Of a stretch of 64,000 bases of DNA, positions 1 through 64,000 are shown piece after piece. The notes beneath the pieces were generated by a model. That model was not told where the DNA came from. It saw only the letters and a program-made list of their open reading frames with translations, and ran no database searches. Within the stretch, counting starts at the first letter, position 1, and the number at the start of each line of letters is the position of its first letter. The stretch is from an uncultured Phenylobacterium sp. (GTDB lineage: Bacteria > Pseudomonadota > Alphaproteobacteria > Caulobacterales > Caulobacteraceae). Location: contig CBHTUE010000002.1 in NCBI GenBank assembly GCA_966096115.1, positions 9,162 through 73,161 of the forward strand, in the 5' to 3' direction. Position numbers and translations under genes: made by a program.

Positions 1-2
1 TG

Positions 3-707
3 CCGCGCGGGCCCAGGCCGCCGAGCTTCTCGTTCCCACAGTGGCGCGGGGAGCCGGTGGAGCGCCTGCTGGTGCTGCCGGAACAGGGGTTCGGCGACCA
101 GATCATGTTCGCCCGCTATCTGCCGGTGCTGGCCGCCCGTGGGATCCGCGTGACGGTGATGGCGCCGCCGCAGCTGGCGCGGCTGTTCGAGCCGCTGGCG
201 CCCGAGGTGCTCCCGATCAGCGGGACCTTGAGCGTGCCGCCGCGCGACGCCTGGTGCTTCATCGGTTCGCTCCCCGGGCTGACCGGCGAGCTGCCGACGG
301 CGCCCTATCTGCCCGGCGCCCGGGCGGGGTCGGGCGGCGGGGTCATGACCTTCGTCGCCGACGCGGGCCGGGCGCCGCCGGCGGCCGCCGCGGAGCTGGC
401 CGCCCTGGGCCGCGACCTGCAGCCGGCGGCGACCGGCGCCCGGGACTTTCAGGACACCGCCGACATCATCGCGGGGCTGGCGCTGGTGATCTCCGTCGAC
501 ACCGCGGTGCTGCATGTGGCCGGTGCGATGGGCAAACCGTTCTGGGTGCTGCTGCCGCACGACGCCGACTGGCGATGGGGCCGAGGCGTCGCGAGCTCGC
601 AGTGGTATCCTTCGGCCCGGCTGTTCCGGCAGCGCACGCCCGGCGACTGGGCCGGTGTGGTGGGCGACGTCAAGGCGGCCTTGGTGGCGGCGGGATTGCA
701 CACGTGA
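3..707 (+). CDS. GT9-like (TPR-associated) glycosyltransferase, C-terminal part; 5' end outside window
   Basis: Frame open from position 3; EQGFGDQIMFARY and LVISVDTAVLHVAGAMGKP...DWRW motifs typical of GT-B/GT9-like domains. Confidence 0.8.
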   Translation, partial: PRGPRPPSFSFPQWRGEPVERLLVLPEQGFGDQIMFARYLPVLAARGIRVTVMAPPQLARLFEPLAPEVLPISGTLSVPPRDAWCFIGSLPGLTGELPTAPYLPGARAGSGGGVMTFVADAGRAPPAAAAELAALGRDLQPAATGARDFQDTADIIAGLALVISVDTAVLHVAGAMGKPFWVLLPHDADWRWGRGVASSQWYPSARLFRQRTPGDWAGVVGDVKAALVAAGLHT

Positions 708-1294
708 AGTTCAACATGGGCTGCGGCCACAACCGGTTGAGCGGCTTCATCAACGTCGACGCCGTGGCGGTGTGCAATCCCGACGAGGTCTGGGATCTGG
801 AGCGCACGCCATGGCCCTGGCCCGATGGGTGCGCCGAGGAGGTGCGCTTCATCCACGCGCTTGAGCACATGGGCGGCGACCCCAAGGTGTTCCTGGCGAT
901 CATGACCGAGCTGTACCGGATCATGGCGCCGGGCGGCCGGGTCGAGATCCACGTGCCGCATCCCCGGCACGACAACTTCCTGAACGACCCCACCCATGTG
1001 CGGGCGATCACCCCGGACCTGCTCAGCCTGTTCGACCGCGAGCTGAACGACCGGTGGCAGGCGACGGGCAGCTCCAACAGCCCGCTGGCGCACTACACCG
1101 GCGTGAACTTCAAGCTGGTCTCGCGGGCCGCGACGCCGGCCGAGCCGTACGCGTCCCAGCTGCGCAACGGCGAGATCACCCAGGCGCAGATCACCGCCTT
1201 CGAACAGCAGCGCAACAACGTGGCGAGCGAGTTCAGGATCGTGCTCCAGGCGGTCAAGGACCAGGATGCCGGCGTCCCGAGGAACCACGCGTGA
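704..1294 (+). CDS. Class I SAM-dependent methyltransferase (type 11-like)
   Basis: GTG start overlapping the upstream TGA (GTGA at 704-707); NMGCG motif I, INVD, HALEH, DPTH; the N-terminal part of track ORF 41..1294 is a shadow. Confidence 0.8.
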   Translation: MKFNMGCGHNRLSGFINVDAVAVCNPDEVWDLERTPWPWPDGCAEEVRFIHALEHMGGDPKVFLAIMTELYRIMAPGGRVEIHVPHPRHDNFLNDPTHVRAITPDLLSLFDRELNDRWQATGSSNSPLAHYTGVNFKLVSRAATPAEPYASQLRNGEITQAQITAFEQQRNNVASEFRIVLQAVKDQDAGVPRNHA

Positions 1295-1348
1295 TTGACC
1301 CGGCGCGGCTTCTCCTCGCAGGGTCGGGGTTCATCGACAGGATTCCCA

Positions 1349-2740
1349 GTGCGTCCATTCCTCCTCGGCGTGACCTGCGCCCTCCTCGCCTCCACCGCGC
1401 TCGCGGCGCCTAAGCCACCCGCGGCGGTCGATCCCGCGCTGCACGACCAGGCGCTGGAGATCCTGACGCGCGGCATCGCGTTCAACACCTCCGAGGGCGC
1501 GGGCCAGACGGTGGCCTATGCGGAGTACCTGAAGGGCGTGCTGGTCGCCGCCGGCTATGCGCCGGACGACATCGTGATCACGCCGATGAACGGCACGGCG
1601 TGGATGACCGCGCGCTATCCGGGGACGTATCCGAAGAAGCCGCCACTGGTGATCTCCGGCCACATGGACGTGGTGGCCGCCAAGCGCGAGGACTGGACGC
1701 GCGATCCGTTCACGCCGGTGGTGGAGAACGGCTGGATCTATGGCCGCGGCGCGGTGGACGACAAGTTCGACGTCTCGATGGTGGTCGCCAAGCTGGCGCA
1801 GCTGCGCAAGAGCGGCTGGAAGCCGGGCCGCGACGTGGTGCTGGCGCTGTCGGGCGACGAGGAGACGGCGATGCAGACCACAGCGGTCCTCGCCGAGCGG
1901 CTGAAGGACGCCTGGCTGGTGCTGAACACCGACGGCGGCGGCGGTAGCCTGAAGGACGGAAAGCCCACGCCCTATGGCATCCAGGGGGCGGAAAAGACCT
2001 ACGCCGACTTCATCGTCGCGATCACCGATCCCGGCGGCCATTCCAGCCGGCCGACGCCGACCAATCCGATCTACCGCCTGAACCGCGCGCTGGACCGGCT
2101 GGCCGCCTACACGTTCCCGACCATGAGCAACGACATCACCCGCGCGGCCCTGAAAGCCGAGGGCGGCGTGACGCCCGGCCCGCTCGGCGAGGCGATGAAG
2201 GCGTTCGCGGCCGACCCGGAAGACCCCAAGGCCGTCGCGACCCTGAGCGCCGAGCCGTCGGTGAACCCTATGTTGCGCACCACCTGTGTCGCCACCGAGA
2301 TCGGCGGCGGGCACGCCCCCAACGCCCTGCCGCAGAAGGCCTGGGCCAACATCAACTGCCGGATCTTCCCGGGCGTGTCGTCGGAGAGCGTGAAGGGAAA
2401 GCTGGCCGAGGTCCTGGCCGATCCCACTGCGACCGTCACGCGCAAGGACGACGGCGGCCTGGACACCCCGGCCTCGCCCCTGCGCCCCGACGTGGTGGCG
2501 GCGGTGACCAAGGCGGTGCACGCGCGCTATCCTGGCTTGGCGATCACCGCCTCGCAGGACAGTGGCGCCTCGGACAGCATGTACTTCCGCGCCAAGGGCA
2601 TCCCCAGCTACGGCGTGTCGGGGCTGGTGATGGAGGAAGGCGTCAGCTTCATCCATGGGCTGAACGAGAAGGCCCCCGTGGCCGGCATCGACGGCGACCT
2701 GGCCCATTGGGATTCGCTGCTGCGCGACATGGCGAAGTAG
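1349..2740 (+). CDS. Secreted M20/M25/M40 family metallopeptidase
   Basis: Signal peptide after GTG 1349; SGHMDVV, GRGAVDDK, DEE, GHSS and HGLNE metal-binding motifs. Confidence 0.9.
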   Translation: MRPFLLGVTCALLASTALAAPKPPAAVDPALHDQALEILTRGIAFNTSEGAGQTVAYAEYLKGVLVAAGYAPDDIVITPMNGTAWMTARYPGTYPKKPPLVISGHMDVVAAKREDWTRDPFTPVVENGWIYGRGAVDDKFDVSMVVAKLAQLRKSGWKPGRDVVLALSGDEETAMQTTAVLAERLKDAWLVLNTDGGGGSLKDGKPTPYGIQGAEKTYADFIVAITDPGGHSSRPTPTNPIYRLNRALDRLAAYTFPTMSNDITRAALKAEGGVTPGPLGEAMKAFAADPEDPKAVATLSAEPSVNPMLRTTCVATEIGGGHAPNALPQKAWANINCRIFPGVSSESVKGKLAEVLADPTATVTRKDDGGLDTPASPLRPDVVAAVTKAVHARYPGLAITASQDSGASDSMYFRAKGIPSYGVSGLVMEEGVSFIHGLNEKAPVAGIDGDLAHWDSLLRDMAK

Positions 2741-2756
2741 TCGGGTTCAATCCGCT

Positions 2757-2797
2757 CCGTCGTCCGGCCGCAGCGAAGCGGCGCGCCGGGAGGACGG
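2757..2797. repeat. Degenerate REP-like hairpin between convergent genes
   Basis: CCGTCGTCCGGCCGCAGCGAAGCGGCGCGCCGGGAGGACGG is an imperfect inverted repeat with a GCGAAGC core. Confidence 0.4.
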
Positions 2798-2802
2798 GGG
2801 GA

Positions 2803-4365
2803 TCAGGCCAGGCGTCGCGCCGGCAGGTCGGCCCAGCGCTTGGCGAAGATGGCGCGGACCTTGGGCGCCTCTTTCGCATGGCGCGCCTCCGCCAGCGCCA
2901 TCACGGCGCCGGCAAAAGCCGTCCAACCGGCCTGGGTGTCGTCGATGGAGGGCGAGGTCTTCCAGGCTTCCAGCAGCAGCGGATCTGCCGCGCCCGCGCC
3001 CAGTAGGGACCGAATCTCCCAGAAAGCGCCGCCCCACGCCTCGCCCACCGGATGCGGTGCGACCGTGGTCTGGCCCAGATCCAGCGCCACGTCGTTGTCC
3101 ATCCGGCGCACGTAGCCGTTCGGGAACACCGTCTCCTTGAACAGGCGGTTGAACACCGGCGCGGCCTTGGCGGCGAATAGAGGCTGGCCGTTGAAGCTGC
3201 ACGGCAGGTAGTCGGCCAGCCCGGACTGGATGGACCCGAAGCCCTCCCGCTTGCGCGGCCGCGCCTCCATCAGCACGTGGTGGCTGTACTCGCGCAGCAG
3301 CACGTCCGGGTCGCCGGCCAGGGCCTTGGCGATGACCATCTTGTTGGGGGCCATGTAGTAGGCGTTGTCGCGGGTCTTGGGATCGATGTGCACCGTCACC
3401 GGCTTGCCCGGCTTCACGCCGATGCCCAGCAGCCACTGCCGGTAGCGGGTGAGCACCGCCTCCAGCCTGGCCTGCAGCCGGGGCGTCAGCGCGGTGGACT
3501 TCTCGAAGCCGACGAACTGCTCGATGCGGGTGACCTTCGCGGCGATGTCGCGGACGCTGCTTTCCAGCTCCGACACCTCGCCCAGGCGCGCGCGCAGGGC
3601 GACGAGTTCTGTCTGCAGGCCCGCGGCGTCCTTCATCTGCTGCTCAACGGCGTCGCGGGCCGCCTTCAGTTCGCCGTCGATCTTCTCGCGTTCGGCCTTC
3701 AGGTCGGTGTCGATGCCGTCGCGCGCCTTCTCCACCGTGGCGCGGAAGTCGGCGTAGGAACGCACGCCCAGGATCGCCAGGACCGCCGCCAGGATCGCCA
3801 GCGGCAGGCCGACCGCGAGCGCGAACCACTGGGCCCATTTCAGCAGCCGCTCGGCGATGGCGTCGGAGGTCTCGAATTCGACGAGCTTGGCGTCGCGGCC
3901 TTCCGGGGCGGCGGGAGCGGCCGCGGCGGACGCGGCGACGGACGCGGGAGCCGGGAGGTCCTCGGCGGCGACCAGCGAACGCTGCTTGGGCGTGAGCACG
4001 ATCAGGGCCTTGCGCGCCGTCTCCCGCTCGGCGCGGGCGATCTCGGCGTCCAGCTGTTCGAGCCGGGCGGCGGAGGCGTCGGCGGCGACCTGGCCGGGGT
4101 CGGCCAGCTGCTGGCGGCGGACTTTCAGGGCCAGCACGCGGCGCTCGGCGACCAGCGGCGCGGCCGCGATCTCGGCGTCGATGCGCAGGAGGTTGAACTG
4201 CTGCTTCTGGGCGTCGGTGAGGCGCAGCGCGCCGGCGCGGGCCTGCACTGCCTCGACGTACCGGGCGCCGTCGCCGCCCTGCCCGACGGCCGGCCCGGCG
4301 GCCAACAGCAGGACGCACGCCACCAGGGTGGCCTGACACCGCGCCGAACGTGCGAGCCTCGCCAT
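2803..4365 (-). CDS. Membrane protein: signal peptide, Spy/CpxP-like LTxxQ domain, TM helix, coiled coil, degenerate M4/M36-like peptidase domain
   Basis: LRLTDAQKQQ and VLTPKQR motifs; hydrophobic FALAVGLPLAILAAVLAILGV; NAYY...REYSHH...QSGLADY...PHPVGEAWGGAFWEIR. Confidence 0.65.
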   Translation of the reverse strand: MARLARSARCQATLVACVLLLAAGPAVGQGGDGARYVEAVQARAGALRLTDAQKQQFNLLRIDAEIAAAPLVAERRVLALKVRRQQLADPGQVAADASAARLEQLDAEIARAERETARKALIVLTPKQRSLVAAEDLPAPASVAASAAAAPAAPEGRDAKLVEFETSDAIAERLLKWAQWFALAVGLPLAILAAVLAILGVRSYADFRATVEKARDGIDTDLKAEREKIDGELKAARDAVEQQMKDAAGLQTELVALRARLGEVSELESSVRDIAAKVTRIEQFVGFEKSTALTPRLQARLEAVLTRYRQWLLGIGVKPGKPVTVHIDPKTRDNAYYMAPNKMVIAKALAGDPDVLLREYSHHVLMEARPRKREGFGSIQSGLADYLPCSFNGQPLFAAKAAPVFNRLFKETVFPNGYVRRMDNDVALDLGQTTVAPHPVGEAWGGAFWEIRSLLGAGAADPLLLEAWKTSPSIDDTQAGWTAFAGAVMALAEARHAKEAPKVRAIFAKRWADLPARRLA

Positions 4366-4420
4366 GCACTCGACGCTAGCTACACCTTAGGATGCAGGCA
4401 ACACGCGTCACGCGAAGGGG

Positions 4421-6289
4421 TCAGGCTCCGTGCGCCCTGAGCGCGGCGCGGTCTGCCGGCGACAGGTCCATCGTGGCCGCGGCGCGCCACTTCGCCCGCG
4501 CCTCGTCCGTCCTGCCCAGCTTCGCCAGCGCCTCGCCCCACTTCAGGTGCAGGCGGCCCCAGCGGGGGGCGAGTTTGGCGGCTTCCGTGAACTTCGCCGC
4601 TGCGCCCTTGGCGTCGCCCTTGGCCAACAGGGCCTCGCCGGCGATCTCGGGGGGATCCGCGAAACGCGGCGCTCGGCGCTCGGCGACTCTCGCCCTGGCC
4701 AGGGCTCCGGCTAGGTCGCCGCGTGCGAGCAACGCCTGGGCCCAGGCGCTCTCGGCCCAGGCGCCCTTCGGGTCCGCCGTCGCCGCTCGGGCGAACCAGG
4801 CGTCGGCGCTCGCCGCGTCACCGGCCAGGGCCGCTATGCGACCGCGCACGATCAGGCTGTCGTAGCTATCGAGCGGCGCGGCGGCGATCCGCGCCCGCGC
4901 GGCGGCCGGATCGGCACCGCCGGCCAACGCCAGCGCCACCTGCGGCCCGACCTCTACCACGATGCGGTCGCGAAGCGCCGGGTAGCGGGCGGCCAGGGCC
5001 TCGGCCTCGGCCGCCGCGGCCAGAGCGGCGGTGACATCGCCTTCGGCCACCCGGACCTTCAGGCGCATCAGTACGGCGTCGTAGGCCCGCGCCACGGTCG
5101 TGCGCGCGCCGGCGGACGGATCGGGTCGCGCGAGGTCGGCGCGCGCCGCCGCGATGTCGTGCTGGGCCAGGTGCACCCGGACCAGCACACCCACCATGTT
5201 GGTGTTGGCCCCCTGGGACCCGGCCGCCACGATCCCCGATGCGGCGGCCAGGGCCTTCGGGAGGTCCGCGTCGGCCAGCGCGGTAATCACTTCGGCGCGA
5301 AGCCGGGTCACGCGCCGGTCGCGCACGTCGGCGCGGGGCGTATCGTTCGCCAGCGCCTGAGCGGCGGCGGCGCGAGCCGCGGCGGGATGTCCCATCTGGA
5401 GTTCGTTGAAGGCGATGTTGGTCGGCGGCAGCATCATCCACGGCGCGATGGCCTGCGCGGCGCGGGAATAGCGGATCGAGGTGGCGACACCCTCCGTGTC
5501 CAGCGCCGCGTTGGCGAGCCCGCTGAAGCCCCACGCCCGCTCCGCCGGCGGCCCCGCGCGGGCGAGACGACCGAATATCGCCGCGCCCACCAGCGGGTCG
5601 CCGTGCTGACGCTGCCATATGGCGTAGCGGTAGGGCTCAGCGCGGGCGAACGCCGCGTCACCCGCGGCGTCGATCAGACCCTCCAACTCGGCCTCCGCGC
5701 CCCGGGCCGTGACCCCAGGCTGCGCGGCGACACGCACGGTCAACGCGGCCGCCCCGCCGTGCAGGGCGACCTCGCCGGTGATGTGGGTCTCGTGACCGAG
5801 CCAGCCGCGCAGTTCCCGGTTCAGTTCGGCAATGGTCACGCCGGTCTCGGGAATCTCGATCCGCACGTCGCCATCCCAGGTGCGCGCGAAGCTGGACGGG
5901 GCGCGCTGGCTCGAGACCTGCGACTGCATCGTACTCATGCGGTCCAGCAGTCGGCTGGCCACGACCTGGCCGATCATCCCCTCCTGCGCCAGTGACGGCG
6001 GCACGGAGAAGGGTTCGATGATCAGGGCGTGCGCTCGCGACGCCTGCCAGATCAGCACGCCGAGCGTGGCGGCCAGAGCCAGACCGGCCAAACCCGTGAG
6101 CGCCTTGAGGGCGAATCCGGCCCGCTCGGAGGCGATCTGCCAGCGGATCAGCCGGCCCTGGTCGACGAGCAGCCGGCGAGCGGGACTGTCGGGGGCGGTG
6201 TCCTTCGCCTCCGCCTCCATGGCGATCTCGACGGCATCCGGCGTGGTGGGCGCGGGGTCGGGCTTGGGTCGAACGGGCCGCTTCGCCAT
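4421..6289 (-). CDS. Membrane-anchored TPR-like repeat protein (paralog A)
   Basis: ATG 6289 immediately after the upstream stop; N-terminal TM, Ala-rich helical TPR-like C-terminus ending PRWGRLHLKWGEAL. Confidence 0.75.
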   Translation of the reverse strand: MAKRPVRPKPDPAPTTPDAVEIAMEAEAKDTAPDSPARRLLVDQGRLIRWQIASERAGFALKALTGLAGLALAATLGVLIWQASRAHALIIEPFSVPPSLAQEGMIGQVVASRLLDRMSTMQSQVSSQRAPSSFARTWDGDVRIEIPETGVTIAELNRELRGWLGHETHITGEVALHGGAAALTVRVAAQPGVTARGAEAELEGLIDAAGDAAFARAEPYRYAIWQRQHGDPLVGAAIFGRLARAGPPAERAWGFSGLANAALDTEGVATSIRYSRAAQAIAPWMMLPPTNIAFNELQMGHPAAARAAAAQALANDTPRADVRDRRVTRLRAEVITALADADLPKALAAASGIVAAGSQGANTNMVGVLVRVHLAQHDIAAARADLARPDPSAGARTTVARAYDAVLMRLKVRVAEGDVTAALAAAAEAEALAARYPALRDRIVVEVGPQVALALAGGADPAAARARIAAAPLDSYDSLIVRGRIAALAGDAASADAWFARAATADPKGAWAESAWAQALLARGDLAGALARARVAERRAPRFADPPEIAGEALLAKGDAKGAAAKFTEAAKLAPRWGRLHLKWGEALAKLGRTDEARAKWRAAATMDLSPADRAALRAHGA

Positions 6290-6290
6290 C

Positions 6291-8168
6291 TCAGACCCCA
6301 TGAGCCTTGAGCGCGGCGCGGTCTGCCGCCGAGAGGTCCATCGTCGCTGCGGCGCGCCATTTCGCCTGGGCCTCGTCGGCCTTGCCCAGCTTCGCCAGCG
6401 CCTCGCCCCACTTCAGGTGGAGCCGACCCCAGCGCGGGGCGAGCTTGGCGGCGTCGGCGAACCTGGCCGCGGCGCCGGCGGCGTCGCCCTGGGCCAGCAG
6501 GGCCTCGCCCCACACCTCCGTCGGGTCACCATAGGCCGGCTGCTTGCGCTGGGCAGCGCCGGCCTTGGCCAGAGCGCCAGCGATGTCGCCCCGGGCCAGC
6601 AGGACGCGGGCCCAATCGGTCTCGCCGAACGGCAGCGCCGGATTCTGTCGTACCGCCTCGGCGAACCACCCGTCGGCGGCGCGGCGGTCGCCGGCGGCCT
6701 CGGCGACCTCGCCCCGGATGCGCAGGCACCGGTAGCAGTCACGCGGCAGGGTCGCGGCCACCGCCTGGGCCTCCGGCAGCCGCCCCATCCGCGCCAGCGC
6801 CAGCGCCCGCCAGGGGTCTCCGCTGGGCGCGTCCATCAGCGCCTGGGTCGGGTTGGTCGAGCCGGTGGCGAGGGTCTCCAGCACGTCCGGCCAGTCCTGA
6901 TCGGCGGCGGCGGCTTTGACCATCAGGGCGGTGCGGAAGGCCTCGCCGCGCGCGGGGGTGCGGCTGGCCTGCAGCATCAACGGGACTTCCCGACGCGCGT
7001 CGCCGATCCGGTGCAGGCCGATGAGGATGTCGATGTGGTCCTGCCGCGAGGAGAGGTCGTAGGAGCCCCGCATGCGCTTTTCCAGGGAAGGTGACACCTG
7101 CGCCTCGGCCGCGTTGTAGTCGCCGATCATCAGCGCGTGATGCATCCGGGCGTTCGACAGCTGCCGCGTCCGCTGGATGGCCGGGTCCACCTTGCGGCGC
7201 CGGATATCGGCCACAGCCAGGGCGCTCTGCTCGGCGGCGGCCTGATTGTGCCCCAGCCCGTGCTCGACAAACGCCAGAACGAGGCGCGCGTCCGGGGCGC
7301 CCAGCCGGATGGCTTCGCGCAGCTCAACCGCCGCCTCCTTGTTGCGGCCCAGCGACAGATAGAGCCCGCCCAGATTCCTGCGGGCGTCGCGAAGCTGAAG
7401 GTCCGACTCCGAGGTCGCGATCACCCTGGCGTAGACTCGCATCGCCGCGTCGGGCTGCCCGCGGTTGAACAGCACGCGGGCGTATTCGACCGGCCGGGCC
7501 TGGGCCAGGAGCTGCTCGGCGACGCCGGCGGCGAGGGCCGGCAGGTCGCCGACCGGGCCGGCGGCGCTGACCGTCGAGCCGCCGGGCGCGCGCGCCGCGA
7601 TCGCCATGCCGTCGGCGGTCAACGTGACCTCGCCGGTGATATGGGTCTCGTGGCCCAGCCAGCGCCGCAGGAGCCGGTCGACCTCGTCGAGGGAGAGGCC
7701 GGTGCGCGGGATCTCCACCTGGCTGCGGGTGCTCCAGCCATCCGAGAGTGAGAGCGACTGGGATGCGTTGGCCTCACCGTTCAGCCGGGCGAGCTGGTCC
7801 AGCACCGCGGCGGACACCGCCGTGCCGACCATGCCCTGACGGGCCAGCTCCGGCGGGACCGAGAACGCCTCGACCACCAGGCCGTCCGCCCGGCTGGCGT
7901 TCCAGGCCATGCCGACCAGCAGGGCCGCCACCGCCAGGCCGACGAGACCCGTCAGAGCCCGCAGCACGAAGCCCATGCGCTCGTTGTGGATCTGCCAGCC
8001 GATCAGCGCGCTCTGCCGGCGCAGCACCTCGTGCGCGATGCCCTCGGGCGGCACACCCGTGGCCTCGGCCTCCATGGCGATCTCGACGGGGTCCGGCGTC
8101 GTCGGGGCCGGCGTCTCGGCGCGGGCGCGCGGCTTGCGGGCTTTCGGCCGTTCCGTGGTCACGCGCAC
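6291..8168 (-). CDS. Membrane-anchored TPR-like repeat protein (paralog B)
   Basis: Same architecture as 4421..6289, sharing PTTPDxVEIAMEAEA and the C-terminal segment; GTG start at 8168 or 8162. Confidence 0.75.
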   Translation of the reverse strand: MRVTTERPKARKPRARAETPAPTTPDPVEIAMEAEATGVPPEGIAHEVLRRQSALIGWQIHNERMGFVLRALTGLVGLAVAALLVGMAWNASRADGLVVEAFSVPPELARQGMVGTAVSAAVLDQLARLNGEANASQSLSLSDGWSTRSQVEIPRTGLSLDEVDRLLRRWLGHETHITGEVTLTADGMAIAARAPGGSTVSAAGPVGDLPALAAGVAEQLLAQARPVEYARVLFNRGQPDAAMRVYARVIATSESDLQLRDARRNLGGLYLSLGRNKEAAVELREAIRLGAPDARLVLAFVEHGLGHNQAAAEQSALAVADIRRRKVDPAIQRTRQLSNARMHHALMIGDYNAAEAQVSPSLEKRMRGSYDLSSRQDHIDILIGLHRIGDARREVPLMLQASRTPARGEAFRTALMVKAAAADQDWPDVLETLATGSTNPTQALMDAPSGDPWRALALARMGRLPEAQAVAATLPRDCYRCLRIRGEVAEAAGDRRAADGWFAEAVRQNPALPFGETDWARVLLARGDIAGALAKAGAAQRKQPAYGDPTEVWGEALLAQGDAAGAAARFADAAKLAPRWGRLHLKWGEALAKLGKADEAQAKWRAAATMDLSAADRAALKAHGV

Positions 8169-8308
8169 CCCCAGCGGCGATCAGGCTTAACCGTAGGCCG
8201 GGTTCTGCGGCCTTGGCCAGCCCGCCGCGAAAAAGCTCGCACTTCCCCAACGGCGCCGGAGTAACCTGTTCTGCAAATGTGTCAGCCGACGTCTGGGAGG
8301 ACGACAGC

Positions 8309-10072
<1,764 letters not shown>

Positions 10073-10089
10073 GCGCCGCTCCTCAGCGC

Positions 10090-10225
10090 CGTCATCCCCC
10101 GGCTTGTCCGGGGGACCTATGCTTCAGCTTGCACGTGAGACCGTGAGGGGTCGCGGCGTCGATGCTCGCGAGCCTTCCGACAGATTCGGTGTGAATGGGT
10201 CCCCCGGACAAGCCGGGGGATGACG
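10090..10225. repeat. REP/MITE-like palindromic element, copy 1
   Basis: Perfect 28-bp terminal inverted repeat (CGTCATCCCCCGGCTTGTCCGGGGGACC at 10090-10117 and its reverse complement at 10198-10225); each arm has its own CCCCCGG-CTTGT-CCGGGGG hairpin. Confidence 0.85.
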
Positions 10226-10288
10226 AGATTAGCTTGAGCGCTGCGTGACGATCAGCCCTAGATGGCGAAGGCTGCGGGAGGACCAACC

Positions 10289-11308
10289 ATGCGCCAGGCT
10301 ATCGCGGGACTGTTTGCGGCCCTGATCGGGTTCGGTGGGGCGCACGCGCAGGCGCCCGCCACCCCCATCAACACGGCGCTGGACGTCTATGCCAAGCCGC
10401 AGCGGCTGGTGGCGCTGGCGGACGGACGCCACATCGCCCTCTTCTGCCAGGGCAAGGGCGTGCCGACCGTGATCTTCACCGCCGGCCTCGGCGGGTGGGC
10501 CACCTCGTGGGCGAAGGTCCAGCCGGCCGTCGCCAAGCATACGCGGACCTGCGCCTGGGACCGCGCCGGCTTCGGCCACTCCGACGGCGACGATCAGCCT
10601 CAGACCCTGGCCCGCACGACCGCCGACCTGGAACAGGCGCTGGCGGCCGGCCACGTGAAGGGCCCGTACGTCCTGGTCGGCCACTCGGCCGGTGCGTTCG
10701 AGACCCTGCGCTTCGCCGACCAGCATCGCGGCGAGGTCGCGGGCATCGTGCTGGTCGATCCGTCCGTCCCCGACCAGGCGACCCGGTTCGCCGCCATCTC
10801 GGAGACCATCAGCAAGGCGCAGGCGATCGCCATGGGCGCGCAGATCTCGTTCCAGCGGAGCTGCGCCAAGGGCCTGAAGGACGGCACCATCAAGCCCGAC
10901 GACGGGGTGTGGAAGGCCTGCTTCCGGCAAGGCCCGGGCACGTCGGCCCTGCTGGCCGGCGCGATGGCCGAGCGTGACCGGCAACCCGGACGGTTCACCG
11001 CCAAGGCCTCGCTGGCCGAGCAGTTCGGGGCCAGCGCGGCGGCCGTGGCCGACGCGAACCGCACCTACGGCGACCTGCCGCTGATCGTGCTGACGCAAGG
11101 GACGGGGCTGGGGATTCCGGGCGCGACGGCCGAACAGATGGCCGCGCTCAACAGCGGCTGGATCGGCTGGCATGACGACTACGCCAAGCTCTCGACCCGC
11201 GGCGTGAACCTGATCGTCCGCGGCGCCGGCCACGGCATCCAGGACGATAAGCCCCAGGCGGTGATTGGCGCGATCGTGGCGGTGCTGGAGATGGCGAGCG
11301 CGCGCTAG
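10289..11308 (+). CDS. Secreted alpha/beta hydrolase
   Basis: SD GGAGG, signal peptide, GHSAG nucleophile elbow, WDRAGFG, C-terminal AGH. Confidence 0.85.
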   Translation: MRQAIAGLFAALIGFGGAHAQAPATPINTALDVYAKPQRLVALADGRHIALFCQGKGVPTVIFTAGLGGWATSWAKVQPAVAKHTRTCAWDRAGFGHSDGDDQPQTLARTTADLEQALAAGHVKGPYVLVGHSAGAFETLRFADQHRGEVAGIVLVDPSVPDQATRFAAISETISKAQAIAMGAQISFQRSCAKGLKDGTIKPDDGVWKACFRQGPGTSALLAGAMAERDRQPGRFTAKASLAEQFGASAAAVADANRTYGDLPLIVLTQGTGLGIPGATAEQMAALNSGWIGWHDDYAKLSTRGVNLIVRGAGHGIQDDKPQAVIGAIVAVLEMASAR

Positions 11309-11877
11309 GCGTGGAGCGCGACCAGCCGGTCGCGCTCGACCCGCTGCGCCGCCAGGAACTCCGGCTGCGACCACAGCCGGTGCTCCCCTCGGGCGTAGGC
11401 CTCGGCGTTCCGAGCGTACATCCAGGCGTTCAGGGCGTTGGCGACGGCGTTGTTGCGCTCGCGCGTGACCTTGCCGGGTGCGCCCATCACCACCGAGTTG
11501 GGCGGGACGATCGTGCCCTCCTTGAGGAACGCGCCGCCGGCGATGATCGAATTGTCGCCGATCACGCAGTCGTCCATCACCGTGGCGCCGATGCCGACCA
11601 GCACGCGGTCGCCGATCGTGCAGCCGTGCAGGGTGACATGGTGGGTGATCGAGCAGTCCTCGCCCACGACCGTGGCCTGGCCGCCGATGTGAATCATCAC
11701 GAAGTCCTGGACGTTGGTCCGCGCGCCGAGGCGCACGGCGTTCATCTCGGCGCGGACCACCACGTTGGGCCAGATCGAGGCTTCGGCGGCGACGTGGACG
11801 GCGCCGTAGAGCTGGGCCGAGGGGTGGACCCAGGCGGCGGGGTCGAGGCGGACGAGCGGGCCGAAGCGGTCTGTCAT
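11305..11877 (-). CDS. Gamma-carbonic anhydrase family (hexapeptide repeat) protein
   Basis: NVQDFVMIH, ITHHVTLHGCTIG, left-handed beta-helix repeats. Confidence 0.9.
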   Translation of the reverse strand: MTDRFGPLVRLDPAAWVHPSAQLYGAVHVAAEASIWPNVVVRAEMNAVRLGARTNVQDFVMIHIGGQATVVGEDCSITHHVTLHGCTIGDRVLVGIGATVMDDCVIGDNSIIAGGAFLKEGTIVPPNSVVMGAPGKVTRERNNAVANALNAWMYARNAEAYARGEHRLWSQPEFLAAQRVERDRLVALHA

Positions 11878-11927
11878 AGCGCCACTGTGGCGGGTTTCCG
11901 CGCCGGGCGCCTAGCGGGCCGTCCGGA

Positions 11928-12992
11928 CTATTCCAGGTACAGGGTCCGCAGCCTGGCGATGTCGGCCTGGGAGACGCCGATCTCCTTGGCGAGGTAGTTG
12001 TCGACCGAACCCCACTTCTCGTCGATCTCGGCGAAGGCGCCGTCCAGGAACGGCCGGCCCTGGGCGTCCGTCAGCGGCGTCGGCGTCTTCCAGTTGGGGT
12101 CCTTGCGGTACTGAGCGAACAGCTGGACGGCGGGATCGTTGGGATGCGCCGCGGCGTCCAGTTCCGGCATCTCGAACTCGGGCCGGCGGTAGCGCGTCGA
12201 GAGGTGGTAGTCGGCCACGATGTCGTCGCGCGAGACGCCCAGCGCAGTCAGGATCAGGGCGGTGGTGAAGCCCGTGCGGTCCTGGCCGGCGGAGCAGTTG
12301 TAGGCCAGCGGCGCGTCGCCGCTCAGCAGGTCCTGGAAGATGACCCGGAGCTGCGGGGCCAGGAGATGGGGCATGTTGCGGTAGACGTCGGAGCCGTTGC
12401 GCAGCTGGCCCGGCGAGGTGCGGCCCATGATCTCACCCATGGAATAGCCGACGGCGGTGGTGGGCACGCCGGTGATTTTCGAGGGCGCGATCACGCGCTC
12501 CTCGTTGGAGCGCAGATCGACCAACTGGCTGATGCCCAGGGCCCGGATCTGCGCGACGTCGGCGGCGGTGAGCATGGGCTGGCCGCCGGAGCGGTAGATG
12601 ACGCCCCAGCGCACGTGCTTGCCGCCGGCGCCGACGTAGCCGCCGACGTCGCGGAAGTTGGAGCCCTGCTCCAGCGGCACCAGCCGCTCGGCCACCTCGA
12701 CCCGGTCGTGGTCGCGGCTATCGACCAGCAGGAAGTAGCGGCGGCCGTGGTCCTGGCCGTCCAGCGCCAGGCGGCCGTCCGCGTCGGCGCGGGACAGCAG
12801 GCGGGCGTCCTTCAGCACGATGACAGGCTTGTCGCTGACGTAGACGTCGACCGGGTTGGGGCTCGTCCAGGTGATGGCCAGCGCGTCGGGCGCGGCGCGC
12901 TCGGCCTGGGCGGCGGTGATGCGGGCGGCCGCCGGCGACTGGGCCAGAAGGCCGGCGAGGGTCAGGAGGGCGAAAAGTCGGGCGCGGGTCAT
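11928..12992 (-). CDS. Exported protein-tyrosine-phosphatase-like (Y_phosphatase3-type) phosphatase
   Basis: Signal peptide; SNFRDVGGY, IYRSG, DLRSNEE and CX5R P-loop CSAGQDRTG. Confidence 0.85.
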   Translation of the reverse strand: MTRARLFALLTLAGLLAQSPAAARITAAQAERAAPDALAITWTSPNPVDVYVSDKPVIVLKDARLLSRADADGRLALDGQDHGRRYFLLVDSRDHDRVEVAERLVPLEQGSNFRDVGGYVGAGGKHVRWGVIYRSGGQPMLTAADVAQIRALGISQLVDLRSNEERVIAPSKITGVPTTAVGYSMGEIMGRTSPGQLRNGSDVYRNMPHLLAPQLRVIFQDLLSGDAPLAYNCSAGQDRTGFTTALILTALGVSRDDIVADYHLSTRYRRPEFEMPELDAAAHPNDPAVQLFAQYRKDPNWKTPTPLTDAQGRPFLDGAFAEIDEKWGSVDNYLAKEIGVSQADIARLRTLYLE

Positions 12993-13008
12993 CGGCGGAT
13001 CCTTCGGC

Positions 13009-15300
13009 TCAGAACCGGATGTTGGCTTCGACGCCGTAGAGGCGCGGCTCGTTGAAGATCCCGTACGTCCCCAGCGCGGCGTTAGTGTTGCGCAGGAAGG
13101 CGTACTTCTCGTTGAACAGGTTGCGGGCCCACAGCGCGACCTGGAGCGTGGCGTCGCTGCCGGTCAGCTTGATGTCGCCCAGCGCCAGGCGGCCGTTGAC
13201 GACGAAGGAGTCGTCGCTCTGCGTCGGGTCGGTCGTCGAAGTGTACTGGCCATCGGCCCAGTTGCCGTCGAGGTGGGCGCGCAGGGTCCCGATCGACACC
13301 GGGACCTCGTAGTCGACCGCGAGGTTGCCGGCGTTCTTCGGCGTGTAGAGCGGGTAGACCGTCGCCTGGGCGTTGGTGAACGGGTTGAACGCCTTGGAGA
13401 GCGTGACCTTGGTGTAGGTGTAGCTGCCGGACAGGGTCAGGCCCTCGAGCGGGTTGAGCGCGAAGTCCGCCTCGATGCCCTTGGTGCGGCCGGTGGCGGC
13501 GTTGGTGGTCTCCAGCGTGCCGCGGTTGTTGTTCAGGATGATGACGCTGAAGTCGACCTGCACGTCCGTCAGGCGGCCGGTGTAGGCGGCGATGTTGAAG
13601 CGGGCCCGGTGGTCCCAAAACTCGGTCTTCGCGCCGGCCTCGAACATCGAGACATGCTCGGGATCGAAGGCGCGGTAGGTCAGCGAACGCGAGTTGGCGC
13701 CGCCGGACTTATAGCCCGTGCTCCACTTGCCGTAGAGGTTGATGTCGGGCGTCGCGTCCACCGCCAGGATGACCAGCGGGTCGAACCGGTTCCAGGACTC
13801 GTTCAGCGGGATCTTGCCGACCACGGTCACCTTGTTGGCGTTGACGTAGCTGGGCAGGGCGCCGTTCACGGTGTCGAGCGAGCCGCTCTTCTTGTCGTGG
13901 GTGTAGCGGCCGCCCACGGTCACGTGGGTGATCCCGTCCCAGATCGGAGGGGTCCACACCGCCTGCCCGAAGACGCCCGAGCTCTTGGTGGTGACGTGGC
14001 TCGCCCGGTCGAAGGGCACGGTGTCGAGGTTCAGCGTCAGGAAGGTGTAGGCCGTGCCGGTGGCGTTCCACTGCAGGGAGTTGGGCGTCTGGGCGTTGTC
14101 GCGGGCGTTTTCCCGGAAATAGAACAGGCCGCCGGCGAACTGCACGGTGGGGATCTCGCCGATCACCTGCAGTTCCTCGCTGTACTGGTCCTGGTAGGTG
14201 TGGGCCTGGCTGTAGCGGGCGAAGAAGCCGTTCGGCGTGAACACCGACAACACCTCCTCGGCATTGTCGTACTGCGACTGGCTGAGGTGGCGGTAGGACG
14301 AGACCGACTTCAGCTTGATCTGCGGGGTGAGGTTCCAGTCCAGCGTCAGGCGATGGCCGTAGGTATTGCCGATGCTCTCCTGGATCGGCACGCCGACCGG
14401 CGCGGATTTCGCCCGGTCCGGCTGCGTGACGATCAGCGGAGCCAGCGCCAGCGACCCCTTGCTCAGCAACTGGACGAAATAGGGCGTGGTGGCATCGACC
14501 GCGACATCGGCGGCGTAGTCGGCGGTGAAGCTGTCGGACGGCCGCCAGCGGATCTGGGCGTGGGCGCCGCGCTTGTCGTAGCTGTTGAAGTCCGGCTGGC
14601 CGGACGTGGTCGGGTTGGTGACCGTGCCGTCGCGCTTGCTGAGCAGGCCGTCGAACTTGAAGCTGACGTCGTTCCAGGCCGGCAGGTCGACGTGGGCCTC
14701 GGCGCGGTAGGCGCCGTAGTTGCCGTAGCTGGCGGTGGCCTTGACACCGAAGGTCCCGCTGGGAGCGCGGGTGACGATGCTGATGGCCCCGCCCTCGGTG
14801 TTGCGGCCGAACAGCGTGCCCTGCGGGCCTTTCAGAACCTCGATGCGCTCGACGTCATAGAGGGCGGTGCCCAGGCCCTGGGCGCGGCCCAGGTAGACGC
14901 CGTCGATGTAGACGCCGACGGCCTGGTCGCGGGCCGGCTGGTTGGCGTCGCCCAGGGCGCCGATACCGCGCATGCCGATGGTCAGGGCCGACTTGCGGGC
15001 GAAGAACGGCGCCACCCGCAGCGACGGGATCGAGCCGTCGACCAGGTCCTCGATCGACTGGGCGTGGCGGTCGGCCAGGTCATTGCCGTCCAGGGTCGAG
15101 ATGGAGATCGGCGTGTCCTGCAGCTTGGTCTCGCGCTTCTGGGCGGTGACGACCACCTCCTCCAGACCGGTTCCGGCGGCGGCGTCATCGGCGGCGGCCG
15201 CGGCGGCGGCGGCGCGCGCCAGCGAGGGCAGGACGGCCGCGAGAGCGACAGTGGCAAACAGGATAGCGTGGCGGCCGGCGACGGCGCGGACTGAAGACAT
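13009..15300 (-). CDS. TonB-dependent receptor
   Basis: ATG 15300; LEEVVVTAQKRE, IEVLKGPQGTLFGRN plug motif, C-terminal Phe (YGVEANIRF). Confidence 0.95.
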   Translation of the reverse strand: MSSVRAVAGRHAILFATVALAAVLPSLARAAAAAAAADDAAAGTGLEEVVVTAQKRETKLQDTPISISTLDGNDLADRHAQSIEDLVDGSIPSLRVAPFFARKSALTIGMRGIGALGDANQPARDQAVGVYIDGVYLGRAQGLGTALYDVERIEVLKGPQGTLFGRNTEGGAISIVTRAPSGTFGVKATASYGNYGAYRAEAHVDLPAWNDVSFKFDGLLSKRDGTVTNPTTSGQPDFNSYDKRGAHAQIRWRPSDSFTADYAADVAVDATTPYFVQLLSKGSLALAPLIVTQPDRAKSAPVGVPIQESIGNTYGHRLTLDWNLTPQIKLKSVSSYRHLSQSQYDNAEEVLSVFTPNGFFARYSQAHTYQDQYSEELQVIGEIPTVQFAGGLFYFRENARDNAQTPNSLQWNATGTAYTFLTLNLDTVPFDRASHVTTKSSGVFGQAVWTPPIWDGITHVTVGGRYTHDKKSGSLDTVNGALPSYVNANKVTVVGKIPLNESWNRFDPLVILAVDATPDINLYGKWSTGYKSGGANSRSLTYRAFDPEHVSMFEAGAKTEFWDHRARFNIAAYTGRLTDVQVDFSVIILNNNRGTLETTNAATGRTKGIEADFALNPLEGLTLSGSYTYTKVTLSKAFNPFTNAQATVYPLYTPKNAGNLAVDYEVPVSIGTLRAHLDGNWADGQYTSTTDPTQSDDSFVVNGRLALGDIKLTGSDATLQVALWARNLFNEKYAFLRNTNAALGTYGIFNEPRLYGVEANIRF

Positions 15301-15442
15301 GTAGACCCCCTGGTTGGGAGGCCTTGTGGCGAGCGCGCGTGACGGGCTCGTTCCGCTTTGATGATGCTTTCCAGAAGCCGTCGCGATGGATGTGTGTCGG
15401 CCTGGGCGACGCACAACGTATTGGCAGCCGGCGCCCCGACTT

Positions 15443-16168
15443 TCAGCGCCAGTAGCGGTAGGTCCAGAGCGGGGTAAAGCCGGCGCGGCGGTAGATGCGG
15501 CGGGCGGAGTTGGCTTCCTCGACCTGCAACACGACGCGCTCGACGCCCTGTCCCAGGAGCGCGCGGCCGAAGGCGCCCAGGATCGCGGCGGCGTGGCCCC
15601 GGCCGCGATGGGCCGGCGCGGTGCGCATGCCGTGGATGCCCGCCCAGCCGTCGACGACGGTCGCGACGCCGACCGCGTGGGTGGCCCCGCCCTCCCCGGC
15701 CGCGCCATAGAGGGCGTTCGGCGAGCGGCTGAGGGTCTCGGCGCGCAGGCGGCCTTCCTCAGGATCGAAGCCCTCGCCCATGAAGACGGCCGACCAGGCG
15801 GCGTCGGGGCGTGGCAGCAGGAGGGCGGGACCGTCGGCGAAGGCCGCCAGGGCGGCGACCTCGCCCAGCTTCATCACCGTCGGCTGCTGGCCGGTGAGCC
15901 CGTGGCGGGCGACGGCGTCGCGCGCGGCGTCGAGGCCGGGGACGTCGGCGAGGCGGAAGGCCGGTGACAGGCTGCGGGTGCGGAAGGCGGCGACGATCGT
16001 ATCTATCGCCGAGATGTCGGGATCGTGGCTGAGCGGCACGGCGCTCTTGGCCCGGCCGATCGGCCCCGCCTGCAGCGGAACCAGCCAGCCGCCGATCTCG
16101 ACCGATTGCGTGGGCGCAACGGCCCCGACGACGGAGCGTTCGAGGGCCTCGAGGTTGCCCGGGCCCAA
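15443..16168 (-). CDS. GNAT family N-acetyltransferase
   Basis: TAPAHRGRGHA acetyl-CoA motif, LQVEEAN, YRRAGF. Confidence 0.85.
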   Translation of the reverse strand: MGPGNLEALERSVVGAVAPTQSVEIGGWLVPLQAGPIGRAKSAVPLSHDPDISAIDTIVAAFRTRSLSPAFRLADVPGLDAARDAVARHGLTGQQPTVMKLGEVAALAAFADGPALLLPRPDAAWSAVFMGEGFDPEEGRLRAETLSRSPNALYGAAGEGGATHAVGVATVVDGWAGIHGMRTAPAHRGRGHAAAILGAFGRALLGQGVERVVLQVEEANSARRIYRRAGFTPLWTYRYWR

Positions 16169-16169
16169 C

Positions 16170-16631
16170 CTAGCTCCGATCGCCCTTCATCAGCCGCGCC
16201 TTGTCGCGCTGCCAGTCGCGCGCGGCGGTGGTTTCGCGCTTGTCGTGTTCCTTCTTGCCCTTGGCGAGGCTGATCTCGAGCTTCGCGAGGCCCTTGTCGT
16301 TCCAGTAGAGCTTCACCGGGATGATCGTGCGGCCCTCGCGCTGCACGGCGCCGATCAGCTTGTCGATCTGCTTGCGCTTGAGCAGCAGCTTCCGGTGGCG
16401 GCGGGGCTCGTGGTTGAAGTACGGGCCGGCCTGCTTGTAGGGCGGGATGTCGGCGTTGATCAGCATGATCTCGTCGCCCTCCACCGCCGCGTAGCTCTCG
16501 GCGATGTTGGCCTTGCCGTTGCGCAGGCTCTTCACCTCCGAGCCGGTCAGCGCGATGCCGGCCTCGAAGCTCTCCTCGAGGAAGTAGTCGAACCGCGCGC
16601 GGCGGTTCTCGGCGATATACTTGCCGGCCAT
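16170..16631 (-). CDS. smpB: SsrA-binding protein SmpB
   Basis: [48 protein letters not shown]; start overlaps the dapA stop. Confidence 0.97.
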
Positions 16632-17515
16632 CAGATCAGGCCCGCGACCCGCATGGCGGCCAGGACCTCGGCGCGGGCGGGCTCGGAGCACGGGCCGATG
16701 GGCAGGCGCGCCTCGTCGGAGCAGAGGCCGAGGTGGGCCAGGGCGAACTTGGTGGGCGCCGGCGAGGCGTCGGCGAACAGGGCCTTGTGCAGGCGGATCA
16801 GCCGGTCCTGGGCCTGCAGCGCCCCGGGCCACTGGCCGGACAGCGCGTCGTTGTAGAACTGGGCGCACGCCTCGGGGGCGACGTTGCAGGTCACCGAGAT
16901 GCAGCCGTGGCCACCGTGGGCGATGTAGCCCAGGCCCATGTCGTCGTTGCCCGACAGCATCACCCAGTCCTCACCGCACTCGACGCGCTGCAGGCTGGCG
17001 CGGCCCAGGTCGCCGGTGGCGTCCTTGATGCCGACGATGTTCGGCAGCTTGGCCAGCCGGGCCAGGGTGTCGTTGGAGATGTCGACGCTGGTGCGGCTGG
17101 GCACGTTGTAGACCAGCACGGGCAACTGCACGGCGTCGTTGATCGCCTTGTAGTGGGCGTAGAGCCCTTCCTGGCTGGGCCGGTTGTAGTAGGGCGTCAC
17201 CACCAGGGCCGCGTCGGCGCCGATTTTCTTGGCGTGCTGCGCCAATTCGATCGCTTCGGCCGTAGAATTGGAGCCGGCGCCAGCGATGACAGGCACACGG
17301 CCTCGGGCGGTCTGAACACACAGTTCGACCACACGGCGGTGCTCTTCATGGCTGACGGTGGCGCTCTCGCCGGTGGTGCCGACGGGGACGAGGCCGTGGA
17401 CGCCGCCGGCGATCTGCCGTTCGACCAGGGCCACGAAGGCGTCCTCGTCCACCTGGCCGTTGCGGAACGGCGTGACGAGGGCCGGCATGACGCCGCGGAA
17501 GAGAGGTTCGGACAT
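16631..17515 (-). CDS. dapA: 4-hydroxy-tetrahydrodipicolinate synthase
   Basis: [29 protein letters not shown]. Confidence 0.97.
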
Positions 17516-17651
17516 GTGATGGGTTCTAAAAGCAAAATGCCGTGATGATGCCGCCTGGTGAGGCGGCGTTCAGATTTGGCGGACAATATGTTGCCGCGGG
17601 CTCGGCTCGCAATGTCGATTCCATTTATCCCCAAAGTCGGGGGGAGCGCGA

Positions 17652-19760
17652 TTGAACACCCGGATCCGTAACGCCCTGCTGGTTGGATGCTGCGTCGTGG
17701 TGGCCACGACGGTGGCGCGCGCCCAGGGCGCGGACCCGATCGGCGACCTGCTCTCGCAGAATACCGAGTCGTCCTCGGGACCGCAGACGGTCAGTGCGCG
17801 GCAGACGGTAGCGAACCCGCTCTCGACGTCGGACCGGCTGGCGTTCCTGCAGGCCCTGGCCTCGGCCAAGCGCGGCGACGTCTCCGGCGCCAAGGCGGCG
17901 ATCGCCAGCCTGTCGGACGGCGTGGCGCGCAAGACCGCGACCTGGGCCCTGGTCGACGCCAACGCCGAGTCGCTGAGCTTCTACGAGGTGGACGCCGCGC
18001 GGCGCGACCTCGCCGGCTTCCCGCGCCCCATGCGCCGGCAGATCGCGGCCGAACGGCTGCTGGAAAGCGCCGGCAAGTCGCCGCAGCAGGTGGTCGACTG
18101 GTTCGCCGGCCAGCCGCCGGCCAGCGCCCCAGGCGCCGTGGCCCTGGCCTCGGCCTACCGCAGCCTGGGCCGCCAGGCTGAGGCCGCCGACCTGATTCGG
18201 ACCTGGTGGCGCACCAAGAGCTTCGAGTCCGACGCCCAGCGGGCGATGCTGACCCGCTTCGGCGACGTGCTGACGATGGAGGACCACGTCCGGCGCGCCG
18301 ACATCCTGCTGTACGGCAGCCAGGGGCCCGCGGCGCGCGACATGGTGGCGATGCTGCCGCCCGAGATGCAGCCCGCGGCCACGGTCCGTCTCTCGCTGCG
18401 ATCGGACGCGCGCGCCGCCGAGGATGCCTGGACGGCGCTGACGCCCGAGCAGCAGGCGAACCCGGGCGTGGCCTTCGAACGCGCCGCCTACCTGCGCCGC
18501 AAGGGCCGCGACGCCGAGGCGATGCAGTTGGTGTCGGCTTTCCCGAAGGAGATCGTCACCCCGGACCAGGCCGATCGCATGTGGGACGAGCGCCACCGGC
18601 TGGCGCTGACCTTCATCCGCAGCGGCGACTGGAAGACCGCCTACCAGGCCGCCGCCAATTCCGGCCTGAACCAGGGCCAGGACGCCACCGAGGCCGAGTT
18701 CTACGCCGGCTGGATCGCGCTGAACCGCCTGAACGACCCGACCTCGGCCGGACGCCACTTCGCCGCCATCGAGAAGATCGGCGCCTCGCCGATCACCCGG
18801 GCGCGGGCGTTCTACTGGATGGGCCGCGCCGCCGAGGCGCGCGGCGAGGCCACCGTGGCGCAGAACTACTACGGGCGCGGGGCCGAGTACGTGACCACTT
18901 TCTACGGGCAGTTGGCGGCCGAGAAGCTGGGCCGCCCGCTGGTGCTGCCGCGCGATCCGGTGGCCACCGACGGCGAGCGGGCCCGCTTCGAGGGCCACGA
19001 CGCCGTGCAGGCCATGCGCCTGCTGGCCGACCAGGGCCAGCGCGACCTCTTCCGCGCCTTCGCGCTGCATCTGGACGACACCGCGCCCAACACCGTCGAG
19101 GGCGCCCTGCTCATCGACGCCATCAAGGGCTACGGCGACCAGGACACCGCCATGAAGGCCGGCCGGGCGCTGGCCCAGCGGGGCCTGATCCTGGCCGACC
19201 GCGCCTATCCGGTGCGCACGCCCCCTGACGTCCAGGGCGCGCCGGAGCCGGCGCTGGTGCTCGGCATTACGCGCCAGGAGAGCGGGTTCGATCCGACCGT
19301 GCGCTCGGGCGCCGATGCGCGGGGGATGATGCAGCTGCTGCCGTCCACCGCCTCGGTCGTGGCGCGGCGGATCGGCGTCGGCTACTCGGCCGCGCGGCTC
19401 TATGAGCCGGACTACAACATGCAGCTGGGCTCGGCCTACCTGGGCCAGCTGGTCGACCGGTTCTCCGGCTCGTACATCATGGCCGCCGCCGGCTACAACG
19501 CCGGGCCCGGGCGGCCGGCCTCGTGGACCAGCTTTTGCGGCGACCCGCGCGCCGGGACCCAGGACCCGCTGGACTTCATCGAGTGCATCCCGTTCTCGGA
19601 AACCCGCAACTACGTGATGCGGGTGATGGAGAACATGCAGGTCTACCGCGCCAAGATGAACGGCGGCACGGCCCGCATCACCCTCTCGGCCGACCTGAAG
19701 CGCGGAGCCTACGGATACGGCGCGCCGGTTGGGCAATCGGTGAGCGCGAGCACGCCATAG
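17652..19760 (+). CDS. slt: Soluble lytic murein transglycosylase (Slt70/SdpA-like)
   Basis: Signal peptide, superhelical region, SLT motifs RQESGF, GMMQLLP, AGYNAG, ETRNYV; divergent from dapA. Confidence 0.92.
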   Translation: MNTRIRNALLVGCCVVVATTVARAQGADPIGDLLSQNTESSSGPQTVSARQTVANPLSTSDRLAFLQALASAKRGDVSGAKAAIASLSDGVARKTATWALVDANAESLSFYEVDAARRDLAGFPRPMRRQIAAERLLESAGKSPQQVVDWFAGQPPASAPGAVALASAYRSLGRQAEAADLIRTWWRTKSFESDAQRAMLTRFGDVLTMEDHVRRADILLYGSQGPAARDMVAMLPPEMQPAATVRLSLRSDARAAEDAWTALTPEQQANPGVAFERAAYLRRKGRDAEAMQLVSAFPKEIVTPDQADRMWDERHRLALTFIRSGDWKTAYQAAANSGLNQGQDATEAEFYAGWIALNRLNDPTSAGRHFAAIEKIGASPITRARAFYWMGRAAEARGEATVAQNYYGRGAEYVTTFYGQLAAEKLGRPLVLPRDPVATDGERARFEGHDAVQAMRLLADQGQRDLFRAFALHLDDTAPNTVEGALLIDAIKGYGDQDTAMKAGRALAQRGLILADRAYPVRTPPDVQGAPEPALVLGITRQESGFDPTVRSGADARGMMQLLPSTASVVARRIGVGYSAARLYEPDYNMQLGSAYLGQLVDRFSGSYIMAAAGYNAGPGRPASWTSFCGDPRAGTQDPLDFIECIPFSETRNYVMRVMENMQVYRAKMNGGTARITLSADLKRGAYGYGAPVGQSVSASTP

Positions 19761-19761
19761 A

Positions 19762-20130
19762 TCACGCCGCCGGCTTCGTCCGGAACCAGCTCAGCATGAA
19801 CAGCACCGCCCACAGGATGTCGATGGTGGCGAACACCGTGACGATCCCGGGCGTGCGGCCCGCCAGGTAAAGAGGCCAGACGGCGGCGGGGAAGACGATC
19901 TTCTCGAACATGCAGACCGGGATCAGCGGCCGGAAGCGGGCGACGTCGCGGCTCATCGTCAGGAATACGAACTGGAACGCCAGCGTGATGCCGACGAACC
20001 CGTAGAAGTGGTCGGGGTGAGTCAGCGGCTGGCCCTGGGCGTTGAACGCCGGCTCCAGGAAGAACATCGGCGCCATCAGGACCACGCCGTAGATCCCGGC
20101 GATCCGGAACACCCACTTGGCGAACTGCAT
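19762..20130 (-). CDS. Small integral membrane hypothetical protein
   Basis: 122 aa with about four hydrophobic segments; SD GGAGG; coding-like codon use. Confidence 0.75.
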   Translation of the reverse strand: MQFAKWVFRIAGIYGVVLMAPMFFLEPAFNAQGQPLTHPDHFYGFVGITLAFQFVFLTMSRDVARFRPLIPVCMFEKIVFPAAVWPLYLAGRTPGIVTVFATIDILWAVLFMLSWFRTKPAA

Positions 20131-20273
20131 CCGCGTACCTCCGCGCTTGAGCCCTGCGGGGCGTCACATACCGCTTGATGTGCGTGGGCCGCGTTTCCGC
20201 AAACCCCGGTCAGGGCGCGGGAGTGGCAAGGTTTCCCTTGCGCGCGTCAACTGCGGCTTGCGGCGCGCAGCCC

Positions 20274-20906
20274 TCAGTCGATGACAAGGCCGTGCAGCAT
20301 GCCGTCGAGGGTGATGCGCATCAGCTCCTCGTGGTCGGCCCACTCGAAGTTGGGCCGGCTGGTGATCAGCGCCACCACGCCGTGGCAGGCCATCCAGAGC
20401 GCCTGGGCGGCCGACTCGCCCGAGCCGGTGCGCAGACGGCCGCTGGCGGCCACCTCGTGCACGACCCCGGCGAAGGTGTCGTAGCACTGGCGGCTGAGCT
20501 CGGCCGTGCTCTCGGGCAGCGGCTGGCTGGACGGCCCGCGGGCGACGTAGACCAGCTGGTAGGCGTTCGGATGCCCCAGGCCCCAGCGCATGTAAGCGTC
20601 CAGCATCATCCGCGTGCGCACCACCGGATCCAGCGGCTTTTCGGCGATCTCGCTGTTGCTGGCGAGCAGGTTGCGGAAGGCCACCTCGCAGATCTCGTGG
20701 AGGATGCAGCCCTTGTCCTGGAAGTGCATGTAGAGCGCCGTCGAGGAGACCCCCACCTCGTCGGCGATCCGGCGGATCGTGGCGCCCTCGTAGCCTTCGG
20801 CCACGAAGATGCGTTCCGCAGCTTCCAAAATCTCGGCGCGTCGGAGGTGCCCATCCCCCTTCGCCTTGCGCGCGGTCTTTCGCGGCGCCGTTGCGACAGC
20901 ACTCAT
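20274..20906 (-). CDS. TetR/AcrR family transcriptional regulator
   Basis: ILEAAERIF...TIRRIADEVGVSSTALYMHFQDK helix-turn-helix. Confidence 0.93.
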   Translation of the reverse strand: MSAVATAPRKTARKAKGDGHLRRAEILEAAERIFVAEGYEGATIRRIADEVGVSSTALYMHFQDKGCILHEICEVAFRNLLASNSEIAEKPLDPVVRTRMMLDAYMRWGLGHPNAYQLVYVARGPSSQPLPESTAELSRQCYDTFAGVVHEVAASGRLRTGSGESAAQALWMACHGVVALITSRPNFEWADHEELMRITLDGMLHGLVID

Positions 20907-21002
20907 GCAGACTCCCCATGCGTCAGCGGTAACAGCGGACCCCAAAACCGCAGATGTGACAAGTCTTTGTCGGCGACCGTGACGTGCGGTAAGGGGCGGC
21001 GG

Positions 21003-21929
21003 ATGACTGGCTCCGCCGTAAACCCGCAAGTCGCCGACACGGCGGAGGTGATGCGCACCACCGGCTGGGCGGACTACGCCCTGCTGGATTCCGGCGGTGG
21101 CCGGAAGCTGGAGCGCTACGGGCCCTACACCGTCGTGCGTCCGGAGCCGCAGTGCCTGTGGACCCCCAGGTTACCTGCGGCGCGATGGGAGGCGGCCGAC
21201 GCGGTGTTCGACCCCGCCAACAGCGACGACGAGGACGCCGGGCGCTGGCGGTTCAAGGGCCAGCCACGGGAGACCTGGCCGCTCGGCTGGGGCGACGTGC
21301 GGTTCCACGGACGGTTTACGGCCTTCCGGCACCTGGCGTTCTTTCCCGAGCAGGCGGCGAACTGGGAGTTCCTGGACGCGCAGGTGCGCGCCGCCGTCGC
21401 CGCGGGGGGGCCGCAGCCGAAGGTGCTGAACCTGTTCGGCTATACCGGCGTGGCCAGCCTGGTGATGGCGGCTGCTGGCGCGGCGGTGACGCACGTGGAC
21501 GCCTCGAAGAAGGCGGTGGCCTGGGCGCGGGAGAATGCCGAGCTATCGGGACTGGCCGACCGGCCCGTGCGCTGGATCACCGAGGACGCCCGGAAGTACG
21601 TCGCTCGCGAAGTGCGGCGGGGCTCGACCTACGAAGGGATCATCCTGGACCCGCCGAAGTACGGCCGCGGGCCGGACGGGCAGGTGTGGCGGCTGTTCGA
21701 GGACCTGCCTGAACTTGCGGGACTATGCGCCCAGCTTCTTTCGGAAAATGCGAAGTTCCTGGTGCTGAACGCCTATGCCGAGCGGATCTCCGGGCCGGCG
21801 CTGGCGGGCCTGCTCGCCGAGAAGCTCGCCGGGCGCGGCGGGCGGATCGAGTGGGGCGAACTGGCGCTGGAGGAAGAGCGCGGCGACCGGGCGATCGGCA
21901 TGAGCTTCTTCGCACGGTGGACGGCGTGA
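21003..21929 (+). CDS. Class I SAM-dependent methyltransferase (RlmI/RlmK-like)
   Basis: VLNLFGYTG, VDASKKAV, IILDPPKYGRG; alternative start at 21051. Confidence 0.85.
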   Translation: MTGSAVNPQVADTAEVMRTTGWADYALLDSGGGRKLERYGPYTVVRPEPQCLWTPRLPAARWEAADAVFDPANSDDEDAGRWRFKGQPRETWPLGWGDVRFHGRFTAFRHLAFFPEQAANWEFLDAQVRAAVAAGGPQPKVLNLFGYTGVASLVMAAAGAAVTHVDASKKAVAWARENAELSGLADRPVRWITEDARKYVAREVRRGSTYEGIILDPPKYGRGPDGQVWRLFEDLPELAGLCAQLLSENAKFLVLNAYAERISGPALAGLLAEKLAGRGGRIEWGELALEEERGDRAIGMSFFARWTA

Positions 21930-22717
21930 GCAGCCGGACGATCACCTCGCTGTCGAACGAGACGGTGAAGGCCGTTCGCGCGCTACACATGCGCAAGGAA
22001 CGCGACGAGACCGGGCTGTTCGTCGCCGAGGGGCTGAAGAACGTCATCGAGGGCGTCGACACCGGCCACGCGCCGAAGATCCTGATGCACGGCCCCGACG
22101 CGGCCGGCCATCCGATGATGCAGAAGGCGGTGCAGGCGACCCAGGCGGCCGGCGGCCAGGTGATCGAGGTGACCCACGACATCCTGGCCAAGGTCTCGCG
22201 CCGGGAGAACCCGCAGGCGGTGGTGGGGGTGTTCCCGCAGTCATTCCAGGCGCTGGACGCGGTGGAGCCGGGTCCAGCGCAGTGCGTGGTGGCGCTGCAC
22301 CGGGTGCGCGACCCCGGCAACCTGGGGACCATCGTGCGCACCGCCGACGCGGCCGGCTGCGGGGCGGTGATCCTGATCGGCGAGTGCTGCGACCCCTACT
22401 CCGTCGAGGCCGTGCGCGCGACGATGGGCTCGATCTTCGCCGTGCCGTTGGTGAAGGCGACGGAGGCGGAATTCGCCGGCTGGCGCACGGGATGGACCGG
22501 ATCGGTGGTGGGCACGCTGCTGTCGGCGCAGGTCGACCACCGCGAGGCCGCCTACGCCAAGCCTGCCCTGGTCCTGATGGGCAACGAGCAGCAGGGCCTG
22601 CCGCCCGAGATGGCGGCGCTGTGCGACGTGAACGTGAAAATCCCCATGCGGGGGCGTGCGGACAGCCTGAACCTGTCGGTGGCCACGGGGATCATGATCT
22701 ACGCCGCGACGGCCTGA
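21926..22717 (+). CDS. TrmH/SpoU family RNA methyltransferase
   Basis: GTGA overlap; RDPGNLGTIVRTADAAG, MGNEQQGL, IPMRGRADSLNLSVA. Confidence 0.93.
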   Translation: MSSRTITSLSNETVKAVRALHMRKERDETGLFVAEGLKNVIEGVDTGHAPKILMHGPDAAGHPMMQKAVQATQAAGGQVIEVTHDILAKVSRRENPQAVVGVFPQSFQALDAVEPGPAQCVVALHRVRDPGNLGTIVRTADAAGCGAVILIGECCDPYSVEAVRATMGSIFAVPLVKATEAEFAGWRTGWTGSVVGTLLSAQVDHREAAYAKPALVLMGNEQQGLPPEMAALCDVNVKIPMRGRADSLNLSVATGIMIYAATA

Positions 22718-22719
22718 GG

Positions 22720-23079
22720 CTACTTCAGCGCGATGGACATCTGGTAGCCGATGAACCGGCCGCTGGGGTCGTAGCCGCGGGCGGCGGCGGCGCCGGTGGG
22801 CTTCTGGCCGGGCTGGATTCCGCAGAGGAAGCCCAGCGAGCGGGTGACGTCGTCGTCCTTCTCCGACACCGCGGTCTTGGCGACGCCGGCCGTCCGCAGC
22901 GCGTAGGCTTCCGCATAGGGGGCGGCGAGCTTGATCTTCGCGTTGGGCGCGTCGCCCGGGCGGCTGATCGCAGGCTTCGGCGCCATGACCGCCGCGCGCA
23001 GGGCGTCTGCGGACGATTCCGCTTGGGCGACGCCGGCCACGGCGGAGACGGCGAGGATGACGAACGCGGCACGGCACAT
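22720..23079 (-). CDS. Small secreted hypothetical protein
   Basis: Signal peptide ending AQA; coding-like codon use; no recognisable family. Confidence 0.65.
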   Translation of the reverse strand: MCRAAFVILAVSAVAGVAQAESSADALRAAVMAPKPAISRPGDAPNAKIKLAAPYAEAYALRTAGVAKTAVSEKDDDVTRSLGFLCGIQPGQKPTGAAAARGYDPSGRFIGYQMSIALK

Positions 23080-23196
23080 GGAACGGCGCTCCCGGATCAT
23101 GATCACTCTACGCGGAAAATGGTGAAAGGGACGCGAATTCGCCAGTGCCGCGCGGCGCGACGAGCTGCTAACATGTCAGCGACGAGGAGACGCCGC

Positions 23197-23997
23197 ATGG
23201 ATGCCGCTCACGCGTTGACCGCCACCGAAGCCGAGGGCCTGGACCGCGACGGCTTCATCCTGCGCCAGGGGGTGTTCCGCCCCGCCGAGATGCACCGCCT
23301 GGCGGCCGACTGCGAGGCGCTGGCGGAGCGGATCCAGGCCTCGGCGCGGGGCGAGAAGGAGGTCGGCGGCTCCTACATGTTCCAGCGGCAGTGGGACACG
23401 CTGGTGACGGTGAAGTGGGAGCCGGAGACGCCGGACCTGCTGCAGGGCGTCGAACCCCTGGCGCACGTGTCGCCGGAACTGAAGGCGTGGGGCGAGGATA
23501 CGCGGCTAGCCGGTCCGGCGGCCGCGATGATTGGCGGGCCCGCGACGTTGTGGACCGAGAAGCTGAACCTGAAGCGGGCGCGCGATGGCGGCTCCTACAC
23601 CCTGCACCAGGACTATCCCTACTGGCGCAAGATCAACGCGGCGGCCGACCGGATCGTCACCGCCATGGTGTTCATGGACGACGCCACCGAGGAGAACGGC
23701 TGCCTGCTGGCGGCGCCGGGGAGCCATCGGCAAGGGATGCACCCACGGCGCGACGTCGAGGGGATCGGCGGGCTGGAGATGGATCCGGCGCGGTTCGACC
23801 CCAGCCGGTTGACCCCGATCAAGGCGAAGGCGGGGGACGTGCTCTTCTTCGGCGCGTTCCTGGTCCACAAGTCGCTGCCGAACCGTTCGGCGCAGGACCG
23901 GCGCGCCCTGCTCTACTCGTACCAGCCCGCCGGCATGCCGCATAACTCCGAGGTCAGGGCGCGGCTGTGGCCCGAGCAGCGGCTCACGGTGAGCTGA
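23197..23997 (+). CDS. Phytanoyl-CoA dioxygenase (PhyH) family Fe(II)/2-oxoglutarate oxygenase
   Basis: SD GAGGAG; DGF start motif, HQDYPYW (HxD), distal His in FLVHKSLPNRS, RRALL. Confidence 0.88.
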   Translation: MDAAHALTATEAEGLDRDGFILRQGVFRPAEMHRLAADCEALAERIQASARGEKEVGGSYMFQRQWDTLVTVKWEPETPDLLQGVEPLAHVSPELKAWGEDTRLAGPAAAMIGGPATLWTEKLNLKRARDGGSYTLHQDYPYWRKINAAADRIVTAMVFMDDATEENGCLLAAPGSHRQGMHPRRDVEGIGGLEMDPARFDPSRLTPIKAKAGDVLFFGAFLVHKSLPNRSAQDRRALLYSYQPAGMPHNSEVRARLWPEQRLTVS

Positions 23998-24019
23998 GTT
24001 GAGATTCCGCGTCCGCCGG

Positions 24020-24046
24020 TGTCACAACCGCGGCGCCTGAGCCGTC
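24020..24046 (+). promoter_or_regulatory. ECF41 (SigJ-type) sigma factor promoter
   Basis: TGTCACA-N16-CGTC, exact match to the ECF41 consensus, upstream of a carboxymuconolactone decarboxylase family gene (the classic ECF41 target). Confidence 0.8.
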
Positions 24047-24068
24047 CTGGGAGAAAGGAGATACTCCC

Positions 24069-24536
24069 ATGACCCAACGACTGAATCCCCAAGCGGTGGC
24101 CCCCAAGGCCATGGAGCCGATGATGGCCCTGGAGGCCTACATCGCCGCCAGCGGTCTCGAGGAAAGCCTGCGCCACCTCGTGAAGATGCGGGCGTCACAG
24201 ATCAACGGCTGCGCCTACTGCCTGCACATGCATTCGTCCGACGCGATCGCGCATGGCGAGACCCCCGCCCGGCTGTTCCTGCTGGACGCCTGGCAAGAGT
24301 CCAAGCTGTTCACGCCGCGCGAACAGGCGGCCCTGGCCTGGACGGACGCCCTCACCCGCGTCGCCGACACCCATGCGCCGGACGCGGACTACGAAGGGTT
24401 GAAGGCCCACTTCAGCGACGCCGAGATCGCCAATCTCACGATGCTGATCGCCACCATCAACAGCTGGAACCGCATCGCCATCAGCTTCCGCCTGCAGCAC
24501 CCGCATGATCGGCCCGCGCGCCAAGCGGCGGCTTAG
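24069..24536 (+). CDS. Carboxymuconolactone decarboxylase/AhpD family protein
   Basis: RASQINGCAYCLHMH CxxC motif, INSWNR; SD AAGGAG. Confidence 0.92.
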   Translation: MTQRLNPQAVAPKAMEPMMALEAYIAASGLEESLRHLVKMRASQINGCAYCLHMHSSDAIAHGETPARLFLLDAWQESKLFTPREQAALAWTDALTRVADTHAPDADYEGLKAHFSDAEIANLTMLIATINSWNRIAISFRLQHPHDRPARQAAA

Positions 24537-24556
24537 GCACAGGTAACCAAGAGCAC

Positions 24557-24684
24557 CGTCATCCCCCGGCTTGTCCGGGGGCCCCATGCTTTGGCCCCAC
24601 GTGATTGCCCGGCGGGTCGCAGCTCGCGGGCCTTCGGGCAAGATCGGTGTGAATGGGTCCCCCGGACAAGCCCGGGGGATGACG
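24557..24684. repeat. REP/MITE-like palindromic element, copy 2
   Basis: Same terminal arms as 10090-10225 with minor changes (extra C in the right arm, ACC to CCC in the left arm) and a related internal core (CACGTGA, GGGTCGC, CGGTGTGAATGGGT). Confidence 0.85.
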
Positions 24685-24711
24685 AGCTTTTGAAGGTGTG
24701 CGCCCGCGTGC

Positions 24712-27141
24712 TCACGTTCCCCGCGGCTTCGCCCGGGTCGTGGGTTGGGCCGTGGCGGGGTCTTCCGGCCAGACGTGCTTGGGGTAGCGGCCGCGCATGT
24801 CGGTGCGGACGTCCTTCCATGAGCCTTTCCAGAAGCCCGGCAGGTCCCGGGTGGTCTGGATCGGGCGATGGCCCGGCGACAGCAGCGACATGATGATCGG
24901 CGCGCCGCCGACGGTGGGGTGCGCGCTCAGGCCGTAGACTTCCTGCACGCGCACGTCCACGCGGGGGCCGCCCTCCGCGGCGTAGTCGATGGCGAAGCTG
25001 TTTCCTGTGGGCGCGGTCCAACGGGCGGGTGCCTCGGCGTCCAGCCGGCGCTGCAGGTCCCAGGGGACGAGGGCGCGCAGGGCCCCGTCGATGACGTCGG
25101 GCCTGAGGGCGGCGAGCGAGCGGACGCCGACGAGCAGCGGGGTCAGCCAGTCGTCCAGACGGGCGATGAGGGCGGCGTCGGAGAGGTCCGGCCAGGCGGG
25201 GTCGCGGGCGTGCAGGAAGGCCGCGCGCTCGCGCAGGGACGACGCAGCCTCGCCCCAGGGCAGGATGCCTAGCCCCTCGCGGCGGACGCGGTCGGCGAGC
25301 GCGCGGGCGACGAGGACCGGGTCGGGGCTGTCGTCGATGGTCTCGCGCACCGTGAGGCGGCCCAGGCGAACGAGGCGCTTGGCGCGCAGCCGCCCTGCCC
25401 CGCTCTCCTCCAGGCGGTCCTCGGTCTCGAACTGGGCGGAAAAGGCGTCGAGTTCGGCGGGGTCCAGGGGCGCGGCCAGCAGGATGCGGTCGCGGCGGTC
25501 GCCACCCCCCAGTTCGGCCACCGCCAGCCAGGACTCGCGCGCCAGGGCGTCGGTGGGCTCGAGGAAGGCGCCGCGGCCGGTCACCAGCTGGAACTCACCC
25601 TGCCCGCCCCGCGCCTTGGCGACCCGTTCCGGATAGGCAAAGGCTAGCAACAGGCCATCGGAGAGCGGCTCGCCCTTCCCCGGCCTCCCGGTCATACCGG
25701 CCCAGCGGTCGGCCAGCGCCTTGGCGTCACGGGCGCGGGGGCCGCGGTCGCGCTCCAGACCGTCGAGGCGATGGCGCAGGTCGGCGTCGCGGCCGCCCAG
25801 GCCGCGCTCGGTGATCAGGGCGGCGATGCGGGCCGCGCGCGAGGCCTGGCCGGTGGCGGCAGCCTTCAGGACCATATGGGCGAGGCGCGGGCTGAGCGGC
25901 ATGTCGGCGAGCGCACGGCCGTGGGCGGTGAGCATGCCGTCGGCGTCGAGGGCTTCCAGGCGGACCAGCAGCGCGCGGGCCTCGGCGAAGGCGGCGGCGG
26001 GCGGCGGGTCGAGGAAGGCCAGGCCGGTCACGCCTTTCGCGCCCCAGCGGGCGAGGTCGAGGGCCAGGCCCGAGAGGTCGGCGTCGAGGATCTCCGGGTC
26101 GGCGTAGGCGGGCAGCGCGCGGGTCTCGGCCTCGTCCCACAGGCGGTAGCAGGCGCCGGGCTCAGTGCGCCCGGCGCGGCCCCGGCGCTGGTCGGCGGCG
26201 GCGCGAGAGACGCGCACGGTGGCCAGGCGAGTCAGGCCGCTGGCGGGGTCGTAGCGGGGCACGCGGGCCAGGCCGCAATCGATCACCACGCGCACGCCCT
26301 GGATGGTCAGGCTGGTCTCGGCGATCGAGGTGGCGAGCACCACCTTGCGGACGCCGTTGGGAGCCGGCTGGATCGCCCGGTCCTGGTCGCGAGGGTCAAG
26401 CGCGCCGTAGAGCGGCGCGATCTCGACGTTGGCGCGGTTGCGTTCGGCGAGACGTTCCGCCGTGCGCAGGATCTCGCCCTGGCCCGGCAGGAAGACCAGC
26501 AGGCTGCCGGTCTCCTCGGCGAGCGCGCGTTCGATGGCGCGGACCACCTGGTCTTCGACGCGCAGGCGGTCATCGCGGCCGAGGTAGCGGGTCTCGACCG
26601 GGAACATCCGGCCCAGGCTCTCGACCACCGGGGCGCCGTCCAGCAGGCGGGCGACCGCCGCGCCGTCCAGGGTGGCCGACATGACCAGCAGACGCAGGTC
26701 GTCGCGCAGCAGGCTCTGGGCGTCACGGGCCAGCGCCAGGCCCAGGTCGGCGTCCAGGCTGCGCTCGTGGAACTCGTCGAAGATCACGCAGGCGACGCCG
26801 GCCAACTCAGGGTCGCCCAGGATCATGCGGGTGAAGACGCCCTCGGTGACCACCTCAATGCGGGTGGCGGCGGAGACCCTGGACTGCATGCGGACGCGGT
26901 AGCCGACGGTCTGGCCCACCGGCTCGCCCAGGGTCTTGGCCATGCGCTCGGCGGCGGCGCGGGCGGCCAGGCGGCGGGGTTCGAGCACGATGATCCTGCC
27001 GCCCCCCACCCAGGGTTCGGCGAGCAGTTCCAGCGGCACGACGGTGGTCTTGCCGGCGCCGGGCGGGGCCACAAGAACGGCGGCGCTGCCCGAGGACAGC
27101 GCCGCCTTCAGTTCCGGTATCGCGTCGTGAATCGGCAGCAT
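24712..27141 (-). CDS. hrpB: ATP-dependent RNA helicase HrpB
   Basis: APPGAGKTT, DEFHER, MSATLD, QRRGRAGR, C-terminal LLSPGHRPIQTTRDL...RGRYPKHVWP. Confidence 0.95.
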   Translation of the reverse strand: MLPIHDAIPELKAALSSGSAAVLVAPPGAGKTTVVPLELLAEPWVGGGRIIVLEPRRLAARAAAERMAKTLGEPVGQTVGYRVRMQSRVSAATRIEVVTEGVFTRMILGDPELAGVACVIFDEFHERSLDADLGLALARDAQSLLRDDLRLLVMSATLDGAAVARLLDGAPVVESLGRMFPVETRYLGRDDRLRVEDQVVRAIERALAEETGSLLVFLPGQGEILRTAERLAERNRANVEIAPLYGALDPRDQDRAIQPAPNGVRKVVLATSIAETSLTIQGVRVVIDCGLARVPRYDPASGLTRLATVRVSRAAADQRRGRAGRTEPGACYRLWDEAETRALPAYADPEILDADLSGLALDLARWGAKGVTGLAFLDPPPAAAFAEARALLVRLEALDADGMLTAHGRALADMPLSPRLAHMVLKAAATGQASRAARIAALITERGLGGRDADLRHRLDGLERDRGPRARDAKALADRWAGMTGRPGKGEPLSDGLLLAFAYPERVAKARGGQGEFQLVTGRGAFLEPTDALARESWLAVAELGGGDRRDRILLAAPLDPAELDAFSAQFETEDRLEESGAGRLRAKRLVRLGRLTVRETIDDSPDPVLVARALADRVRREGLGILPWGEAASSLRERAAFLHARDPAWPDLSDAALIARLDDWLTPLLVGVRSLAALRPDVIDGALRALVPWDLQRRLDAEAPARWTAPTGNSFAIDYAAEGGPRVDVRVQEVYGLSAHPTVGGAPIIMSLLSPGHRPIQTTRDLPGFWKGSWKDVRTDMRGRYPKHVWPEDPATAQPTTRAKPRGT

Positions 27142-27155
27142 GTGCTGCCTTCGAC

Positions 27156-28778
27156 TTAGCCCTGGCCGCGGGGGTCTTCACCCACGCGGTGCGGCAGTTC
27201 GCGCGGCTCGCCCTCGCCGCCCGTCACCAGCACGCCCTTGCCCAGGTTGGAGCTGCGGATGCCGTAGACGAAGTAGATGACGATCCCGATCGCCAGATAG
27301 ATCAGGAAGAAGTTGCGGGTGGCCGGCGTCGACATCAAGCTCATCAGCAGCACCGCGCACATGACCGCGCCGAGGATCGGGACCAGCGGGAACAAGGGCG
27401 TACGGAACGGGCGGGTCAGTTCCGGATGGCTCCGGCGCAGGTAGATCACCGTGATGCAGACCAGGGCGAAGGCGGCCAGCGAGCCGACGTTCGAGAGGTC
27501 CGAAAGCGCGTCCAGCGACAGGAAGCCCGCCGCCAGCATCGCCGCCACGCCGACGATGATGGTGTTGATCCAGGGCGTCTTGAAACGCGGGTGCACGGTG
27601 GCGAGTGACTTGGGCAGCAGGCCGTCCCTGGAGATGGTGTAGAACACCCGCGTCTGGCCGTAGAGCAGCACCAGCATCACCGACGACAGGCCGGCGATGG
27701 CGCCCACCTTCACCACGAAGGCGAACCACGGCAGCCCCATCTTGTCCGCGGCCAGCGCGATCGGCGCCGGCACGTCCAGTTGGGCGTAGGGGACGATGCC
27801 CACCAGCACGCCGCAGGTCAGGATGTAGAGAATGGTGCAGATGGTCAGCGCGCCCAGGATGCCGATCGGCATGTCCTTGCCGGGGTTCTTGGCCTCGGCG
27901 CCGGCGGTCGAGACCGCCTCGAAGCCCAGGTAGGCGAAGAAGATCACCGCCGCCGCGTGGATCACGCCGCCGATGCCGTACCTGTGCTCGGCGTTGCCGG
28001 TGATGACGTCGCCCAGCGCGCGGCCGATCTGGGCCCAGATGCTCATGTCGGTGCCCGGCGGACGGGCCGGGATTTCGGCGGGGATCAACGGGTTCCACTG
28101 CGCGAAGTCGACGTACTTGAAGCCGATGACGATGAAGGCGATGACCACCGTCACCTTGATGGCGACGACGATGTTGTTGACCGTCGCCGATTCCGACACG
28201 CCGCGGATCAGCAGCAGGGTGACTAGGCCGATGACCGTCAGGGCGGGCAGGTTGATCATCCCGGTGCCCAGCACATTGCCGTCGTGGTCCTTGACGATCA
28301 CCCCCGGAGCCGCCTGTAGCGCGGCGGGTATATCTATCCCGAAGTCGTGCATGAGGCTGACGAAGTAACCGGACCAGCCGACCGACACGGTCGAGGCCGC
28401 CAGCCCGTACTCCAGCACCAGCAGCAGTCCCATCACCCAGGCCGCCCCCTCGCCCATCGAGGCGTAGGTGTAGGAATAGGCCGAGCCGGAGACCGGCAGG
28501 GCCGAGGCCAGCTCGGCGTAGCAGAGCGCCACGAAGGCGCAGAGCGTGCCGGTGATCACGAAGGAGATCATGATGCCCGGGCCGGCAAACGTCGCCGAGG
28601 CGCGACCCGTCAGCACGAAGATGCCGGTGCCGATGATGCAGCCGATGCCCAGGAGGATGAGGTTGATCGCGCCCAGCGAGCGCTTCAGCTCCCCGTGCTC
28701 ATGCTCGGACTGAATCTGTCCGACCGATTTGCGCAGGAAGATGCGCGCCATTCCATTCGCCATACGGCTGTTTCCCAT
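27156..28778 (-). CDS. APC family amino acid permease
   Basis: GIGCIIGTGIF, YAELASALPVSGSAY, FFAYLGFE, multiple TM helices; start could be 28778 or 28763. Confidence 0.92.
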   Translation of the reverse strand: MGNSRMANGMARIFLRKSVGQIQSEHEHGELKRSLGAINLILLGIGCIIGTGIFVLTGRASATFAGPGIMISFVITGTLCAFVALCYAELASALPVSGSAYSYTYASMGEGAAWVMGLLLVLEYGLAASTVSVGWSGYFVSLMHDFGIDIPAALQAAPGVIVKDHDGNVLGTGMINLPALTVIGLVTLLLIRGVSESATVNNIVVAIKVTVVIAFIVIGFKYVDFAQWNPLIPAEIPARPPGTDMSIWAQIGRALGDVITGNAEHRYGIGGVIHAAAVIFFAYLGFEAVSTAGAEAKNPGKDMPIGILGALTICTILYILTCGVLVGIVPYAQLDVPAPIALAADKMGLPWFAFVVKVGAIAGLSSVMLVLLYGQTRVFYTISRDGLLPKSLATVHPRFKTPWINTIIVGVAAMLAAGFLSLDALSDLSNVGSLAAFALVCITVIYLRRSHPELTRPFRTPLFPLVPILGAVMCAVLLMSLMSTPATRNFFLIYLAIGIVIYFVYGIRSSNLGKGVLVTGGEGEPRELPHRVGEDPRGQG

Positions 28779-28902
28779 GTCGATTCTGCCCTCGAAGGGC
28801 TTGTGCGGCACGCTAGCCGTCCCCAGGGGAACCGGCAATGCAGCGACCGATCGCCCGCCCGGCTTTCAATTTCCGTCCTGAAATCCGATCATGTGCGTCG
28901 AC

Positions 28903-29580
28903 ATGAACGCACCCACGCCCCCGCCCCTGCCCATCCGCGCCCTGATCGCGCCGGTGACGCCGCTGCAGCAGAACTGCACCATCGTGTGGTGCGAGAAGAC
29001 CCGGAAGGCGGCGATCATCGATCCCGGCGGCGAGGTTCCGCGGTTGATGGCGGCCCTGAAGGAGCACGGCCTGACGCTGGAGAAGATCTGGATCACCCAC
29101 GGCCACCTGGACCACGCGGGTGGTACGGCGGCGCTGAAGGAACTGACCGGCGTCCCCATCGAGGGGCCGCACCCCGACGACGCCTTCTGGATCGACCAGA
29201 TCGACGAGTCCGGGCTGAAGTGGGGCATGCCGGAAGCGCGGGGCTTCACGCCGGACCGCTGGCTGCACGACGGCGACGTGGTCACCCTGGGCGAGACGCA
29301 GTTCGAGGTGATCCACTGCCCGGGCCACACGCCGGGGCACATCGTGTTCTACCACCGCGAGGCGCGGTTCGCGCAGGTGGGCGACGTACTGTTCAAGGGC
29401 TCGATCGGGCGGACCGACTTCCCGCGGGGGAACTATCAGCAGCTGATCGACGCCATCACCCAGAAGCTGTGGCCGCTGGGCGAGGACGTGAGCTTCGTGC
29501 CGGGGCACGGGCCGATGTCGACCTTCGGCCACGAGCGAAAGACCAACGGCTACGTCTCCGACCTGATGCTGGGCGAATGA
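28903..29580 (+). CDS. MBL-fold metallohydrolase (glyoxalase II/YcbL-like)
   Basis: THGHLDHAGG, PGHTPGH, GDVLF, PGHG. Confidence 0.92.
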   Translation: MNAPTPPPLPIRALIAPVTPLQQNCTIVWCEKTRKAAIIDPGGEVPRLMAALKEHGLTLEKIWITHGHLDHAGGTAALKELTGVPIEGPHPDDAFWIDQIDESGLKWGMPEARGFTPDRWLHDGDVVTLGETQFEVIHCPGHTPGHIVFYHREARFAQVGDVLFKGSIGRTDFPRGNYQQLIDAITQKLWPLGEDVSFVPGHGPMSTFGHERKTNGYVSDLMLGE

Positions 29581-29676
29581 GCGGGGCCGCCATCTTTGGG
29601 ACACTCGGGTTTCAGCTGAGACATCCGCACGTTACGGCCGACGCACATCTTGCCGGCCATGGAGCTAGACACTGAC

Positions 29677-30396
29677 ATGGCCGGGGCCGGCGCCCGTATC
29701 CTGATGGTCGACGACGACCCCGGCATCCGCGACGTGGTGTCCGACTTCCTGGGCAAGCACGGCTACAAGGTCGAGACCGCCGCCGACGCCACGGAGATGG
29801 AGCGCGTCCTGGAGCGCGGGCCGGTCGACCTGATCGTCCTCGACGTGATGCTGCCCGGCGAGGACGGCCTGGCCGTCTGCCGCCGCATGACCACCACCGA
29901 GACCGCGCCGCCGATCATCATGCTGTCGGCGATGGGCGAGGACACCGACCGCATCGTCGGCCTGGAACTGGGGGCCGACGACTATCTGGCGAAGCCCTGC
30001 AATCCCCGGGAGTTGCTGGCGCGGGTTCGCGCGGTGCTGCGCCGCGCCGAGCAGCGCAGCGCCACCGGGCAGCTGGGCGCCGGTTGCGAGTTCGCCGGCT
30101 GGCGGCTGGACCTTGTGCGGCGCGAGCTGCGCAGTCCAGCGGGCGTGGTGGTGAACCTGTCGTCCGGCGAGTTCTCGCTGCTGCGCGCGTTCGTGGAGCG
30201 GCCGCAGCGCGTGCTGACCCGCGACCAGTTGCTGGAGTTCGCCCGCGGGCCGGACAGCGACGCCTTCGACCGCGCGATCGACGTGCAGATCAGCCGGCTG
30301 CGGCGCAAGCTGGACGACGGCGGCGGCGGCCACGACCTGATCCGCACGATCCGCAACGAGGGCTACATGTTCACGGCCAAGGTGAAGCGGACGTGA
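29677..30396 (+). CDS. OmpR family response regulator
   Basis: ILMVDDD, LDVMLPG, GADDYLAKP, winged helix DVQISRLRRKL...TIRNEGY; start uncertain (29650/29659/29677). Confidence 0.93.
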   Translation: MAGAGARILMVDDDPGIRDVVSDFLGKHGYKVETAADATEMERVLERGPVDLIVLDVMLPGEDGLAVCRRMTTTETAPPIIMLSAMGEDTDRIVGLELGADDYLAKPCNPRELLARVRAVLRRAEQRSATGQLGAGCEFAGWRLDLVRRELRSPAGVVVNLSSGEFSLLRAFVERPQRVLTRDQLLEFARGPDSDAFDRAIDVQISRLRRKLDDGGGGHDLIRTIRNEGYMFTAKVKRT

Positions 30397-31730
30397 AGCC
30401 CGCGCGTCCCACGGCGCCGCTTCTGGTGCAGTTGCTGACGCTGACCGGCCTGACGCTGGTCGCCGCCTGGGGGATGAGCACCATCCTCCTGATCTACATC
30501 CCGCCCCCGGCCCCGGACTTCTACCGGCTGTCGGAGATCGAGCAGACGCTGCGCGGGAGCCCGCCGACCTTCACCGAGCGCAAGCCGCTGGAACGGGCCC
30601 TGCTCGACAAGCCGCCCAGCCCGGTGCTGGAGGGCCGCGTCGTGCCCGACATGCGCAACAAGATCGCCCAGGACCTGGGCCTGCGCCCGGCCGACGTGGT
30701 GATCGCGGGCAAGCGCGGGCTGCTCTCCGACCGCCGCGTCGGCCGCATCATCCGCGACCGCGTGGCCAAGGCCGGGATGCGCGAGGAAGAGCACTTCCTG
30801 ATCGCGCCGTTCCAGGTGGGCGTGCGCCAGGCGGACGGCCGCTGGGCGGTGGCCGAACCGCAGCCGACGTTCGGGCTCTCGGACTGGCAGCAGCGGCTGG
30901 CGCTGTGGTTCGTGATGTCGGCGCTGGCGATGTCGCCGGTGGTCTACCTGTTCGCCCGGCGGCTGGCCCGGCCGATCCAGCAGTTCGCCAACGCCGCCGA
31001 GCGCCTGGGCCGCGACCCCCGCGCCACGCCGCTGGAACTGCAGGGCTCGGCCGAGATCGGCGTCGCCGCCCGCGCCTTCAACGAGATGCAGGAGCGCCTG
31101 CGCCGGTACGTCGAGGACCGCACCGCCATGGTGGGCGCGATCGCCCACGACCTGCGCACCCCCCTCACCCGCCTGCGGTTCCGCATCGAGGGCCTGCCCG
31201 AGGACCAGCGCGCGAAGTACGCCGCCGACCTGGACCAGATGGAGGAGATGATCACCGCCACCCTGCTGTTCGTGCGCGACTCCACGCGCGGCGGCGAACG
31301 CACGCCGCTGGAGCTGTCGTCGCTGGTCGAGAGCCTGTGTGACGAGATGGCGGAGACCGGGTCGAAGACCGAGGTCGTGCGGGGCGACAAGGTGGTGCTG
31401 GAGGGCGACCCGATGGCGCTGCGCCGGCTGATCGCCAACCTGCTGGAGAACGCGGTGAAGTTCGGCGGCCGCGCGCGGGCCCGGGTGTTCGCCGACGCCG
31501 GGAACGCGGTGGTCGAGATCGACGACGACGGCCCGGGCATTCCGGCGGCCGAGACCGAGCGGGTGTTCGAACCCTTCTACCGGCGCGAGCCCTCCCGCAG
31601 CCGCCAGACCGGCGGCATCGGCCTGGGCCTGGCGGTGGTCCGCTCCATCGCCCGCGGCCACGGCGGCGACGTGAACCTGATCAACCGCGCCGGCGGCGGA
31701 CTCACCGCGCGGGTGCAGCTGCCGCTCTAG
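30393..31730 (+). CDS. Sensor histidine kinase with HAMP domain
   Basis: GTGA overlap; two TM helices, HDLRTPL H-box, NLLENAVKF, DDGPGI, GLGL. Confidence 0.93.
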   Translation: MKPARPTAPLLVQLLTLTGLTLVAAWGMSTILLIYIPPPAPDFYRLSEIEQTLRGSPPTFTERKPLERALLDKPPSPVLEGRVVPDMRNKIAQDLGLRPADVVIAGKRGLLSDRRVGRIIRDRVAKAGMREEEHFLIAPFQVGVRQADGRWAVAEPQPTFGLSDWQQRLALWFVMSALAMSPVVYLFARRLARPIQQFANAAERLGRDPRATPLELQGSAEIGVAARAFNEMQERLRRYVEDRTAMVGAIAHDLRTPLTRLRFRIEGLPEDQRAKYAADLDQMEEMITATLLFVRDSTRGGERTPLELSSLVESLCDEMAETGSKTEVVRGDKVVLEGDPMALRRLIANLLENAVKFGGRARARVFADAGNAVVEIDDDGPGIPAAETERVFEPFYRREPSRSRQTGGIGLGLAVVRSIARGHGGDVNLINRAGGGLTARVQLPL

Positions 31731-32995
31731 AGCAGCGACGCGAAGAAGATCACGCTGGCCACCGCCATGACGGCGGTCGCGCCCCAGCCCAGGATCGTCG
31801 CCCGCCGGCCGAGGGTCAGACGGCCCATGGCGCGGGGATTGCGCACGATCAGCATCATCGCCGCCATGGTCGGCGCGGCCAGCACGCCATTGACGACGGC
31901 CGCCCAGTAGAGTGCCCTGGCCGGATCGATCCCGATGTAGTTCAGCGAGGCCCCCGCCAGGGTCGTCACGGCGATGGTGGCGTAGAACAGGCGCGCGCGC
32001 GTGGGCTTGGCGTCCAGGCTGCCGGCCACCCCCACCATCTCGGTCACGGCATAGGCCGCCGAGCCGGCCAGCACCGGCACCGCCAGCATGCCTGTGCCGA
32101 TGATCCCCAGCGCGAACAGGGCGAAGGCGAACGGCCCGGCGATGGGCCGCAACGCTTCGGCCGCCTGCGCCGAGGTGTTGATGTCGGTGATGCCGTGGGC
32201 GTTCAGGGTCGCGGCGGTGGCGAACACGATGGCCAGCGAGATGACCGAGCTGAACGCCATGCCGACCAGCGTGTCGAGGCGAATGCGCTTCAGTTCCGGG
32301 CCGGCCTCCTTCGGGGTGATGCAAAGCGGCTTGGCGTGGTGGCGGTGCTGTTCCTCGATCTCCTGGCCGGCCTGCCAGAAGAACAGGTATGGGCTGATCG
32401 TGGTGCCCAGGATGGCCACGACGGCTGTGGCATAGGCAGCGTTGAACTGGATCTCGGGAACGACGAGGGCGGTCAGGGCGCGCACCCAGGGCACCCCGGC
32501 CACGGCCACCACGGCCACGTAGGAAAACAGCGACAGCGTCGTCCACTTCAGGACGGCGGCGTAGCGCGCGTAGTTGAGCGCCACCTCGATCACGACGCAG
32601 GCGATGCCGAACAGCAGCGTATAGAGCGCGCTGTTGCCGCCGGTCAGCAGCACCAGCGCCGCGCCCATGGCGCTGAGGTCCGCGCCCAGGTTGATGACAT
32701 TGGCCACCAGCAGCAGCAGCACGACCGTCCACAGCAGCGGGCGCGGATAGTGCCGGCGCAGGTTGCGGGCGATGCCGCCGCCGGTGACGCGGCCGATCTC
32801 CGCGGCCACCTCCTGGATCACCACCATCAGCGGGAAGCTGAAGACGAAGGTCCAGGCCAAGCCATAGCCGAACTGGGCTCCGACCTGACTGTGGGTGCCG
32901 ATGCCGCTGGGGTCGTCGTCGGCCGCGCCGGTCACCAGGCCGGGCCCCAGTTGGTCGAGGAAGGCGCCGAGCCGGCCGGGCGGAGTCTCGTCCAT
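31727..32995 (-). CDS. NRAMP family divalent metal cation transporter
   Basis: GAADDDPSGI, LGTTISPYLFFWQ, multiple TM helices. Confidence 0.9.
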   Translation of the reverse strand: MDETPPGRLGAFLDQLGPGLVTGAADDDPSGIGTHSQVGAQFGYGLAWTFVFSFPLMVVIQEVAAEIGRVTGGGIARNLRRHYPRPLLWTVVLLLLVANVINLGADLSAMGAALVLLTGGNSALYTLLFGIACVVIEVALNYARYAAVLKWTTLSLFSYVAVVAVAGVPWVRALTALVVPEIQFNAAYATAVVAILGTTISPYLFFWQAGQEIEEQHRHHAKPLCITPKEAGPELKRIRLDTLVGMAFSSVISLAIVFATAATLNAHGITDINTSAQAAEALRPIAGPFAFALFALGIIGTGMLAVPVLAGSAAYAVTEMVGVAGSLDAKPTRARLFYATIAVTTLAGASLNYIGIDPARALYWAAVVNGVLAAPTMAAMMLIVRNPRAMGRLTLGRRATILGWGATAVMAVASVIFFASLL

Positions 32996-33077
32996 GGCTC
33001 AGCTATATCTGGGCCGCCGGTCAGGGGCTTTGAGAAATCCCAAACCCGGCCGCGCACGACCGCCGGGCCGTGGCGCC

Positions 33078-33110
33078 AACGAAGAAGGGCCGGGCGTCGC
33101 CGCCCGGCCC
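33078..33110 (-). terminator. Rho-independent terminator of the PEP-CTERM gene
   Basis: 10-bp GC stem GGGCCGGGCG/CGCCCGGCCC with a 4-nt loop, followed by TTCTTCGTT on the minus strand. Confidence 0.65.
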
Positions 33111-33133
33111 CGCATTCGCGCGTGTCGCAGGTC

Positions 33134-34372
33134 TCAGCCCGCGGCCGTCGCCGGACGGCGGCGGCGCAGACGGGCGCCCAGCAGGCCGAAACCCATGATC
33201 ATCATCGACCAGGTGGCCGGCTCCGGGACGCCGGTGATGCCGTTGTAGATGTCCTTCGTGCTGCGGGCATACTTGCGGCTCAGCACGTCGAAATCGAGGT
33301 TCCAGCCCATCGCGTCGAAGGCCGCCAGGTCCATTCCGGTGACCGCCAGTTGCTCGCAGCGCCCGGCCGTCGGATCGAGTATCCCGATCGGCGTCTTGGT
33401 GGCGTTCGAGCAGAGGGCGCCGCCGGCGTAGGTGTTGTCCTTCCAGTGCGAGGCCTGACGGCCGTCGCCCTTGGCCTGTCCGGTGGAGAACAGGCCCGTC
33501 CGGCCGTTCAGCGAGAGCATCGTCGCGCCCTTGTCGAGCGAGAAGTACGGCGTGCCGCCGACCGACCAGTCGAGGGCCGGGCCGAAGCCCGGCGCCACGT
33601 CGTGCGGGTCAGACGAGTAGCGGTAGAGGTCCAGTACCGAGTTGACGACGAAGTTGTTCAGGTTCGTCAGGCTGGTGCTGTTGCCGATGGCATCATAGCT
33701 GTCCACGCCCGAGACGAAGCCCAGGGCATGGCCGATCTCGTGGATGGCGACGCCGAGAAAGTCGTAGCTGTTGTCGCCGATGCCGTCGGTCGGGTCGAAG
33801 TCGAACGCGAAGGCGCTCGAGAAGGTGATCGAGGCGTCGGCCGCGCCGTCGCCGCCCGGCAGGCCGGTGAAGCCCAGCGCCTTGGCGTTGGCGCGAGTGA
33901 TGGCGAGGCCGTAGTTGTTGGCGCTGTCGTCGCTGTCGTAGACGAACTTGGTAGTGTCGACGCCTTGCTTGGCCGGGTTCTTGTAGCCGTTGGTGATCAC
34001 GCTGAGGGCGCCGGCGCCGTCGAGAGTCGGCAGGTTGGCGACGGCCTGGTTGTCCAGGGCGGACTTGTGGGTGTTGATCTGCAACAGGGTCTCGACGTCC
34101 GACGTGAACACACCCACCCGCGGGCTGGACGTGGAGCCCAGGATCCCGGGGCCGAGCGCCGTGAAGCCGACGTTCAGATTTACGGTCACGTTGTTCTTCA
34201 GCACCGAGCCCCAGTAGTTGGCGGCCTTCGAGAAGCCGATATAGGCGTTGGAGCCGACATCGACGCCGCCGGTGTTGGTCAGGACGATGTTCGCCGCATT
34301 GGCCGACGATGCCCCGCCCAGCGTCACCGCAATGGCCGCCGCCGCCAGAAGGCGTGACTTGTGTTGTCGCAT
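33134..34372 (-). CDS. Secreted zinc metalloprotease with PEPxxWA-CTERM sorting signal (NF038122-like)
   Basis: Signal peptide, HEIGHALGF zincin motif, ASHW, C-terminal VPEPATWSMMIMGFGLLGARLRRRR. Confidence 0.9.
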   Translation of the reverse strand: MRQHKSRLLAAAAIAVTLGGASSANAANIVLTNTGGVDVGSNAYIGFSKAANYWGSVLKNNVTVNLNVGFTALGPGILGSTSSPRVGVFTSDVETLLQINTHKSALDNQAVANLPTLDGAGALSVITNGYKNPAKQGVDTTKFVYDSDDSANNYGLAITRANAKALGFTGLPGGDGAADASITFSSAFAFDFDPTDGIGDNSYDFLGVAIHEIGHALGFVSGVDSYDAIGNSTSLTNLNNFVVNSVLDLYRYSSDPHDVAPGFGPALDWSVGGTPYFSLDKGATMLSLNGRTGLFSTGQAKGDGRQASHWKDNTYAGGALCSNATKTPIGILDPTAGRCEQLAVTGMDLAAFDAMGWNLDFDVLSRKYARSTKDIYNGITGVPEPATWSMMIMGFGLLGARLRRRRPATAAG

Positions 34373-34620
34373 GTAAAGAAGCCCCCTCGCCGTTCCCAAC
34401 GGCGTCCCAAACGCCCGACGCCATGGTTAACGCCGATACGCCAACGCACACTGTGTGACCGTTTACTGTCAAGCTTACTCGCGCCGCAGGCGAGTGGCCG
34501 CCTGAGCCTGACCGGTCGTTCGGCGTCTGGCTTCATATCGGCCCTGAAATCGAGCCGTAACGCCGGTCTGTTCCAAGCGAGGCTGGGTGACTGCCCGCCT
34601 AGAAGACCCGTTGGAGCCGC

Positions 34621-36210
34621 ATGAGCCAATCGACGTCCCCTCGCCGCCGAGGCTTCCGCATCCCCCGCGCCGCCTGGATCACGCTGGTCGTCGTCGGCCT
34701 GATGATCGCGGCCGTCTTCGCCTGCCAGATGCGGCCGAAGCCGGTGAAGGACCCCTACCGGCTGGGCGCTGTCGAGACCGGCGACATCACCCGTTCGGTC
34801 TCGGCCTCCGGCACCTTGCAGGCCCTGATCACCGTGGACGTGGGCTCCCAGATCTCCGGCCAGGTGACCAAGGTGCTGGTCGACTTCAACGACGAGGTGA
34901 AGGCCGGCCAGACGCTGGCGATCATCGACCCGCAGACGTACCAGTCGCGCGTCGCCCAGAGCCAGGCCGACATCGCCGCCGGCGAAGCCGCCGTGCGCCA
35001 AGCCGAGGCGACCCAGGCCAACGCCATGGCCGACTACAATCGCAAGAAGACGCTGGTGGCCGGCGGCTGGAACAGCCCCAGCACGCTGGACCAGGCCACC
35101 GCCACCATGAAGGCCGGCCAGGCCGCCGTCGCCGCGGCCCGCGCGCGGGTGAACCAGAGCCGCGCCACCCTGCGCAGCCAACAGGTCGACCTGGGCCGCA
35201 CCACGATCTCCTCGCCCATCGACGGCGTGGTGGTCGACCGCAAGGTCGAGCCCGGCAACACGGTCGCCGCCAGCCTGCAGGCGCCGGTGCTGTTCACGAT
35301 CGCCCAGGACCTCAGCAAGGTGGAGGTGAAGATCGCTGTCGACGAGGCCGACGTGGGCCAGGTGCAGGAGGGCCAGACGGTGCGCTTCACCGTCGACGCG
35401 TTCCCGGACGACAACTTCGAGGGCATCGTCACCCAGGTCCGCAAGCAGCCGACCAACGAGCAGAACGTGGTGTCCTACACGGTGATCGCCGAGGCCGATA
35501 ACCCGCAGCGCAAGCTGCTGCCCGGCATGACGGCGAACGCCGACATCGTGATCGAGACCCGGCGCAATGTGGTGAAGGTGCCGGCCGCGGCCCTGCGCTG
35601 GACCCCTCCGTCCGAGAACGCCCAGCGGAGCGGCGCCGGCGTGGCGGTCGGCGGACCGCCCGGCTTCGGTGGCCCGCCCGGCGGCGGCGCTAACCGCAAC
35701 GGCGGCCAGCGCGGCGGCGGCATGAGCGGGCGCATCGTCCAGCAGCTGGACCTGGACGCCAAGCAGAAGGCGGCCTGGGACCCGATCGAGGCGGACCTGC
35801 GGCAGAAGTCGATGGCGGCCTTCGCCTCGGCCGGCGGCGACCGCAAGAAGGTCGGCGAGGCCATGCGGAAGAACATGGACGAGGCCTTCGCCAAGCTGGA
35901 CCCCCTCCTGCGCCCCGACCAGAGGGCCAAGCTGGCGACCCTGCGCGCCGCGATGGCCGCCGGGCGCGGCCGCACGGCCGGCATGCGCGGCGGCACGGTC
36001 TACATCCTCGGTAAGGACGGCAAGCCGGCCCCGGTCGCGGTGCGCGTCGGCGCGAGCGACGGCAGCTACACCGAGATCGTCAGCCGCGAGCTGAAGCCGG
36101 GCGCCCAGGTCATCACCGGCGGCGGCCCGCGGCCGAAGACCGTCCCCGGCGGCTTCGGTGGTCCGCCCGGCGGCGGTGGTGGCGGCGGCGGTGTCCGGGT
36201 GCGGATGTAG
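34621..36210 (+). CDS. Efflux periplasmic adaptor subunit (MacA/HlyD-like)
   Basis: N-terminal TM, VGSQISG, ISSPIDGVV lipoyl half-motifs, VDEADVG. Confidence 0.9.
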   Translation: MSQSTSPRRRGFRIPRAAWITLVVVGLMIAAVFACQMRPKPVKDPYRLGAVETGDITRSVSASGTLQALITVDVGSQISGQVTKVLVDFNDEVKAGQTLAIIDPQTYQSRVAQSQADIAAGEAAVRQAEATQANAMADYNRKKTLVAGGWNSPSTLDQATATMKAGQAAVAAARARVNQSRATLRSQQVDLGRTTISSPIDGVVVDRKVEPGNTVAASLQAPVLFTIAQDLSKVEVKIAVDEADVGQVQEGQTVRFTVDAFPDDNFEGIVTQVRKQPTNEQNVVSYTVIAEADNPQRKLLPGMTANADIVIETRRNVVKVPAAALRWTPPSENAQRSGAGVAVGGPPGFGGPPGGGANRNGGQRGGGMSGRIVQQLDLDAKQKAAWDPIEADLRQKSMAAFASAGGDRKKVGEAMRKNMDEAFAKLDPLLRPDQRAKLATLRAAMAAGRGRTAGMRGGTVYILGKDGKPAPVAVRVGASDGSYTEIVSRELKPGAQVITGGGPRPKTVPGGFGGPPGGGGGGGGVRVRM

Positions 36211-36221
36211 GCCGCCGATCC

Positions 36222-36908
36222 ATGATCGAGATCCGGGACCTGAAGAAGGTCTACATCATGGGCGAGGAGGAGGTGCCGGCCCTGGCCGGCGTCTCGCTCG
36301 GCATCGCGCGCGGCGAGTACGTCGCGGTGATCGGGCCCTCGGGCTCGGGCAAGTCGACGCTGATGAACATCCTGGCCGGGCTCGATCGGCCCACGTCCGG
36401 CCAGTACACGTTCGAGGGTGAGGATGTGGCCCATTTCTCGGACGATCAGCTGGCCGACTTCCGACGGCGCAGGATCGGCTTCGTGTTCCAGTCCTTTCAG
36501 CTGCTCCCACGGTTGACGGCGCTGCAGAACGTCGAGCTGCCGATGGTCTACGCCGGTCTGCCGCCGGCAGAGCGTCGCGCGCGGGCGGCGGAGCTGCTGG
36601 ACCGCGTCGGGCTCGGCGCCCGCAAGGGCCACCGGCCGACCCAGCTCTCGGGCGGGCAGCAGCAGCGGGTGGCCATCGCCCGCTCGCTGGCCAACCGCCC
36701 CGACTTGCTGCTGGCGGATGAGCCCACCGGGGCGCTGGACACCAAGACCAGCGAGGATGTGCTCAAGCTGTTCAGCGAGCTGAACCGCGAGGGCCTGACC
36801 CTGGCCATCGTCACCCACGACCCCGAAGTCGCCGTCGTGGCGCACCGGCGCATCACCTTCCGCGACGGCCTCGTCGTCTCCGACGAGCGCGGCGGAGCTC
36901 CCGCATGA
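36222..36908 (+). CDS. ABC transporter ATP-binding protein (MacB/LolD-like)
   Basis: [29 protein letters not shown]. Confidence 0.95.
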
Positions 36909-38131
36909 GGTTCTACGAGCTCGTCCGCTTCGCCCTGGGCGCGATCGTCGCCCACCCCATGCGCAGCGTGCTGACCTCGCTGGGCGTGGTGATCGGGGTC
37001 GCGGCGGTGGTGATGATGACGTCCATCGGCCTGGGCGCGTCCAAGCGGGTGACCGACGCCATCTCCGGCCTCGGCTCGAACCTGATCATCGTGATGCCCA
37101 ACTTCCAGCGTGGACCGGTCGCCCAGGCGGCGGGCGGCGGCTTTTCGCTGCGCGACGACGACGCCGAAGCGATCAAGAAGCAGGTCGAGAACGTGGCCGC
37201 CGTCGCGCCCGCCGTGCGCGGCCAGGCCCAACTGGCCTCGGAAGGCGCCAATTGGAACACCCAGATCCAGGGCGTGACTCCGGATTACCTGATCGCCCGC
37301 GACCTGAAGGTGGTCCAGGGACGCATGTTCGACGAGCGCGAGGCGCGACAGGGCCGCAAGGTGCTGGTGGTGGGCCCGACGGTGGTGAGGGAGCTGTTCG
37401 GCGGCGCCGACCCGGTGGGGCGGCGGGTGCGGGTGCGCACGGTCCCGTTCGAGGTGATCGGGGTGCTGGAGAGCAAGGGCCAGGCCGGCTTCGGCCAGGA
37501 CCAGGACGACGTGGTGCTGGCCCCGCTCAGCGCCGTGCGGTCGCGGATCGTCGGGCGCCGCAGCCGCGGGGATTCCGTCCAGACCATCTATGTGAAGGCG
37601 ACCGACGAGGAGTCGCTGGACCGGGTGCAGGAGGACGTCACCAACCTGCTGCGCGACCAGCACAAGATCCGCCAGGGCGAGGACGACGACTTCCAGACCC
37701 AGAACATGGCGTCGATCCTGGCGGCCAGCCAGGCGGCCGTGGGCACCTTCACCGTGCTGCTGGCGGCGGTGGCGGGCGTATCGCTGGTGGTCGGCGGCGT
37801 CGGCATCATGAACATCATGCTGGTGGCCGTGACCGAACGGACGCGGGAGATCGGCCTGCGGATGGCCGTCGGCGCCAAGCGCAGCCACATCCTTATCCAG
37901 TTCGCCCTGGAATCGGTCGCGCTCAGTCTGGTTGGGGGGCTGATCGGGCTGGCGATCGGGGTGCTGGGTGCGTTTGCCATCGCCAAACTGGGCAATTGGC
38001 CGGCGGCGGTGCCGGCCTGGGCGGGGCCGCTCGCGCTGGGTTTCTCGGTGATGGTGGGCCTGATCTTCGGGGCCTACCCGTCCTGGCGCGCGGCCCGACT
38101 CGACCCGATCGAGGCCCTGCGGCGGGAATAA
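36905..38131 (+). CDS. ABC transporter permease (MacB/FtsX family)
   Basis: [48 protein letters not shown]. Confidence 0.95.
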
Positions 38132-38368
38132 GGACGTCCCGCGGCGCGAATAAGAACGCCGCCACAACGCAACCTTGGCCGGGTTCGCGGGTTAGCCAGA
38201 CCGCAGCCCCTGCGAAACGTCATGGTTGAGCCCGAAAACCGTCATCGCAACCTCACTGGTGGAACCCGGCGCGCCGCGCCTCTGGATTCCACGCGCCCGG
38301 CCTCTGGCGAAAGGCCAGGCGTGGACGTTTCGCAACTCCCCCGATCGCCGCCCGAGGAGTCCCCCCTT

Positions 38369-38581
38369 ATGCCCCCTCTCGACACCGACAAGCCCCGCGC
38401 CCGACGCGGCTTCGCGGCCATGAACCCCGAGCGCCGGCGCGAAATCGCGCGCAAAGGCGGGGCCAGCGTGCCCAGCGAGAAGCGCAGCTTCGCCAAGGAC
38501 CGCGACCTGGCCGCCCAGGCGGGCCGCAAGGGCGGCGAAGCCTCCCGCGGCGGCGGTCGCACCCGCGGCCGCGAAAGCTAG
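38369..38581 (+). CDS. KGG-repeat general stress protein (YciG/Con-10-like)
   Basis: SD GAGGAG; RGFAAMNPERRREIARKGG...AAQAGRKGG. Confidence 0.88.
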   Translation: MPPLDTDKPRARRGFAAMNPERRREIARKGGASVPSEKRSFAKDRDLAAQAGRKGGEASRGGGRTRGRES

Positions 38582-38645
38582 GATAGACTTGAGCCAAGAC
38601 AGGCGCGAACGCCTCTTCCCACCGCGGGGAAGGGGCGGCCGCCCT

Positions 38646-40556
38646 TCAGATCACCACATCGCCCACGTCGCGGATCCAGCGCGTCCTGCGGGTGGCTTCG
38701 AGTGAGCCCTGGGCGTCGAAGGCGCGGATGGCGCTGAAGTCGAGCCCGGTCTCCGACTCGATCGCAGCGACCGTGGTCTGGATCTGCCGCGAGCGCATCT
38801 CGTCCACCGTGTAGGGCTTCAGGCCCGAGAACACCTTCGCCTCGAACAGCGCCTGCACGTACTGGGTCTGGCCGACGATGAACGCCGCCGCCACGACCTG
38901 GGTGGCGGTCTTCTGCAGCACGGCGACCTTCCAGAACGACAGCGGCACCTGCCACGGCCCGCCGACCCTGTCGCGGCCGTACAGCGGATCGTCAGGCCGG
39001 TAGATCGGGCCGGTGAACACCGTCAGCCGCTTCTCGCTGCTCTGCGCCTTGTCGAGCAGGTAGTCCTCCAGGTTCCCCCAATCGATGTCGTTGTAGTGCT
39101 GCACCTGGGGCGCGGCGTTGGTGTAGTGGAAGGTGTCCTCCATGTTCGTCTGGGATTCCGCGACGTCGTCGCCCCAGCAGGGGTCCAGCAGCCGCACCTG
39201 GTGCCCCCGGCTGAACTGGACGGGATCGTGTCCCGCGGCGGCCTCGTAGAAGTTGCCCGCCGGCTGGAACTGGTCGTCGATGCGGGCGTCCCGCCGCCAG
39301 GTGTTCTTGCGCGTCCCCGGATGGATCAGTCGGGCTCCGTCGATGTTCACCGCCGTCAGCAGCGGGAACTTGCGATCGCCACGGATCACCGCCGAGTAGT
39401 GATGATACTTCAGGACATGGCCTGACCCATCCTTCAGCGGCGCCACCTCGCGCCGCGCGAGCGCCGGCGCGATGACCGCGTCGAGGTCGATCGGCGTGGT
39501 CAGGAAATCCGACTGATAGCCCGCGGCGCCCGCCCAGTGCTCGGCCGGCAGCGGCGGACGATCCGCCTCCCGCAGGCCCTCCCCGGTGTCGGCGCCCCGG
39601 CTCATGGGCGACAAGCCCAGCGACATCTCCAGGCGATCGAGGACCAGGCCGGCCTTGGGCGCGCTGAAGCGGTGACGTTCCAGGTGGCGGAAGATCGCGC
39701 TGGTCCGCACCCCTTCGTTGCCGATGAAGCCGGTGGGCGCCTCGACGCCCGGCGGCGCCGGCACCGCCTTGTGGTGCAGCGCCAGCACCTGCCACTGGTC
39801 GTTGAACACCGGCGAACCCGAGGACCCCGGCTCTGTGTCGGTCGAGTAGTGGATGAAGCTGTCCAGATCGACGCCGGGCACGGCCGCCGGGTCCAGCACC
39901 ACGATCTGGCTGGACTGGATGGCGATCTGCTTGGGCTCGCCGCCGGGGTGCTGGATGATTGAGACCCACTCGCCGTCCAGCGCCTTGCCGGACAGCGGCA
40001 GCAGCGGCAGGCGGCAGTAGCGGGTCAGCGGCACGCCCTCCTCCGACAGCGGCGTGACCGCCACGAAGGTGAAATCCAGCTCGGAGTCGCTGTAGAAGAT
40101 CTCGTGCGGGGCCAGGTTGAACCGGACGGCCGCCTGCAGCACCCCGTCCAGGTCGTGTTCGTAGCCGAACTCGGCTTCCGCCTGGCTGGCCTCGTCGGCG
40201 CTGGCGAGGACGTGGTGGTTGGTCAGCAGCAGCCGCGGCCCCACCAGGAAGCCGGTGCCGTACCAGGCGCCCCCGTCCGCCGGCGCCTTGATCCGGCAGA
40301 CCGAGGCGGCGGCGCGGCGGCCCCGGTCCAGGAAGTTGATCGACAGCAGGTCGCTCTGGCCGATGACCCGCTCGAAGCCGCTGGGGTCGCTGGCCCTGGG
40401 CTCCAGCAGCGCCGTGCGCATCGCCAGGCGCTGGGGGTCCGCCAGCGCGGGGGTGCGGCGACGGTGCAGCGCCGCCGCGAGCGCCTCCGCCAACGCCGGG
40501 GAGGTCGTCGTCGCCACGTCCTTGCGCGGCGCGTCCCGCTCTGCACCCAAGCCCAT
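38646..40556 (-). CDS. Trypsin-like serine protease fused to a DNA/RNA non-specific (EndoG/NucA-type) endonuclease
   Basis: SD GGAGGT before ATG 40556; protease triad LTNHHV / DFTFV / GSSGSP; nuclease SRGH, NAAPQ...YN...W..LE; no signal peptide seen. Confidence 0.88.
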   Translation of the reverse strand: MGLGAERDAPRKDVATTTSPALAEALAAALHRRRTPALADPQRLAMRTALLEPRASDPSGFERVIGQSDLLSINFLDRGRRAAASVCRIKAPADGGAWYGTGFLVGPRLLLTNHHVLASADEASQAEAEFGYEHDLDGVLQAAVRFNLAPHEIFYSDSELDFTFVAVTPLSEEGVPLTRYCRLPLLPLSGKALDGEWVSIIQHPGGEPKQIAIQSSQIVVLDPAAVPGVDLDSFIHYSTDTEPGSSGSPVFNDQWQVLALHHKAVPAPPGVEAPTGFIGNEGVRTSAIFRHLERHRFSAPKAGLVLDRLEMSLGLSPMSRGADTGEGLREADRPPLPAEHWAGAAGYQSDFLTTPIDLDAVIAPALARREVAPLKDGSGHVLKYHHYSAVIRGDRKFPLLTAVNIDGARLIHPGTRKNTWRRDARIDDQFQPAGNFYEAAAGHDPVQFSRGHQVRLLDPCWGDDVAESQTNMEDTFHYTNAAPQVQHYNDIDWGNLEDYLLDKAQSSEKRLTVFTGPIYRPDDPLYGRDRVGGPWQVPLSFWKVAVLQKTATQVVAAAFIVGQTQYVQALFEAKVFSGLKPYTVDEMRSRQIQTTVAAIESETGLDFSAIRAFDAQGSLEATRRTRWIRDVGDVVI

Positions 40557-40616
40557 TGCGACCTCCGGTTTCGGTGACACCGGAAGCCTAGCCTTAAGTT
40601 GCGGCGAGGAGTTAGC

Positions 40617-42857
40617 TCAGATCGTGGTGCGAGCCCGCAGCAATACCATGCCGAAGGCAGGCGCCGCGCTGGCCCACTGCTGCTCCACCTGCCAGCCGGC
40701 CGAGGCCGCCAGCCCGGCGAAGCCTTCCAGGGTGAACTTGTGCGAGTTCTCGGTGTGCAGCGTCTCGCCGGCCGCGAAGCGGAACGCGCGCCCAGCCACG
40801 TGCACCGTCTGATCCCGCAGGCTCATCAGGTGCATCTCGATGCGGCTGTCTACGTCGTTCCAGACGGCCCGGTGGGCGAAGGCGTCCAGGTTGAAGTCCC
40901 CGCCCAGTTCGCGGTTGATCCGCGAGAGCAGGTTCTTGTTGAACGCCGCGGTGACGCCCAGCGCATCGTCATAGGCCGCCACCAGGGTGGCGGTGTCCTT
41001 CACCAGGTCGATGCCGACCAGGAAGGCCGCGCCCTCGCCCAGCAGGCGTCGCGCGCCGACCAGGAAGGCGCGCGCCTCGTCCTTGGTGAAGTTGCCGATG
41101 GTGGAGCCGGGGAAGAAGCCCACGACCGGGCGGCCCTCAGTCTCCTGCGGCAGGCGCAGGGCGTTGGTGAAGTCGTCGCGCAGCGGGGCGACCGCCAGCT
41201 TCGGGTAGTCCGCGCGGATCGCCTTGGCCGCGCCCTCCAGCGCCGAGGCGCTGATGTCGATGGGGGCGTAGACCGCCAGCTGCGGGGCGGCGTCCAGTAG
41301 GATGCGGGTCTTGGTGCTGGCGCCGGAGCCGAACTCCACAAGCGCCGCGCCGTCGGGAATGTGGGTCGCGATCTGGCTCGCCGCGTCGCGCAGCAGCGCG
41401 ATCTCGGTGCGGGTGGGATAGTATTCGGTCAGTTCGGTGATGGCCTCGAACAGGCGCGAGCCCTCGGCGTCGTAGAAGTGCTTCGGCGGGACCTGCTTCC
41501 GCGGCCGGGCCAGGCCCGCCACGATATCGGCCTCGAAGTCCGAGACCCGCGCCCCCTCGCCCGCCCCGTCCAGGGCAAGGCGCAGTCCGGAGAACATCCA
41601 GCGCTGGTGGGGGTAGAAGAAGTTGCGGTAGCTGGCGCGCACGTGGCCGGTGGGCGTCACGCAGGCCCCGCCGCGCAGCACGAACTGGCCGGCCATGAAC
41701 TTGCCGTTGTACTCGCCGACCGCGCCGGCCGGGGGCTTGAAGCCCGGATAGGGCAGATAGGCGCTGCGGGTCCATTCCCAGAGGTCGCCGAACATCTGCC
41801 GCAGGCCTGGGCCTGCTGTCGCCGGCTGGGCGGCCAGGCGGCCGGACCCCTGGAACTCGCCCTCGACCGCCACGGAGGCGGCGGCGTGCTCCCACTCGGC
41901 CTCGGTGGGCAACCGGGCGCCGGCCCAGGCGGCGTAGGCGTCGGCCTCGTAGTAGCTGAGGTGGCTGACGGGCGCGGCGGGATCCAGCGGGCGCAGGCCG
42001 TGCAGGCCCATCACCTTCCAGCCGTCATCGGCCTCGCGCCAGTAGACGGGCGCCTGCCAATCCTCCGCCTTGACGACCGCCCAGCCCTCGGAGAGCCAGA
42101 ACTCGGGGCGGGCGTAGCCGCCATCGGCCATGAAGGCCAACCACTCGGCGTTGGTCACCAGCCGGTCGGCCAGGCGGAACGGCTCGAGCCAGACGCGATG
42201 GCGCGGACCCTCGTTGTCGAACGCGAAGCCCCCCGCTCCGGGCTGGGGTCCCTGATGGCCGATCTCCACCAGCCCGCCCTGAAAGGCGACGTAGTCGAGC
42301 GGCGTGGCTGGCGCGCCGGAAGGGGCGCGCGGCGGCGCGAAGGCGGGGGCCAGGGGCGACTGGGCGAACAGGTGCAGGATGTCCATCAGGATCAGCTCCT
42401 GATGCTGCTCCTCATGCGCCAGGCCCAGGTCCAGCAGGTCGGCGAGGTCACCCGCGCCGTCGGCCAACAGCCGCGCCATGCCGGCGTCGACGTGGGCGCG
42501 GTAGGCCAGGACGTCGGCGGCGGACGGTCGGGTGATCAGTCCGCGCGCCGGCCGCGGCTGCCGCGGCCCGACGGCCTCGTAGTAGGAATTGAACAGGTAG
42601 CCGAACTTGGGATCGAACAGCCGATAGCCCGCCAGGTTCGGAACCAGCATGAAGGTCTCGAAGAACCAGGTGGTGTGCGCGAGGTGCCATTTGGTCGGGC
42701 TGGCGTCGGCCATCGACTGGGCGGCCATGTCCTCGGGCGTCAGCGAGCGGGTCAGGGCCTCGGTGGCGCGCCTCAACCTCTGGTAACGGTTGAGCGCTGC
42801 CGACGAAGAGGCCGGAACGGCGCGCGTGGGCGCGGCGGGACGTTCGGTTTCGCGCAT
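40617..42857 (-). CDS. egtB/egtD: Ergothioneine biosynthesis sulfoxide synthase EgtB fused to histidine N-alpha-trimethyltransferase EgtD
   Basis: KWHLAHTTWFFE, FNSYY, HEEQHQEL, FGE-sulfatase-like domain; then PKHFYD, EYYPTRTE, EFGSGASTKT, FPGSTIGNF, TENSHKF in one frame. Confidence 0.9.
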   Translation of the reverse strand: MRETERPAAPTRAVPASSSAALNRYQRLRRATEALTRSLTPEDMAAQSMADASPTKWHLAHTTWFFETFMLVPNLAGYRLFDPKFGYLFNSYYEAVGPRQPRPARGLITRPSAADVLAYRAHVDAGMARLLADGAGDLADLLDLGLAHEEQHQELILMDILHLFAQSPLAPAFAPPRAPSGAPATPLDYVAFQGGLVEIGHQGPQPGAGGFAFDNEGPRHRVWLEPFRLADRLVTNAEWLAFMADGGYARPEFWLSEGWAVVKAEDWQAPVYWREADDGWKVMGLHGLRPLDPAAPVSHLSYYEADAYAAWAGARLPTEAEWEHAAASVAVEGEFQGSGRLAAQPATAGPGLRQMFGDLWEWTRSAYLPYPGFKPPAGAVGEYNGKFMAGQFVLRGGACVTPTGHVRASYRNFFYPHQRWMFSGLRLALDGAGEGARVSDFEADIVAGLARPRKQVPPKHFYDAEGSRLFEAITELTEYYPTRTEIALLRDAASQIATHIPDGAALVEFGSGASTKTRILLDAAPQLAVYAPIDISASALEGAAKAIRADYPKLAVAPLRDDFTNALRLPQETEGRPVVGFFPGSTIGNFTKDEARAFLVGARRLLGEGAAFLVGIDLVKDTATLVAAYDDALGVTAAFNKNLLSRINRELGGDFNLDAFAHRAVWNDVDSRIEMHLMSLRDQTVHVAGRAFRFAAGETLHTENSHKFTLEGFAGLAASAGWQVEQQWASAAPAFGMVLLRARTTI

Positions 42858-43008
42858 GCAGACTCCCGTCAGTCGGCTGCTCGCCAGCCTGATCCCTGCC
42901 GCCCATGTGGGGGCAGGTCGCCCGGCTCACAACGCGTTCTCGCCAGCGTTGGCTGCATCTGGCGGCGAAGAACAGCGGAATTCGGACGTCATCACCCTTC
43001 GCGCCTGC

Positions 43009-43033
43009 GGAACAGACAGGACGGGCCTGCGTT
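43009..43033 (+). promoter_or_regulatory. sigmaT/EcfG-dependent promoter
   Basis: GGAAC-N16-CGTT, exact match to the alphaproteobacterial general stress sigma consensus, 60 nt upstream of the ECF sigma gene. Confidence 0.8.
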
Positions 43034-43093
43034 TCAACCCCCGCTGGCGGACGGCGCGAACGACCGGTCAGGGCGGCCGGACAAGGGGACTAT

Positions 43094-43633
43094 ATGAACG
43101 CGGTCGTTAGTTGGCGCGACGAGGTCGTGGGCATGATCCCTGCGCTCAGAGCGTTCGCCTGGTCCCTCTGCCGCAACGGATCCGACGCCGACGACCTGGT
43201 GCAGGACACCCTGATCAAGGCCTGGACCAATCGTGACAAGTTCGAGCCCGGCACCAACCTACGCGCGTGGTTGTTCACGATCCTGCGCAATACCTACTAC
43301 ACCCACGTGATGCGCCGCCGCCGCGAGGTGCGCGACGAGACCGGGGAGTACGCTGAAACGCTGACGACGCCGCCGACCCAGGAATGGTCTGTCGCCATGC
43401 ACGCCCTGCAGGCGGCCCTGCAGGAGCTGCCGCCTGAGCACCGCGAGGCGCTGATCCTGGTGGGCGCGGCCGGCCTCTCCTACGAGGAGGCGGCCGAGAT
43501 CTGCGGCTGCGCGCTCGGCACCATCAAGAGCCGCGTGAACCGCGCCCGCGCACGCCTGCTGAAGATCATGGACGCCGAGGACGCCAGCGACGTCATGGCT
43601 CTCGAGAGCGAGCAGGCGATGGGCACGGCTTAG
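43094..43633 (+). CDS. ECF sigma factor of the EcfG/sigmaT group (SigU-like)
   Basis: IPALRAFAWSL, DADDLVQDTL, GTNLRAWLFTILRN, SYEEAAEICGCALGTIKSRVNRAR. Confidence 0.9.
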   Translation: MNAVVSWRDEVVGMIPALRAFAWSLCRNGSDADDLVQDTLIKAWTNRDKFEPGTNLRAWLFTILRNTYYTHVMRRRREVRDETGEYAETLTTPPTQEWSVAMHALQAALQELPPEHREALILVGAAGLSYEEAAEICGCALGTIKSRVNRARARLLKIMDAEDASDVMALESEQAMGTA

Positions 43634-43754
43634 CCGCCGCCTCCAGCTCGTCCACCACCCGCAGGACATGCGCCGGCGCCGGCCGGGCCTCGAGCGTACG
43701 GAACAGGCTGGTCAGCGCGCGGTCCAGGACCGCCGCGCGGCGTCGATCCGACAT
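43593..43754 (-). CDS. Putative 53-aa NepR-like small protein (not in ORF track)
   Basis: MSDRRRAAVLDRALTSLFRTLEARPAPAHVLRVVDELEAAAKPCPSPARSREP; G-rich SD; helix-Pro-helix pattern resembling NepR. Confidence 0.5.
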   Translation of the reverse strand: MSDRRRAAVLDRALTSLFRTLEARPAPAHVLRVVDELEAAAKPCPSPARSREP

Positions 43755-43780
43755 TGAACCCCCCGAACATCCCGCGGCGG

Positions 43781-43810
43781 AGTCTAGCCCGGTTCAGAAC
43801 GCCCCGTCAG
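43781..43810 (-). promoter_or_regulatory. Possible housekeeping (sigma73-type) promoter for the small ORF
   Basis: CTGACG-N16-GCTAGACT on the minus strand versus Caulobacter consensus TTGACS-N16-GCTANAWC. Confidence 0.35.
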
Positions 43811-43835
43811 TCGGCCAGTCGCCGCAGGCCGCCGA

Positions 43836-45569
43836 CTACTTGTCCTCCGCCGGATAGACCACCGGCAGCACCAGGGCCGTCGGGTGGGCCTCGTCCATAT
43901 AGATGGTGTTGGTCGCCACGCGCGGCGCGCCCTTGCCGCCGGTGTTGGGATTCACGTCGAAACGCGGGGCGTTCGAGGACGTGATGTGCAGCGCGATGCG
44001 GTGGCCTTTCTCGAAGGTGATCGCCGTCGGCCACAGGTCGATGGTGAGCTTCTCCGGCGCGCCCGGCGTCATCGGCTTCACGTCCTCGGGCAACCGGCCA
44101 TTGCGGAACTTCGTGCGGATCGGCGCGTCGAGGACCAGGGCCTCGTAGCCGTCCGGATAAACGTCGACCAGCTTCGCCATGAAATCGGTGTCGGGGCCGT
44201 CGGTGGCGGCGTAGAGCTCAACCTTCACCGGTCCGGAGATCACCACGTCCTTGTCCAGCGGCGGGGTGGCGAAGCGCAGGTAGTCCTGCCGCTTGGGGAT
44301 CTGCCGCTGGTCTTCGGGGCCCCGCTCGAACGTCAGGTTGGCGCCGCCGAAGGTGGGGACCGGGTTGGCCGGGTCGAACGTGTAGCTGACCTTCGTCTCG
44401 CCCGCCTTGGGCGGCGTGGCGCTGAGATCGTCGCCGCCGCTCGGATAGAGGCGCACCTCGCGGTAGGCCGGCGGCCAATTGGCGGCGCTCAGCATGCGGT
44501 TCTTCGGCGAATAGGCGCCCTTCCGGGCCCCGGCCATCATGAAGTAGCGGACCGGCGGCTCGTCCATGATCCCGTTCTGGACGCCCTTCAGCCAGTAATC
44601 GAACCAGCGGATCTCCTGGTCGCCGCCCAGGGTCAGGCGGTCGCTGCCGGGATAGGCCAGGTCGCCCGACAGCGCGCCGTGGCCGAAGGGGCCCATCAAG
44701 AGCTTCTGGTTGCCCCGCGCGCCCGCCGCGCCCTGGTTCTGCAGGTATTCGAAGTTGTCGACGGTGCCGCCGTTGAAGATGTCGTACCAGCCGCCGACGT
44801 GGAACGTCGGGATGCGGATGTACTTGCGGTTCGTGGTCATAGCCACGCGGTTCCAGCTCACGTCGTCGAACGCGCGCGCCTTGGTGCGGGCCAGCACCTG
44901 TTCCGACGTCCCCTGCCCGCGCAGCCAGCCGATGGTGTCCTTGTCCTTCAGGACGCCGCCCGGATAGCTGTAGGAGAGCCGGTCGGCGGGGGCGACGACC
45001 ACATAGTTGGCCACCAGGTGCGGCGGGGCAGCCAGCGCGGCGGAGTTGGCGGTGATGCCCAGGGCCGAGCCGCCGGTCATGCCGACCTTGCCGTTGCTCC
45101 AGGGCTGCGCAGCGGCCCACTCGACCGCGTCGTAGCCGTCCTCGATGTCGTTCTCGAAGGCGGCGTAGAAGCCCTGGCTGCGTCCCTTGCCGCGGACGTC
45201 CTGCAGCACGAAGACGAAGCCGGCGTCGGTGTAGCGTTTGGCCTGGTCGGCGAAGCGCTTGCGGACGGCCTCGCCCTTGGGGTCCTTCTCAGGATCGATG
45301 GCGCCGTCCTTCAGGTAGGGCGTGCGCGACAGCACCACGGCCCACGGGCCAGTCCCCTGTGGCTTGAAGACGTTGGCGGCCAGCCGGGTCCCGTCGCGAA
45401 GCGCCATGTATTCCTCGACCGCGCCGGGCGGCAGGCCGGGCCACTTCGCCGGCTTGGCCGCGGCCGCGGCGGGCTTCGACTTCGCCGCCTGGGCCATCAC
45501 CGGCGGGGCGGCGGCCGAGAGCGTCAGCGCCGCCACCGAGGCAAGCGCGATCGCGCGGATCCTGATCAT
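43836..45569 (-). CDS. Secreted CocE/NonD family hydrolase (peptidase S15-like)
   Basis: SD GGAGG, signal peptide; RTPY, DVRGKGRSQG, GGSALG nucleophile, GGWYD, GPFGH. Confidence 0.9.
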   Translation of the reverse strand: MIRIRAIALASVAALTLSAAAPPVMAQAAKSKPAAAAAKPAKWPGLPPGAVEEYMALRDGTRLAANVFKPQGTGPWAVVLSRTPYLKDGAIDPEKDPKGEAVRKRFADQAKRYTDAGFVFVLQDVRGKGRSQGFYAAFENDIEDGYDAVEWAAAQPWSNGKVGMTGGSALGITANSAALAAPPHLVANYVVVAPADRLSYSYPGGVLKDKDTIGWLRGQGTSEQVLARTKARAFDDVSWNRVAMTTNRKYIRIPTFHVGGWYDIFNGGTVDNFEYLQNQGAAGARGNQKLLMGPFGHGALSGDLAYPGSDRLTLGGDQEIRWFDYWLKGVQNGIMDEPPVRYFMMAGARKGAYSPKNRMLSAANWPPAYREVRLYPSGGDDLSATPPKAGETKVSYTFDPANPVPTFGGANLTFERGPEDQRQIPKRQDYLRFATPPLDKDVVISGPVKVELYAATDGPDTDFMAKLVDVYPDGYEALVLDAPIRTKFRNGRLPEDVKPMTPGAPEKLTIDLWPTAITFEKGHRIALHITSSNAPRFDVNPNTGGKGAPRVATNTIYMDEAHPTALVLPVVYPAEDK

Positions 45570-45686
45570 CGTGGTGGTCCCTCCGCGGGTCTTCGCGCCC
45601 GCCAATCCCCAAATGCGCCGTCATCTAAGCATGCGTCGTGGCGCTCGTCCTTTCCGCTCCGAAATCCAGGCGCTAAGACGCGGGCC

Positions 45687-46913
45687 ATGGATCGCCTGCA
45701 CGCCCAAGCCCTCGACGACGACGACCCGCTGGCCGGGTTCCGCGAGGCGTTCGAGCTGCCCGCAGGCGTGATCTACCTGGACGGCAACTCCCTGGGCGCC
45801 CTGCCCCGCGCCACGGCGCCCAGGCTGGACGACCTGATCCTGCGCGAGTGGGGCCAGGACCTGATCACCAGCTGGAACAAGGCCGGCTGGATCGACGCGC
45901 CGCAACGGGCCGGCGCCAAGCTGGCCAAGCTGACCGGCGCCAACCCCCGCGAGGTCGTCGTCGCCGACTCCACCTCGGTCAACCTGTTCAAGCTGGCGGC
46001 CGGCGCCCTGTCGCTGCGGCCCGGCCGCAAGACGATCATCACCGAGATCGGCAACTTCCACACCGACGTCTATGTGCTGGAAGGCCTGTCGGCGATCGCC
46101 GGGGCGACCCTGAGGATCCTGCCGCGCGACCAGGTGGTCGCCGCCATCGACAAGTCCACGGCGCTGGTCGCCCTCACCCACGTGCACTACGCCACGGCCG
46201 AGCGCTGGGACATGAAGGCCGTCACCGCCGCCGCCCACGCCAAGGGCGCGCTGATGCTGTGGGACCTGTCGCACACCGCCGGCGCCATCCAGTGCGACCT
46301 GAACGGCTGCGATGCCGACCTGGCGGTGGGCTGCGGCTACAAGCACCTGAACGGCGGTCCCGGCGCGCCGGCCTTCCTGTACGTCGCCGAGCGGCACCAG
46401 AAGGACATCCGCTCGCCGCTGTCGGGCTGGATGGGCCACGCCGAGCCGTTCGCGTTCGAGCCGCGGTTCCGGCCCGCCGCCGACATCCGCGCCCAGCTTT
46501 GCGGCACGCCGCCGATCCTGGGTATCGCGGCCCTGGAGTGCGGCCTGGACCTGCTGCTGGAGGCCGACCGGGCCCACGCCGAGGCCAAGGGGCTGGCGCT
46601 GTGCGAACAGTTCATCGCGGACGTCGAGGCGCGCTGCGCCGGGCATGGCCTCAAGCTGATCGGCCCGCGCGACGTGCGCCAGCGCGGCCTGCACGTCTCG
46701 TTCGCGCACCCTGAGGCCTACGCCCTGGTGCAGGCCCTGATCGCCCGCGGCGTCATCGGCGACTTCCGCGACCCGGATATCGCCCGCTTCGGCTTCCCGC
46801 CGCTCTACGTCAGCCACACCGACGTCTGGGACGCCGTCGAGATCCTGGCCGAGGTGCTGGAGACGCGGGCCTGGGACAATCCCGACTATCGCGCACGTGC
46901 GCTGGTGACGTGA
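45687..46913 (+). CDS. kynU: Kynureninase
   Basis: DPLAGFREAF, YLDGNSLG, DSTSVNLFK, WDLSH, GCGYKHLNGGPG. Confidence 0.93.
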   Translation: MDRLHAQALDDDDPLAGFREAFELPAGVIYLDGNSLGALPRATAPRLDDLILREWGQDLITSWNKAGWIDAPQRAGAKLAKLTGANPREVVVADSTSVNLFKLAAGALSLRPGRKTIITEIGNFHTDVYVLEGLSAIAGATLRILPRDQVVAAIDKSTALVALTHVHYATAERWDMKAVTAAAHAKGALMLWDLSHTAGAIQCDLNGCDADLAVGCGYKHLNGGPGAPAFLYVAERHQKDIRSPLSGWMGHAEPFAFEPRFRPAADIRAQLCGTPPILGIAALECGLDLLLEADRAHAEAKGLALCEQFIADVEARCAGHGLKLIGPRDVRQRGLHVSFAHPEAYALVQALIARGVIGDFRDPDIARFGFPPLYVSHTDVWDAVEILAEVLETRAWDNPDYRARALVT

Positions 46914-47002
46914 CCTCGCGTCAGGGGTGATTGGCGCTTGGGCCGCGTTCGGGTAGCAGGTTCCGCGAAGATGGGACGCGCGAAGAGCCCGCACGAGGAA
47001 AC

Positions 47003-48559
47003 ATGTCCGACGATATCAAGGTCCTGATCGATATCCCCCGCGTCCATGGTCGCGGCCAGGGCGACAAGGTGGCCGTGGCCTTCGAGGGCCGCGACCTGAC
47101 CTACGCCGAGCTGGATCGGCGGTCCGACCAGGTGGCGGCGATGCTGCAGGAGTTGGGCGTGAAGCCCGGCGACCGGGTGGCCTGGCTGGGGCGGCCGAGC
47201 GAGGCCTGGTACGAAATCTTCTTCGGCACGGCCAAGGCGCGGGCCTGCTTCGCGCCGATCAACTCAAGGCTGGCGGTCCCCGAGATCGCCTTCATCCTGA
47301 AAGACAGCGCCGCCAACGTCTTCTTCGTGACGCCGGAGTTCTACGACTGCGCGGTGACGGTGGCCGAGCATGCCGGGCGGCCGATCCAGGTGGTGGCGGT
47401 GGGCGGCGGCCATCCCGTCTTCGGCGACTACGCCGCGATGCGCGACGCCGCCGGAACGCCGACGCTGACGGCCCCGCAGGCCGACGACGACGTGCTGCAG
47501 CTCTACACCTCCGGCACCACGGGCCTGCCCAAGGGCGTGCGGCTTTCCAATGCCAACTATTCCGCCTTCCTGGCGCTGCGCAGCCAGGTCGAGGGCTTCG
47601 ACTACGGCCCCGATGACACCGTGCTGATCCTGATGCCGATGTTCCACGTGGCCGGGACCAACATCAGCTTCTCGGGCCTCGCCTCGGGCGGCCGCATCGT
47701 GCTGCAGGCCGAGTTCGCGCCGCCCAAGGTGCTGGAGGCCATCGCCGCCGAGCGGGTCGCCCACGCCTTCCTGGCGCCTGTCATGATCAACGCCTTGCTG
47801 CAGACCCCCGGCGTCGAGGCGACCGATTTCGCAAGCCTGAAGACCATCAGCTACGGCGCCTCGCCGATCTCCGAGGCGGTGCTGGCCAAGGCCACCCAGA
47901 CCTTCGGCTGCGGCTTTATCCAGTTCTACGGCATGACCGAGACCACCGGGGCCGGCACGACGCTGGCGCCCGGCGAGCATCGCGGCCAGCTGATGCGCTC
48001 CTGCGGCCGGTCCTGGGCCACGCTGGAGACCCGCATCGCCGACGAGAACGGCAATGAGGTCGCGGTGGGCGAGATCGGCGAGATCGAGATCCGCGGGCCG
48101 ATCGTCATGGCCGGCTACTGGAACCGGCCGGAGGCCACCGCCGAGACCATCCGCCCGGATGGCTGGCTGCGCACCGGCGACGCCGGGTTCATGGACGCCG
48201 ACGGCTTCTTCTTCGTCCACGACCGGGTGAAGGACATGATCGTGTCGGGCGGCGAGAACGTCTATCCCGCCGAGGTGGAGAACGCGATCCTGGGCTGTCC
48301 GGGGGTGGCCGACGCCGCCGTCATCGGCGTGCCGGACGAGCGCTGGGGCGAGGCGGTGAAGGCCATCGTGGTGCGCGGCGCCGGCCAGGACCCGAACCCG
48401 GCCGACATCATCGCCTACGCCCGCGAACGGATCGCCGCTTACAAGGCGCCGAAGTCCGTCGACTTCATCGACGCCCTGCCCCGCAACCCCTCGGGCAAGG
48501 TGCTGCGCCGCGAACTGCGGAAGCCCTACTGGGAAGGCCGCGACCGCAAGGTGGGCTAA
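47003..48559 (+). CDS. Long-chain fatty acid-CoA ligase (AMP-binding)
   Basis: YTSGTTGLPKG, YGMTE, TGDAG, RVKDMIVSGGENVYPAEVE, GKVLR. Confidence 0.93.
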   Translation: MSDDIKVLIDIPRVHGRGQGDKVAVAFEGRDLTYAELDRRSDQVAAMLQELGVKPGDRVAWLGRPSEAWYEIFFGTAKARACFAPINSRLAVPEIAFILKDSAANVFFVTPEFYDCAVTVAEHAGRPIQVVAVGGGHPVFGDYAAMRDAAGTPTLTAPQADDDVLQLYTSGTTGLPKGVRLSNANYSAFLALRSQVEGFDYGPDDTVLILMPMFHVAGTNISFSGLASGGRIVLQAEFAPPKVLEAIAAERVAHAFLAPVMINALLQTPGVEATDFASLKTISYGASPISEAVLAKATQTFGCGFIQFYGMTETTGAGTTLAPGEHRGQLMRSCGRSWATLETRIADENGNEVAVGEIGEIEIRGPIVMAGYWNRPEATAETIRPDGWLRTGDAGFMDADGFFFVHDRVKDMIVSGGENVYPAEVENAILGCPGVADAAVIGVPDERWGEAVKAIVVRGAGQDPNPADIIAYARERIAAYKAPKSVDFIDALPRNPSGKVLRRELRKPYWEGRDRKVG

Positions 48560-50001
48560 GGGCCCGCCGCCACCTCGCGCTCGCGGTCGAGCGGTTCCGG
48601 ACGTGGCCGGGGCACGAGCTTCAGGCGCGACAGGCTCACCACCGCGGCGACCGCCGCCAGGACGGCCGACGTCACCAGGGCCGTGGTCGCGGCGTTTGTT
48701 CCGGCCAGGTGGAAGAAGACCGCCGTCGTCACCGCGCCGGCGGTCTGGCCCAGCAGGCGCGCGGTGGCCAGCGCCCCGCCGGCCGCGCCGCTGCGGTGCA
48801 TCGGTGCCGAGGTGACCATGGCCCGGTTGTTCGGCGACTGGAAGAAGCCGAAGCCCAGGCCGCACAGCGCCATGCGCCAGATGATGTCGAGGTCGGATGT
48901 GTGCGGGCCGATCATCGAGAGCGCCGCCAGGCCGAGCGCGAACGCCGTGAGCCCGATGCCGCCCAGCGTCCCGACCCGGTGACGGTCGGCGAGGCGTCCG
49001 GCGATCGGCGCGGCGATCCCCACCGCCAGGGGCCAGGGCGTCATCAGCAGGCCGGTCGCCACGGCGCTGCGGCCCAGCACCGTCTGGAAGTAGAACGGCA
49101 GCGCCACGAAGGCCGTCATCTGGGCGGCGAAGGAGACAATCGAGGTGGCGATGGAGAGGCCGAAGATCGGGATCTTCAGCAGGTCGAAGGGCACCAGCGG
49201 CGACTCGCGCCGCAGCTCGCGCCAGCCCAGCACGACACCGGCGGCCACGCCAACCGCCAGCTTCGACAGGCCGGCAGCCAGCCCTTCGCGGGCGACGCTT
49301 TCCGCCCCGGTGATCAGGAAGCCGAAGGTGAGCGCGTTGAGCAGCGCCGAGAACCAGTCGAAGGGGCGCGACGATCCGACCGTGCGTGGCAGGGCCCGGC
49401 TGGCGACGGTGATCGCCACCAGGCCGATCGGCACATTGATCGCGAACAGCCACTCCCAGGAGGCGACGCCCAGTATCGCCGCCGCGACCGTCGGCCCAAT
49501 GGCCGCGGCGACCGAGATGACCAGGGCATTGTAGCCGATGCCGCGTCCCAGCAGCCGCTTCGGATAGGTGAACCGCACCAGCGCCGAGTTGATGCTCATG
49601 ATCCCGCCGGCGCCGAGACCCTGGAAGATCCGCGCCACGGTCAGCTCGGCCAGGGTGTGCGAGAGGGCGCAGCCCAGCGAGCCCAGGGTGAACACCGCCA
49701 GGCCCACCATGTAGACCCGCCGGTACCCCAGCCGGTCGCCCAGGGCGGCCAGAGGCAGGAGCGTGACCGTGATCGCCAGCTGGTAGGCGTTGACGATCCA
49801 GATCGACGAGGCGGCGCTGGCGTTCAGCTCACGCGCGATGGTCGGCAACGCCACGTTGGCGATGCTCCCGTCCAGCACGGTCATGGTCATGGCCAGCCAG
49901 ATCGCCGCCACCGACCAGTAGCGGCGCGGAACCGGCAAGCCGTCCGCCACTCCCGCCGGCGAATGAGCGTCGCTGTCGGGAGGTGCGGAGGGCGCGGCCA
50001 T
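48556..50001 (-). CDS. MFS transporter, DHA2 (14-TM drug/H+ antiporter-like)
   Basis: LDGSIANVALP, GDRLGYRR, WLFAINVPIG, FQSPNN. Confidence 0.92.
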   Translation of the reverse strand: MAAPSAPPDSDAHSPAGVADGLPVPRRYWSVAAIWLAMTMTVLDGSIANVALPTIARELNASAASSIWIVNAYQLAITVTLLPLAALGDRLGYRRVYMVGLAVFTLGSLGCALSHTLAELTVARIFQGLGAGGIMSINSALVRFTYPKRLLGRGIGYNALVISVAAAIGPTVAAAILGVASWEWLFAINVPIGLVAITVASRALPRTVGSSRPFDWFSALLNALTFGFLITGAESVAREGLAAGLSKLAVGVAAGVVLGWRELRRESPLVPFDLLKIPIFGLSIATSIVSFAAQMTAFVALPFYFQTVLGRSAVATGLLMTPWPLAVGIAAPIAGRLADRHRVGTLGGIGLTAFALGLAALSMIGPHTSDLDIIWRMALCGLGFGFFQSPNNRAMVTSAPMHRSGAAGGALATARLLGQTAGAVTTAVFFHLAGTNAATTALVTSAVLAAVAAVVSLSRLKLVPRPRPEPLDREREVAAGP

Positions 50002-50070
50002 GGCCCTCACCTAGGCCTGTCGGACGGCGCGCTCAATCGCCGAGGCACGCCGCCGGCTGTGGGTCGGCCG

Positions 50071-50685
50071 CTAGGCGCTGGCCGCCACGCTGGGCCGCGC
50101 CTTCACGCGTTCGAACCAAGCGTTCAGCTTCGGATACTTCGCGTCCAGCGGCTGGCCGACCACGTTGCCGAAGTCCTGGAAGGCGAACAGCAGGATGTCG
50201 GCCAGGCTGAAGCGCTCGCCGGCGATGTAGGGGCCCTTCATGTTGTCCTCGAGCCACTGCAGGCCGTCCTGGGCCACGGCCTTCAGGCCGGGCGCGGCTT
50301 CGGGCAGGCAGCGCATGCGGCTCTGGAACATCGGCAGGCCCTCGGCGAAGCGGAAGCCGTTGGCCATCGGCTCGCACACCTTCAGGTCCACGCGTCGCGT
50401 CCACATGCGCGTCTGCGCCCGCTCCTCCGGGGTGGTCCCGATCAGCGAGCCGCCCGGGTGCTTCTCGTCCAGGTATTCGCAGATGGCGGTGATCTCGGTG
50501 ATGTAGTCGCCGTCCTTGAGTTCCAGGCAGGGGGTCTGGCCGGAGGGGTTCTTCGACAGGTAGGGCTCCTGGCGGTTCTCGCCGGCGCGCAGGTCCACGT
50601 CGGCCTTGTCGAGGGTCACGCCCTTCTCGGCCAGGAACATGTTCACGACCCGCGGATTGGGCCCAATGGAGGAATAGAGCTTCAC
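50071..50685 (-). CDS. Glutathione S-transferase family protein
   Basis: GPNPRVV, NPSGQTPCL, ITEITAICEYLD, FSLADI. Confidence 0.92.
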   Translation of the reverse strand: MKLYSSIGPNPRVVNMFLAEKGVTLDKADVDLRAGENRQEPYLSKNPSGQTPCLELKDGDYITEITAICEYLDEKHPGGSLIGTTPEERAQTRMWTRRVDLKVCEPMANGFRFAEGLPMFQSRMRCLPEAAPGLKAVAQDGLQWLEDNMKGPYIAGERFSLADILLFAFQDFGNVVGQPLDAKYPKLNAWFERVKARPSVAASA

Positions 50686-50786
50686 TGTAAGTCCCCTTCG
50701 CGGTTCTCGATTTCGTGAGCGCTGTTACAAGGCGTTACGGCTCACGGGGTGGAATCAGACGCCCCTTAGGCGTATAACGCCGCGTC

Positions 50787-51020
50787 ATGACAGAGCGCAG
50801 TTTCATCCAGGATCTGACGGGCTCTGACGAGAGCCTGGACGACCTTATCGCCCGCCTCAAGACCCAGCTCGGCCGCCGCAAGGTGCGACCCAGCTGGCGC
50901 GGCCCGCCTGACGCCGGCCATTTCGTGACCTCCCGCCGGCCCAAGGGCGGCGCCGGCGGCGCGGAAGCGCCCCTGCCCAAGGCCGAACCGCCCGTCCAGG
51001 ACTGCTGTTCGCCGATCTAG
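50787..51020 (+). CDS. Small hypothetical protein (77 aa), possibly leaderless
   Basis: Coding-like codon use; TATAAC hexamer ends 8 nt before ATG; no SD. Confidence 0.45.
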   Translation: MTERSFIQDLTGSDESLDDLIARLKTQLGRRKVRPSWRGPPDAGHFVTSRRPKGGAGGAEAPLPKAEPPVQDCCSPI

Positions 51021-51520
51021 GGCTGGCTGGGCGGCTTGAGCGTGAAGTGCGAGGCCATCACGCAGGCGGGTTGCCCGCCCGCCAGCGACACCGTGGCCGG
51101 CTGGCCCGGTCCCGGACGGAAGTAGGTGTCGGTCCCGTTCGCGCGGATCATCAGGTCGTCCGGACTGGTGAACTGGCACACCTGGAAGCGATGGCCGCCC
51201 CGCCCGCCCCGGTCGCGGATGATGGCGCATTCCGCGTGGCCGGCGCGGCGGAAGAAGGCCACGCCCTCGAAGTCGAAGCGGCGCGGCGCCTTGTGGTGCA
51301 CGCCCAGGAACTGCGCCTCGGTGATCCGCGCGCACGGCGGCCCGGTGATGGTCCAGGCCGCTGCGTCGGCGACGCGCAGGGCGATGGCGTCGCGGTAGTT
51401 GCTGGTCATGTACCAGGCCGTCCAGCCGACAAGCGGGGCCAGGACGGCGAGCCAGAGCCAGCGGGGTATCCGCCGGAACGGATGCGGCGAACCGACGACC
51501 AGGCCCTGGGTGGAACGCAC
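51017..51520 (-). CDS. Hypothetical single-pass membrane or periplasmic protein with Cys pairs
   Basis: GGAG SD before GTG; TM WLWLAVLAPLVGWTAWYM; four Cys in the soluble domain. Confidence 0.65.
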   Translation of the reverse strand: MRSTQGLVVGSPHPFRRIPRWLWLAVLAPLVGWTAWYMTSNYRDAIALRVADAAAWTITGPPCARITEAQFLGVHHKAPRRFDFEGVAFFRRAGHAECAIIRDRGGRGGHRFQVCQFTSPDDLMIRANGTDTYFRPGPGQPATVSLAGGQPACVMASHFTLKPPSQP

Positions 51521-51527
51521 CGCGACA

Positions 51528-51576
51528 CTCCGACTTACGAATGTAAGATCGGAGCAAGTCTACAGCTGTAAGTCAA
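51528..51576 (-). promoter_or_regulatory. Tandem palindromic operators (BlaI/MecI/CopY-like TACA-NN-TGTA) over a TTGACT -35 box
   Basis: CTCCGA-CTTACGAATGTAAG-A-TCGGAG (51528-51554) and TACAGCTGTA (51561-51570); TTGACT on the minus strand at 51571-51576. Confidence 0.55.
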
Positions 51577-51580
51577 GCCG

Positions 51581-53071
51581 TCAGGCGGCCAGTTTCTCCG
51601 CGGCCTTCGCCCGCTGGCCGACCGGGTTCGAGAACCGCAGGGTCCCGTCCTCCAGCTTGGCGTAGCGCAGGCTCATCAGGTCCTTGACGTAGTTCTGGTG
51701 CAGCTTCCAGGGCGCCTTGGCTCCCTGTTTGGGCCAGTTGGCCATGGCCCGCTGGACGTAGCCCGACGAGAAGTCGAGCCAGGGCTCGCTCGCCACGGTC
51801 GCGTCGCTGTTGATCGGTGTGACCTGGCGCATCCCGGTCTTGGTCATGTGGTTCAGGACGCGGCAGACGTAGTCGCACGTCAGGTCGCACTTCAGGGTCC
51901 AGGAGGCGTTGGTGTAGCCGAAGGCCGAGGCCATGTTTGGCACGCCCTCGTACATCATCCCCTTGTACCCCAGGGTCTCGCCGGCGTTGACGCGCCGGCC
52001 GTCCACTGTGAATTCGATTCCGTTCCACACCTGCAGCGTCAGGCCGGTGGCCGAGACGACCATGTCGGCCGCCAGCGTCTCGCCCGACTTCAGCTGTATG
52101 CCGATCTCGGTGAAGGTCTCGATCTGATCGGTCACCACCGAGGCGCGCCCGGCCTTGATCTCGTTGAACATGTCGGCGTCGGGCACCAGGCACAGGCGCT
52201 GGTCCCACGGGTTGTAGGTGGGCGTGAAATGGCGATCGACGTCGTAGTCGGGACCCAGTTCCTCGCGAACCATCTTCAGGATCTGGGCCTTCACCGCGGC
52301 GGGCTTCTTGCGCGCCATGTTGAAGAACCACATGCCGCCCAGCACATTGCGCCAGCGGACGATGTCGTAGGCCAGCTTGCCGGGCAGCCACTTGCGTAGG
52401 CTGTTGGCCATGGCGTCCTCGGCCGGCCGCGAGACCACGTAGGTCGGCGAGCGCTGCAGCATGGTGACGTGGCCGGCGGTCCTGGCCATCTCCGGCACCA
52501 GGGTGACGGCGGTGGCGCCCGAGCCGATCACCACGACCTGCTTGCCCGAGTAGTCCAGGTCCTTCGGCCATTGCTGCGGGTGCACGAAGGCGCCCTTGAA
52601 GCGGTCGCGGCCGGGGAATTCCGGGGTGTAGCCACCCTCGTAGGAGTAGTAGCCGCCGCACAGGAACAGGAAATTGCAGGTGAACCGCTGGACCGCGCCG
52701 GCCACCTCGGCCTCGACGGTCCAGGTGGCCTCCTCGCTCGACCAGGACGCGCGCTTGACCTTGTGGCCGTAGCGGATGTGGCGGTCGATGCCGTTCTCGG
52801 TCGCCGTCTGGCGCACGTAGTTCAGGATCGAGGGCCCGTCGGCGATGGCCTTGGCTTCCGTCCACGGCTTGAAGGCATAGCCCAGTGTGTACATGTCGCT
52901 GTCCGAGCGGATGCCGGGATAGCGGAACAGGTCCCAGGTGCCGCCGATGGCGTCGCGGCCCTCCAGGATCGCGTAGCTGCGGTCCGGACAGGCGGTCTTG
53001 AGGTGGTAGCCGGCCCCGATGCCGGACAGTCCCGCCCCCACGATCACCACGTCGAAGTGCTGGTCAGCCAT
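51581..53071 (-). CDS. Flavin-containing monooxygenase (Baeyer-Villiger, EthA-like)
   Basis: VGAGLSG, GGTWDLFRYPGIRSDSD, FVHPQQWP fingerprint, IGSGATAVT, ATG motif. Confidence 0.93.
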   Translation of the reverse strand: MADQHFDVVIVGAGLSGIGAGYHLKTACPDRSYAILEGRDAIGGTWDLFRYPGIRSDSDMYTLGYAFKPWTEAKAIADGPSILNYVRQTATENGIDRHIRYGHKVKRASWSSEEATWTVEAEVAGAVQRFTCNFLFLCGGYYSYEGGYTPEFPGRDRFKGAFVHPQQWPKDLDYSGKQVVVIGSGATAVTLVPEMARTAGHVTMLQRSPTYVVSRPAEDAMANSLRKWLPGKLAYDIVRWRNVLGGMWFFNMARKKPAAVKAQILKMVREELGPDYDVDRHFTPTYNPWDQRLCLVPDADMFNEIKAGRASVVTDQIETFTEIGIQLKSGETLAADMVVSATGLTLQVWNGIEFTVDGRRVNAGETLGYKGMMYEGVPNMASAFGYTNASWTLKCDLTCDYVCRVLNHMTKTGMRQVTPINSDATVASEPWLDFSSGYVQRAMANWPKQGAKAPWKLHQNYVKDLMSLRYAKLEDGTLRFSNPVGQRAKAAEKLAA

Positions 53072-53141
53072 GCCGCGATCCATCCCATGCGTTCGTCGGG
53101 AAGATAACTGAACAATGATAACTTACAATCCCGCCCGTGGG

Positions 53142-54650
53142 TTAGGGCGACATGGCGGTCTTCAGCTCGCCCTTGGCGTAGAGGCCCTGGCCGATGACCT
53201 GGCCGTCGCGGCTCACCTCGGCCGCCGCGCCATCGAGATTGTCGGCCGCCCAGGTCCCGGTGAGAGACCGGCCGTCGCGCCAATGCAGCACGCCGTAGCC
53301 CTGCAGCTTGTCGGCCACCCATTGGCCGGCCTTGGCGGTGTAGTTGCGCGTCGGCCCGCCGGTATAGACGCCGTACTGGCGCGCGCCTTCGATGTAGGTG
53401 CCCGAGAAGTCGTCGCCGTCCGGATAGCGCTCGACGCCGCGCACGCGCACGCCGTTCTGCTGCACCCCCTCGAAGCTGCTCTTGTCGGCGAAGCGGACGA
53501 TGACGAAGCCGTGGCGCAGGTCGTTGACCCACTGGCCCTCCTGCCGCTCGCCGTCCTGGTAGACGTTGACGCCGTAGCCCTCGGCCTTGCCGTCCTTCGC
53601 CTGGCCGGCGTAGCGCCAGCTGTGGGTGGCGCCGGCGGCGTCCTTGTAGGATCCGGTGAGGATGAAATAGCCCGCGACCTTGCGCTCGGCCTTCTGCTCG
53701 GCGTCGCGCGCCTTGGCCGCAGCGGCGACGGCGGCGGTCTGCGCCAAGCGGCCCTCGTCGGCGGCGGTGGTGGCGGTCAGCTCCGCCCGCTTGGCGGCAT
53801 CGACGGCGTTCTGGACGGCCGGCGCATAGACGGAAGTCGGACGCGGCGGCGTGTAGGCCGTGGGCGCCGTCGCGACCTGGGTCGGCGGAATGAAGTAGAG
53901 CGGTTCGCCGCCCAGCGAGCCGTAGACGAACGGCTGCTGGCGGTTGGAGGTGTCGCGCAGCACGTCGTCGCCGACCTGGCGGAACAGCAGGCTCACCTCG
54001 ACGCCCGAGGCCGGCAACCGGCGGATCAGCGCTGCTGCGAACGGGCTGTGCTCGCCGCTTCCGTCGTCGGCCGTGGTGCCCTCGCGGGCGGCGAAGACCA
54101 CCAGGGTGTGTCCCAGCGGCTCCACGCGCGAGAGACCACGGCCCACGGCCCGGGTCCCGCCGCCCGATAGCTGCATCCCGGCCGCGAACGGGTTGTTGCG
54201 GCAGGCGTCCAGCATCACCAGGCCCAGCCGCCGCGCGCCACCCACGGCCTGCATCACCAGGTCCAACGGCACCGCCTCGAACTGCACGTCGGTGTTGGTG
54301 GCCAGCCGGGCGTCCACGGGCAGGAGGTAGTTCACCCCGCCCATCTCCATCCCGTGGCCGGCGTAGTAGATCACGGCCATGTCGGCGTCGCGGGCGGCGT
54401 TGGCGAAGGCCTGCAGCGCGCGGCGCATGCCCTGCTGGTCCAGGTCGGAAAGGACGGTCACGCTGCTGAAGCCCGCCGTGCGCAGGGCGGCGGCCACGGC
54501 CGGGCCATCGTTGGCCGGATTGGGCAGGCGCGGCACGGCCTTGTAGCCGGCGTTGGCGATCACCAGCGCCACGCGGGTGTCGGCCATGGCCGGCGTCAGG
54601 CTGAAGATCGCCAGCGCGAACGCCAGGACGGCGCGTAACAGGAAGCCCAC
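53142..54650 (-). CDS. Exported caspase-family (C14) peptidase with MORN-like repeats
   Basis: Signal peptide; RVALVIAN..Y, YYAGHG and LDACRNNP His/Cys dyad; C-terminal YAGQ..DGK..GYGV / QEGQWVNDLRHG repeats. Confidence 0.85.
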   Translation of the reverse strand: MGFLLRAVLAFALAIFSLTPAMADTRVALVIANAGYKAVPRLPNPANDGPAVAAALRTAGFSSVTVLSDLDQQGMRRALQAFANAARDADMAVIYYAGHGMEMGGVNYLLPVDARLATNTDVQFEAVPLDLVMQAVGGARRLGLVMLDACRNNPFAAGMQLSGGGTRAVGRGLSRVEPLGHTLVVFAAREGTTADDGSGEHSPFAAALIRRLPASGVEVSLLFRQVGDDVLRDTSNRQQPFVYGSLGGEPLYFIPPTQVATAPTAYTPPRPTSVYAPAVQNAVDAAKRAELTATTAADEGRLAQTAAVAAAAKARDAEQKAERKVAGYFILTGSYKDAAGATHSWRYAGQAKDGKAEGYGVNVYQDGERQEGQWVNDLRHGFVIVRFADKSSFEGVQQNGVRVRGVERYPDGDDFSGTYIEGARQYGVYTGGPTRNYTAKAGQWVADKLQGYGVLHWRDGRSLTGTWAADNLDGAAAEVSRDGQVIGQGLYAKGELKTAMSP

Positions 54651-54708
54651 CAGATCTCCCCCGATATCGCGGTGATCCTAGGCGCGCGCGCGATCCCCGC
54701 GCAACGGC

Positions 54709-55791
54709 TCAGGCCAGGGCCGACAGCGCGTCGTGATCCAGGATGTGGTCGCTGGCCGAGCCCAGCATCTGCATGAACATGTCGTCGCCGCGGGCGGTGC
54801 GCACCACGATCATCGAGGCGAAGAAAGCGGTCAGGAACAGCTGGAACCCGCCGACGGCGTAATCCCGCGCCAAGTCGGCCTCGCCGTAGCCGCTGACGCC
54901 GAGATCGCGCAGCGTCGCCAGGTAGAGGCCCAGCAGTGCGGACTCGTTGGCTCGGCGCACCTCCGGCGGCAGGGCGCCGGCCAGGAAGTAGGCCACGTCG
55001 GTGGCGCCGGCCCCGTAGGTGACCGACTGCCAATCGAGCACCGTGATCGGCTTTCCGCCCGCGGCGGTCCCGAACATCATGTTGTCCGGTCGGAAGTCGT
55101 GGTGGACCAGGCAGCGCGGCCCGGTGTGCCGCTCGCCATAGGCGCCCCAGCCGGACGCGCTCAGCTTTTCGCCCACCTCGATCCAGTGCGGCTGCAGCCG
55201 CTCGGCATAGCGCTCGCGGAAGCTGACCCACAGCGAGCGCACCAGGTCCGGTGTCACCGCCGAGGCCGGCGCGGCCTTGGTTCCGGACACCCAGGGCAGG
55301 TCGTCCAATCCGTCGTCGCCCCAGTGCGAGGCGTGCAGGCGGGCGGCCTGTTCGACGACCAGCCGGGCCTGGTCGAGACTGCAGCCCCGCAGCTGGTCGC
55401 CCTGCTCGGCCGGCGCCAGGTCTTCCATCATCAGCACGAATTCGCCGGTCGGTGCGTCCACGTCGGTGAACCAGCAGCGCGGCGTGGAGATCAGCGCGCT
55501 CTTCGCCAGGTGGCGGTAGAACATCACTTCGCGGGCGTAGTTGCCCAGCATGACACCGGTGTTGCGGCTGTCGTCGTCCGGCGAAGGGAACTTACCGACG
55601 ATGGAGGCGGGCGCGCCCTCCCCGCCCCGCGCGTAGTCGAGGGTGAAGCGGACGCTCTCACCGATCTGGCCGGAGCCGACGTTCTTCGCCTTGAAGCCGG
55701 ACACCACGGCGTCGACGCCTCCGGCCTGCAACACCCGCGTCAGCCAGTCGGCGTCGACGGCGCCGGGTCGGCGGATATCGGGGCCGCTCAT
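54709..55791 (-). CDS. Aminoglycoside/choline-kinase-like (EcKL) phosphotransferase
   Basis: REVMFY, LMMEDL, HHDFRPDN, LDWQ. Confidence 0.88.
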   Translation of the reverse strand: MSGPDIRRPGAVDADWLTRVLQAGGVDAVVSGFKAKNVGSGQIGESVRFTLDYARGGEGAPASIVGKFPSPDDDSRNTGVMLGNYAREVMFYRHLAKSALISTPRCWFTDVDAPTGEFVLMMEDLAPAEQGDQLRGCSLDQARLVVEQAARLHASHWGDDGLDDLPWVSGTKAAPASAVTPDLVRSLWVSFRERYAERLQPHWIEVGEKLSASGWGAYGERHTGPRCLVHHDFRPDNMMFGTAAGGKPITVLDWQSVTYGAGATDVAYFLAGALPPEVRRANESALLGLYLATLRDLGVSGYGEADLARDYAVGGFQLFLTAFFASMIVVRTARGDDMFMQMLGSASDHILDHDALSALA

Positions 55792-56141
55792 CCGGCCAAC
55801 GGGTGGACGTAGACCTCGTTGAGCGCGATGCGGTCGCCCTTGAGGATCACCAGGTCGAAGCCGCGCATGCGCCCGGCCGCGCCGCCCTCGCCCATCTCGG
55901 CGTACCAGCGGCCGCAGTAGCCGCCGGGGATCGGCCAGGTTTCGTCGGGGGTGTAGGTGGTCGGCGGCATGGCCGCGAACAGGCCGGTCAGATATTCGGT
56001 CAGCGCCGCCTGGCCGGTGATGCCACCCGCCGTCTGCGGGTCCTTGTAGACGCAGTCGTCGGCATAGAAGGCCACCAAGCGCGGCACGTCCTTGTCGGAC
56101 CAGGCCTGCAGCCAGCGGGCGTTGAAGTCGGCGATGTCCAT
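55788..56141 (-). CDS. SnoaL/NTF2-like protein
   Basis: WLQAWSDKD...FYADDCVYKDP pattern; ATGA overlap with the kinase gene. Confidence 0.85.
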   Translation of the reverse strand: MDIADFNARWLQAWSDKDVPRLVAFYADDCVYKDPQTAGGITGQAALTEYLTGLFAAMPPTTYTPDETWPIPGGYCGRWYAEMGEGGAAGRMRGFDLVILKGDRIALNEVYVHPLAG

Positions 56142-56146
56142 GGCGG

Positions 56147-57379
56147 TCAGGCTCCCATCACCCGGTCCCAGTGCGCCTGGGTGAAGATGTCCGGCGGCGC
56201 CGCCTCGGGGCCGGCCATTACTGCGACACCGTGGAGGCCCAGGCTCGGGTCGGCGTCGCGGCGGGCGTGATAGCTGTGCCGGCGCGCCGTGGCCGCCTCA
56301 TCGAACTCCATATCGATCGCCGACTGGATCTTCGCGGCGAAACGCAGGCGGCGCATCCGCTCGGTGCGCTCCTCGGCATAGGGCGCGAAGGCCTTGGGCG
56401 ACCAGTCGTCGGAAGCCAGCAGGATATCGCTGACGATGCGCACGTCTCGATAGGTAATCGACAGGCCCAGGCCGATGATCGGGTCGTTCCAGCCGGCCGC
56501 ATCGCCCACCAGCACGACGCCTTCCGCAAACGGCTCGTCGGTCCAGGCATCGGCGTTGATGTAGGCGAACAGCGGCCCCGCGGGGCGTCCGGCCACCAGG
56601 TGGCGGTTCTCAGGGCTGCACTTCAGGGCGAAGGCGTCGAGGAACCGGCGCGGCCCGTCGTCGCCCTTGAAGCGGCGCGCCTCGTCGAGCGCGTAGCCGC
56701 CGTAGAGCCGCACCTTGCCGCCGCTCTGCGGGAAGGCGAGGAAGGCGAAGTCGCCCTCGGTGCCGATGGCCTGCAGGTCGTCGGGCCAGTTGTCGGCGCC
56801 CTCGATCAGCAGGCCGGCGAACCAGTGGTGCGGCGCGTCCTGGTGCAGGGTGATGCCCGCCGTCTCGCGAACCTGCGACGTGCGCCCGTCGGCGCCGACC
56901 AGCAGCCGCGCGGTCGCCTCGTGCTCCTGCCCGTCATGCTCGTAGCGCACGCGGGGCGCTGCGCCGGCCGCGGTCTCGATGACGCGCACACCGCGCAGGG
57001 CCTGCGCGCCGGCGGCCTTCGCGGCGTCGAACAGGGTCTGGCAGTGCAGCGGATGGCCCAGGCACAGCGGACCGGGCACGCCGGGGCGGAAGATGCTGAG
57101 CGGCAGGGCCTGCGCCTCGGCGGCGACCGGATCGCGGCCCTCGTCGAAGGTGGCGTGGCGCGCTACGTGGTGGCCGCCGGCGTCGACCAGCAGGTCGTAC
57201 AGGCCGAGGCGCTTCACCTCGTCCACGCCCCAGGGCGCGATCCATTCGCCGCGCACGCGGTCCTGGTAGGCCTCGGACTGCTCCAGCAGCAGCACCGAGC
57301 GGCCGGCGCGCGCCATCACGATGGCCAGGGCCGACCCGCCGATGCCGCCGCCCACGATGATCAGGTCATGACTGGACAT
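56147..57379 (-). CDS. FAD-dependent monooxygenase/oxidoreductase (FAD_binding_3-like)
   Basis: VGGGIGG, LLVGADGRTS, VLVGDAAG..DP..GLGL. Confidence 0.88.
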   Translation of the reverse strand: MSSHDLIIVGGGIGGSALAIVMARAGRSVLLLEQSEAYQDRVRGEWIAPWGVDEVKRLGLYDLLVDAGGHHVARHATFDEGRDPVAAEAQALPLSIFRPGVPGPLCLGHPLHCQTLFDAAKAAGAQALRGVRVIETAAGAAPRVRYEHDGQEHEATARLLVGADGRTSQVRETAGITLHQDAPHHWFAGLLIEGADNWPDDLQAIGTEGDFAFLAFPQSGGKVRLYGGYALDEARRFKGDDGPRRFLDAFALKCSPENRHLVAGRPAGPLFAYINADAWTDEPFAEGVVLVGDAAGWNDPIIGLGLSITYRDVRIVSDILLASDDWSPKAFAPYAEERTERMRRLRFAAKIQSAIDMEFDEAATARRHSYHARRDADPSLGLHGVAVMAGPEAAPPDIFTQAHWDRVMGA

Positions 57380-57422
57380 GGGCGCGATCCGACCACGCCG
57401 ACGCGGCGTCATCCAAGCGCAA

Positions 57423-58004
57423 TCAGTCGGACGCCAGCGCCCGCAGGTGCGCCCGCTCGTTCAGGCTGAGCACATTCCGCTGGCCGGACCGCGCGCACAT
57501 GTAGCGGTGGACGCTGGTGTAGTCCGGCTCGAAGAACAGACGCGGCGCCATGCCCAGCACGTGTGCGGTCCAGACGTTGATCACCCCACCGTGGCAGAAG
57601 ACGGCGATGCGCTGGCCGGGATGCGCCTCGATCAGGCTCTCCAGCGCCGCCACCACGGTGGCCTGGAACGGCTCGATCTCGACGTTGTGCTCGCCGGTCG
57701 CCATACGCAGCCAGGCGGCGTAGTCCTCGCGCTTCAGCACCTCCATGGGCACGTAGGTCCCGGAGTCGCGGTCGAACTCGCAGATGCCGTCATGGCAGGT
57801 GACGGTATGGGCAGCCTGGGCGGCGAACGGCTCGGCAGTCTGCTTCGCACGCAGCATCGTCGAGGCGTAGACCGCGTCGATGCGCTCCTCGGCCAGCCAG
57901 GCGGCCACGCGCCGCGCCTGTTCGTGGCCCTGCGCCGACAGCGGCGGGTCGGAGGTATCGTCGCGGCGCTCGGGAAGCCCGTGGCGCACCAGTATGAGTT
58001 CCAT
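57423..58004 (-). CDS. Histidine phosphatase (phosphoglycerate mutase-like) family protein
   Basis: LVRHG, STMLRAKQTA, FCHGGVI. Confidence 0.92.
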   Translation of the reverse strand: MELILVRHGLPERRDDTSDPPLSAQGHEQARRVAAWLAEERIDAVYASTMLRAKQTAEPFAAQAAHTVTCHDGICEFDRDSGTYVPMEVLKREDYAAWLRMATGEHNVEIEPFQATVVAALESLIEAHPGQRIAVFCHGGVINVWTAHVLGMAPRLFFEPDYTSVHRYMCARSGQRNVLSLNERAHLRALASD

Positions 58005-58068
58005 GGGCGGTAAGGTGCGTCGGGCGCCCTGCCGGAGTCCAGCCGGCCCCTACGTCAGTGGGCCGGCT

Positions 58069-58215
58069 TCAGCGGGCCCGCGCCGCGGCGGCCTGCCTGC
58101 GGGCCATGCGATGCGCCCACTCGGGCAGCTGGCGTCGCGCCGGCTTGCGCCGAGGCGCGCTCAACGGCCACCGGGCCGTCGCGACGACAGAGATCAAGGG
58201 ACGCAAGAGCTTCAC
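58069..58215 (-). CDS. Possible 48-aa basic small protein
   Basis: GGAGGG SD 8 nt before GTG; MKLLRPLISVVATARWPLSAPRRKPARRQLPEWAHRMARRQAAAARAR; no family recognised. Confidence 0.3.
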   Translation of the reverse strand: MKLLRPLISVVATARWPLSAPRRKPARRQLPEWAHRMARRQAAAARAR

Positions 58216-58439
58216 GGACAGAACCCTCCGGCGACTGTGCGGCCGCCAACCTGACCTAGCCGCGGGCCGGCATGGGCGAGAAGATGCGCCGCGATGCAGC
58301 ATGGTGCATCGCAATGCGCGCTGCGCTGCGGCGCCGGCGCATCGGCCGCAGAAGATCTCGCCGCCGGGCGTCTAGGCAGACGCCGCGTCCTCCGCTAAGA
58401 ACCGCCCCTCTCGCGAACGCCCCAGGGCGTGCGCCGGTT

Positions 58440-58529
58440 GGTGACGTGGCCGAGTGGCTGAAGGCAACGGTTTGCTAAATCGTCATACGTGAAAGCGTAT
58501 CGAGGGTTCGAATCCCTCCGTCACCGCCA
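58440..58529 (+). tRNA. tRNA-Ser (anticodon GCT)
   Basis: Acceptor stem GGTGACG/CGTCACC plus GCCA end, D-loop GCCGAGTGG, anticodon loop TTGCTAA, long variable arm, T-loop GGTTCGAATCC. Confidence 0.97.
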
Positions 58530-58731
58530 CTTCTTTTTGTTTTTGCTGCAATTTGTGTCGAACCTCGACGTGGGCCCCACTTCGGCCCCCACGTTGGGCT
58601 CAAGGCAAAGCGCGCTTAGTTTCTCTGAGCGGCTCAGAAACGCCTGTCCGCAAGCTTGCTGGCGGGCCCTCGCATCGGAGCCTTGGGAGAGCGCCCCTGC
58701 CTATCGGGCGCCGCGGCGAAGGGCGAGCCGT

Positions 58732-60456
58732 CTAGCCCCCGCGGAACAGGCGTCGGCGCGTCGCCTCTTCCGTCCAGTGTTCCTCGTGAACCCGTTCGAG
58801 CCTGATGGCCGCTTTGACGACGTTCTGGAGCGCCTGCAGCGTAGGCTCCGGCCCGATCGTCGCGCGGAGCGCCTGGAGGCTCTCGACGAGCGCCTGACTC
58901 CGCCGCGCCTGGTCGGAAAGCGAGAGCGTCGCCTCCAGCGCCAGGCACGCGGCCCCGATGGCCGGGACGATGGCGCCGGCCATGATCACCACCCCTCCCA
59001 GCCAGTGCGGCGTCTCGAAATCGAGGAATGCGGCCGCCGCTGCGAGCAGCACATAGCTGCTCAGGATCAGCAGCAGCAGGGCGAAGCTGGCGTTTTCCAG
59101 CAGGTGGACCCGATGCGAGATGCGCCCGTTGATGCGCCACTGATCGCGATGGTAGGCGGCTTGCCCCCCGATCAGTTCGTCGATCGCCCAGCCGCCCCAG
59201 GTCCGCACGCGCTCCGCGTCGAACCTGCCGCTCGGCAGGCCGACGTTACGCCGGATGTCGCGCGCGGCGGACGGCCGATGCGCCTGGGCGCCGTGCCCCC
59301 CGGCGCTCACGCCCAGGGTCCAGGCCGCGCGTTCCAGGCGCAGCTGCTCGGCGAGCTGGCGCGCGTCGCCCCATCGGTGATGGCGTGCGCCACGCTCTGA
59401 ATCCAGCCAGACCAGCAGCGCGCCGATGGCGAGCGCCAGCTCGATCGTCACCATGGCAAGCTTCAGTTGCGGCCAGACCGCCGACGCCGATCCGGCGATC
59501 GCCGCGAGGATGGCGACGCCGAGGAGAATGACCTGATGCGACCTGTGGATGCCGCCCAGCACCTGGGCCTGACGGCCGGCGCGGTCCCGGGCGCGGGTCA
59601 GCGCGATGAAGCCCGGCTGCGCCGACAGATCCGCCGGCGGCGCACGACGCTCGAAGGGTGACGCCTGGCCCCCAAGCACACGACGAAACAGGGCGTAGGT
59701 GCGCCACGGCCACCTCAGGCGCGGCGCGGGCCCGTCGTCCTCCCCCTCTCCCGTCTCCGCATCGTGCTTCGGGCGAGTTCCGCCCAGGCCGAGGTCGAAG
59801 AGGGCGGCGCGCAGCGCCTCGGAGCTCGCCGGCTGGACCAGAGGCGCCCGATCCAGTCGCAGTTCGTCGAGGAACTCCAGGAAACCGAAGTCTTCGTCGA
59901 GGTGCTCGGGCCGGATGATCCGGATCGACGCTGGCGCGCCGGGGCGCACCCAGAGGACGGGGATGCCGTGCTCGAGCGCCAACCGCACGGCGTCGGCTGT
60001 GCCGCCGGCGCCCCGCGCATGCTGGCCGGTCCAGACGACCACCAGCATGTCGGCGGCGCCGATCATCCACAGCGCCTGGGTGAGGTGCGGATTGCGCCCG
60101 ATGGCGCGGGTCGCCGCGCCATCCAGCCACGTCGACGATTCCACCAGGTCCGCCGCTTCGCGCGGGGCCACATCGTCGAGAAGCGGCAATACCGCATGAA
60201 CCGGACCGAGGCCCGCCGCGCGCCAAGCGCGGATCGCCAGGACGTCCGACCCCGGGGCCGCGCCCGTCAACAGGCGCGCCGCACCGACGCCGGCGTCGCG
60301 CAGCATCGCGAACGCTGTCTCCAGAGCCGCGCCGGCCGCCTCGGGATCGCCGAGATCGCCGGACCGGTTGTGTCCGGCAAAGGCGACCTGAAGGAAGCCG
60401 ATATGATCGGGCGAAGTCTCCGGCGCATCACTCCGTGCCGAACCACGCCCGCTCAT
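58732..60456 (-). CDS. SLOG (YspA/LOG/DprA-fold)-like domain fused to two 2-TM SLATT-like modules
   Basis: FAGHNR, LLTGAAPGSD, DMLVVVWTG..ARGAGGTADAV..A...GIPVLWV; then HRSHQVILLGVAILAA...RWGDARQLAEQLR and GQAAYH...VPAIGAA...ARRS segments with 4 TM helices. Confidence 0.7.
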   Translation of the reverse strand: MSGRGSARSDAPETSPDHIGFLQVAFAGHNRSGDLGDPEAAGAALETAFAMLRDAGVGAARLLTGAAPGSDVLAIRAWRAAGLGPVHAVLPLLDDVAPREAADLVESSTWLDGAATRAIGRNPHLTQALWMIGAADMLVVVWTGQHARGAGGTADAVRLALEHGIPVLWVRPGAPASIRIIRPEHLDEDFGFLEFLDELRLDRAPLVQPASSEALRAALFDLGLGGTRPKHDAETGEGEDDGPAPRLRWPWRTYALFRRVLGGQASPFERRAPPADLSAQPGFIALTRARDRAGRQAQVLGGIHRSHQVILLGVAILAAIAGSASAVWPQLKLAMVTIELALAIGALLVWLDSERGARHHRWGDARQLAEQLRLERAAWTLGVSAGGHGAQAHRPSAARDIRRNVGLPSGRFDAERVRTWGGWAIDELIGGQAAYHRDQWRINGRISHRVHLLENASFALLLLILSSYVLLAAAAAFLDFETPHWLGGVVIMAGAIVPAIGAACLALEATLSLSDQARRSQALVESLQALRATIGPEPTLQALQNVVKAAIRLERVHEEHWTEEATRRRLFRGG

Positions 60457-60637
60457 GCCTCGTCGCCCCTCGCTGCCGAATGTGGCTCCAGCCGCCCGCA
60501 AATCGAAACACCCCGGCGCACGCCCTAAGGCAAGCTAAGGCGGACCAGAGCAGCCACCAACCGCGCTCAACGCCTAGCCTTACCCATCCCGCCTGATTGC
60601 GCTACCGTCGTTCGTCCGGGGGGAGTGCGTAGCGCCT

Positions 60638-62851
60638 ATGAGGGATCGCGGTAAGCGGCAAGCCGTTCCGGATCCAGCTGGGATCCCACCGCTCCGTGTC
60701 GCGATCGTAGGTGGCGGCTGCGCCGCCATGACCGCCGCGTTCGAGCTCTCGCGCCCGGAGCACAACGGCCGCTACGCCGTCACGGTCTACCAGGAAGGAT
60801 GGCGCCTCGGAGGCAAAGGGGCGTCGGGCCGGGGCCCTTCCGGCCGGATCGAGGAACACGGCCTGCACGTCTGGCTGGGCTACTACGACAATGCCTTCCG
60901 GCTGATGCGCGAGTGCTACGCCGAGCTGGCGGCGGCGGAGCCGCCCTCGCCGTTCGGCGATTGGCGCGAGGCGTTCACGCCGGAATCCGACGTCGGCCTG
61001 TTCTCGCCCTCAGAGCAGCAGGGCTGGCAGGTCTGGCGGGGTCGCTTCCCGGAACAGCCGGGCCTCCCGGGAGACCCGCTGGCGCCGGGCGAGCTGTTGT
61101 CCCTGTCCCGCTACGTCGCGCGCACCCTGTCCCTGCTGCGAGCCCTGGTCCTGGACTGCCGGGTCGAAACCGGCAGCACGGAAGCCTTCACGGCCCAGGG
61201 CTCCGAACCGCCACCCGACCCACGGCCGGACCCCCGCAGGCTCACGGAGAGGCTCAACGACCTGGCCGGACTGGGATCGTTCGTCGCCGCCGCCACGCTG
61301 GCGGAGGCGCTGGGGGCGCTGGCCGCCGTGCTGAACAGCCCGACGGCCAGGCCAGGACGCGCCTGGCTGACCCTCGCCGACGACCTCTGCCGCAGGCTGC
61401 GGGGCTGGCTCGAGGACACCCTGATCGCCAGCGGCCGGCATCGGCACCTTTGGGAGATCATCGACCTCGCCCTGGCCTATGTCGTCGGCGTGTTCCGCTT
61501 CGGGTTGCTCACGGACCCGAGGGGCCTGGACGCCATCGACGACTACGAGTGCCGCGAATGGCTCGCGCTCAACGGGGCGTCCGAGCGGGCTCTGCAGTCG
61601 CCGTTCGTGCGCGGCATGTACGATCTGGCGCTCGCCTACGAGGACGGCAAAGCGGAGCGGCCGAGGCTGTCCGCCGGCCAGGGCCTGCGGTCGACCATGC
61701 GCATGTTCTTCGGCTATCGGGGATCGATCTTCTGGCGGATGCGCGCCGGCATGGGCGACGTCGTCTTCGCGCCCCTCTACGAGGCGCTGCGCCGCCGCGG
61801 CGTCCAGTTCGAATTCTTCCACCGCCTGACGAACGTCGGCCTGGCCCCGGGCGGCGAGCTGGCGCCGGGCGACCAGACCCATGTGCAGGAGCTCGTCTTC
61901 GACGTTCAGGCCGACGTGACGGGCGCTCAGCCCTATGCGCCCCTGGTGTCGGTCGCGGGCCGACCCTGCTGGCCCAGCCAGCCGGATTTCGGCCAGCTCG
62001 TCGATGGCGACCGCCTGGCCGAGGCCGGGGGGGATTTCGAGTGCCACTGGCAACGCCACCGCGTCCGCACCCGATCGCTGAGCGTCGGCCACGACTTCGA
62101 CTTCGTCGTCCTGGGCGTCGGCCTGGGCGCGATACCGCATGTCTGCGGAGAGCTGCTGCAGCGCGACGCACGGTGGCGGCGGATGACCACCGAGGTGAAG
62201 ACCGTGGCGACCCAGGCGTTCCAGATCTGGCTGCGAGAGGACCTGGATCAGCTCGGCTGGCCGGGGTCGCACCGCCTCGTCGCCGGGTTCGTGAAGCCCT
62301 ACGACACCTGGTGCGACATGGGCCACGTCGTGTCCCAGGAGGCTTGGCGGTCGCCGCCGCGCACCGCCGTCTACTTCTGCTCGGTGCTCGAGGACCCGCC
62401 TGAGCCGCCGTCGGACGACGATGTCGCCTACCCCGAGCGCCGCGCCGCGGAGGCCAGGGCCAACGCCGAGGCGTTCCTGGACGGACCCGCCCGGCTCCTG
62501 TGGCCCAGGGCCTACGACGCGGGCGGGAGGTTTCGGTGGGAGCTCCTGGCCGATGCGCGCGACTGCCCGAAGCACGTCCCCCCTACCGGGACGGGCCGGT
62601 TTGCCAGTCAGTACTGGCGCGCCAACGTCAATCCGTCCGACCGTTACGTGCAGAGCCTGCCCGGCACGGCGCGGCGCCGCATCTCTCCCCTGGACATGAC
62701 CTACGACAACCTGACCATCGCCGGCGACTGGACGGATTGCGGCTTCAACGTGGGCTGCGTCGAGGCTGCGGTCATGTCGGGGCGTCTCGCCGCCCACGCG
62801 CTGTCGGGGTCACCCGCACTTGAGGACATCGTCGCCTATGACCACCCCTGA
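60638..62851 (+). CDS. FAD/NAD(P)-binding oxidoreductase of the phytoene desaturase/ZDS/HpnE clan
   Basis: VAIVGGGCAAMTAAFEL, WRLGGKGASGR, EEHGLHVWLGYYDNAF, LTIAGDWT...GCVEAAVMSG. Confidence 0.8.
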   Translation: MRDRGKRQAVPDPAGIPPLRVAIVGGGCAAMTAAFELSRPEHNGRYAVTVYQEGWRLGGKGASGRGPSGRIEEHGLHVWLGYYDNAFRLMRECYAELAAAEPPSPFGDWREAFTPESDVGLFSPSEQQGWQVWRGRFPEQPGLPGDPLAPGELLSLSRYVARTLSLLRALVLDCRVETGSTEAFTAQGSEPPPDPRPDPRRLTERLNDLAGLGSFVAAATLAEALGALAAVLNSPTARPGRAWLTLADDLCRRLRGWLEDTLIASGRHRHLWEIIDLALAYVVGVFRFGLLTDPRGLDAIDDYECREWLALNGASERALQSPFVRGMYDLALAYEDGKAERPRLSAGQGLRSTMRMFFGYRGSIFWRMRAGMGDVVFAPLYEALRRRGVQFEFFHRLTNVGLAPGGELAPGDQTHVQELVFDVQADVTGAQPYAPLVSVAGRPCWPSQPDFGQLVDGDRLAEAGGDFECHWQRHRVRTRSLSVGHDFDFVVLGVGLGAIPHVCGELLQRDARWRRMTTEVKTVATQAFQIWLREDLDQLGWPGSHRLVAGFVKPYDTWCDMGHVVSQEAWRSPPRTAVYFCSVLEDPPEPPSDDDVAYPERRAAEARANAEAFLDGPARLLWPRAYDAGGRFRWELLADARDCPKHVPPTGTGRFASQYWRANVNPSDRYVQSLPGTARRRISPLDMTYDNLTIAGDWTDCGFNVGCVEAAVMSGRLAAHALSGSPALEDIVAYDHP

Positions 62852-63659
62852 CGCCCCAAGCGGCGCGGCCGCGCAACCCGAGCCCGGCCGGCCTCGCGCC
62901 AAGCGGCCGACGCCGGCCCGCGATGCGCCCCGCCGCGGCTATGGTCCCGAGCCTGCGGCGCCGGCCTCGCCCGATGCGGCGGCCAGCGCGGCCTCGGCGT
63001 CCGAGGCGATCGCCCACGCCGTTCGGCTGGGCTACTCGGTGATCGGCGAGAACATCGCCCAGGGTCGCGAGGCGGCGAGCGCGTTCCGGGCCGGCGACTA
63101 CCGGCCCGACAAAGCCACCGAAGACCTCAAGGCCGTGGCCTCGCGCATGCTGCAACTCACCCGGGAGCTCAGCACCCTGTCCTTCGACGTGCTGGAGCGC
63201 CTCGTGCAGGACCCGGCGGCCCGGGGGGGCGGCGCGCCGGCGAGCCCCCCGCCCGCCCCCACCGGCGGCGACCCCGCGACGCGGCCGGCCCCGGGTCCCT
63301 TCCAGGCCGGCGATCCCCCCGCCGGACCCGTCGAGGCCGCGAAGGCCCCGGCGCCGCAGGCCACGCCGCACGTGGAGCTGACCTGCAGCTTCAGTGGCGG
63401 CCGGGCCGTCCTGAAGGCCGGCGCCCTGTCTCGCCCCGACACGCCGGTGTTTCTCGTAGTGCCGGCGCTCACCGCCATCGAGCCTGGCCCGCCGACCATC
63501 ACCGGTGAAGTGACCTTCACCCCGGCCGCCAGCGGCGACGGCCTCGTGGCCAACATCAAGATCCCGGAGGGCCAGCCCCCGGGTCTCTACAGCGGAGTCA
63601 TCTGCGTCTGGGACACGGGCATCCCGATGGGCATGCTGACGATCGAAGTGCTCGCATGA
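62838..63659 (+). CDS. Hypothetical protein (Pro/Ala-rich linkers, helical segment, beta-rich C-terminal domain)
   Basis: Start overlaps the oxidoreductase end by 14 nt; stop overlaps the next ATG (ATGA); IKIPEGQPPGLYSGVI beta-strand pattern. Confidence 0.7.
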   Translation: MTTPDAPSGAAAQPEPGRPRAKRPTPARDAPRRGYGPEPAAPASPDAAASAASASEAIAHAVRLGYSVIGENIAQGREAASAFRAGDYRPDKATEDLKAVASRMLQLTRELSTLSFDVLERLVQDPAARGGGAPASPPPAPTGGDPATRPAPGPFQAGDPPAGPVEAAKAPAPQATPHVELTCSFSGGRAVLKAGALSRPDTPVFLVVPALTAIEPGPPTITGEVTFTPAASGDGLVANIKIPEGQPPGLYSGVICVWDTGIPMGMLTIEVLA

Positions 63660-64000
63660 TCCGCGAGCCTCCCGACGCCTTCGACGCGCCCCGGGCGGAC
63701 GGCGAGCTCATGTCGTCGCTGCTGGCCGAATACGGCGCGGCCACCCGGGAGACCCTTCAGCGCTACCTCCGCCGCGAGCGCCCAGCGCCCTATCTCGACG
63801 ACCTCATGGCGGACTATCCCGCGCGGGGCGGCAAGATGATGCGCCCCAGCCTGTGCATCGCCAATGCGCGGGCCTTCGGCGGACGGCTCGACGACGCGGT
63901 GAGGAGCGCCGCGGCCATCGAGCTCCTCCACAACGCGCTCCTGGTGCATGACGACATCCAGGACGGCAGCGAGACCCGACGCGGACGCCCGACCTTGCAC
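63656..64000 (+). CDS. Polyprenyl diphosphate synthase (trans-IPPS), N-terminal part; truncated by window end (not in ORF track)
   Basis: Manual translation from ATG 63656: ...YPARGGKMMRPSLC...AIELLHNALLVHDDIQDGSETRRGRPTLH (GGKxxRP, first DDxxD motif, RRG). Confidence 0.92.
   Translation, partial: MIREPPDAFDAPRADGELMSSLLAEYGAATRETLQRYLRRERPAPYLDDLMADYPARGGKMMRPSLCIANARAFGGRLDDAVRSAAAIELLHNALLVHDDIQDGSETRRGRPTLH

Follow-up and report, generated by a model that had tools for sequence, protein, structure and literature searches.

The gene for a membrane protein that stands beside an isoprenoid-type operon near the end of the window (the whole stretch of 64,000 nucleotides of Phenylobacterium DNA that was analysed) most likely answers a nucleotide alarm made by a TIR domain and not an isoprenoid; what connects it with the operon is most likely a sensor common to both, whose gene lies just past the window's end. 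The reading that we favour, with somewhat better than even confidence, is that of a Thoeris-like SLOG-2xSLATT effector and an isoprenoid cassette, two modules that share one TIR-STAND sensor. Directly observed are the domain architectures, the two associations between neighbouring genes and the fact that the three-part block is conserved.

The SLOG-SLATT membrane protein

The gene of this putative effector, here called the pore gene, directly follows a tRNA-Ser gene (anticodon GCT; 58440..58529, forward strand; ARAGORN). Its open reading frame occupies positions 58732..60501 of the reverse strand and encodes 589 amino acids from a TTG; the true start is likely the ATG at 60456, which gives 574 amino acids, as in the database copy P0001. 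All 220 homologues of the protein are either unnamed or called DUF4231. An AlphaFold2 model (pLDDT 88.4, pTM 0.86) comprises an N-terminal alpha/beta domain (aa ~35-245; 59767..60399, reverse strand), then two long-helix modules, with four hydrophobic transmembrane (TM) segments. Compared with the PDB by Foldseek, the N-terminal domain matched DprA (5mll, 3uqz), TM1055 (1rcu), a Moco carrier (6y01, 2iz7), TT1465 (1wek), LOG (5zbk) and TRPM2, TRPM4 and TRPM8, at probability 1.0 and E 2.5e-3 to 0.2 for the best matches. Since DprA, LOG-type proteins and TRPM N-termini make up the SLOG superfamily, the domain as modelled has the SLOG fold; none of the SLOG-type models of Pfam or NCBIfam matches it. 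The residues that are invariant in the family alignment (A2) are G43-H44, G80/G84/D86 and G164/G166/G167/D170, the last set forming the motif GAGGTAD.

The first SLATT-like module with two TM segments (aa ~296-395; 59317..59616, reverse strand), with helices at 296-339, 344-370 and 373-395 in the model, is matched below cut-off by Pfam SLATT_3 (aa 326-418, E 0.0015) and NCBIfam SLATT_1 (aa 319-404, E 1.3e-5). Such SLATT-clan matches are consistent across the family, with DUF4231 in 28 of 42 members and SLATT_3 in 15 of 42. The second module of this kind (aa ~429-587; 58741..59217, reverse strand) has long cytoplasmic helices (429-493, 499-526, 528-546 and 555-587 in the model), and its sequence is hydrophobic over aa ~472-493 and 500-522. 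The PADLOC models and the Thoeris effector models gave no match to the pore protein, and no curated SLOG or SLATT model reached its cut-off. The Foldseek result, the sub-threshold SLATT matches and the four TM segments nevertheless bear out the original prediction of a SLOG-SLATT membrane protein directly after tRNA-Ser.

The isoprenoid cassette and its proposed product

The operon on the forward strand is of isoprenoid type and divergent from the pore gene, as had been predicted, and three of its genes could be identified within the window. The first encodes a flavoprotein of 737 amino acids (60638..62851, forward strand; Pfam NAD_binding_8/Amino_oxidase) with an N-terminal Rossmann FAD/NAD site and an amine-oxidase/HpnE/CrtI-like C-terminus. 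It scores 60.7 bits against the NCBIfam model HpnE (cut-off 283) and has more than 5182 homologues, at about 60% identity even in Cyanobium, Microcystis and Novosphingobium. The second product (X; 279 aa, 62820..63659, forward strand) is rich in Pro and Ala in its N-terminal half and conserved in its C-terminal part, matches nothing in Pfam, NCBIfam or PADLOC, and occupies a fixed place in the cassette: in 30 of 82 cassette loci a homologue stands between the flavoprotein and the synthase. The third gene, of which the 5' part lies in the window (63656..64000, forward strand; full gene G000:C2:72817-73878, 353 aa), encodes a GGPPS-like polyprenyl diphosphate synthase (PPS). At full length it matches Pfam polyprenyl_synt at E 4e-52, its first and second Asp-rich motifs read DDIQD and DDVRN, and the nearest NCBIfam models (IdsA, GGPP_syn and f2_encap_cargo4) all stay far below cut-off. 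Beyond the window the operon goes on with two genes for ADC-fold proteins (Foldseek matches to ADC, Sbi00515 and MppR, E 3e-13), and the cassette ends at G000:C2:76233.

A short divergent promoter region had been proposed to serve both units. The divergent genes and the short spacer (60502..60637 by ORF coordinates; 136 bp, or 181 bp with the pore start at 60456) are there, and the layout recurs in L129 and L152, but a consensus scan found neither promoter nor terminator; the spacer holds no inverted repeat and is not conserved relative to that of L129, a relative at 73% identity.

In the original, speculative reading, the product of the operon would be a prenylated nucleotide or a lipid-linked small molecule that the SLOG domain binds or processes, thereby gating the SLATT modules. 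The divergent arrangement kept in L129 and L152 speaks for this, as does the fact that the SLOG fold includes LOG enzymes acting on isopentenyl-AMP (PMC9503650). We nevertheless regard it as most improbable. The operon contains neither an adenylate isopentenyl-transferase nor any nucleotide-handling enzyme, its synthase is of the GGPPS-like (C20) class and not a DMAPP user, and the SLOG domain does not match the LOG model (PF03641), carrying GAGGTAD in place of PGGxGTxxE. The expected co-occurrence of flavoprotein and SLOG/SLATT genes across taxa proved mostly negative: among 82 loci with a flavoprotein homologue (37-63% identity; 48 with at least 2 kb upstream), tblastn and family HMMs at E<=10 detected no SLOG or SLATT domain, and no SLOG-SLATT gene occurs anywhere in 14 Caulobacteraceae genomes carrying an orthologous cassette. 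The regular partner of the pore family is instead a TIR gene.

TIR partners of the SLOG-SLATT family

In 32 of the 44 distinct loci of the family, a TIR open reading frame lies no more than 10 kb from the SLOG-SLATT gene, often in the same operon, and the cassette is missing from 27 of these 32. Several loci (L033, L035, L019-L023) carry an operon of a TIR gene (310 aa), the SLOG-SLATT gene and a gene for a 182-aa protein, with gaps of about 50 bp. A homologue of the 182-aa gene is present on another contig (C325) of the Phenylobacterium genome (G000). Stop and start codons of the SLOG-SLATT gene and a TIR-STAND-TPR gene overlap in G007, where two TIR proteins flank the SLOG-SLATT gene, and the same kind of overlap joins it to a TIR-TPR gene in L038. 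Paralogues of 25-30% identity also adjoin TIR open reading frames (L013, L014, L016); in the remaining 12 of the 44 loci, including one whole subclade (L037, L138-L141), there is no TIR within reach. This neighbourhood is a Thoeris-like layout, which has been predicted in the literature under the description 'SLOG and 4TM'.

The proposed shared sensor

In the locus studied here, the proposed TIR partner is 6.6 kb from the pore gene, with the five-gene operon on the other strand between them, and within the window no TIR gene is directly beside the pore gene or co-transcribed with it. The partner gene (G000:C2:76262-79636, equivalent to window positions 67101-70475; reverse strand) is convergent with the cassette operon and encodes a TIR-(degenerate cyclase)-AAA_16-TPR protein of 1124 amino acids. 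It is the sole strong TIR match in G000 (E 1e-59; three others lie at E 4e-5 to 6e-3), and in the alignment its TIR domain keeps the glutamate of W-x-x-x-E (E73). In the tree this domain pairs with the L135 TIR as its sister and is nested with both TIRs of G007 (support 96-99), one of which is operonic with a SLOG-SLATT gene. The NCBIfam type III Thoeris model ThcB4 matches the TIR domains weakly (22-40 bits, cut-off 220), and TIGR03903 matches aa 128-1119 of the sensor at 430 bits (cut-off 705.75). The cyclase domain reads SCGLVGA where FCDLVGS is usual and thereby lacks the first Asp that binds metal, as in L028, L031 and L152, while most cassette-linked cyclase sensors retain it.

Sensors of this kind also accompany the cassette elsewhere. 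Of the 36 cassette loci that span 12 kb or more, 34 have a cyclase-STAND-TPR or TIR-TPR gene, those of Novosphingobium and Cyanobium among them; a cyclase/TIR-STAND-TPR sensor is the constant companion of this cassette, an orphan type that is widespread. No literature was found that ties such proteins to an isoprenoid-type cassette. Outside the Caulobacteraceae, TIR-bearing sensors stand at cassette loci devoid of SLOG-SLATT (L041, L044, L048, L095-L098); thus, a TIR on the sensor does not by itself demand a SLOG-SLATT effector.

According to the favoured reading, the sensor would oligomerise on its trigger and fire its TIR domain, which would convert NAD+ into an ADP-ribose-derived nucleotide, perhaps a cADPR isomer or relative. 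The cytoplasmic SLOG domain would bind this nucleotide, the two SLATT modules would oligomerise or open, and the resulting leak of the inner membrane would stop an infected or stressed cell from growing. The product of the sensor's TIR would in this way gate a pore encoded 6.6 kb away, and the cassette would be regulated by the sensor or be a co-output, not the source of the SLOG ligand. Any phage-defence role of the locus is putative.

The order of events could also be reversed at the first step, if a product or intermediate of the cassette were the ligand or guarded metabolite of the TPR-STAND sensor and the TIR nucleotide then opened the SLOG-SLATT protein; an isoprenoid-derived cue would then gate the pore in two steps. 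The near-inseparability of cassette and STAND/TPR sensor agrees with this, as do the co-operonic flavoprotein and TIR-TPR genes of L136 and the persistence of the block in a new context (L152) and in other orders. The neighbourhood data, though, fit either direction, the cassette feeding the sensor or the sensor regulating the cassette; the cNMP-binding Crp-type regulators that adjoin several cyclase-type sensors (L041-L043, L060, L092, L118) better match a sensor that regulates the operon, and none of the 82 cassette loci has the pore gene. We therefore think a cassette-derived cue unlikely.

Recurrence of the three-part block

The arrangement is repeated in L152, with the same order of SLOG-SLATT, flavoprotein, X, PPS, two ADC-fold and sensor genes. 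The identities are 73% for SLOG-SLATT, 71% for the flavoprotein, 52% for X, 81% for PPS, 66% for both ADC-fold proteins and 60% for the sensor over its full length; the genomic context differs, with other flanks and no tRNA. L135 and L028, also of Caulobacteraceae, combine the same three modules in shuffled orders with another cassette type. L136 has a similar trio, in which the gene for a flavoprotein of the cassette family shares an operon with a TIR-TPR gene, next to a SLOG-SLATT gene. The block in L152 and the trios in L028, L135 and L136 argue against the reservation, made at the outset, that the adjacency could be coincidental island cargo. The link between pore gene and cassette is real in this lineage and probably runs through the shared TIR-bearing sensor.

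The term 'tRNA island' held in part. The tRNA-Ser(GCT) gene is the left border of a segment of about 14.6 kb that is missing at the same place in the closest relative, G022, in which synteny is kept as far as the tRNA and picked up again, about 14.6 kb on, at a TonB-receptor gene; the segment has no integrase, no att-like repeat of the tRNA 3' end and no shift in G+C. Alternatively, the pore gene could be an orphan, or the decaying remains of a TIR-SLOG-SLATT operon, that came by chance into this variable region and is functionally unconnected with cassette and sensor. This would accord with the strain-specific segment, with the lack here of the usual TIR gene upstream and of the 182-aa gene that follows in operons of the three-gene type, and with a whole-genome co-occurrence of both families at chance level (4 genomes observed, 2.4 expected). 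Against decay, the open reading frame is intact, with normal codon-position G+C and all family-invariant residues kept. Against chance, L152 keeps the trio together as one block in another context, with proteins 52-81% identical, and the trio arose at least two more times with a different order and cassette type; since each gene family is found in just ~5-12% of family genomes, a repeated chance trio is very unlikely. We consider this explanation quite improbable.

Surroundings of the modules

In isolates the cassette has metabolic neighbours, such as NorB/NnrS/AOX in Novosphingobium and ArgRS/HpsJ in Cyanobium, and does not lie in defence islands. In G000 it is catabolic genes that flank the locus (glyoxalase, SDR, Rieske oxygenase, TonB receptor), and the neighbourhood has no recognisable defence-island character. 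These contexts would suit a non-immune stress or envelope-remodelling circuit in which the SLOG-SLATT protein is a regulated channel or exporter tied to the lipid product. SLATT domains, however, are so far known or predicted solely as nucleotide-gated permeabilising effectors, some SLOG-SLATT loci adjoin an integrase with HsdM, or HipA, and comparison with Pfam and, by Foldseek, with the PDB gave no transport-family similarity for the pore protein. Such a circuit is accordingly a distinctly remote prospect.

Relation to known systems

Among the closest described systems is TIR with 'SLOG and 4TM', a candidate Thoeris configuration exemplified by Streptomyces sp. GKU 895 and Ca. Nitrospira nitrosa (Table S2, bioRxiv 10.64898/2025.12.03.692087). 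Neither of these two operons protected E. coli against phage, and neither was given a type number (bioRxiv 10.64898/2025.12.03.692087). By description the architecture is the same, SLOG with four TM helices and an adjacent TIR gene, but neither a STAND sensor nor an isoprenoid cassette is mentioned. Type VII Thoeris pairs the TIR protein ThsB with the SLATT effector ThsH, and its signal is canonical cADPR (bioRxiv 10.64898/2025.12.03.692087). The present locus likewise has a TIR partner gene and a SLATT-type membrane effector, and the presumed logic, from a TIR-made ADPR-derived nucleotide to membrane permeabilisation, is alike. ThsH is described as SLATT only, with ligand pockets modelled between SLATT protomers (bioRxiv 10.64898/2025.12.03.692087), whereas the pore protein carries its SLOG domain as a separate N-terminal unit, together with two 2TM modules in tandem; unlike the small adjacent ThsB, the TIR here is inside a large STAND sensor at a distance. 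In type I Thoeris, 3'cADPR is bound by SLOG (bioRxiv 10.64898/2025.12.03.692087). As in type I (ThsA, SIR2-SLOG) and type III (several TIRs with a SLOG effector), a SLOG domain would receive a TIR-made cADPR isomer, and the two TIR proteins around the G007 effector gene recall the several TIRs of type III; the output here is a membrane module and not a SIR2 NADase.

The sensor resembles the TOMM kinase/cyclase fusion TIGR03903 and Avs-type STAND proteins in its AAA_16 core, C-terminal TPRs and N-terminal signalling or effector domain. It differs from TIGR03903 in that a kinase domain and TOMM genes are absent, the cyclase site is degenerate and a TIR is added. The cassette recalls carotenoid and hopanoid routes in that a GGPPS-like synthase is co-operonic with an amine-oxidase-clan flavoprotein of the CrtI/PDS/HpnE type. 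In contrast to those routes it has no head-to-head synthase (CrtB/CrtM/HpnC/HpnD), its flavoprotein is ~250 aa longer and far under every equivalog cut-off, and two ADC-fold proteins stand in for the known tailoring enzymes.

Organization of the locus at tRNA-Ser

The window covers C2:9162-73161 of the analysed assembly (G000). Its tRNA-Ser(GCT) gene (window 58440-58529) is followed after about 200 bp by a minus-strand ORF (58732-60501), here called the pore gene, which encodes 589 aa when counted from a TTG codon. Because the database copy of its product (P0001) has 574 aa, the start of the gene is probably the ATG at 60456. As the original prediction noted, the pore gene is divergent from an isoprenoid-type operon, and a spacer of 136-181 bp separates the two. 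The plus-strand operon opens with genes for a flavoprotein of 737 aa (60638-62851) and a Pro-rich protein of 279 aa (62820-63659), and continues with a polyprenyl synthase gene whose 3' part lies beyond the window end (353 aa in full). The genes past this point were read from the contig stretch C2:67000-86999 (L003). There the operon ends with two paralogous ADC-fold genes of about 390 and 374 aa (C2:73929-75104 and 75109-76233; window-equivalent 64768-65943 and 65948-67072). Convergent with it, on the minus strand, lies the gene for a sensor of 1124 aa, with TIR_2, Guanylate_cyc, AAA_16 and TPR domains (C2:76262-79636; window-equivalent 67101-70475; L003 9263-12637), and beyond the sensor are glyoxalase, SDR, Rieske oxygenase, TonB receptor and GFO/IDH genes. 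A consensus scan of the divergent spacer returned neither promoter nor terminator. The spacer holds no inverted repeat and is unconserved relative to that of L129, a locus of the same layout; a shared regulatory site was dropped on the grounds of the missing promoter, inverted repeat and L129 conservation.

Domains and fold of the pore protein

The AlphaFold2 model of the pore protein, built from 42 homologues (pLDDT 88.4, pTM 0.86), predicts an alpha/beta domain at about aa 35-245. The top PDB matches of this domain in Foldseek (probability 1.0) are DprA, TM1055, TT1465, the Moco carrier protein, LOG and TRPM N-termini; DprA, LOG-type proteins and TRPM N-terminal domains together make up the SLOG superfamily. 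The modelled domain has the three-layer Rossmannoid alpha/beta fold of DprA and LOG, with Gly-rich loops after strand 1 and at a GGxGT-like motif, and the residues G43-H44, G80/G84/D86 and G164/G166/G167/D170 (GAGGTAD) are invariant in the 42 homologues. Curated SLOG-type models from Pfam and NCBIfam (LOG, DprA, YpsA, LSDAT and others) matched neither the pore protein at E<=0.1 nor any of the 42 relatives at E<=0.01, and a profile of the family found no match among PDB sequences. In both model and sequence, the rest of the protein consists of two long-helix modules with four hydrophobic segments. Each is a 2TM module in which a pair of TM helices is flanked by long helices, as in SLATT proteins, and the nucleotide-signal neighbours typical of SLATT are represented by TIR genes. 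Pfam SLATT_3 and DUF4231 and NCBIfam SLATT_1 and SLATT_3 converge on one stretch, all below cut-off (SLATT_3, 19.2 bits against 26.3; SLATT_1, 25.1 against 41; DUF4231, 14.3 against 24.7). Among the 42 homologues, DUF4231 matches 28 (best E 9e-7) and SLATT_3 matches 15 (best E 5e-4).

Since the PDB neighbours belong to the SLOG superfamily and the remainder forms two helix modules, with recurrent SLATT-clan matches, the original prediction was probably correct in describing a SLOG domain joined to SLATT modules. Its analogy with LOG and cytokinin-type prenyl-nucleotides fails: the motif is GAGGTAD and not PGGxGTxxE, PF03641 has no match, and the operon products include nothing IPT-like. The proposal that the SLOG domain senses a prenyl-nucleotide is unsupported.

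TIR partners of the pore family

The pore family is sporadic. In a first sample of 24 genomes of the same genus, a close orthologue was present in one (G007, 50% identity), while three more genomes of the genus and three of the same order gave distant, paralogue-like matches alone; a homologue is present in 20 of 400 Caulobacteraceae genomes. From a genome collection, a protein collection and whole genomes, 44 distinct pore loci (<90% identity) were assembled and searched with family HMMs and tblastn, genes being taken from six-frame ORFs. A TIR ORF lies within 10 kb of the pore gene in 32 of the 44, mostly directly adjacent, and adjoins even paralogues of 25-30% identity (L013, L014, L016). 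Three arrangements can be distinguished: a three-gene operon of a TIR protein (about 310 aa), the SLOG-SLATT protein and a 182-aa protein (L019-L023, L033, L035, L133); a TIR-TolB_N-like-TPR protein of about 650 aa encoded upstream, downstream or convergently (L024, L038, L039, L130, L137); and a TIR-STAND-TPR gene whose stop overlaps the start of the pore gene (G007). PADLOC matched neither the pore protein nor the 182-aa protein, and its only matches to the TIR proteins were weak, generic TIR ones (ThsB, SAVED_TIR, Aga-TIR).

Such neighbourhoods have the gene layout of Thoeris systems. In type I Thoeris, 3'cADPR is received by a SLOG domain, and type VII pairs a SLATT effector with a TIR partner and uses cADPR as signal; two 'SLOG and 4TM' plus TIR operons tested in E. 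coli gave no defence (bioRxiv 10.64898/2025.12.03.692087; PMC9503650). The operonic pairing of TIR and effector that marks Thoeris is shared by the pore family but not by the window copy: here the pore gene and the gene with the TIR lie 6.6 kb apart, separated by the five-gene operon of the opposite strand. A putative Thoeris-like effector is the best reading of the pore gene.

Some individual loci carry further neighbours. The pore locus L033 lies beside a phage integrase and type I HsdM (14741-15895, 21435-21764), and L136 lies beside a HipA toxin kinase (3706-4965). The analysed assembly (G000) also holds an isolated homologue, 50% identical, of the 182-aa third operon gene (C325:2303-2731), on a contig with no SLOG, SLATT or TIR match.

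A widespread orphan cassette

The operon is one copy of an orphan cassette that occurs widely. Its flavoprotein family has more than 5182 homologues, with about 60% identity retained even in Cyanobium, Microcystis, Novosphingobium and Tsuneonella, and is rare per genome, at 2 of 301 Alphaproteobacteria in an even sample. The cassettes of Novosphingobium sp. ZN18A2 and of Cyanobium sp. encode the flavoprotein, a small protein, the polyprenyl synthase, a protein resembling saccharopine dehydrogenase and one or two ADC-like proteins; next come a gene, convergent with the cassette, for a TIR-TPR or cyclase-AAA_16-TPR protein and one for a Crp-type regulator that binds cNMP. These two loci and 80 metagenome loci from a family-alignment search make up a set of 82, in which the synthase is present in 49 of the 52 with enough downstream sequence and a sensor gene in 34 of the 36 that reach at least 12 kb. 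L097 (Ga0209956_1000015), one of just two long loci lacking a sensor, has its flavoprotein and synthase genes surrounded by four ADC-like ones and shows no sensor within 10 kb on either side. Combined with a cyclase- or TIR-bearing STAND sensor, the flavoprotein/synthase/ADC-fold cassette extends from Cyanobacteria to Alphaproteobacteria, and a literature search (polyprenyl synthase and ADC with saccharopine dehydrogenase, cyclase, STAND or TIR) found no description of it. Crp-type cNMP-binding regulators adjoin the sensor at L041 (19408-20229), L042 (19330-20022) and L043 (12963-13649), which fits cyclic-nucleotide control of the cassette; none was found at the window's own locus.

The window cassette does not contain the saccharopine-dehydrogenase-like gene that many other copies carry. 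Its two ADC-fold proteins share 25% identity and a common YCD[RH][YF]LN motif. The Pfam ADC match is weak (E 0.007), and the double-barrel fold is predicted by a model (pLDDT 79.9) of the orthologue from Novosphingobium, which shares 31% identity with the first protein; the Foldseek matches of this model (E 3e-13) are ADC 3cmb/3bgt, Sbi00515 6eej and MppR 4jmd. The synthase has the motif DDIQD and a second motif, DDxxN, which is conserved across cassettes and has a form known from archaeal and eukaryotic-type GGPP synthases. For the truncated synthase, the top-scoring model was that of family 2 encapsulin cargo, an assignment that was rejected for the full protein at 157.9 bits against the NF041169 cut-off of 450; no encapsulin shell model matched among the neighbour genes. 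A carotenoid/squalene-type pathway, which pairs a head-to-head prenyl condensing enzyme with a CrtI/HpnE equivalog, was likewise rejected: HpnE scores 60.7 bits against 283 and zeta-carotene desaturase 34 against 622, and the operon encodes no head-to-head condensing enzyme (SQS_PSY-type). Nucleotide-handling and IPT-like enzymes are also absent from the operon products.

The sensor as a probable bridge between pore gene and cassette

Co-occurrence with SLOG/SLATT genes, which the original prediction named as its decisive check, does not hold from the cassette side. HMMs and tblastn, even at E<=10, found such a gene in 0 of 82 cassette loci, the HMMs being able to detect 25%-identical paralogues and 48 of the 82 loci extending 2 kb or more beyond the flavoprotein on its upstream side. 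The pore gene is also absent from all 14 genomes of Caulobacteraceae that encode a flavoprotein orthologue (>=53% identity), and genomes with both families number 4 of 400, against 2.4 expected. Seen from the pore gene, a large flavoprotein of that clan is encoded no more than 10 kb away at 5 of 44 loci, four of which also have the synthase, and every such locus that extends far enough has a TIR-bearing sensor.

L129 and L152 have the same layout as the window. L152 carries the whole trio in window order among other flanking genes and with no tRNA, at protein identities of 73% (pore), 71% (flavoprotein), 52% (Pro-rich protein), 81% (synthase), 66% (ADC genes) and, over full length, 60% (sensor). 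At L028/L029 and L135, the pore gene and a TIR-cyclase-STAND-TPR gene accompany another cassette type, with a GGR-like flavoprotein, two amine-oxidase flavoproteins and a synthase; the order is sensor-cassette-pore in one and cassette-sensor-pore in the other. At L136, the gene for a 747-aa flavoprotein begins within a TIR-TPR gene, and the pair is divergent from the pore gene. The pore gene and the cassette are probably joined via a STAND sensor that bears a TIR domain, and among the Caulobacteraceae this block is both conserved and re-assembled. A second flavoprotein of the same clan in G000 (34-44% identity) is split between C319 281-2030 (-) and C97 73-1485, and is preceded, in the order of L136, by a TolB_N-like/TPR protein with no detectable TIR.

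The sensor TIR domain matches Pfam TIR_2 (E 1e-18) and is the sole strong TIR match in the G000 assembly (E 1e-59). In its SEWVRSE motif, E73 aligns with the Glu that is conserved throughout the partner TIRs collected, the position of the catalytic glutamate. In the partner-TIR tree, the window TIR is sister to that of L135, and the two nest with a pair of TIRs from G007 encoded on either side of a pore gene, one of which shares an operon with that gene. The same well-supported clade contains the pore-linked TIRs of L038, L039 and L024 and the cassette-linked TIR-TPR proteins of L041 and L044. Weak TIR-profile matches (E 4e-5 to 6e-3) were seen in three further ORFs of about 640-670 aa each (C37:13845-15851, C37:16588-18513 and C46:15791-17728), which, by sequence, may be divergent TIR-TPR proteins.

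The Pfam cyclase match of the sensor spans profile positions 57-175 alone. Its first metal-binding Asp is replaced (SCGLVGA) and the second is kept (TGDD); loss of the first is common to the sensor cyclases of L028, L031 and L152, and most cassette-linked cyclase sensors retain both (FCDLVGS and GDG). An active class III adenylate/guanylate cyclase, which has F-x-D-x-x-G and G-D-G, was rejected for the sensor because of the lost first Asp. We infer that acquisition of a TIR domain may have switched the output of these sensors from cNMP to a TIR product, of which the SLOG-SLATT protein would be the receiver.

A possible circuit and its significance

That the three modules form one undescribed circuit is rather unlikely. 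In such a circuit the cassette would be wired to the STAND/TPR sensor, whose TIR output would open the SLOG-SLATT pore, and the cassette product would be either the sensor's cue, in a form of lipid/isoprenoid surveillance, or a second chemical alarm output. If true, small-molecule lipid chemistry would be joined to bacterial TIR/NAD-derived immune signalling. The mapping of TIR-to-effector signalling (Thoeris) is a fast-moving field, in which SLOG fused to tandem SLATT has so far been listed merely as an unvalidated 'SLOG and 4TM' candidate; with three kinds of TIR partner (small TIR, TIR-TPR and TIR-STAND), the pore family offers a natural set for studies of signal and gating. The one-block loci of Caulobacteraceae are the best place to ask whether a STAND sensor reads or controls an isoprenoid-derived metabolite, and they also suit the question of whether it is an immune receptor or a metabolic regulator. 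What merits pursuit is the cassette product, and whether the cassette feeds or obeys the sensor.

The variable segment and its surroundings

The closest relative is G022, whose histidine-phosphatase gene and flank have 86% DNA identity. It retains the four genes left of the tRNA, where its contigs end. Synteny returns at the TonB-receptor gene (84% identity), whose G022 neighbours differ. Because synteny stops at the tRNA and returns at this receptor, a G000-specific segment of about 14.6 kb can be delimited; besides three catabolic genes, it carries the pore gene together with the cassette and the sensor. The search for a second copy of the tRNA 3' end (att) found none on the contig or elsewhere, no integrase occurs among the neighbour genes of the locus, and there is no G+C shift; a classical integrative island was rejected on these three absences. 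Left of the tRNA, on the minus strand, lies a gene for a secreted-looking protein of 502 aa (window 53142-54650), seen by sequence alone, whose N-terminal half resembles caspase/peptidase C14 (YAGHG ... DACRNNPF) and whose C-terminal half resembles MORN-type repeats.

Follow-up and report, generated by a model that had tools for sequence, protein, structure and literature searches.

The SLOG-4TM protein encoded in the 64-kb window (the whole stretch of DNA that was analyzed) is probably the effector of a Thoeris-like nucleotide signaling system in which a TIR protein forms the other half. When the sensor part of such a system is triggered, its TIR domain would become active and turn NAD+ into an ADP-ribose-derived signal, which the SLOG domain of the SLOG-4TM protein would take up as its ligand; binding would cause a conformational change or oligomerization of the 4-TM module, and this would make the inner membrane leaky, leading to depolarization, growth arrest or cell death. 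The likely signal generator in the same genome is a TIR-cyclase-STAND-TPR protein encoded past the window end, and a flavoprotein/GGPP-synthase-like operon that lies between the two genes may, speculatively, provide or alter the cue to which the STAND-TPR part responds. The ligand, the pore activity and the defense role are inferred.

The gene (Table 1) is an intact minus-strand ORF, as the first-pass annotation had it, and all of the motifs then quoted are found in the protein: AFAGHNR at residues 25-31, TGAAPGSD at residues 64-71 and VVVWTGQHARGAGGTADAV at residues 139-157. An alternative TTG start at 60501 would lengthen the product to 589 residues. A word index yields 227 full-length homologs and HMMER 1234 matches, and dN/dS values of 0.16-0.25 (~0.2 in comparison with the relatives L014 and L015) show purifying selection; homologs in such numbers and dN/dS values of this size are far from what chance would produce.

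Table 1. Positions of the SLOG-4TM gene, its predicted domains and the neighboring features, in window coordinates
Feature	Position	Strand	Basis or remark
SLOG-2xSLATT (SLOG + 4TM) gene	58732..60456	-	574 aa, ATG start; stop codon 58732-58734
SLATT-like unit B, aa ~410-574	58735..59229	-	NCBIfam SLATT_1 E=1.2e-3, unit B alone
SLATT-like unit A, aa ~275-400	59257..59634	-	SLATT_3, DUF4231 and SLATT_1 matches; TM prediction
SLOG-fold domain, cytoplasmic, aa ~19-225	59782..60402	-	domain-only model pLDDT 88
Divergent intergenic region, 181 bp	60457..60637	.	between SLOG-4TM gene and flavoprotein operon
Flavoprotein, 737 aa, amine-oxidase/PDS/HpnE-like	60638..62851	+	Pfam Amino_oxidase, NAD_binding_8; first operon gene
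279-aa protein	62820..63659	+	second operon gene; position kept in most operon-bearing loci
GGPP-synthase-like polyprenyl synthase, 353 aa, 5' part	63656..64000	+	runs past window end
orf492, then orf374	past window end	+	last operon genes before the minus-strand sensor
TIR-cyclase-STAND-TPR sensor, 1124 aa	window-equivalent 67101-70475	-	TIR_2, Guanylate_cyc, AAA_16, TPR_MalT

Architecture of the SLOG-4TM protein

Hydropathy gives four transmembrane (TM) segments, and the full-length AlphaFold2 model (pLDDT 89.4, pTM 0.87) consists of an alpha/beta domain at residues 20-225 followed by two helical hairpins with long cytoplasmic helices beside each, in agreement with the two helical 2-TM units that had been noticed in the sequence. 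The topology is that of four TM helices with the N- and the C-terminus both cytoplasmic. In unit A a cytoplasmic helix leads into TM1 (306-329), which is followed by TM2 (331-353) and an amphipathic helix; in unit B a long helix leads into TM3 (452-481), which is followed by TM4 (484-514) and C-terminal cytoplasmic helices. Sequence searches of the PDB return no match to the SLOG-4TM protein, and PADLOC has no model that covers it.

Membership of the two units in the SLATT families, as the first-pass annotation proposed, is supported by relatives that pass curated cut-offs, although the protein's own profile scores are sub-threshold. Unit A matches SLATT_3 (E=1.5e-3), DUF4231 (E=2e-3) and NCBIfam SLATT_1 (E=1.7e-3); the bit scores of the protein for these three are 19.3 (cut-off 26.3), 14.4 (cut-off 24.7) and 25.2 (cut-off 41). 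DUF4231 matches 54 of the 59 family members, however, one of which (P0141) exceeds the Pfam cut-off with 25.0 against 24.7 bits, and ~12 homologs of SLOG-4TM carry a precomputed PF14015 annotation. For unit B the bridge is the divergent homolog L049, residues 535-639 of which are matched by the unit B profile at ~1e-10 and score 50 bits against the SLATT_1 cut-off of 41. An origin of units A and B by internal duplication was considered and rejected: the hhalign match covers 24 columns near HRSHQ/HRVHQ at E=0.008 and a probability of 5%, and is not significant. The SLATT and SLOG superfamilies reportedly go back to Burroughs et al. 2015.

The SLOG domain is characterized by the motifs GHNR, TGxAxGxD and W[TND]G..RGxGGTADAV and by a small C-terminal alpha/beta extension. 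None of the SLOG models in Pfam or NCBIfam scores above its threshold on the protein, and among 59 relatives the SLOG profiles give faint matches, to YAcAr in two members (E=0.06) and to DprA in one (E=0.05). The SLOG assignment of the first-pass annotation is borne out by the fold: a Foldseek search of the PDB with the domain-only model finds TM1055/LOG, DprA, the Moco carrier protein, LOG, YgdH, TRPM5 and the BcThsA SLOG domain at probabilities of 0.97-1.0 and E values down to 1.3e-5, and the best 17 matches (E<=6.4e-4, probability 1.0), as well as nearly all of the top 50, belong to the SLOG superfamily. The matches include BcThsA SLOG with bound 3'cADPR (7uxs) and the channels TRPM2, 4, 5 and 8; the STALD-type SLOG of ThsA ranks under LOG, DprA and YspA-like folds. 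Annotated viral fold matches are YspA/cpYpsA-related SLOG, DUF2493 and LOG, which fits the YspA-like type guessed from the letters.

Across 59 homologs, and across 28 loci as well, G28, H29, G65, G69, D71, W142, G144, G151, G152 and D155 are invariant or nearly so. Within the glycine-rich loops, G65, G69 and D71 of TGxAxGxD are conserved in the 59 homologs, and in RGxGGTADAV G151, G152 and D155 are invariant and T153 nearly so; the same glycine-rich signature occurs in divergent SLOG-4TM partners, those of L049 and L050 being compared over the WDG..GGT.D part, and in stand-alone actinobacterial relatives. It had been suggested that departures from the usual GHR and WDG motifs may reflect an altered ligand. 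GHNR is nearly invariant in the SLOG-4TM family, where the actinobacterial stand-alone proteins have GHR. The middle residue of WTG is T, N, S, D or G across the family and is therefore weak evidence of a changed ligand.

TIR genes linked to the family

The SLOG-4TM gene is patchily distributed, being present in 16 of 301 genomes and 5 of 27 genera of the taxonomic family, and the SLOG-2xSLATT fusion is restricted to one lineage (Caulobacterales); stand-alone SLOG proteins of its SLOG clade occur in actinobacteria near TIR genes. A TIR ORF lies in the flanks of 18 of 28 distinct SLOG-4TM loci; at seven loci that show none by tblastn, a TIR HMM finds large TIR ORFs alongside. In eleven of the 18, the genes for a membrane-anchored TIR, SLOG-4TM and a lipoprotein stay together as a conserved trio, in two gene orders; in addition to the trio TIR with its lipoprotein, TIR-TPR, TIR-NB-ARC and TIR-cyclase-STAND-TPR proteins are encoded beside SLOG-4TM relatives. 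Among the other genomes of the taxonomic family, 7 of 15 have a TIR ORF at most ~6 kb from the SLOG-4TM gene. In genus g24, SLOG-4TM is under purifying selection in two genomes (G078 and G106) that have zero TIR_2 domains, so that TIR cannot be the sole source of the signal.

In the genome analyzed here the sensor gene lies 6.6 kb upstream of the SLOG-4TM gene on the same strand, outside the window, and the two are separated by five opposite-strand genes, so that co-regulation is not evident. The first-pass annotation saw no signal generator in the window, which is true of the 64 kb. When the genome is searched for TIR_2, none falls inside the window, because this ends short of the sensor gene. 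The metal-binding Asp is replaced in the cyclase-homology domain of this sensor, which makes the TIR domain the plausible catalytic output. As read from the sequences, a putative catalytic Glu is kept at the S..W...E position, the sensor TIR having SEWVRSE and that of the trio SEEMNKE; the match of the partner TIRs to NCBIfam ThcB4 is weak (37 and 27 bits, with the cut-off at 220). The idea of a cyclase domain inactivated solely in TIR-bearing forms was rejected, as the TIR-less paralog on contig C15 is likewise degenerate.

The TIR clade of the sensor is found in 13 of 16 genomes that have SLOG-4TM as compared to 51 of 285 that do not (Fisher p=2e-7), and the single member of this clade in the genome analyzed lies 6.6-10 kb from the SLOG-4TM gene. 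Since this clade has undergone much expansion and a genome may have up to 13 or more copies, TIR-domain identity (55-57%) was set aside as evidence of partnership and full-length orthology of the sensor (43-48% identity over about 1070-1130 residues) was used in its place. By this measure a sensor ortholog abuts a SLOG-4TM gene head-to-head in one genome (G042) and tail-to-tail in three (G249, G139 and G155), the SLOG-4TM genes in question being divergent homologs. In L020, near kin of the window's clade, a TIR-plus-cyclase-like ORF is divergent from the SLOG-4TM gene. In G204 both the SLOG-4TM gene and the operon are missing from the vicinity of the sensor ortholog, and in two genomes (G181 and G169) that have sensor and operon the flanking DNA examined shows no SLOG-4TM gene.

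The clade of the window's SLOG-4TM protein groups, with 100/100 support, with the clade that carries the TIR-lipoprotein trio. The genome itself has no ortholog of the membrane-anchored TIR of the trio, the best match being a TIR domain of 31% identity, and a lipoprotein gene on contig C325 (47% identical to that of the trio) was rejected as a displaced partner, its ilvC/arfB/clpB context marking it as a housekeeping paralog. A tRNA-Ser(GCT) gene is located at 58440-58529, 200 bp downstream of the SLOG-4TM gene; a tRNA-bounded island was rejected, there being no GC shift, no integrase found and no adjoining tRNA in the relatives checked.

Relationship to Thoeris and other SLOG and SLATT systems

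On the best reading, the SLOG-4TM protein falls in a Thoeris-like class that has been published as a prediction, the candidate configuration "SLOG and 4TM" or "4TM SLOG" of Tables S1 and S2 (bioRxiv 10.64898/2025.12.03.692087); here it would come with a STAND-type sensor and a linked isoprenoid-type cassette. The two candidates of the preprint, from Streptomyces and Nitrospira, are each a two-gene operon of TIR and effector, and neither gave defense in E. coli (bioRxiv 10.64898/2025.12.03.692087). The window's protein shares with this class the SLOG domain and the four TM helices, and a TIR gene adjoins in many of its relatives; it differs in that its TIR is part of a 1124-residue TIR-cyclase-STAND-TPR sensor encoded 6.6 kb away across a lipid-type operon. 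Avs-type protein TIRs were taken out of the candidate survey (bioRxiv 10.64898/2025.12.03.692087), and STAND-type sensors like the present one may therefore have been missed by it. Effectors of the published class were compared by architecture only and TIR domains by sequence: the two listed TIR domains do not meaningfully resemble the trio TIR (E=45 for one, E=0.003 over 23 residues for the other). In the part of Table S1 that was compared (bioRxiv 10.64898/2025.12.03.692087), no motif string from the present TIRs occurs.

Among the established Thoeris systems, type I employs ThsA, a SIR2-SLOG protein whose SLOG ligand is 3'cADPR, and the likeness is in the use of SLOG as receptor, here a predicted one, for a TIR-made ADPR derivative; unlike ThsA, SLOG-4TM shows no SIR2 domain in profile scans and has a membrane module with four TM helices as its output. 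The type III effector uses a DprA-like SLOG and is accompanied by several TIR proteins; DprA likewise ranks with the best fold matches of SLOG-4TM. Type VII consists of the TIR protein ThsB, which makes canonical cADPR as the signal, and the SLATT effector ThsH; it has in common with the present system a TIR generator, here a probable one, and a SLATT-family membrane effector, which in type VII is thought to oligomerize and breach the membrane, but in SLOG-4TM a separate SLOG domain is fused ahead of two SLATT units. The NCBIfam Thoeris models, that for type III included, do not match SLOG-4TM, for which only SLATT_1 and SLATT_3 are returned.

In passages of earlier papers (PMC7159879, PMC9503650, PMC9812332) SLATT/DUF4231 proteins appear as predicted nucleotide-signal-responsive 2-TM pore-forming effectors tied to SLOG, SMODS and TIR. 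Unlike these families at large, SLOG-4TM is a fusion with two SLATT units, and its SLOG clade is missed by all Pfam SLOG models. A resemblance may also be drawn to TRPM2-type channels, in which SLOG-like MHR1/2 regions bind ADP-ribose, in that a SLOG fold is joined to a membrane permeation module; this is a likeness of logic only, the six-TM channel and the 2x2-TM SLATT module being unrelated and the match being limited to the SLOG fold.

The divergent operon and alternative interpretations

The SLOG-4TM gene is arranged head-to-head with the flavoprotein operon in the window and in its close relative L015. The intergenic region contains no sigma-70 consensus site and no palindrome and is not conserved relative to L015, and a shared operator was rejected on the last two grounds. 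The N-terminal part of the flavoprotein has an HpnE-like match. The 279-residue protein has no Pfam or NCBIfam match; its gene keeps its position in L015, L049-L051, L053, L055, L056 and L058. Orthologs of the flavoprotein adjoin sensor orthologs in G155, G249, G139 and G181 (58-67% identity) and in G169 (52-53% identity), and the operon of flavoprotein, 279-residue protein, polyprenyl synthase and orf492 adjoins TIR-cyclase-STAND sensors, variously arranged, in six or more genomes. All three elements, SLOG-4TM, sensor and operon, are found together in G249, G139 and G155; in such three-way loci outside the window's clade it is the sensor, and not the SLOG-4TM gene, that the operon abuts.

These associations allow a tentative three-part extension of the Thoeris-like reading, which as a whole is rather unlikely to hold, in which a STAND NTPase with a TPR sensor, a dead cyclase and an N-terminal TIR domain would be functionally tied to a dedicated flavoenzyme/GGPP-synthase lipid cassette, and a TIR-made NAD derivative would gate SLOG-4TM as a channel. 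They equally enter into the strongest alternative, a doubtful one, that the system serves physiological membrane or lipid signaling rather than phage defense: the STAND-TPR part would watch the flavoprotein/GGPP-synthase cassette through its state or its product, an isoprenoid-type lipid, TIR would make a nucleotide signal, and SLOG-4TM would be a regulated channel or transporter by which membrane permeability or ion flux is adjusted. Besides the operon beside TIR-cyclase-STAND sensors, this interpretation can draw on locus L030, where a TIR-TPR gene adjoins SLOG-4TM and the next gene encodes a distant flavoprotein, on the housekeeping appearance of the chromosomal neighborhoods, which consist mostly of ordinary metabolic genes and are not as a rule recognizable defense islands, and on the membrane-anchored TIR and lipoprotein of the trio, which suggest envelope sensing. 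It is opposed by the patchy spread of the family and by its swapped TIR sensors (trio TIR, TPR, NB-ARC and STAND), both typical of conflict systems, and by the operon itself, which is missing from most SLOG-4TM loci and has neither a TIR nor a SLOG-4TM gene with it in L056-L058.

The SLOG domain could also be an enzyme of the LOG-like or DprA-like kind that degrades, converts or generates a nucleotide signal, with the 4-TM part as its anchor or scaffold, an improbable interpretation. Catalytic LOG phosphoribohydrolases are among the closest folds, and in actinobacteria this SLOG clade has stand-alone members near TIR genes. LOG proteins have the motif PGGxGTxxE, which RGxGGTADAV of SLOG-4TM parallels. 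In SLOG domains the nucleotide pocket is lined by glycine-rich loops, of GxxGxD type behind an early strand and of GGxGT type behind a later one, and from the LOG motifs we take TGxAxGxD and RGxGGTADAV to lie at this pocket. Yet the residue at what is presumably the position of the LOG catalytic Glu, as read from the motif, is Ala in SLOG-4TM; the TM half resembles SLATT effector families rather than generic anchors, and SLOG is a sensor in Thoeris type I.

It is less probable again that the divergent operon makes what SLOG senses, an isoprenoid-derived or other non-nucleotide compound, and that TIR is irrelevant. The head-to-head arrangement in the window and L015, the three-way co-location in three genomes and the lineages that have SLOG-4TM without TIR would suit such a role, but most family members have a TIR nearby and no operon, the operon adjoins the sensor rather than SLOG-4TM beyond the window's clade, and the known ligands of SLOG domains are nucleotides or nucleotide-like cofactors. 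That SLOG-4TM is a functionless orphan relic of TIR partner loss, as the window without an adjacent TIR and the trio of the sister clade, whose TIR has no ortholog in this genome, might suggest, is most unlikely of all in view of the intact ORF, the retention of all signature residues, the dN/dS of ~0.2 across the clade and the cognate-type TIR sensor 6.6 kb off.

Implications

Bacteria, plants and animals all use TIR-made nucleotides as immune signals. "SLOG and 4TM" has so far been a predicted class of effectors, and to its sensors the present locus adds variety; that very different TIR sensors accompany one effector family is as expected of a common output module. An NLR-like STAND sensor here co-travels with a flavoenzyme and prenyl-synthase cassette, and if this link is functional it would provide a way to find out to what such STAND proteins respond, as well as a bacterial model of TIR-NLR signaling to a membrane channel. 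Should the three-part reading be true, the system would be a counterpart of the plant sequence of TIR-NLR, small molecule and membrane channel, and of the ADPR-gated TRPM2, and would connect TIR immunity or signaling with a metabolite of the isoprenoid type. More generally, a seemingly orphan effector may have its partner a few kilobases off, past an unrelated-looking operon, a type of pair that searches requiring strict adjacency overlook.

The SLOG-4TM gene and its distribution

The SLOG-4TM gene, which encodes a SLOG domain followed by four transmembrane (TM) helices, is an intact ORF of 574 residues with an ATG start; an alternative TTG start 45 nt further upstream would lengthen it by 15 residues, and a GAGG-type stretch lies upstream of the ATG. 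The motifs AFAGHNR, TGAAPGSD and VVVWTGQHARGAGGTADAV, quoted in the first-pass annotation, are all found in the protein. The GC content of the region is ~70%, equal to that of its surroundings, and no integrase or compositional mark of an island is found near the gene or the adjoining tRNA-Ser(GCT), whose position here is not common to relatives.

SLOG-4TM is a real, conserved protein. A word-indexed search yields 227 homologs, nearly all full-length at 550-600 aa and labelled "hypothetical", and the named carriers among them are Phenylobacterium or Caulobacteraceae; an exhaustive HMMER search gives 1234 representatives at E<=1e-3, and the distant homologs with names are likewise Caulobacterales. 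Residues G28, H29, G65, G69, D71, W142, G144, G151, G152 and D155 are invariant in 59 aligned homologs, with dN/dS of 0.19-0.22 for the window's clade and, for another clade that is without partners, 0.16-0.25. The gene is accessory, being present in 16 of the taxonomic family's 301 species genomes and in 5 of its 27 genera. Elsewhere in the window a 502-aa caspase-like (Peptidase_C14) protein begins with a signal-like hydrophobic segment, ends in MORN repeats, and weakly matches the PADLOC "caspase" model (E=1.2e-6).

Coordinates of the SLOG-4TM gene and associated features (window positions unless a locus, L, or contig, C, of a genome, G, is named; G000 is the window's own genome)
Feature	Coordinates	Strand	Remarks
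Caspase-like gene	53142-54650	-	
tRNA-Ser	58440-58529	+	anticodon GCT; 200 bp downstream of SLOG-4TM gene
SLOG-4TM gene	58732..60456	-	
Five-gene operon	60638-64000, on to L046:10234	+	between SLOG-4TM gene and sensor
Sensor gene	67101-70475 (window-equivalent; L046:10263-13637)	-	1124 aa; TIR, Guanylate_cyc, AAA_16 (STAND) and MalT-type TPR domains
TIR-less sensor paralog	G000:C15:29180-32062 (L059:5037-8510)	-	
Trio partners of SLOG-4TM in relative L008	6021-6947 and 8843-9379		

Domain structure of the protein

In the full-length AlphaFold2 model (pLDDT 89.4, pTM 0.87), residues 20-225 form an alpha/beta domain, which a short disordered linker joins to two helical hairpins flanked by long helices. 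Modeled alone (pLDDT 88), the N-terminal domain matches in the PDB the folds of TM1055/LOG, DprA, the Moco carrier protein, LOG and YgdH, as well as TRPM5 and the BcThsA SLOG domain with bound 3'cADPR, at E down to 1.3e-5 and probability 0.97-1.0. Annotated matches in a viral library are to YspA/cpYpsA-related SLOG, DUF2493 and LOG proteins. The SLOG profiles of Pfam and NCBIfam give no significant match to the protein, and faint YAcAr or DprA matches appear in 3 of 59 relatives only; assignment to the SLOG superfamily, as first proposed from the sequence, therefore rests on fold and motifs, and YspA-like is the best guess as to subfamily.

Stand-alone SLOG proteins of ~180 aa belonging to the same clade are found in Actinobacteria (L037-L043) and carry GHR, GAD and WDG..RG.GGTADAV. 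They are possibly separate-subunit versions of the sensor domain, and TIR-containing ORFs lie nearby in L039, L042 and L043. Because these relatives carry GHR, the GHNR of SLOG-4TM is a lineage variant of that signature. Both deviations noted earlier, GHNR and WTG, are present; the WTG position varies within the family (T, N, S, D, G), so that it is weak evidence for an altered ligand.

The membrane half has four TM segments by hydropathy, at residues 306-329, 331-353, 452-481 and 484-514. Unit A (residues ~275-400) matches SLATT_3, DUF4231 and NCBIfam SLATT_1, all below curated cut-offs, and unit B (residues ~410-574), scanned alone, matches NCBIfam SLATT_1 at E=1.2e-3, also below cut-off. 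Across the family DUF4231 is matched in 54 of 59 members and SLATT_3 in 37 of 59, and one distant member scores above the Pfam cut-off; the SLATT superfamily includes DUF4231 (PMC9812332). A divergent homolog in L049 exceeds the NCBIfam SLATT_1 cut-off (50 vs 41 bits), its best stretch being the second unit, and the same region matches the unit-B profile at ~1e-10. Direct profile comparison of units A and B is not significant. The membrane half thus appears as two SLATT-type units, A being well supported and B supported transitively and by topology. The tandem two-TM modules first described are retained on the four TM segments and family-level matches, although the protein's own scores are below curated cut-offs; with HMM scores sub-threshold, the assignment to SLATT and SLOG depends in part on fold, topology and transitive evidence.

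TIR partners in relatives

Homolog neighborhoods contain a three-gene cassette, or trio, in which a ~300-aa TIR protein is followed by SLOG-4TM and a ~178-aa lipoprotein that has no family match. The TIR protein consists of a TIR domain, linker, one TM helix and a Pro/Ala-rich tail ending in DDVPY. The cassette is kept in two gene orders at 11 distinct loci, which argues for functional linkage, and the membrane-anchored TIR and lipoprotein suggest envelope-sensing TIR signaling. The trio loci, in addition to L008, are L001, L006, L007, L017, L019, L021, L022, L024, L025 and L035; the TIR domain is >85% conserved and the tail periplasmic.

Large TIR ORFs directly adjoin the SLOG-4TM gene in seven further loci by TIR profile: TIR-TPR (L030, L033, L034), TIR-TM-TPR (L026), TIR-NB-ARC with a second TIR (L027), TIR only (L023), and TIR with a cyclase-like region (L020). 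Of the 15 other carrier genomes, 7 have a TIR ORF within ~6 kb of the gene, and the sensor-type TIR clade is present in 13/16 carriers vs 51/285 other genomes (p=2e-7). No TIR adjoins the gene in the clade of genus g24, and a TIR_2 search finds no such domain in two complete g24 genomes, so that TIR cannot be the universal partner. In genera g25 and g22 one TIR clade has expanded greatly, reaching as many as 13 or more copies in a 3-4 Mb genome; most of these are TIR-x proteins ~550-650 aa long, and tandem arrays are frequent. Of 42 flavoprotein-family matches, at least 13 are situated within ~5 kb of a TIR ORF.

The probable sensor near the window's copy

In the protein tree the window's SLOG-4TM groups, together with L014 and L015, with the forward-trio clade at 100/100 support, and the trio TIR is absent from the window's genome. 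A lipoprotein homolog in this genome, considered as a displaced trio partner, is a housekeeping paralog. The genome has four TIR_2 ORFs. One, the sensor, is on the same contig and strand as the SLOG-4TM gene, its 3' end 6.6 kb from the SLOG-4TM start; the earlier statement that no signal generator is visible holds for the window itself, but this TIR-bearing gene lies just past its end. Full-length sensor orthologs directly adjoin SLOG-4TM genes in four other genomes. That of G042 (L047), from another genus, is 43% identical over 1074 aa and stands head-to-head with a SLOG-4TM 46% identical to the window's; those of G249 (L049), G139 (L050) and G155 (L051), 45-48% identical, are tail-to-tail with divergent SLOG-4TM homologs of 640-680 aa. 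Moreover, no other TIR of the sensor's clade occurs in the 5.2-Mb genome, and the chance of its falling within 10 kb of the SLOG-4TM gene is roughly 0.4%. On these two grounds the sensor is most likely the cognate signal generator.

The sensor body matches NCBIfam TOMM_kin_cyc below cut-off (E=1.8e-128), and TIR stands in for the kinase. In the cyclase-homology domain Gly occupies the place of the first metal-binding Asp, and no ortholog retains both such Asp, at positions which we take from the class III consensus. The TIR domain retains the expected Glu, and the cyclase deficiency leaves it as the putative catalytic output.

A TIR-less sensor paralog, 40-47% identical and also degenerate in its cyclase domain, has no SLOG-4TM gene, TIR or flavoprotein operon within ±5 kb. 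Three more TIR proteins of ~630-670 aa are encoded in the window's genome, on contigs C37 (L011, L012) and C46 (L013); a TM helix is predicted in two, and their tails are TPR-like by eye, Pfam giving no TPR. Both C37 proteins share 38-40% identity, over ~510 aa, with the TIR protein encoded directly upstream of SLOG-4TM in L026, and may thus be extra signal sources acting in trans.

The intervening operon

The first two of the five operon genes encode an amine-oxidase/PDS/HpnE-like flavoprotein of 737 aa and a protein of 279 aa that matches no family; a GGPP-synthase-like polyprenyl synthase comes third, and the last two, orf492 and orf374 (492 and 374 aa), are unknown proteins paralogous to each other. 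The linkage recurs in the close relative L015. Several other genomes carry the same operon, with flavoproteins 52-67% identical, next to a sensor ortholog: in G249, G139 and G155 the two are head-to-head, and in G181 and G169 the operon follows the sensor in the same direction after ~140 bp. In G107 the operon is close to a different TIR protein. The TIR-TPR gene that adjoins SLOG-4TM in L030 is followed by the gene of a distant flavoprotein (32% identity). The operon occurs alone in L056-L058 and the sensor alone in L052. The tightest link is that of sensor with operon; SLOG-4TM is added where the sensor has a TIR. This linkage, together with housekeeping-type neighborhoods, counts for a serious rival explanation, that the SLOG-4TM system serves membrane or lipid signaling and not defense.

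Relation to Thoeris and a proposed mechanism

By architecture, and as likened by description, the protein fits the "SLOG and 4TM" class of candidate Thoeris effectors; the published candidates gave no defense in E. coli (bioRxiv 10.64898/2025.12.03.692087). It does not belong to type I Thoeris, since it has no SIR2 domain, nor to type III, since no NCBIfam type III model matches it; PADLOC 2023 contains no corresponding model. Three features are new at this locus: the TIR sensor is of STAND type (NLR-like), sensor and effector are encoded apart from each other, and there is a co-traveling isoprenoid-type cassette.

The fold, motifs, topology and conservation of SLOG-4TM, and its non-random association with TIR, are established here. 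For a TIR-dependent effector function, analogy suggests that the TIR would convert NAD+ to an ADPR-derived signal and that the SLOG domain would bind this signal in the manner of ThsA with 3'cADPR, after which the SLATT module would permeabilize the membrane, as has been proposed for CBASS SLATT effectors and the type VII Thoeris protein ThsH.

Follow-up and report, generated by a model that had tools for sequence, protein, structure and literature searches.

A five-gene operon in an uncultured Phenylobacterium sp. as a copy of a widespread candidate isoprenoid module with an adjacent TPR sensor

The genes FLAV, MID, PPS, ADC1 and ADC2 of an uncultured Phenylobacterium sp. form a five-gene operon. 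We regard it, with a probability of roughly 60%, as one instance of an uncharacterised module that is found widely among bacteria and spreads by horizontal transfer, and that would build a prenyl diphosphate, convert it further and be tied to a co-inherited TPR sensor. The sequence belongs to a MAG (GCA_966096115.1, contig CBHTUE010000002.1, positions 9,162-73,161 of the forward strand) and the whole stretch of 64,000 nt is referred to as the window.

FLAV, a FAD oxidoreductase of 737 aa with Pfam NAD_binding_8 and Amino_oxidase matches (60638..62851, + strand), is followed on the same strand by MID, a 273-aa protein of an unnamed family (62838..63659) described from its position between FLAV and PPS and its AF2 model, and by PPS, a trans-prenyl diphosphate synthase (Pfam polyprenyl_synt), of which the window holds the first 115 of 353 aa (63656..64000). 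The MID ATG at 62838 lies inside the last FLAV codons (TAT GAC CAC CCC TGA), giving an overlap of 14 nt, and an ATGA at 63656-63659 serves as both the MID stop and the PPS start. The coupling of these three genes by overlaps, as claimed in the original prediction, was borne out by the open reading frames and by an outside gene caller, which on two ENA contigs returned identical 273-aa and 353-aa genes with identical overlaps. The same caller placed the FLAV start at M31; M1 was considered the better start, because starting at M31 would remove the dinucleotide-binding motif.

The operon extends past the synthase, as ADC1 and ADC2 lie further downstream. PPS ends beyond the window at C2:73878 (4879 in L003) and is followed by two co-directional genes of the acetoacetate decarboxylase (ADC) fold, ADC1 (390 aa), which begins after 53 nt, and ADC2 (374 aa), after a further 4 nt. 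The downstream sequence also carries a convergent sensor gene and contains no crt or hpn cluster. On the opposite flank, divergent from the operon, a SLOG-like/SLATT membrane protein of 574 aa (58732..60456, - strand) was assigned from the SLATT_1 profile and its orthologues, and ARAGORN located a tRNA-Ser (GCT) at 58440..58529 on the + strand.

FLAV scored above the Pfam cut-offs of both NAD_binding_8 (PF13450, 38.6 vs 21.9 bits) and Amino_oxidase (PF01593, 41.9 vs 19.8 bits), and the GGGCAA dinucleotide motif read earlier was located at G25-A30. Motifs of the family as in PDS, namely an N-terminal GGK...E.GLH..G.Y.N and a C-terminal AGDWT / AGD(Y/W)T, were invariant in 27 orthologues, as were C28, C93, C581, C707 and the C-terminal DHP; these orthologues showed 50-66% identity between phyla and a mean column identity of 60%. 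On sequence grounds, FLAV is assigned to the FAD oxidoreductases of the amine-oxidase superfamily, within its PDS/ZDS/HpnE branch, and carries a central expansion of about 250-300 residues. The predicted PDS/ZDS/HpnE-like ends and unusual length were both recovered, the likeness being limited to the ends and the 737 aa comparing with profiles of 430-474 residues. The NCBIfam HpnE, ZDS and PDS profiles aligned only at residues ~20-97, and the plant PDS structure 5mog aligned to the FLAV family profile at 72 N-terminal and 34 C-terminal positions only.

The end motifs shared with PDS, the best NCBIfam match of FLAV (HpnE) and a GGPP-synthase-like PPS would all suit a diverged locus for carotenoids, squalene or hopanoids in which FLAV would serve as phytoene/zeta-carotene desaturase or as hydroxysqualene dehydroxylase. 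We consider this reading very improbable, as FLAV lies 5-20 times under the equivalog cut-offs, with the ends alone matching (HpnE, TIGR03467, 60.7 vs 283 bits; ZDS, TIGR02732, 34.1 vs 622; PDS, TIGR02731, 26.3 vs 569), and as neither crt nor hpn genes were conserved neighbours in any of 80 loci examined. Moreover, the original prediction had noted no phytoene or squalene synthase in the window, and a search of the whole genome with the SQS_PSY profile found none on the operon's contig, the sole match in the genome being a partial one on contig C8. The module does resemble the HpnCDE squalene and CrtE-CrtB-PDS/ZDS sets in that a PDS/ZDS/HpnE-branch flavoprotein accompanies a trans-prenyl diphosphate synthase; the flavoprotein shares with HpnE, PDS and ZDS the N-terminal dinucleotide fold, GLHxxxGxYxN and the C-terminal AGD(W/Y)T. 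Unlike those sets, it has no head-to-head condensing enzyme (SQS/PSY, HpnC/D) and no evident cyclase, its flavoprotein is ~280 residues longer, and nothing in the known sets corresponds to MID, the ADC-fold pair or the TPR sensor. The earlier proposal of a non-carotenoid, non-hopanoid isoprenoid pathway fits the sub-cut-off FLAV scores, the lack of SQS/PSY nearby and the separate housekeeping prenyl synthases of the same genome, found on contigs C273 and C16.

Full-length PPS matched Pfam polyprenyl_synt (PF00348) with 177.2 bits vs a cut-off of 27, with both Asp-rich motifs present, and its closest PDB structure was the Thermus thermophilus GGPP synthase 1wmw (E 4.6e-56). The GGKxxRP motif of the original prediction was found as GGKMMRP, together with the first Asp-rich motif DDIQD; the second is DDVRN and reads DDxxN in 69/69 orthologues, so that PPS and 1wmw have in common a DDxxD first motif and an unusual DDxxN second one. 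By the established chain-length rule, such synthases stop at C20 when the residue at -4/-5 ahead of the first Asp-rich motif is bulky. Position -5 is Ala in PPS (Ala or Gly in its family) vs Trp in 1wmw, which by this rule may permit products longer than C20. PPS remained under the cut-offs of the GGPP synthase equivalogs (NF041003, 158.7 vs 500; NF040698, 164.2 vs 468; NF045549, 108.5 vs 475 bits). Assignment as a family 2 encapsulin cargo polyprenyl transferase (NF041169) was rejected, with a score of 157.9 vs 450 bits and no encapsulin shell gene seen at the locus.

MID returned no Pfam, NCBIfam or PADLOC matches. Its AF2 model comprises a disordered Arg/Pro-rich N-terminus, a helical hairpin (45-124), a Pro-rich linker and an Ig-like beta-sandwich (181-271) predicted with pLDDT >95, and had no PDB match, the best Foldseek E value being 0.5. 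Gene arrangement indicates that MID is tightly coupled to FLAV: it lies between FLAV and PPS in ~60 loci, and the 14-nt overlap with FLAV occurs in 20 of 77. MID may be the scaffold or carrier suggested in the original prediction.

The ADC1 model (pLDDT 77) retrieved ADC-superfamily structures as all of its top 24 Foldseek matches (3bgt, 3c8w, 3cmb, 6eej, 4jm3 and 5upb among them; E 1.7e-13 to 1.9e-8). It has in common with the superfamily (3bgt; MppR, 4jm3; Sbi00515, 6eej; Swit_4259, 5upb) the beta-cone fold, with target TM-scores of 0.6-0.73. The Phenylobacterium protein itself fell below the Pfam ADC cut-off (PF06314, 16.3 vs 29.8 bits), which a fused homologue from another locus, L034, exceeded (32.0 vs 29.8). 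ADC1 K149 stands opposite the first K of 'FPKK', the Schiff-base lysine of Sbi00515, in a weak alignment (E ~1). A Lys aligned with that lysine in every first ADC unit and was mostly replaced by A, T, M, S or V in second units; K250 of ADC1 is more strictly conserved than K149. The two units form a single fused protein in many lineages, and such a tandem or fusion of a presumably active and a degenerate unit sets the module apart from the known superfamily. Its ADC proteins also differ in length (370-390 aa vs ~250), in a helical insert of ~50 residues, in the absence of the second lysine of the 'KK' pair and in their own invariant LKQxRD motif.

The characterised ADC-superfamily enzymes (true ADC, MppR, Sbi00515) all use small keto acids. 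To our knowledge, none has an isoprenoid context, and none was found in one in our literature searches. These substrates, together with the FLAV score above the Amino_oxidase cut-off, would agree with a core that is not isoprenoid, in which FLAV acts as an amine or amino-acid oxidase, the ADC-fold pair takes the keto acid (cf. MppR) and PPS serves for late prenyl decoration. This arrangement appears improbable, however, as FLAV has the diagnostic motifs of the PDS/ZDS/HpnE branch rather than those of MAO or LAAO, an aromatic or ABBA prenyltransferase that could attach the chain is lacking, and PPS is conserved in the module as strictly as FLAV.

A sequence of steps for the preferred isoprenoid pathway was derived from family membership. 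PPS would supply a dedicated all-trans prenyl diphosphate of C20 or longer. A carbonyl intermediate would then be handled by the ADC-fold pair by way of a Schiff base on lysine, for instance in a decarboxylation or in the aldol-type joining of two carbons, with ADC1 bearing the putative Schiff-base lysine and ADC2 having presumably lost it. FLAV would carry out flavin redox chemistry on the isoprenoid chain, with MID as a likely non-enzymatic partner synthesised in step with it, and an NAD(P)-dependent reductase would add a further step in most other copies. The operon probably yields a small, hydrophobic compound of isoprenoid origin; a prenyl-derived lipid or signal would be the likely outcome. 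No scaffold-forming enzyme (terpene cyclase, SQS/PSY or UbiA-type transferase) was recognised among the module genes, and the chemistry beyond the prenyl diphosphate is therefore guesswork. Working out how a prenyl synthase, an oversized PDS-like flavoprotein and an ADC-fold pair act together would be likely to uncover isoprenoid chemistry, and a lipid or signal, not known before.

Relatives were detected in at least 581 species-representative genomes and 80 loci were fetched. FLAV, MID and PPS keep the same order across many phyla, in ~60-70 of the 80 loci, and the trio predicted from the single locus is thus conserved together elsewhere. Counted by gene, FLAV occurs in 81 loci (including that of Phenylobacterium), PPS in 72, MID in 63, ADC-fold proteins in 52-72 and an SDH-like reductase in 48. 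Carriers include Alphaproteobacteria (sphingomonads among them), freshwater picocyanobacteria, Nitrospirota (Nitrospira), Methylococcales, Burkholderiales, Myxococcota and Binatia. The Phenylobacterium cluster has no reductase, usual in other loci, and could thus be incomplete or give another end product. FadL-type outer-membrane transporters and a geranylgeranyl-reductase-like flavoprotein were observed in some loci. Our literature searches found no paper on the module, and the pathway is undescribed in that literature despite its presence in at least 581 species-level genomes over many phyla and its strongly conserved enzymes.

Within the genus, genome comparison places the operon among the accessory genes. 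An orthologue of FLAV was missing from 36 same-genus genomes; a neighbouring core gene was present in 30 of 41. The variable region holding the system begins directly after the tRNA-Ser, nucleotide synteny with the nearest congeneric genome ending at ~58004; a direct repeat of the tRNA-Ser 3' end was not found on the contig.

Of the 28 loci whose flanks extend to 3.5 kb or more, 27 have a TPR sensor no more than 2.5 kb from the operon, mostly at a distance of 0-90 bp. It is usually a STAND-type protein built as cyclase-AAA_16-TPR, in which the N-terminal output domain varies. The Phenylobacterium sensor carries a TIR domain (TIR_2, 68.4 bits), an AAA_16 domain (86.2 bits), sub-cut-off but consistent TPR_MalT and TPR_12 matches and a partial cyclase match (profile positions 57-175, E 5e-7). 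The succession of an AAA_16 domain and TPR repeats was also seen in five other sensors. Over ~1000 aa the sensors are orthologous to one another, with identities of 26-48% that mostly reach 30% or more; their similarity roughly follows that of FLAV, and TIR, cyclase, SAM and Ser/Thr kinase domains are exchanged at the N-terminus of one orthologous STAND-TPR body. They resemble STAND/NLR proteins (AfsR/SARP, MalT, cyclase-ATPases such as Mycobacterium Rv0386 and antiviral STAND) in the AAA_16 and MalT-like TPR regions and in their swappable N-terminal outputs, and differ from them in being co-inherited with a metabolic operon and in mostly lacking a DNA-binding domain. The adjacent sensor would either control the operon or perceive its product.

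An ordinary secondary-metabolite or membrane-lipid cluster making a pigment, antibiotic or envelope lipid would turn the TPR protein into a cluster regulator of the AfsR/SARP/MalT type and leave the TIR domain and the SLOG-SLATT protein unrelated. AAA_16 with MalT-like TPR is indeed the usual build of large transcriptional regulators, the sensor of Novosphingobium-type loci is a wHTH-BTAD-TPR protein with the SARP architecture, and the transporters and reductase-like flavoprotein mentioned above would also suit such a cluster. We nevertheless hold this reading to be unlikely, since a DNA-binding domain is absent from most sensors and since chance adjacency is hard to square with TIR domains 40-56% identical across Caulobacteraceae and Sphingomonadales loci and with SLOG-SLATT orthologues in 7 of 10 TIR-bearing loci vs none of 71 others.

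Full-length SLOG-SLATT orthologues adjoin the module in six loci (L006, L007, L008, L011, L021 and L075), and all six matched NCBIfam SLATT_1 (best E 8.5e-14); the Phenylobacterium copy scored 25 bits against a cut-off of 41. The SLOG part was tentatively assigned from motifs and weak matches (YAcAr, E 0.0018 in L011; YpsA 2nx2, E 1.9), and the protein showed neither a SIR2 domain nor a PADLOC match. The TIR glutamate E73, at the catalytic position in a WVxxE motif, was invariant in nine orthologous TIR domains. A TIR sensor with a glutamate at this position and a putative SLOG-like receiver recall the ThsB-ThsA pairing of Thoeris, the receiver here having a SLATT membrane domain where the Thoeris counterpart has SIR2. 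The SLOG-SLATT protein is probably the receiver and effector downstream of the sensor TIR, so that in Phenylobacterium signalling would pass from the TIR domain to this membrane protein.

The effector domains found on the sensors (TIR, SAM, kinase) look more like those of conflict-system NLRs than like pathway regulators. An anti-phage or conflict system, in which the TPR-STAND protein senses infection, the TIR domain acts on a SLOG-SLATT pore former and the isoprenoid operon serves as the effector or immunity branch (e.g. a membrane-lipid change or an inhibitory compound), would agree with these variable domains on a single body, with the retained TIR glutamate, with the restriction of SLOG-SLATT to TIR-bearing loci and with an accessory island behind a tRNA gene that is missing in congeners and patchy over phyla. 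Against it, PADLOC has no models for FLAV, MID, PPS, ADC1, ADC2 or the SLATT protein and matched the sensor only weakly in the TIR region, and the enzymes are conserved to a degree unusual among defence genes (the 50-66% FLAV identity across phyla). Regulation is suggested by most loci, in which TIR and SLATT are absent and a cyclase with Crp-type regulators, or else a wHTH-BTAD activator, is found instead. We know of no defence system based on a prenyl synthase, and literature searches found none. We judge a role in conflict unlikely.

A more specific form of the proposed pathway, which we put forward tentatively and hold to be rather unlikely as a whole, is a self-contained metabolite-signalling system of a new kind. 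An isoprenoid ligand, made by ADC-fold lysine chemistry on a prenyl substrate, or else a FLAV-MID complex, would be read by the NLR-like TPR-STAND receptor, and the output would differ by lineage. In Alphaproteobacteria, nucleotides made by the TIR domain would signal to a SLOG-SLATT membrane pore; Myxococcota would use a kinase, and other lineages would pass cNMP to Crp-type regulators. This would amount to a lipid-gated NLR for cell fate or defence. As a defined example open to experiment, the module could show how a small-molecule pathway is connected to a bacterial NLR-like protein, and it bears on how such sensors are activated. Crp-type cNMP regulators adjoin cyclase-type sensors in ~10 loci. 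Cultured carriers of the module include Archangium violaceum Cb vi76, Qipengyuania xiapuensis 1NDW9, Methylotetracoccus oryzae C50C1 and Aphanothece cf. minutissima CCALA 015.

The flavoprotein gene at the end of the window opens an operon of five co-directional genes. The window corresponds to C2:9162-73161 of a 5.2-Mb MAG, assigned to Phenylobacterium (Caulobacteraceae) by its GroEL cluster names. As claimed in the original prediction, a 737-aa flavoprotein (FLAV, 60638-62851, + strand), a 273-aa protein (MID, 62838-63659, + strand) and a polyprenyl synthase (PPS, + strand, from 63656 past the window end, 353 aa in full) are encoded by three ORFs joined by two overlaps, and the motifs GGGCAA, GGKMMRP and DDIQD are all present. 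The FLAV/MID overlap measures 14 nt, the MID ATG lying within the FLAV end ...GCC TAT GAC CAC CCC TGA, while the MID stop codon overlaps the start codon of PPS in the sequence ATGA. Two acetoacetate-decarboxylase-fold proteins complete the operon in the same direction, ADC1 (390 aa) at 53 nt 3' of PPS and ADC2 (374 aa) at 4 nt 3' of ADC1. A second gene caller returned the 273-aa and 353-aa genes with unchanged overlaps on two ENA contigs carrying an identical locus. The public FLAV call is a 707-aa protein starting at M31 (60728), which loses the GGGCAA dinucleotide-binding loop. Since all homologues align to FLAV from residue about 18, M1 (60638) is the better start; a Shine-Dalgarno-like stretch, GGGGGAG, occurs at this upstream ATG. 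An Rfam search of the 11 kb surrounding the operon detected neither riboswitches nor other RNA families, a promoter and terminator scan gave no signal beyond chance, and PADLOC had no model matching any operon protein or the neighbouring SLATT membrane protein.

The prediction of a non-carotenoid, non-hopanoid isoprenoid pathway was examined in the 20 kb following the window, where no crt, hpn, SQS/PSY or cyclase gene was found after PPS; the SQS_PSY model has a single match in the whole genome, on contig C8. The joint conservation of the trio was then assessed on 80 loci fetched around FLAV relatives, which number at least 581 in species-representative genomes (a separate protein search with FLAV returned 5509 matches). 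The order FLAV-MID-PPS is kept almost wherever the contig suffices, and ADC-fold genes occur in 52-72 of the fetched loci. A saccharopine-dehydrogenase-like reductase is present in 48 loci, and 9 further loci have an Epimerase-type SDR instead; neither type is found in the Phenylobacterium cluster. The synteny of this module is deep and crosses phyla, the loci coming from Caulobacteraceae, Sphingomonadales, Acetobacteraceae, Bradyrhizobium, Cyanobium/Synechococcus, Nitrospirota, Methylococcaceae, Rubrivivax, Myxococcota, Binatia, Acidobacteriota, Margulisiibacteriota and Limnocylindria. Literature searches by combinations of component names and by COG3349 retrieved no description of the module and nothing relevant.

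FLAV passes the Pfam thresholds for NAD_binding_8 and Amino_oxidase. The HpnE, ZDS and PDS models match residues about 20-97 only, with scores 5-20 times under their cut-offs. A PDB search with the single FLAV sequence gave no match, and a profile of 27 orthologues returned plant PDS (5mog) as its sole match (E 0.01), confined to an N-terminal block, GGK...E.GLH..G.Y.N, and a C-terminal one, AGDWT. These matches at the ends place FLAV in the PDS/ZDS/HpnE branch of the flavin amine-oxidase superfamily, where it constitutes a separate, longer family. The family alignment shows strong constraint: mean column identity is 60% across lineages ranging from cyanobacteria to myxobacteria, and four cysteines as well as a C-terminal DHP are invariant. 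In JGI the family carries the name 'uncharacterized protein with NAD-binding domain and iron-sulfur cluster'. The genome holds a second FLAV-like gene, 33-44% identical to FLAV and split between the ends of two contigs (C97:1-1542 and C319:2-682), which adjoins genes for a wHTH-TPR protein and for an ECF sigma factor. This paralogue has no PPS, MID or ADC neighbours and yielded no clue to function.

The FLAV terminus also encodes the beginning of MID: the codons for YDHP-stop (TAT GAC CAC CCC TGA) hold the MID start and its first codons, M-T-T-P (62838-62851). Of 77 loci, 20 have an identical 14-nt overlap; they belong to several classes and include L009, L016, L019, L023, L024, L027 and L033. 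Part of the C-terminal invariance of FLAV may therefore reflect the overlapping start. This arrangement makes joint production of the two proteins probable, with MID a possible partner of FLAV. No family match was obtained for MID in Pfam, NCBIfam or PADLOC. In its structural model the N-terminus, which contains a conserved RxxRPxPxRxxPxR motif, is disordered and precedes a helical hairpin (residues 45-124), a Pro-rich linker and, modelled with confidence, an Ig-like sandwich (residues 181-271); the sandwich is missing from the picocyanobacterial versions. When compared with the PDB, the model returned no significant match (best E 0.5), RhoGDI, PDE-delta and ML-domain lipid-binding folds included. 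MID had been proposed as a scaffold or carrier; with an Ig-like sandwich and no significant lipid-binding fold in the model, the role of prenyl carrier is unsupported.

PPS is a trans-prenyl diphosphate synthase whose nearest solved relative is the Thermus GGPP synthase 1wmw (E 4.6e-56). The second Asp-rich motif, DDxxN, is present in 69/69 PPS orthologues, as in 1wmw, whereas position -5 before the first motif is Ala or Gly in the orthologues and Trp in 1wmw. Under the established rule relating this position to chain length in prenyl synthases, the PPS product could exceed C20. Two further prenyl synthases are encoded in the genome, on contigs C273 and C16, so that the operon PPS is an extra, dedicated enzyme. 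A reading of PPS as an encapsulin cargo was rejected by score.

ADC1 and ADC2 are paralogues sharing 25% identity. Although a single-sequence PDB search with ADC1 gave no match, the significant matches of its model (pLDDT 77) are exclusively structures of the acetoacetate-decarboxylase superfamily (E 1.7e-13 to 1.9e-8), namely true ADCs, MppR, Sbi00515 and Swit_4259. In a weak HMM alignment, K149 of ADC1 coincides with the first lysine in the Sbi00515 motif 'FPKK', the Schiff-base lysine of that enzyme. Among 93 domain hits, every locus has Lys at this position in its first ADC unit, and second units usually carry A, T, M, S or V. R142, K250 and Q251 (LKQxRD motif) are near-invariant in both units. 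As the lysine is usually lost in second units and the two units are fused in many lineages into a single 800-900-aa protein, the alignments support an active plus degenerate pair acting together.

With the operon proteins assigned to these families and folds, we infer a pathway in which PPS would supply a dedicated prenyl diphosphate, the ADC pair would perform lysine Schiff-base chemistry on a carbonyl intermediate, and FLAV would act on the chain by flavin redox chemistry. The resulting product would be a hydrophobic metabolite, perceived or regulated by the TPR sensor encoded next to the operon. In the Nitrospirales and Methylococcaceae versions a FadL-type outer-membrane transporter accompanies the module (L034 3961-7835; upstream in L026 and L027), and a geranylgeranyl-reductase-like flavoprotein lies beside it in two Nitrospirota loci, L034 and L078. 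Both fit a hydrophobic isoprenoid product.

The sensor gene (C2:76262-79636, corresponding to 7263-10637 of L003, the downstream 20 kb; - strand) encodes a TIR-cyclase-AAA_16-TPR protein of 1124 aa and is convergent with the operon at a distance of 29 bp. All-against-all ORF clustering over the loci identified it as a part of the module. Of the 28 loci with 3.5 kb or more of sequence on each side, 27 have a TPR sensor gene within 2.5 kb, usually at 0-90 bp. Alignments of the sensors span about 1000 residues with 26-48% identity, mostly at least 30%, and their similarity ranking roughly tracks that of FLAV; the sensor is co-inherited with the module. Its body consists of a cyclase-homology domain, AAA_16 and a MalT-like TPR region, and the N-terminus varies, being absent or a TIR, SAM or Ser/Thr kinase domain. 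Some Sphingomonadales carry a TIR-TPR sensor without the NTPase, and Novosphingobium-type loci a wHTH-BTAD-TPR protein. Two of three candidate roles for the sensor connect it to the pathway, as receptor of the product or as regulator of the pathway itself. About 10 loci, spread over five or six lineages, have Crp/FNR-type cNMP-binding regulators adjoining the module (for example L012 17288-18022, L034 2690-3499, L058 5386-7826 and L077 3956-4951), and a class-II cAMP-phosphodiesterase-like gene adjoins it in L034. These neighbours hint at a cNMP relay out of the cyclase domain of the sensor; the Phenylobacterium locus has no Crp/FNR-type regulator.

The third candidate role is that of an infection sensor in a conflict system. 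The Phenylobacterium operon is bracketed by the sensor gene and by a divergent gene upstream of FLAV (58732-60456, - strand), encoding a SLATT membrane protein with a SLOG-like N-terminal domain. The sensor N-terminus is a TIR domain (68 bits), and nine TIR domains of module sensors share 40-56% identity and an invariant Glu within WVxxE. Six other alphaproteobacterial loci carry a full-length orthologue of the SLATT protein beside the module, each one matching SLATT_1, and the SLATT gene is confined to loci whose sensor bears a TIR domain (7/10 TIR loci vs 0/71 others). Although the SLOG assignment is weak here, the pairing mirrors the TIR-to-SLOG logic of Thoeris. By this analogy, the co-occurrence suggests Thoeris-like signalling to a membrane effector, the output of the Phenylobacterium sensor being a putative TIR-made nucleotide.

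Finally, the module is accessory and island-like in the genus. A FLAV orthologue is found in 0 of 36 same-genus genomes, seven of which have only a stand-alone paralogue of 33-40% identity. The left edge of the variable region is marked by tRNA-Ser(GCT) at 58440-58529; the phosphatase gene just upstream of it is present in 30/41 same-genus genomes, and nucleotide synteny with the nearest relative ends at this gene. No integrase was found on the contig, nor does the 3' end of tRNA-Ser recur there as a direct repeat, and synteny to complete congeneric genomes is too disordered for the far boundary to be located. Past the sensor, at a distance of about 700 bp, lies a classical SDR gene (L003 11374-12159, C2:80373-81158, - strand) with no close orthologue in the genus, where only paralogues of 46-50% identity were detected. 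It probably belongs to the same accessory region and could stand in for the reductase missing from the Phenylobacterium cluster.
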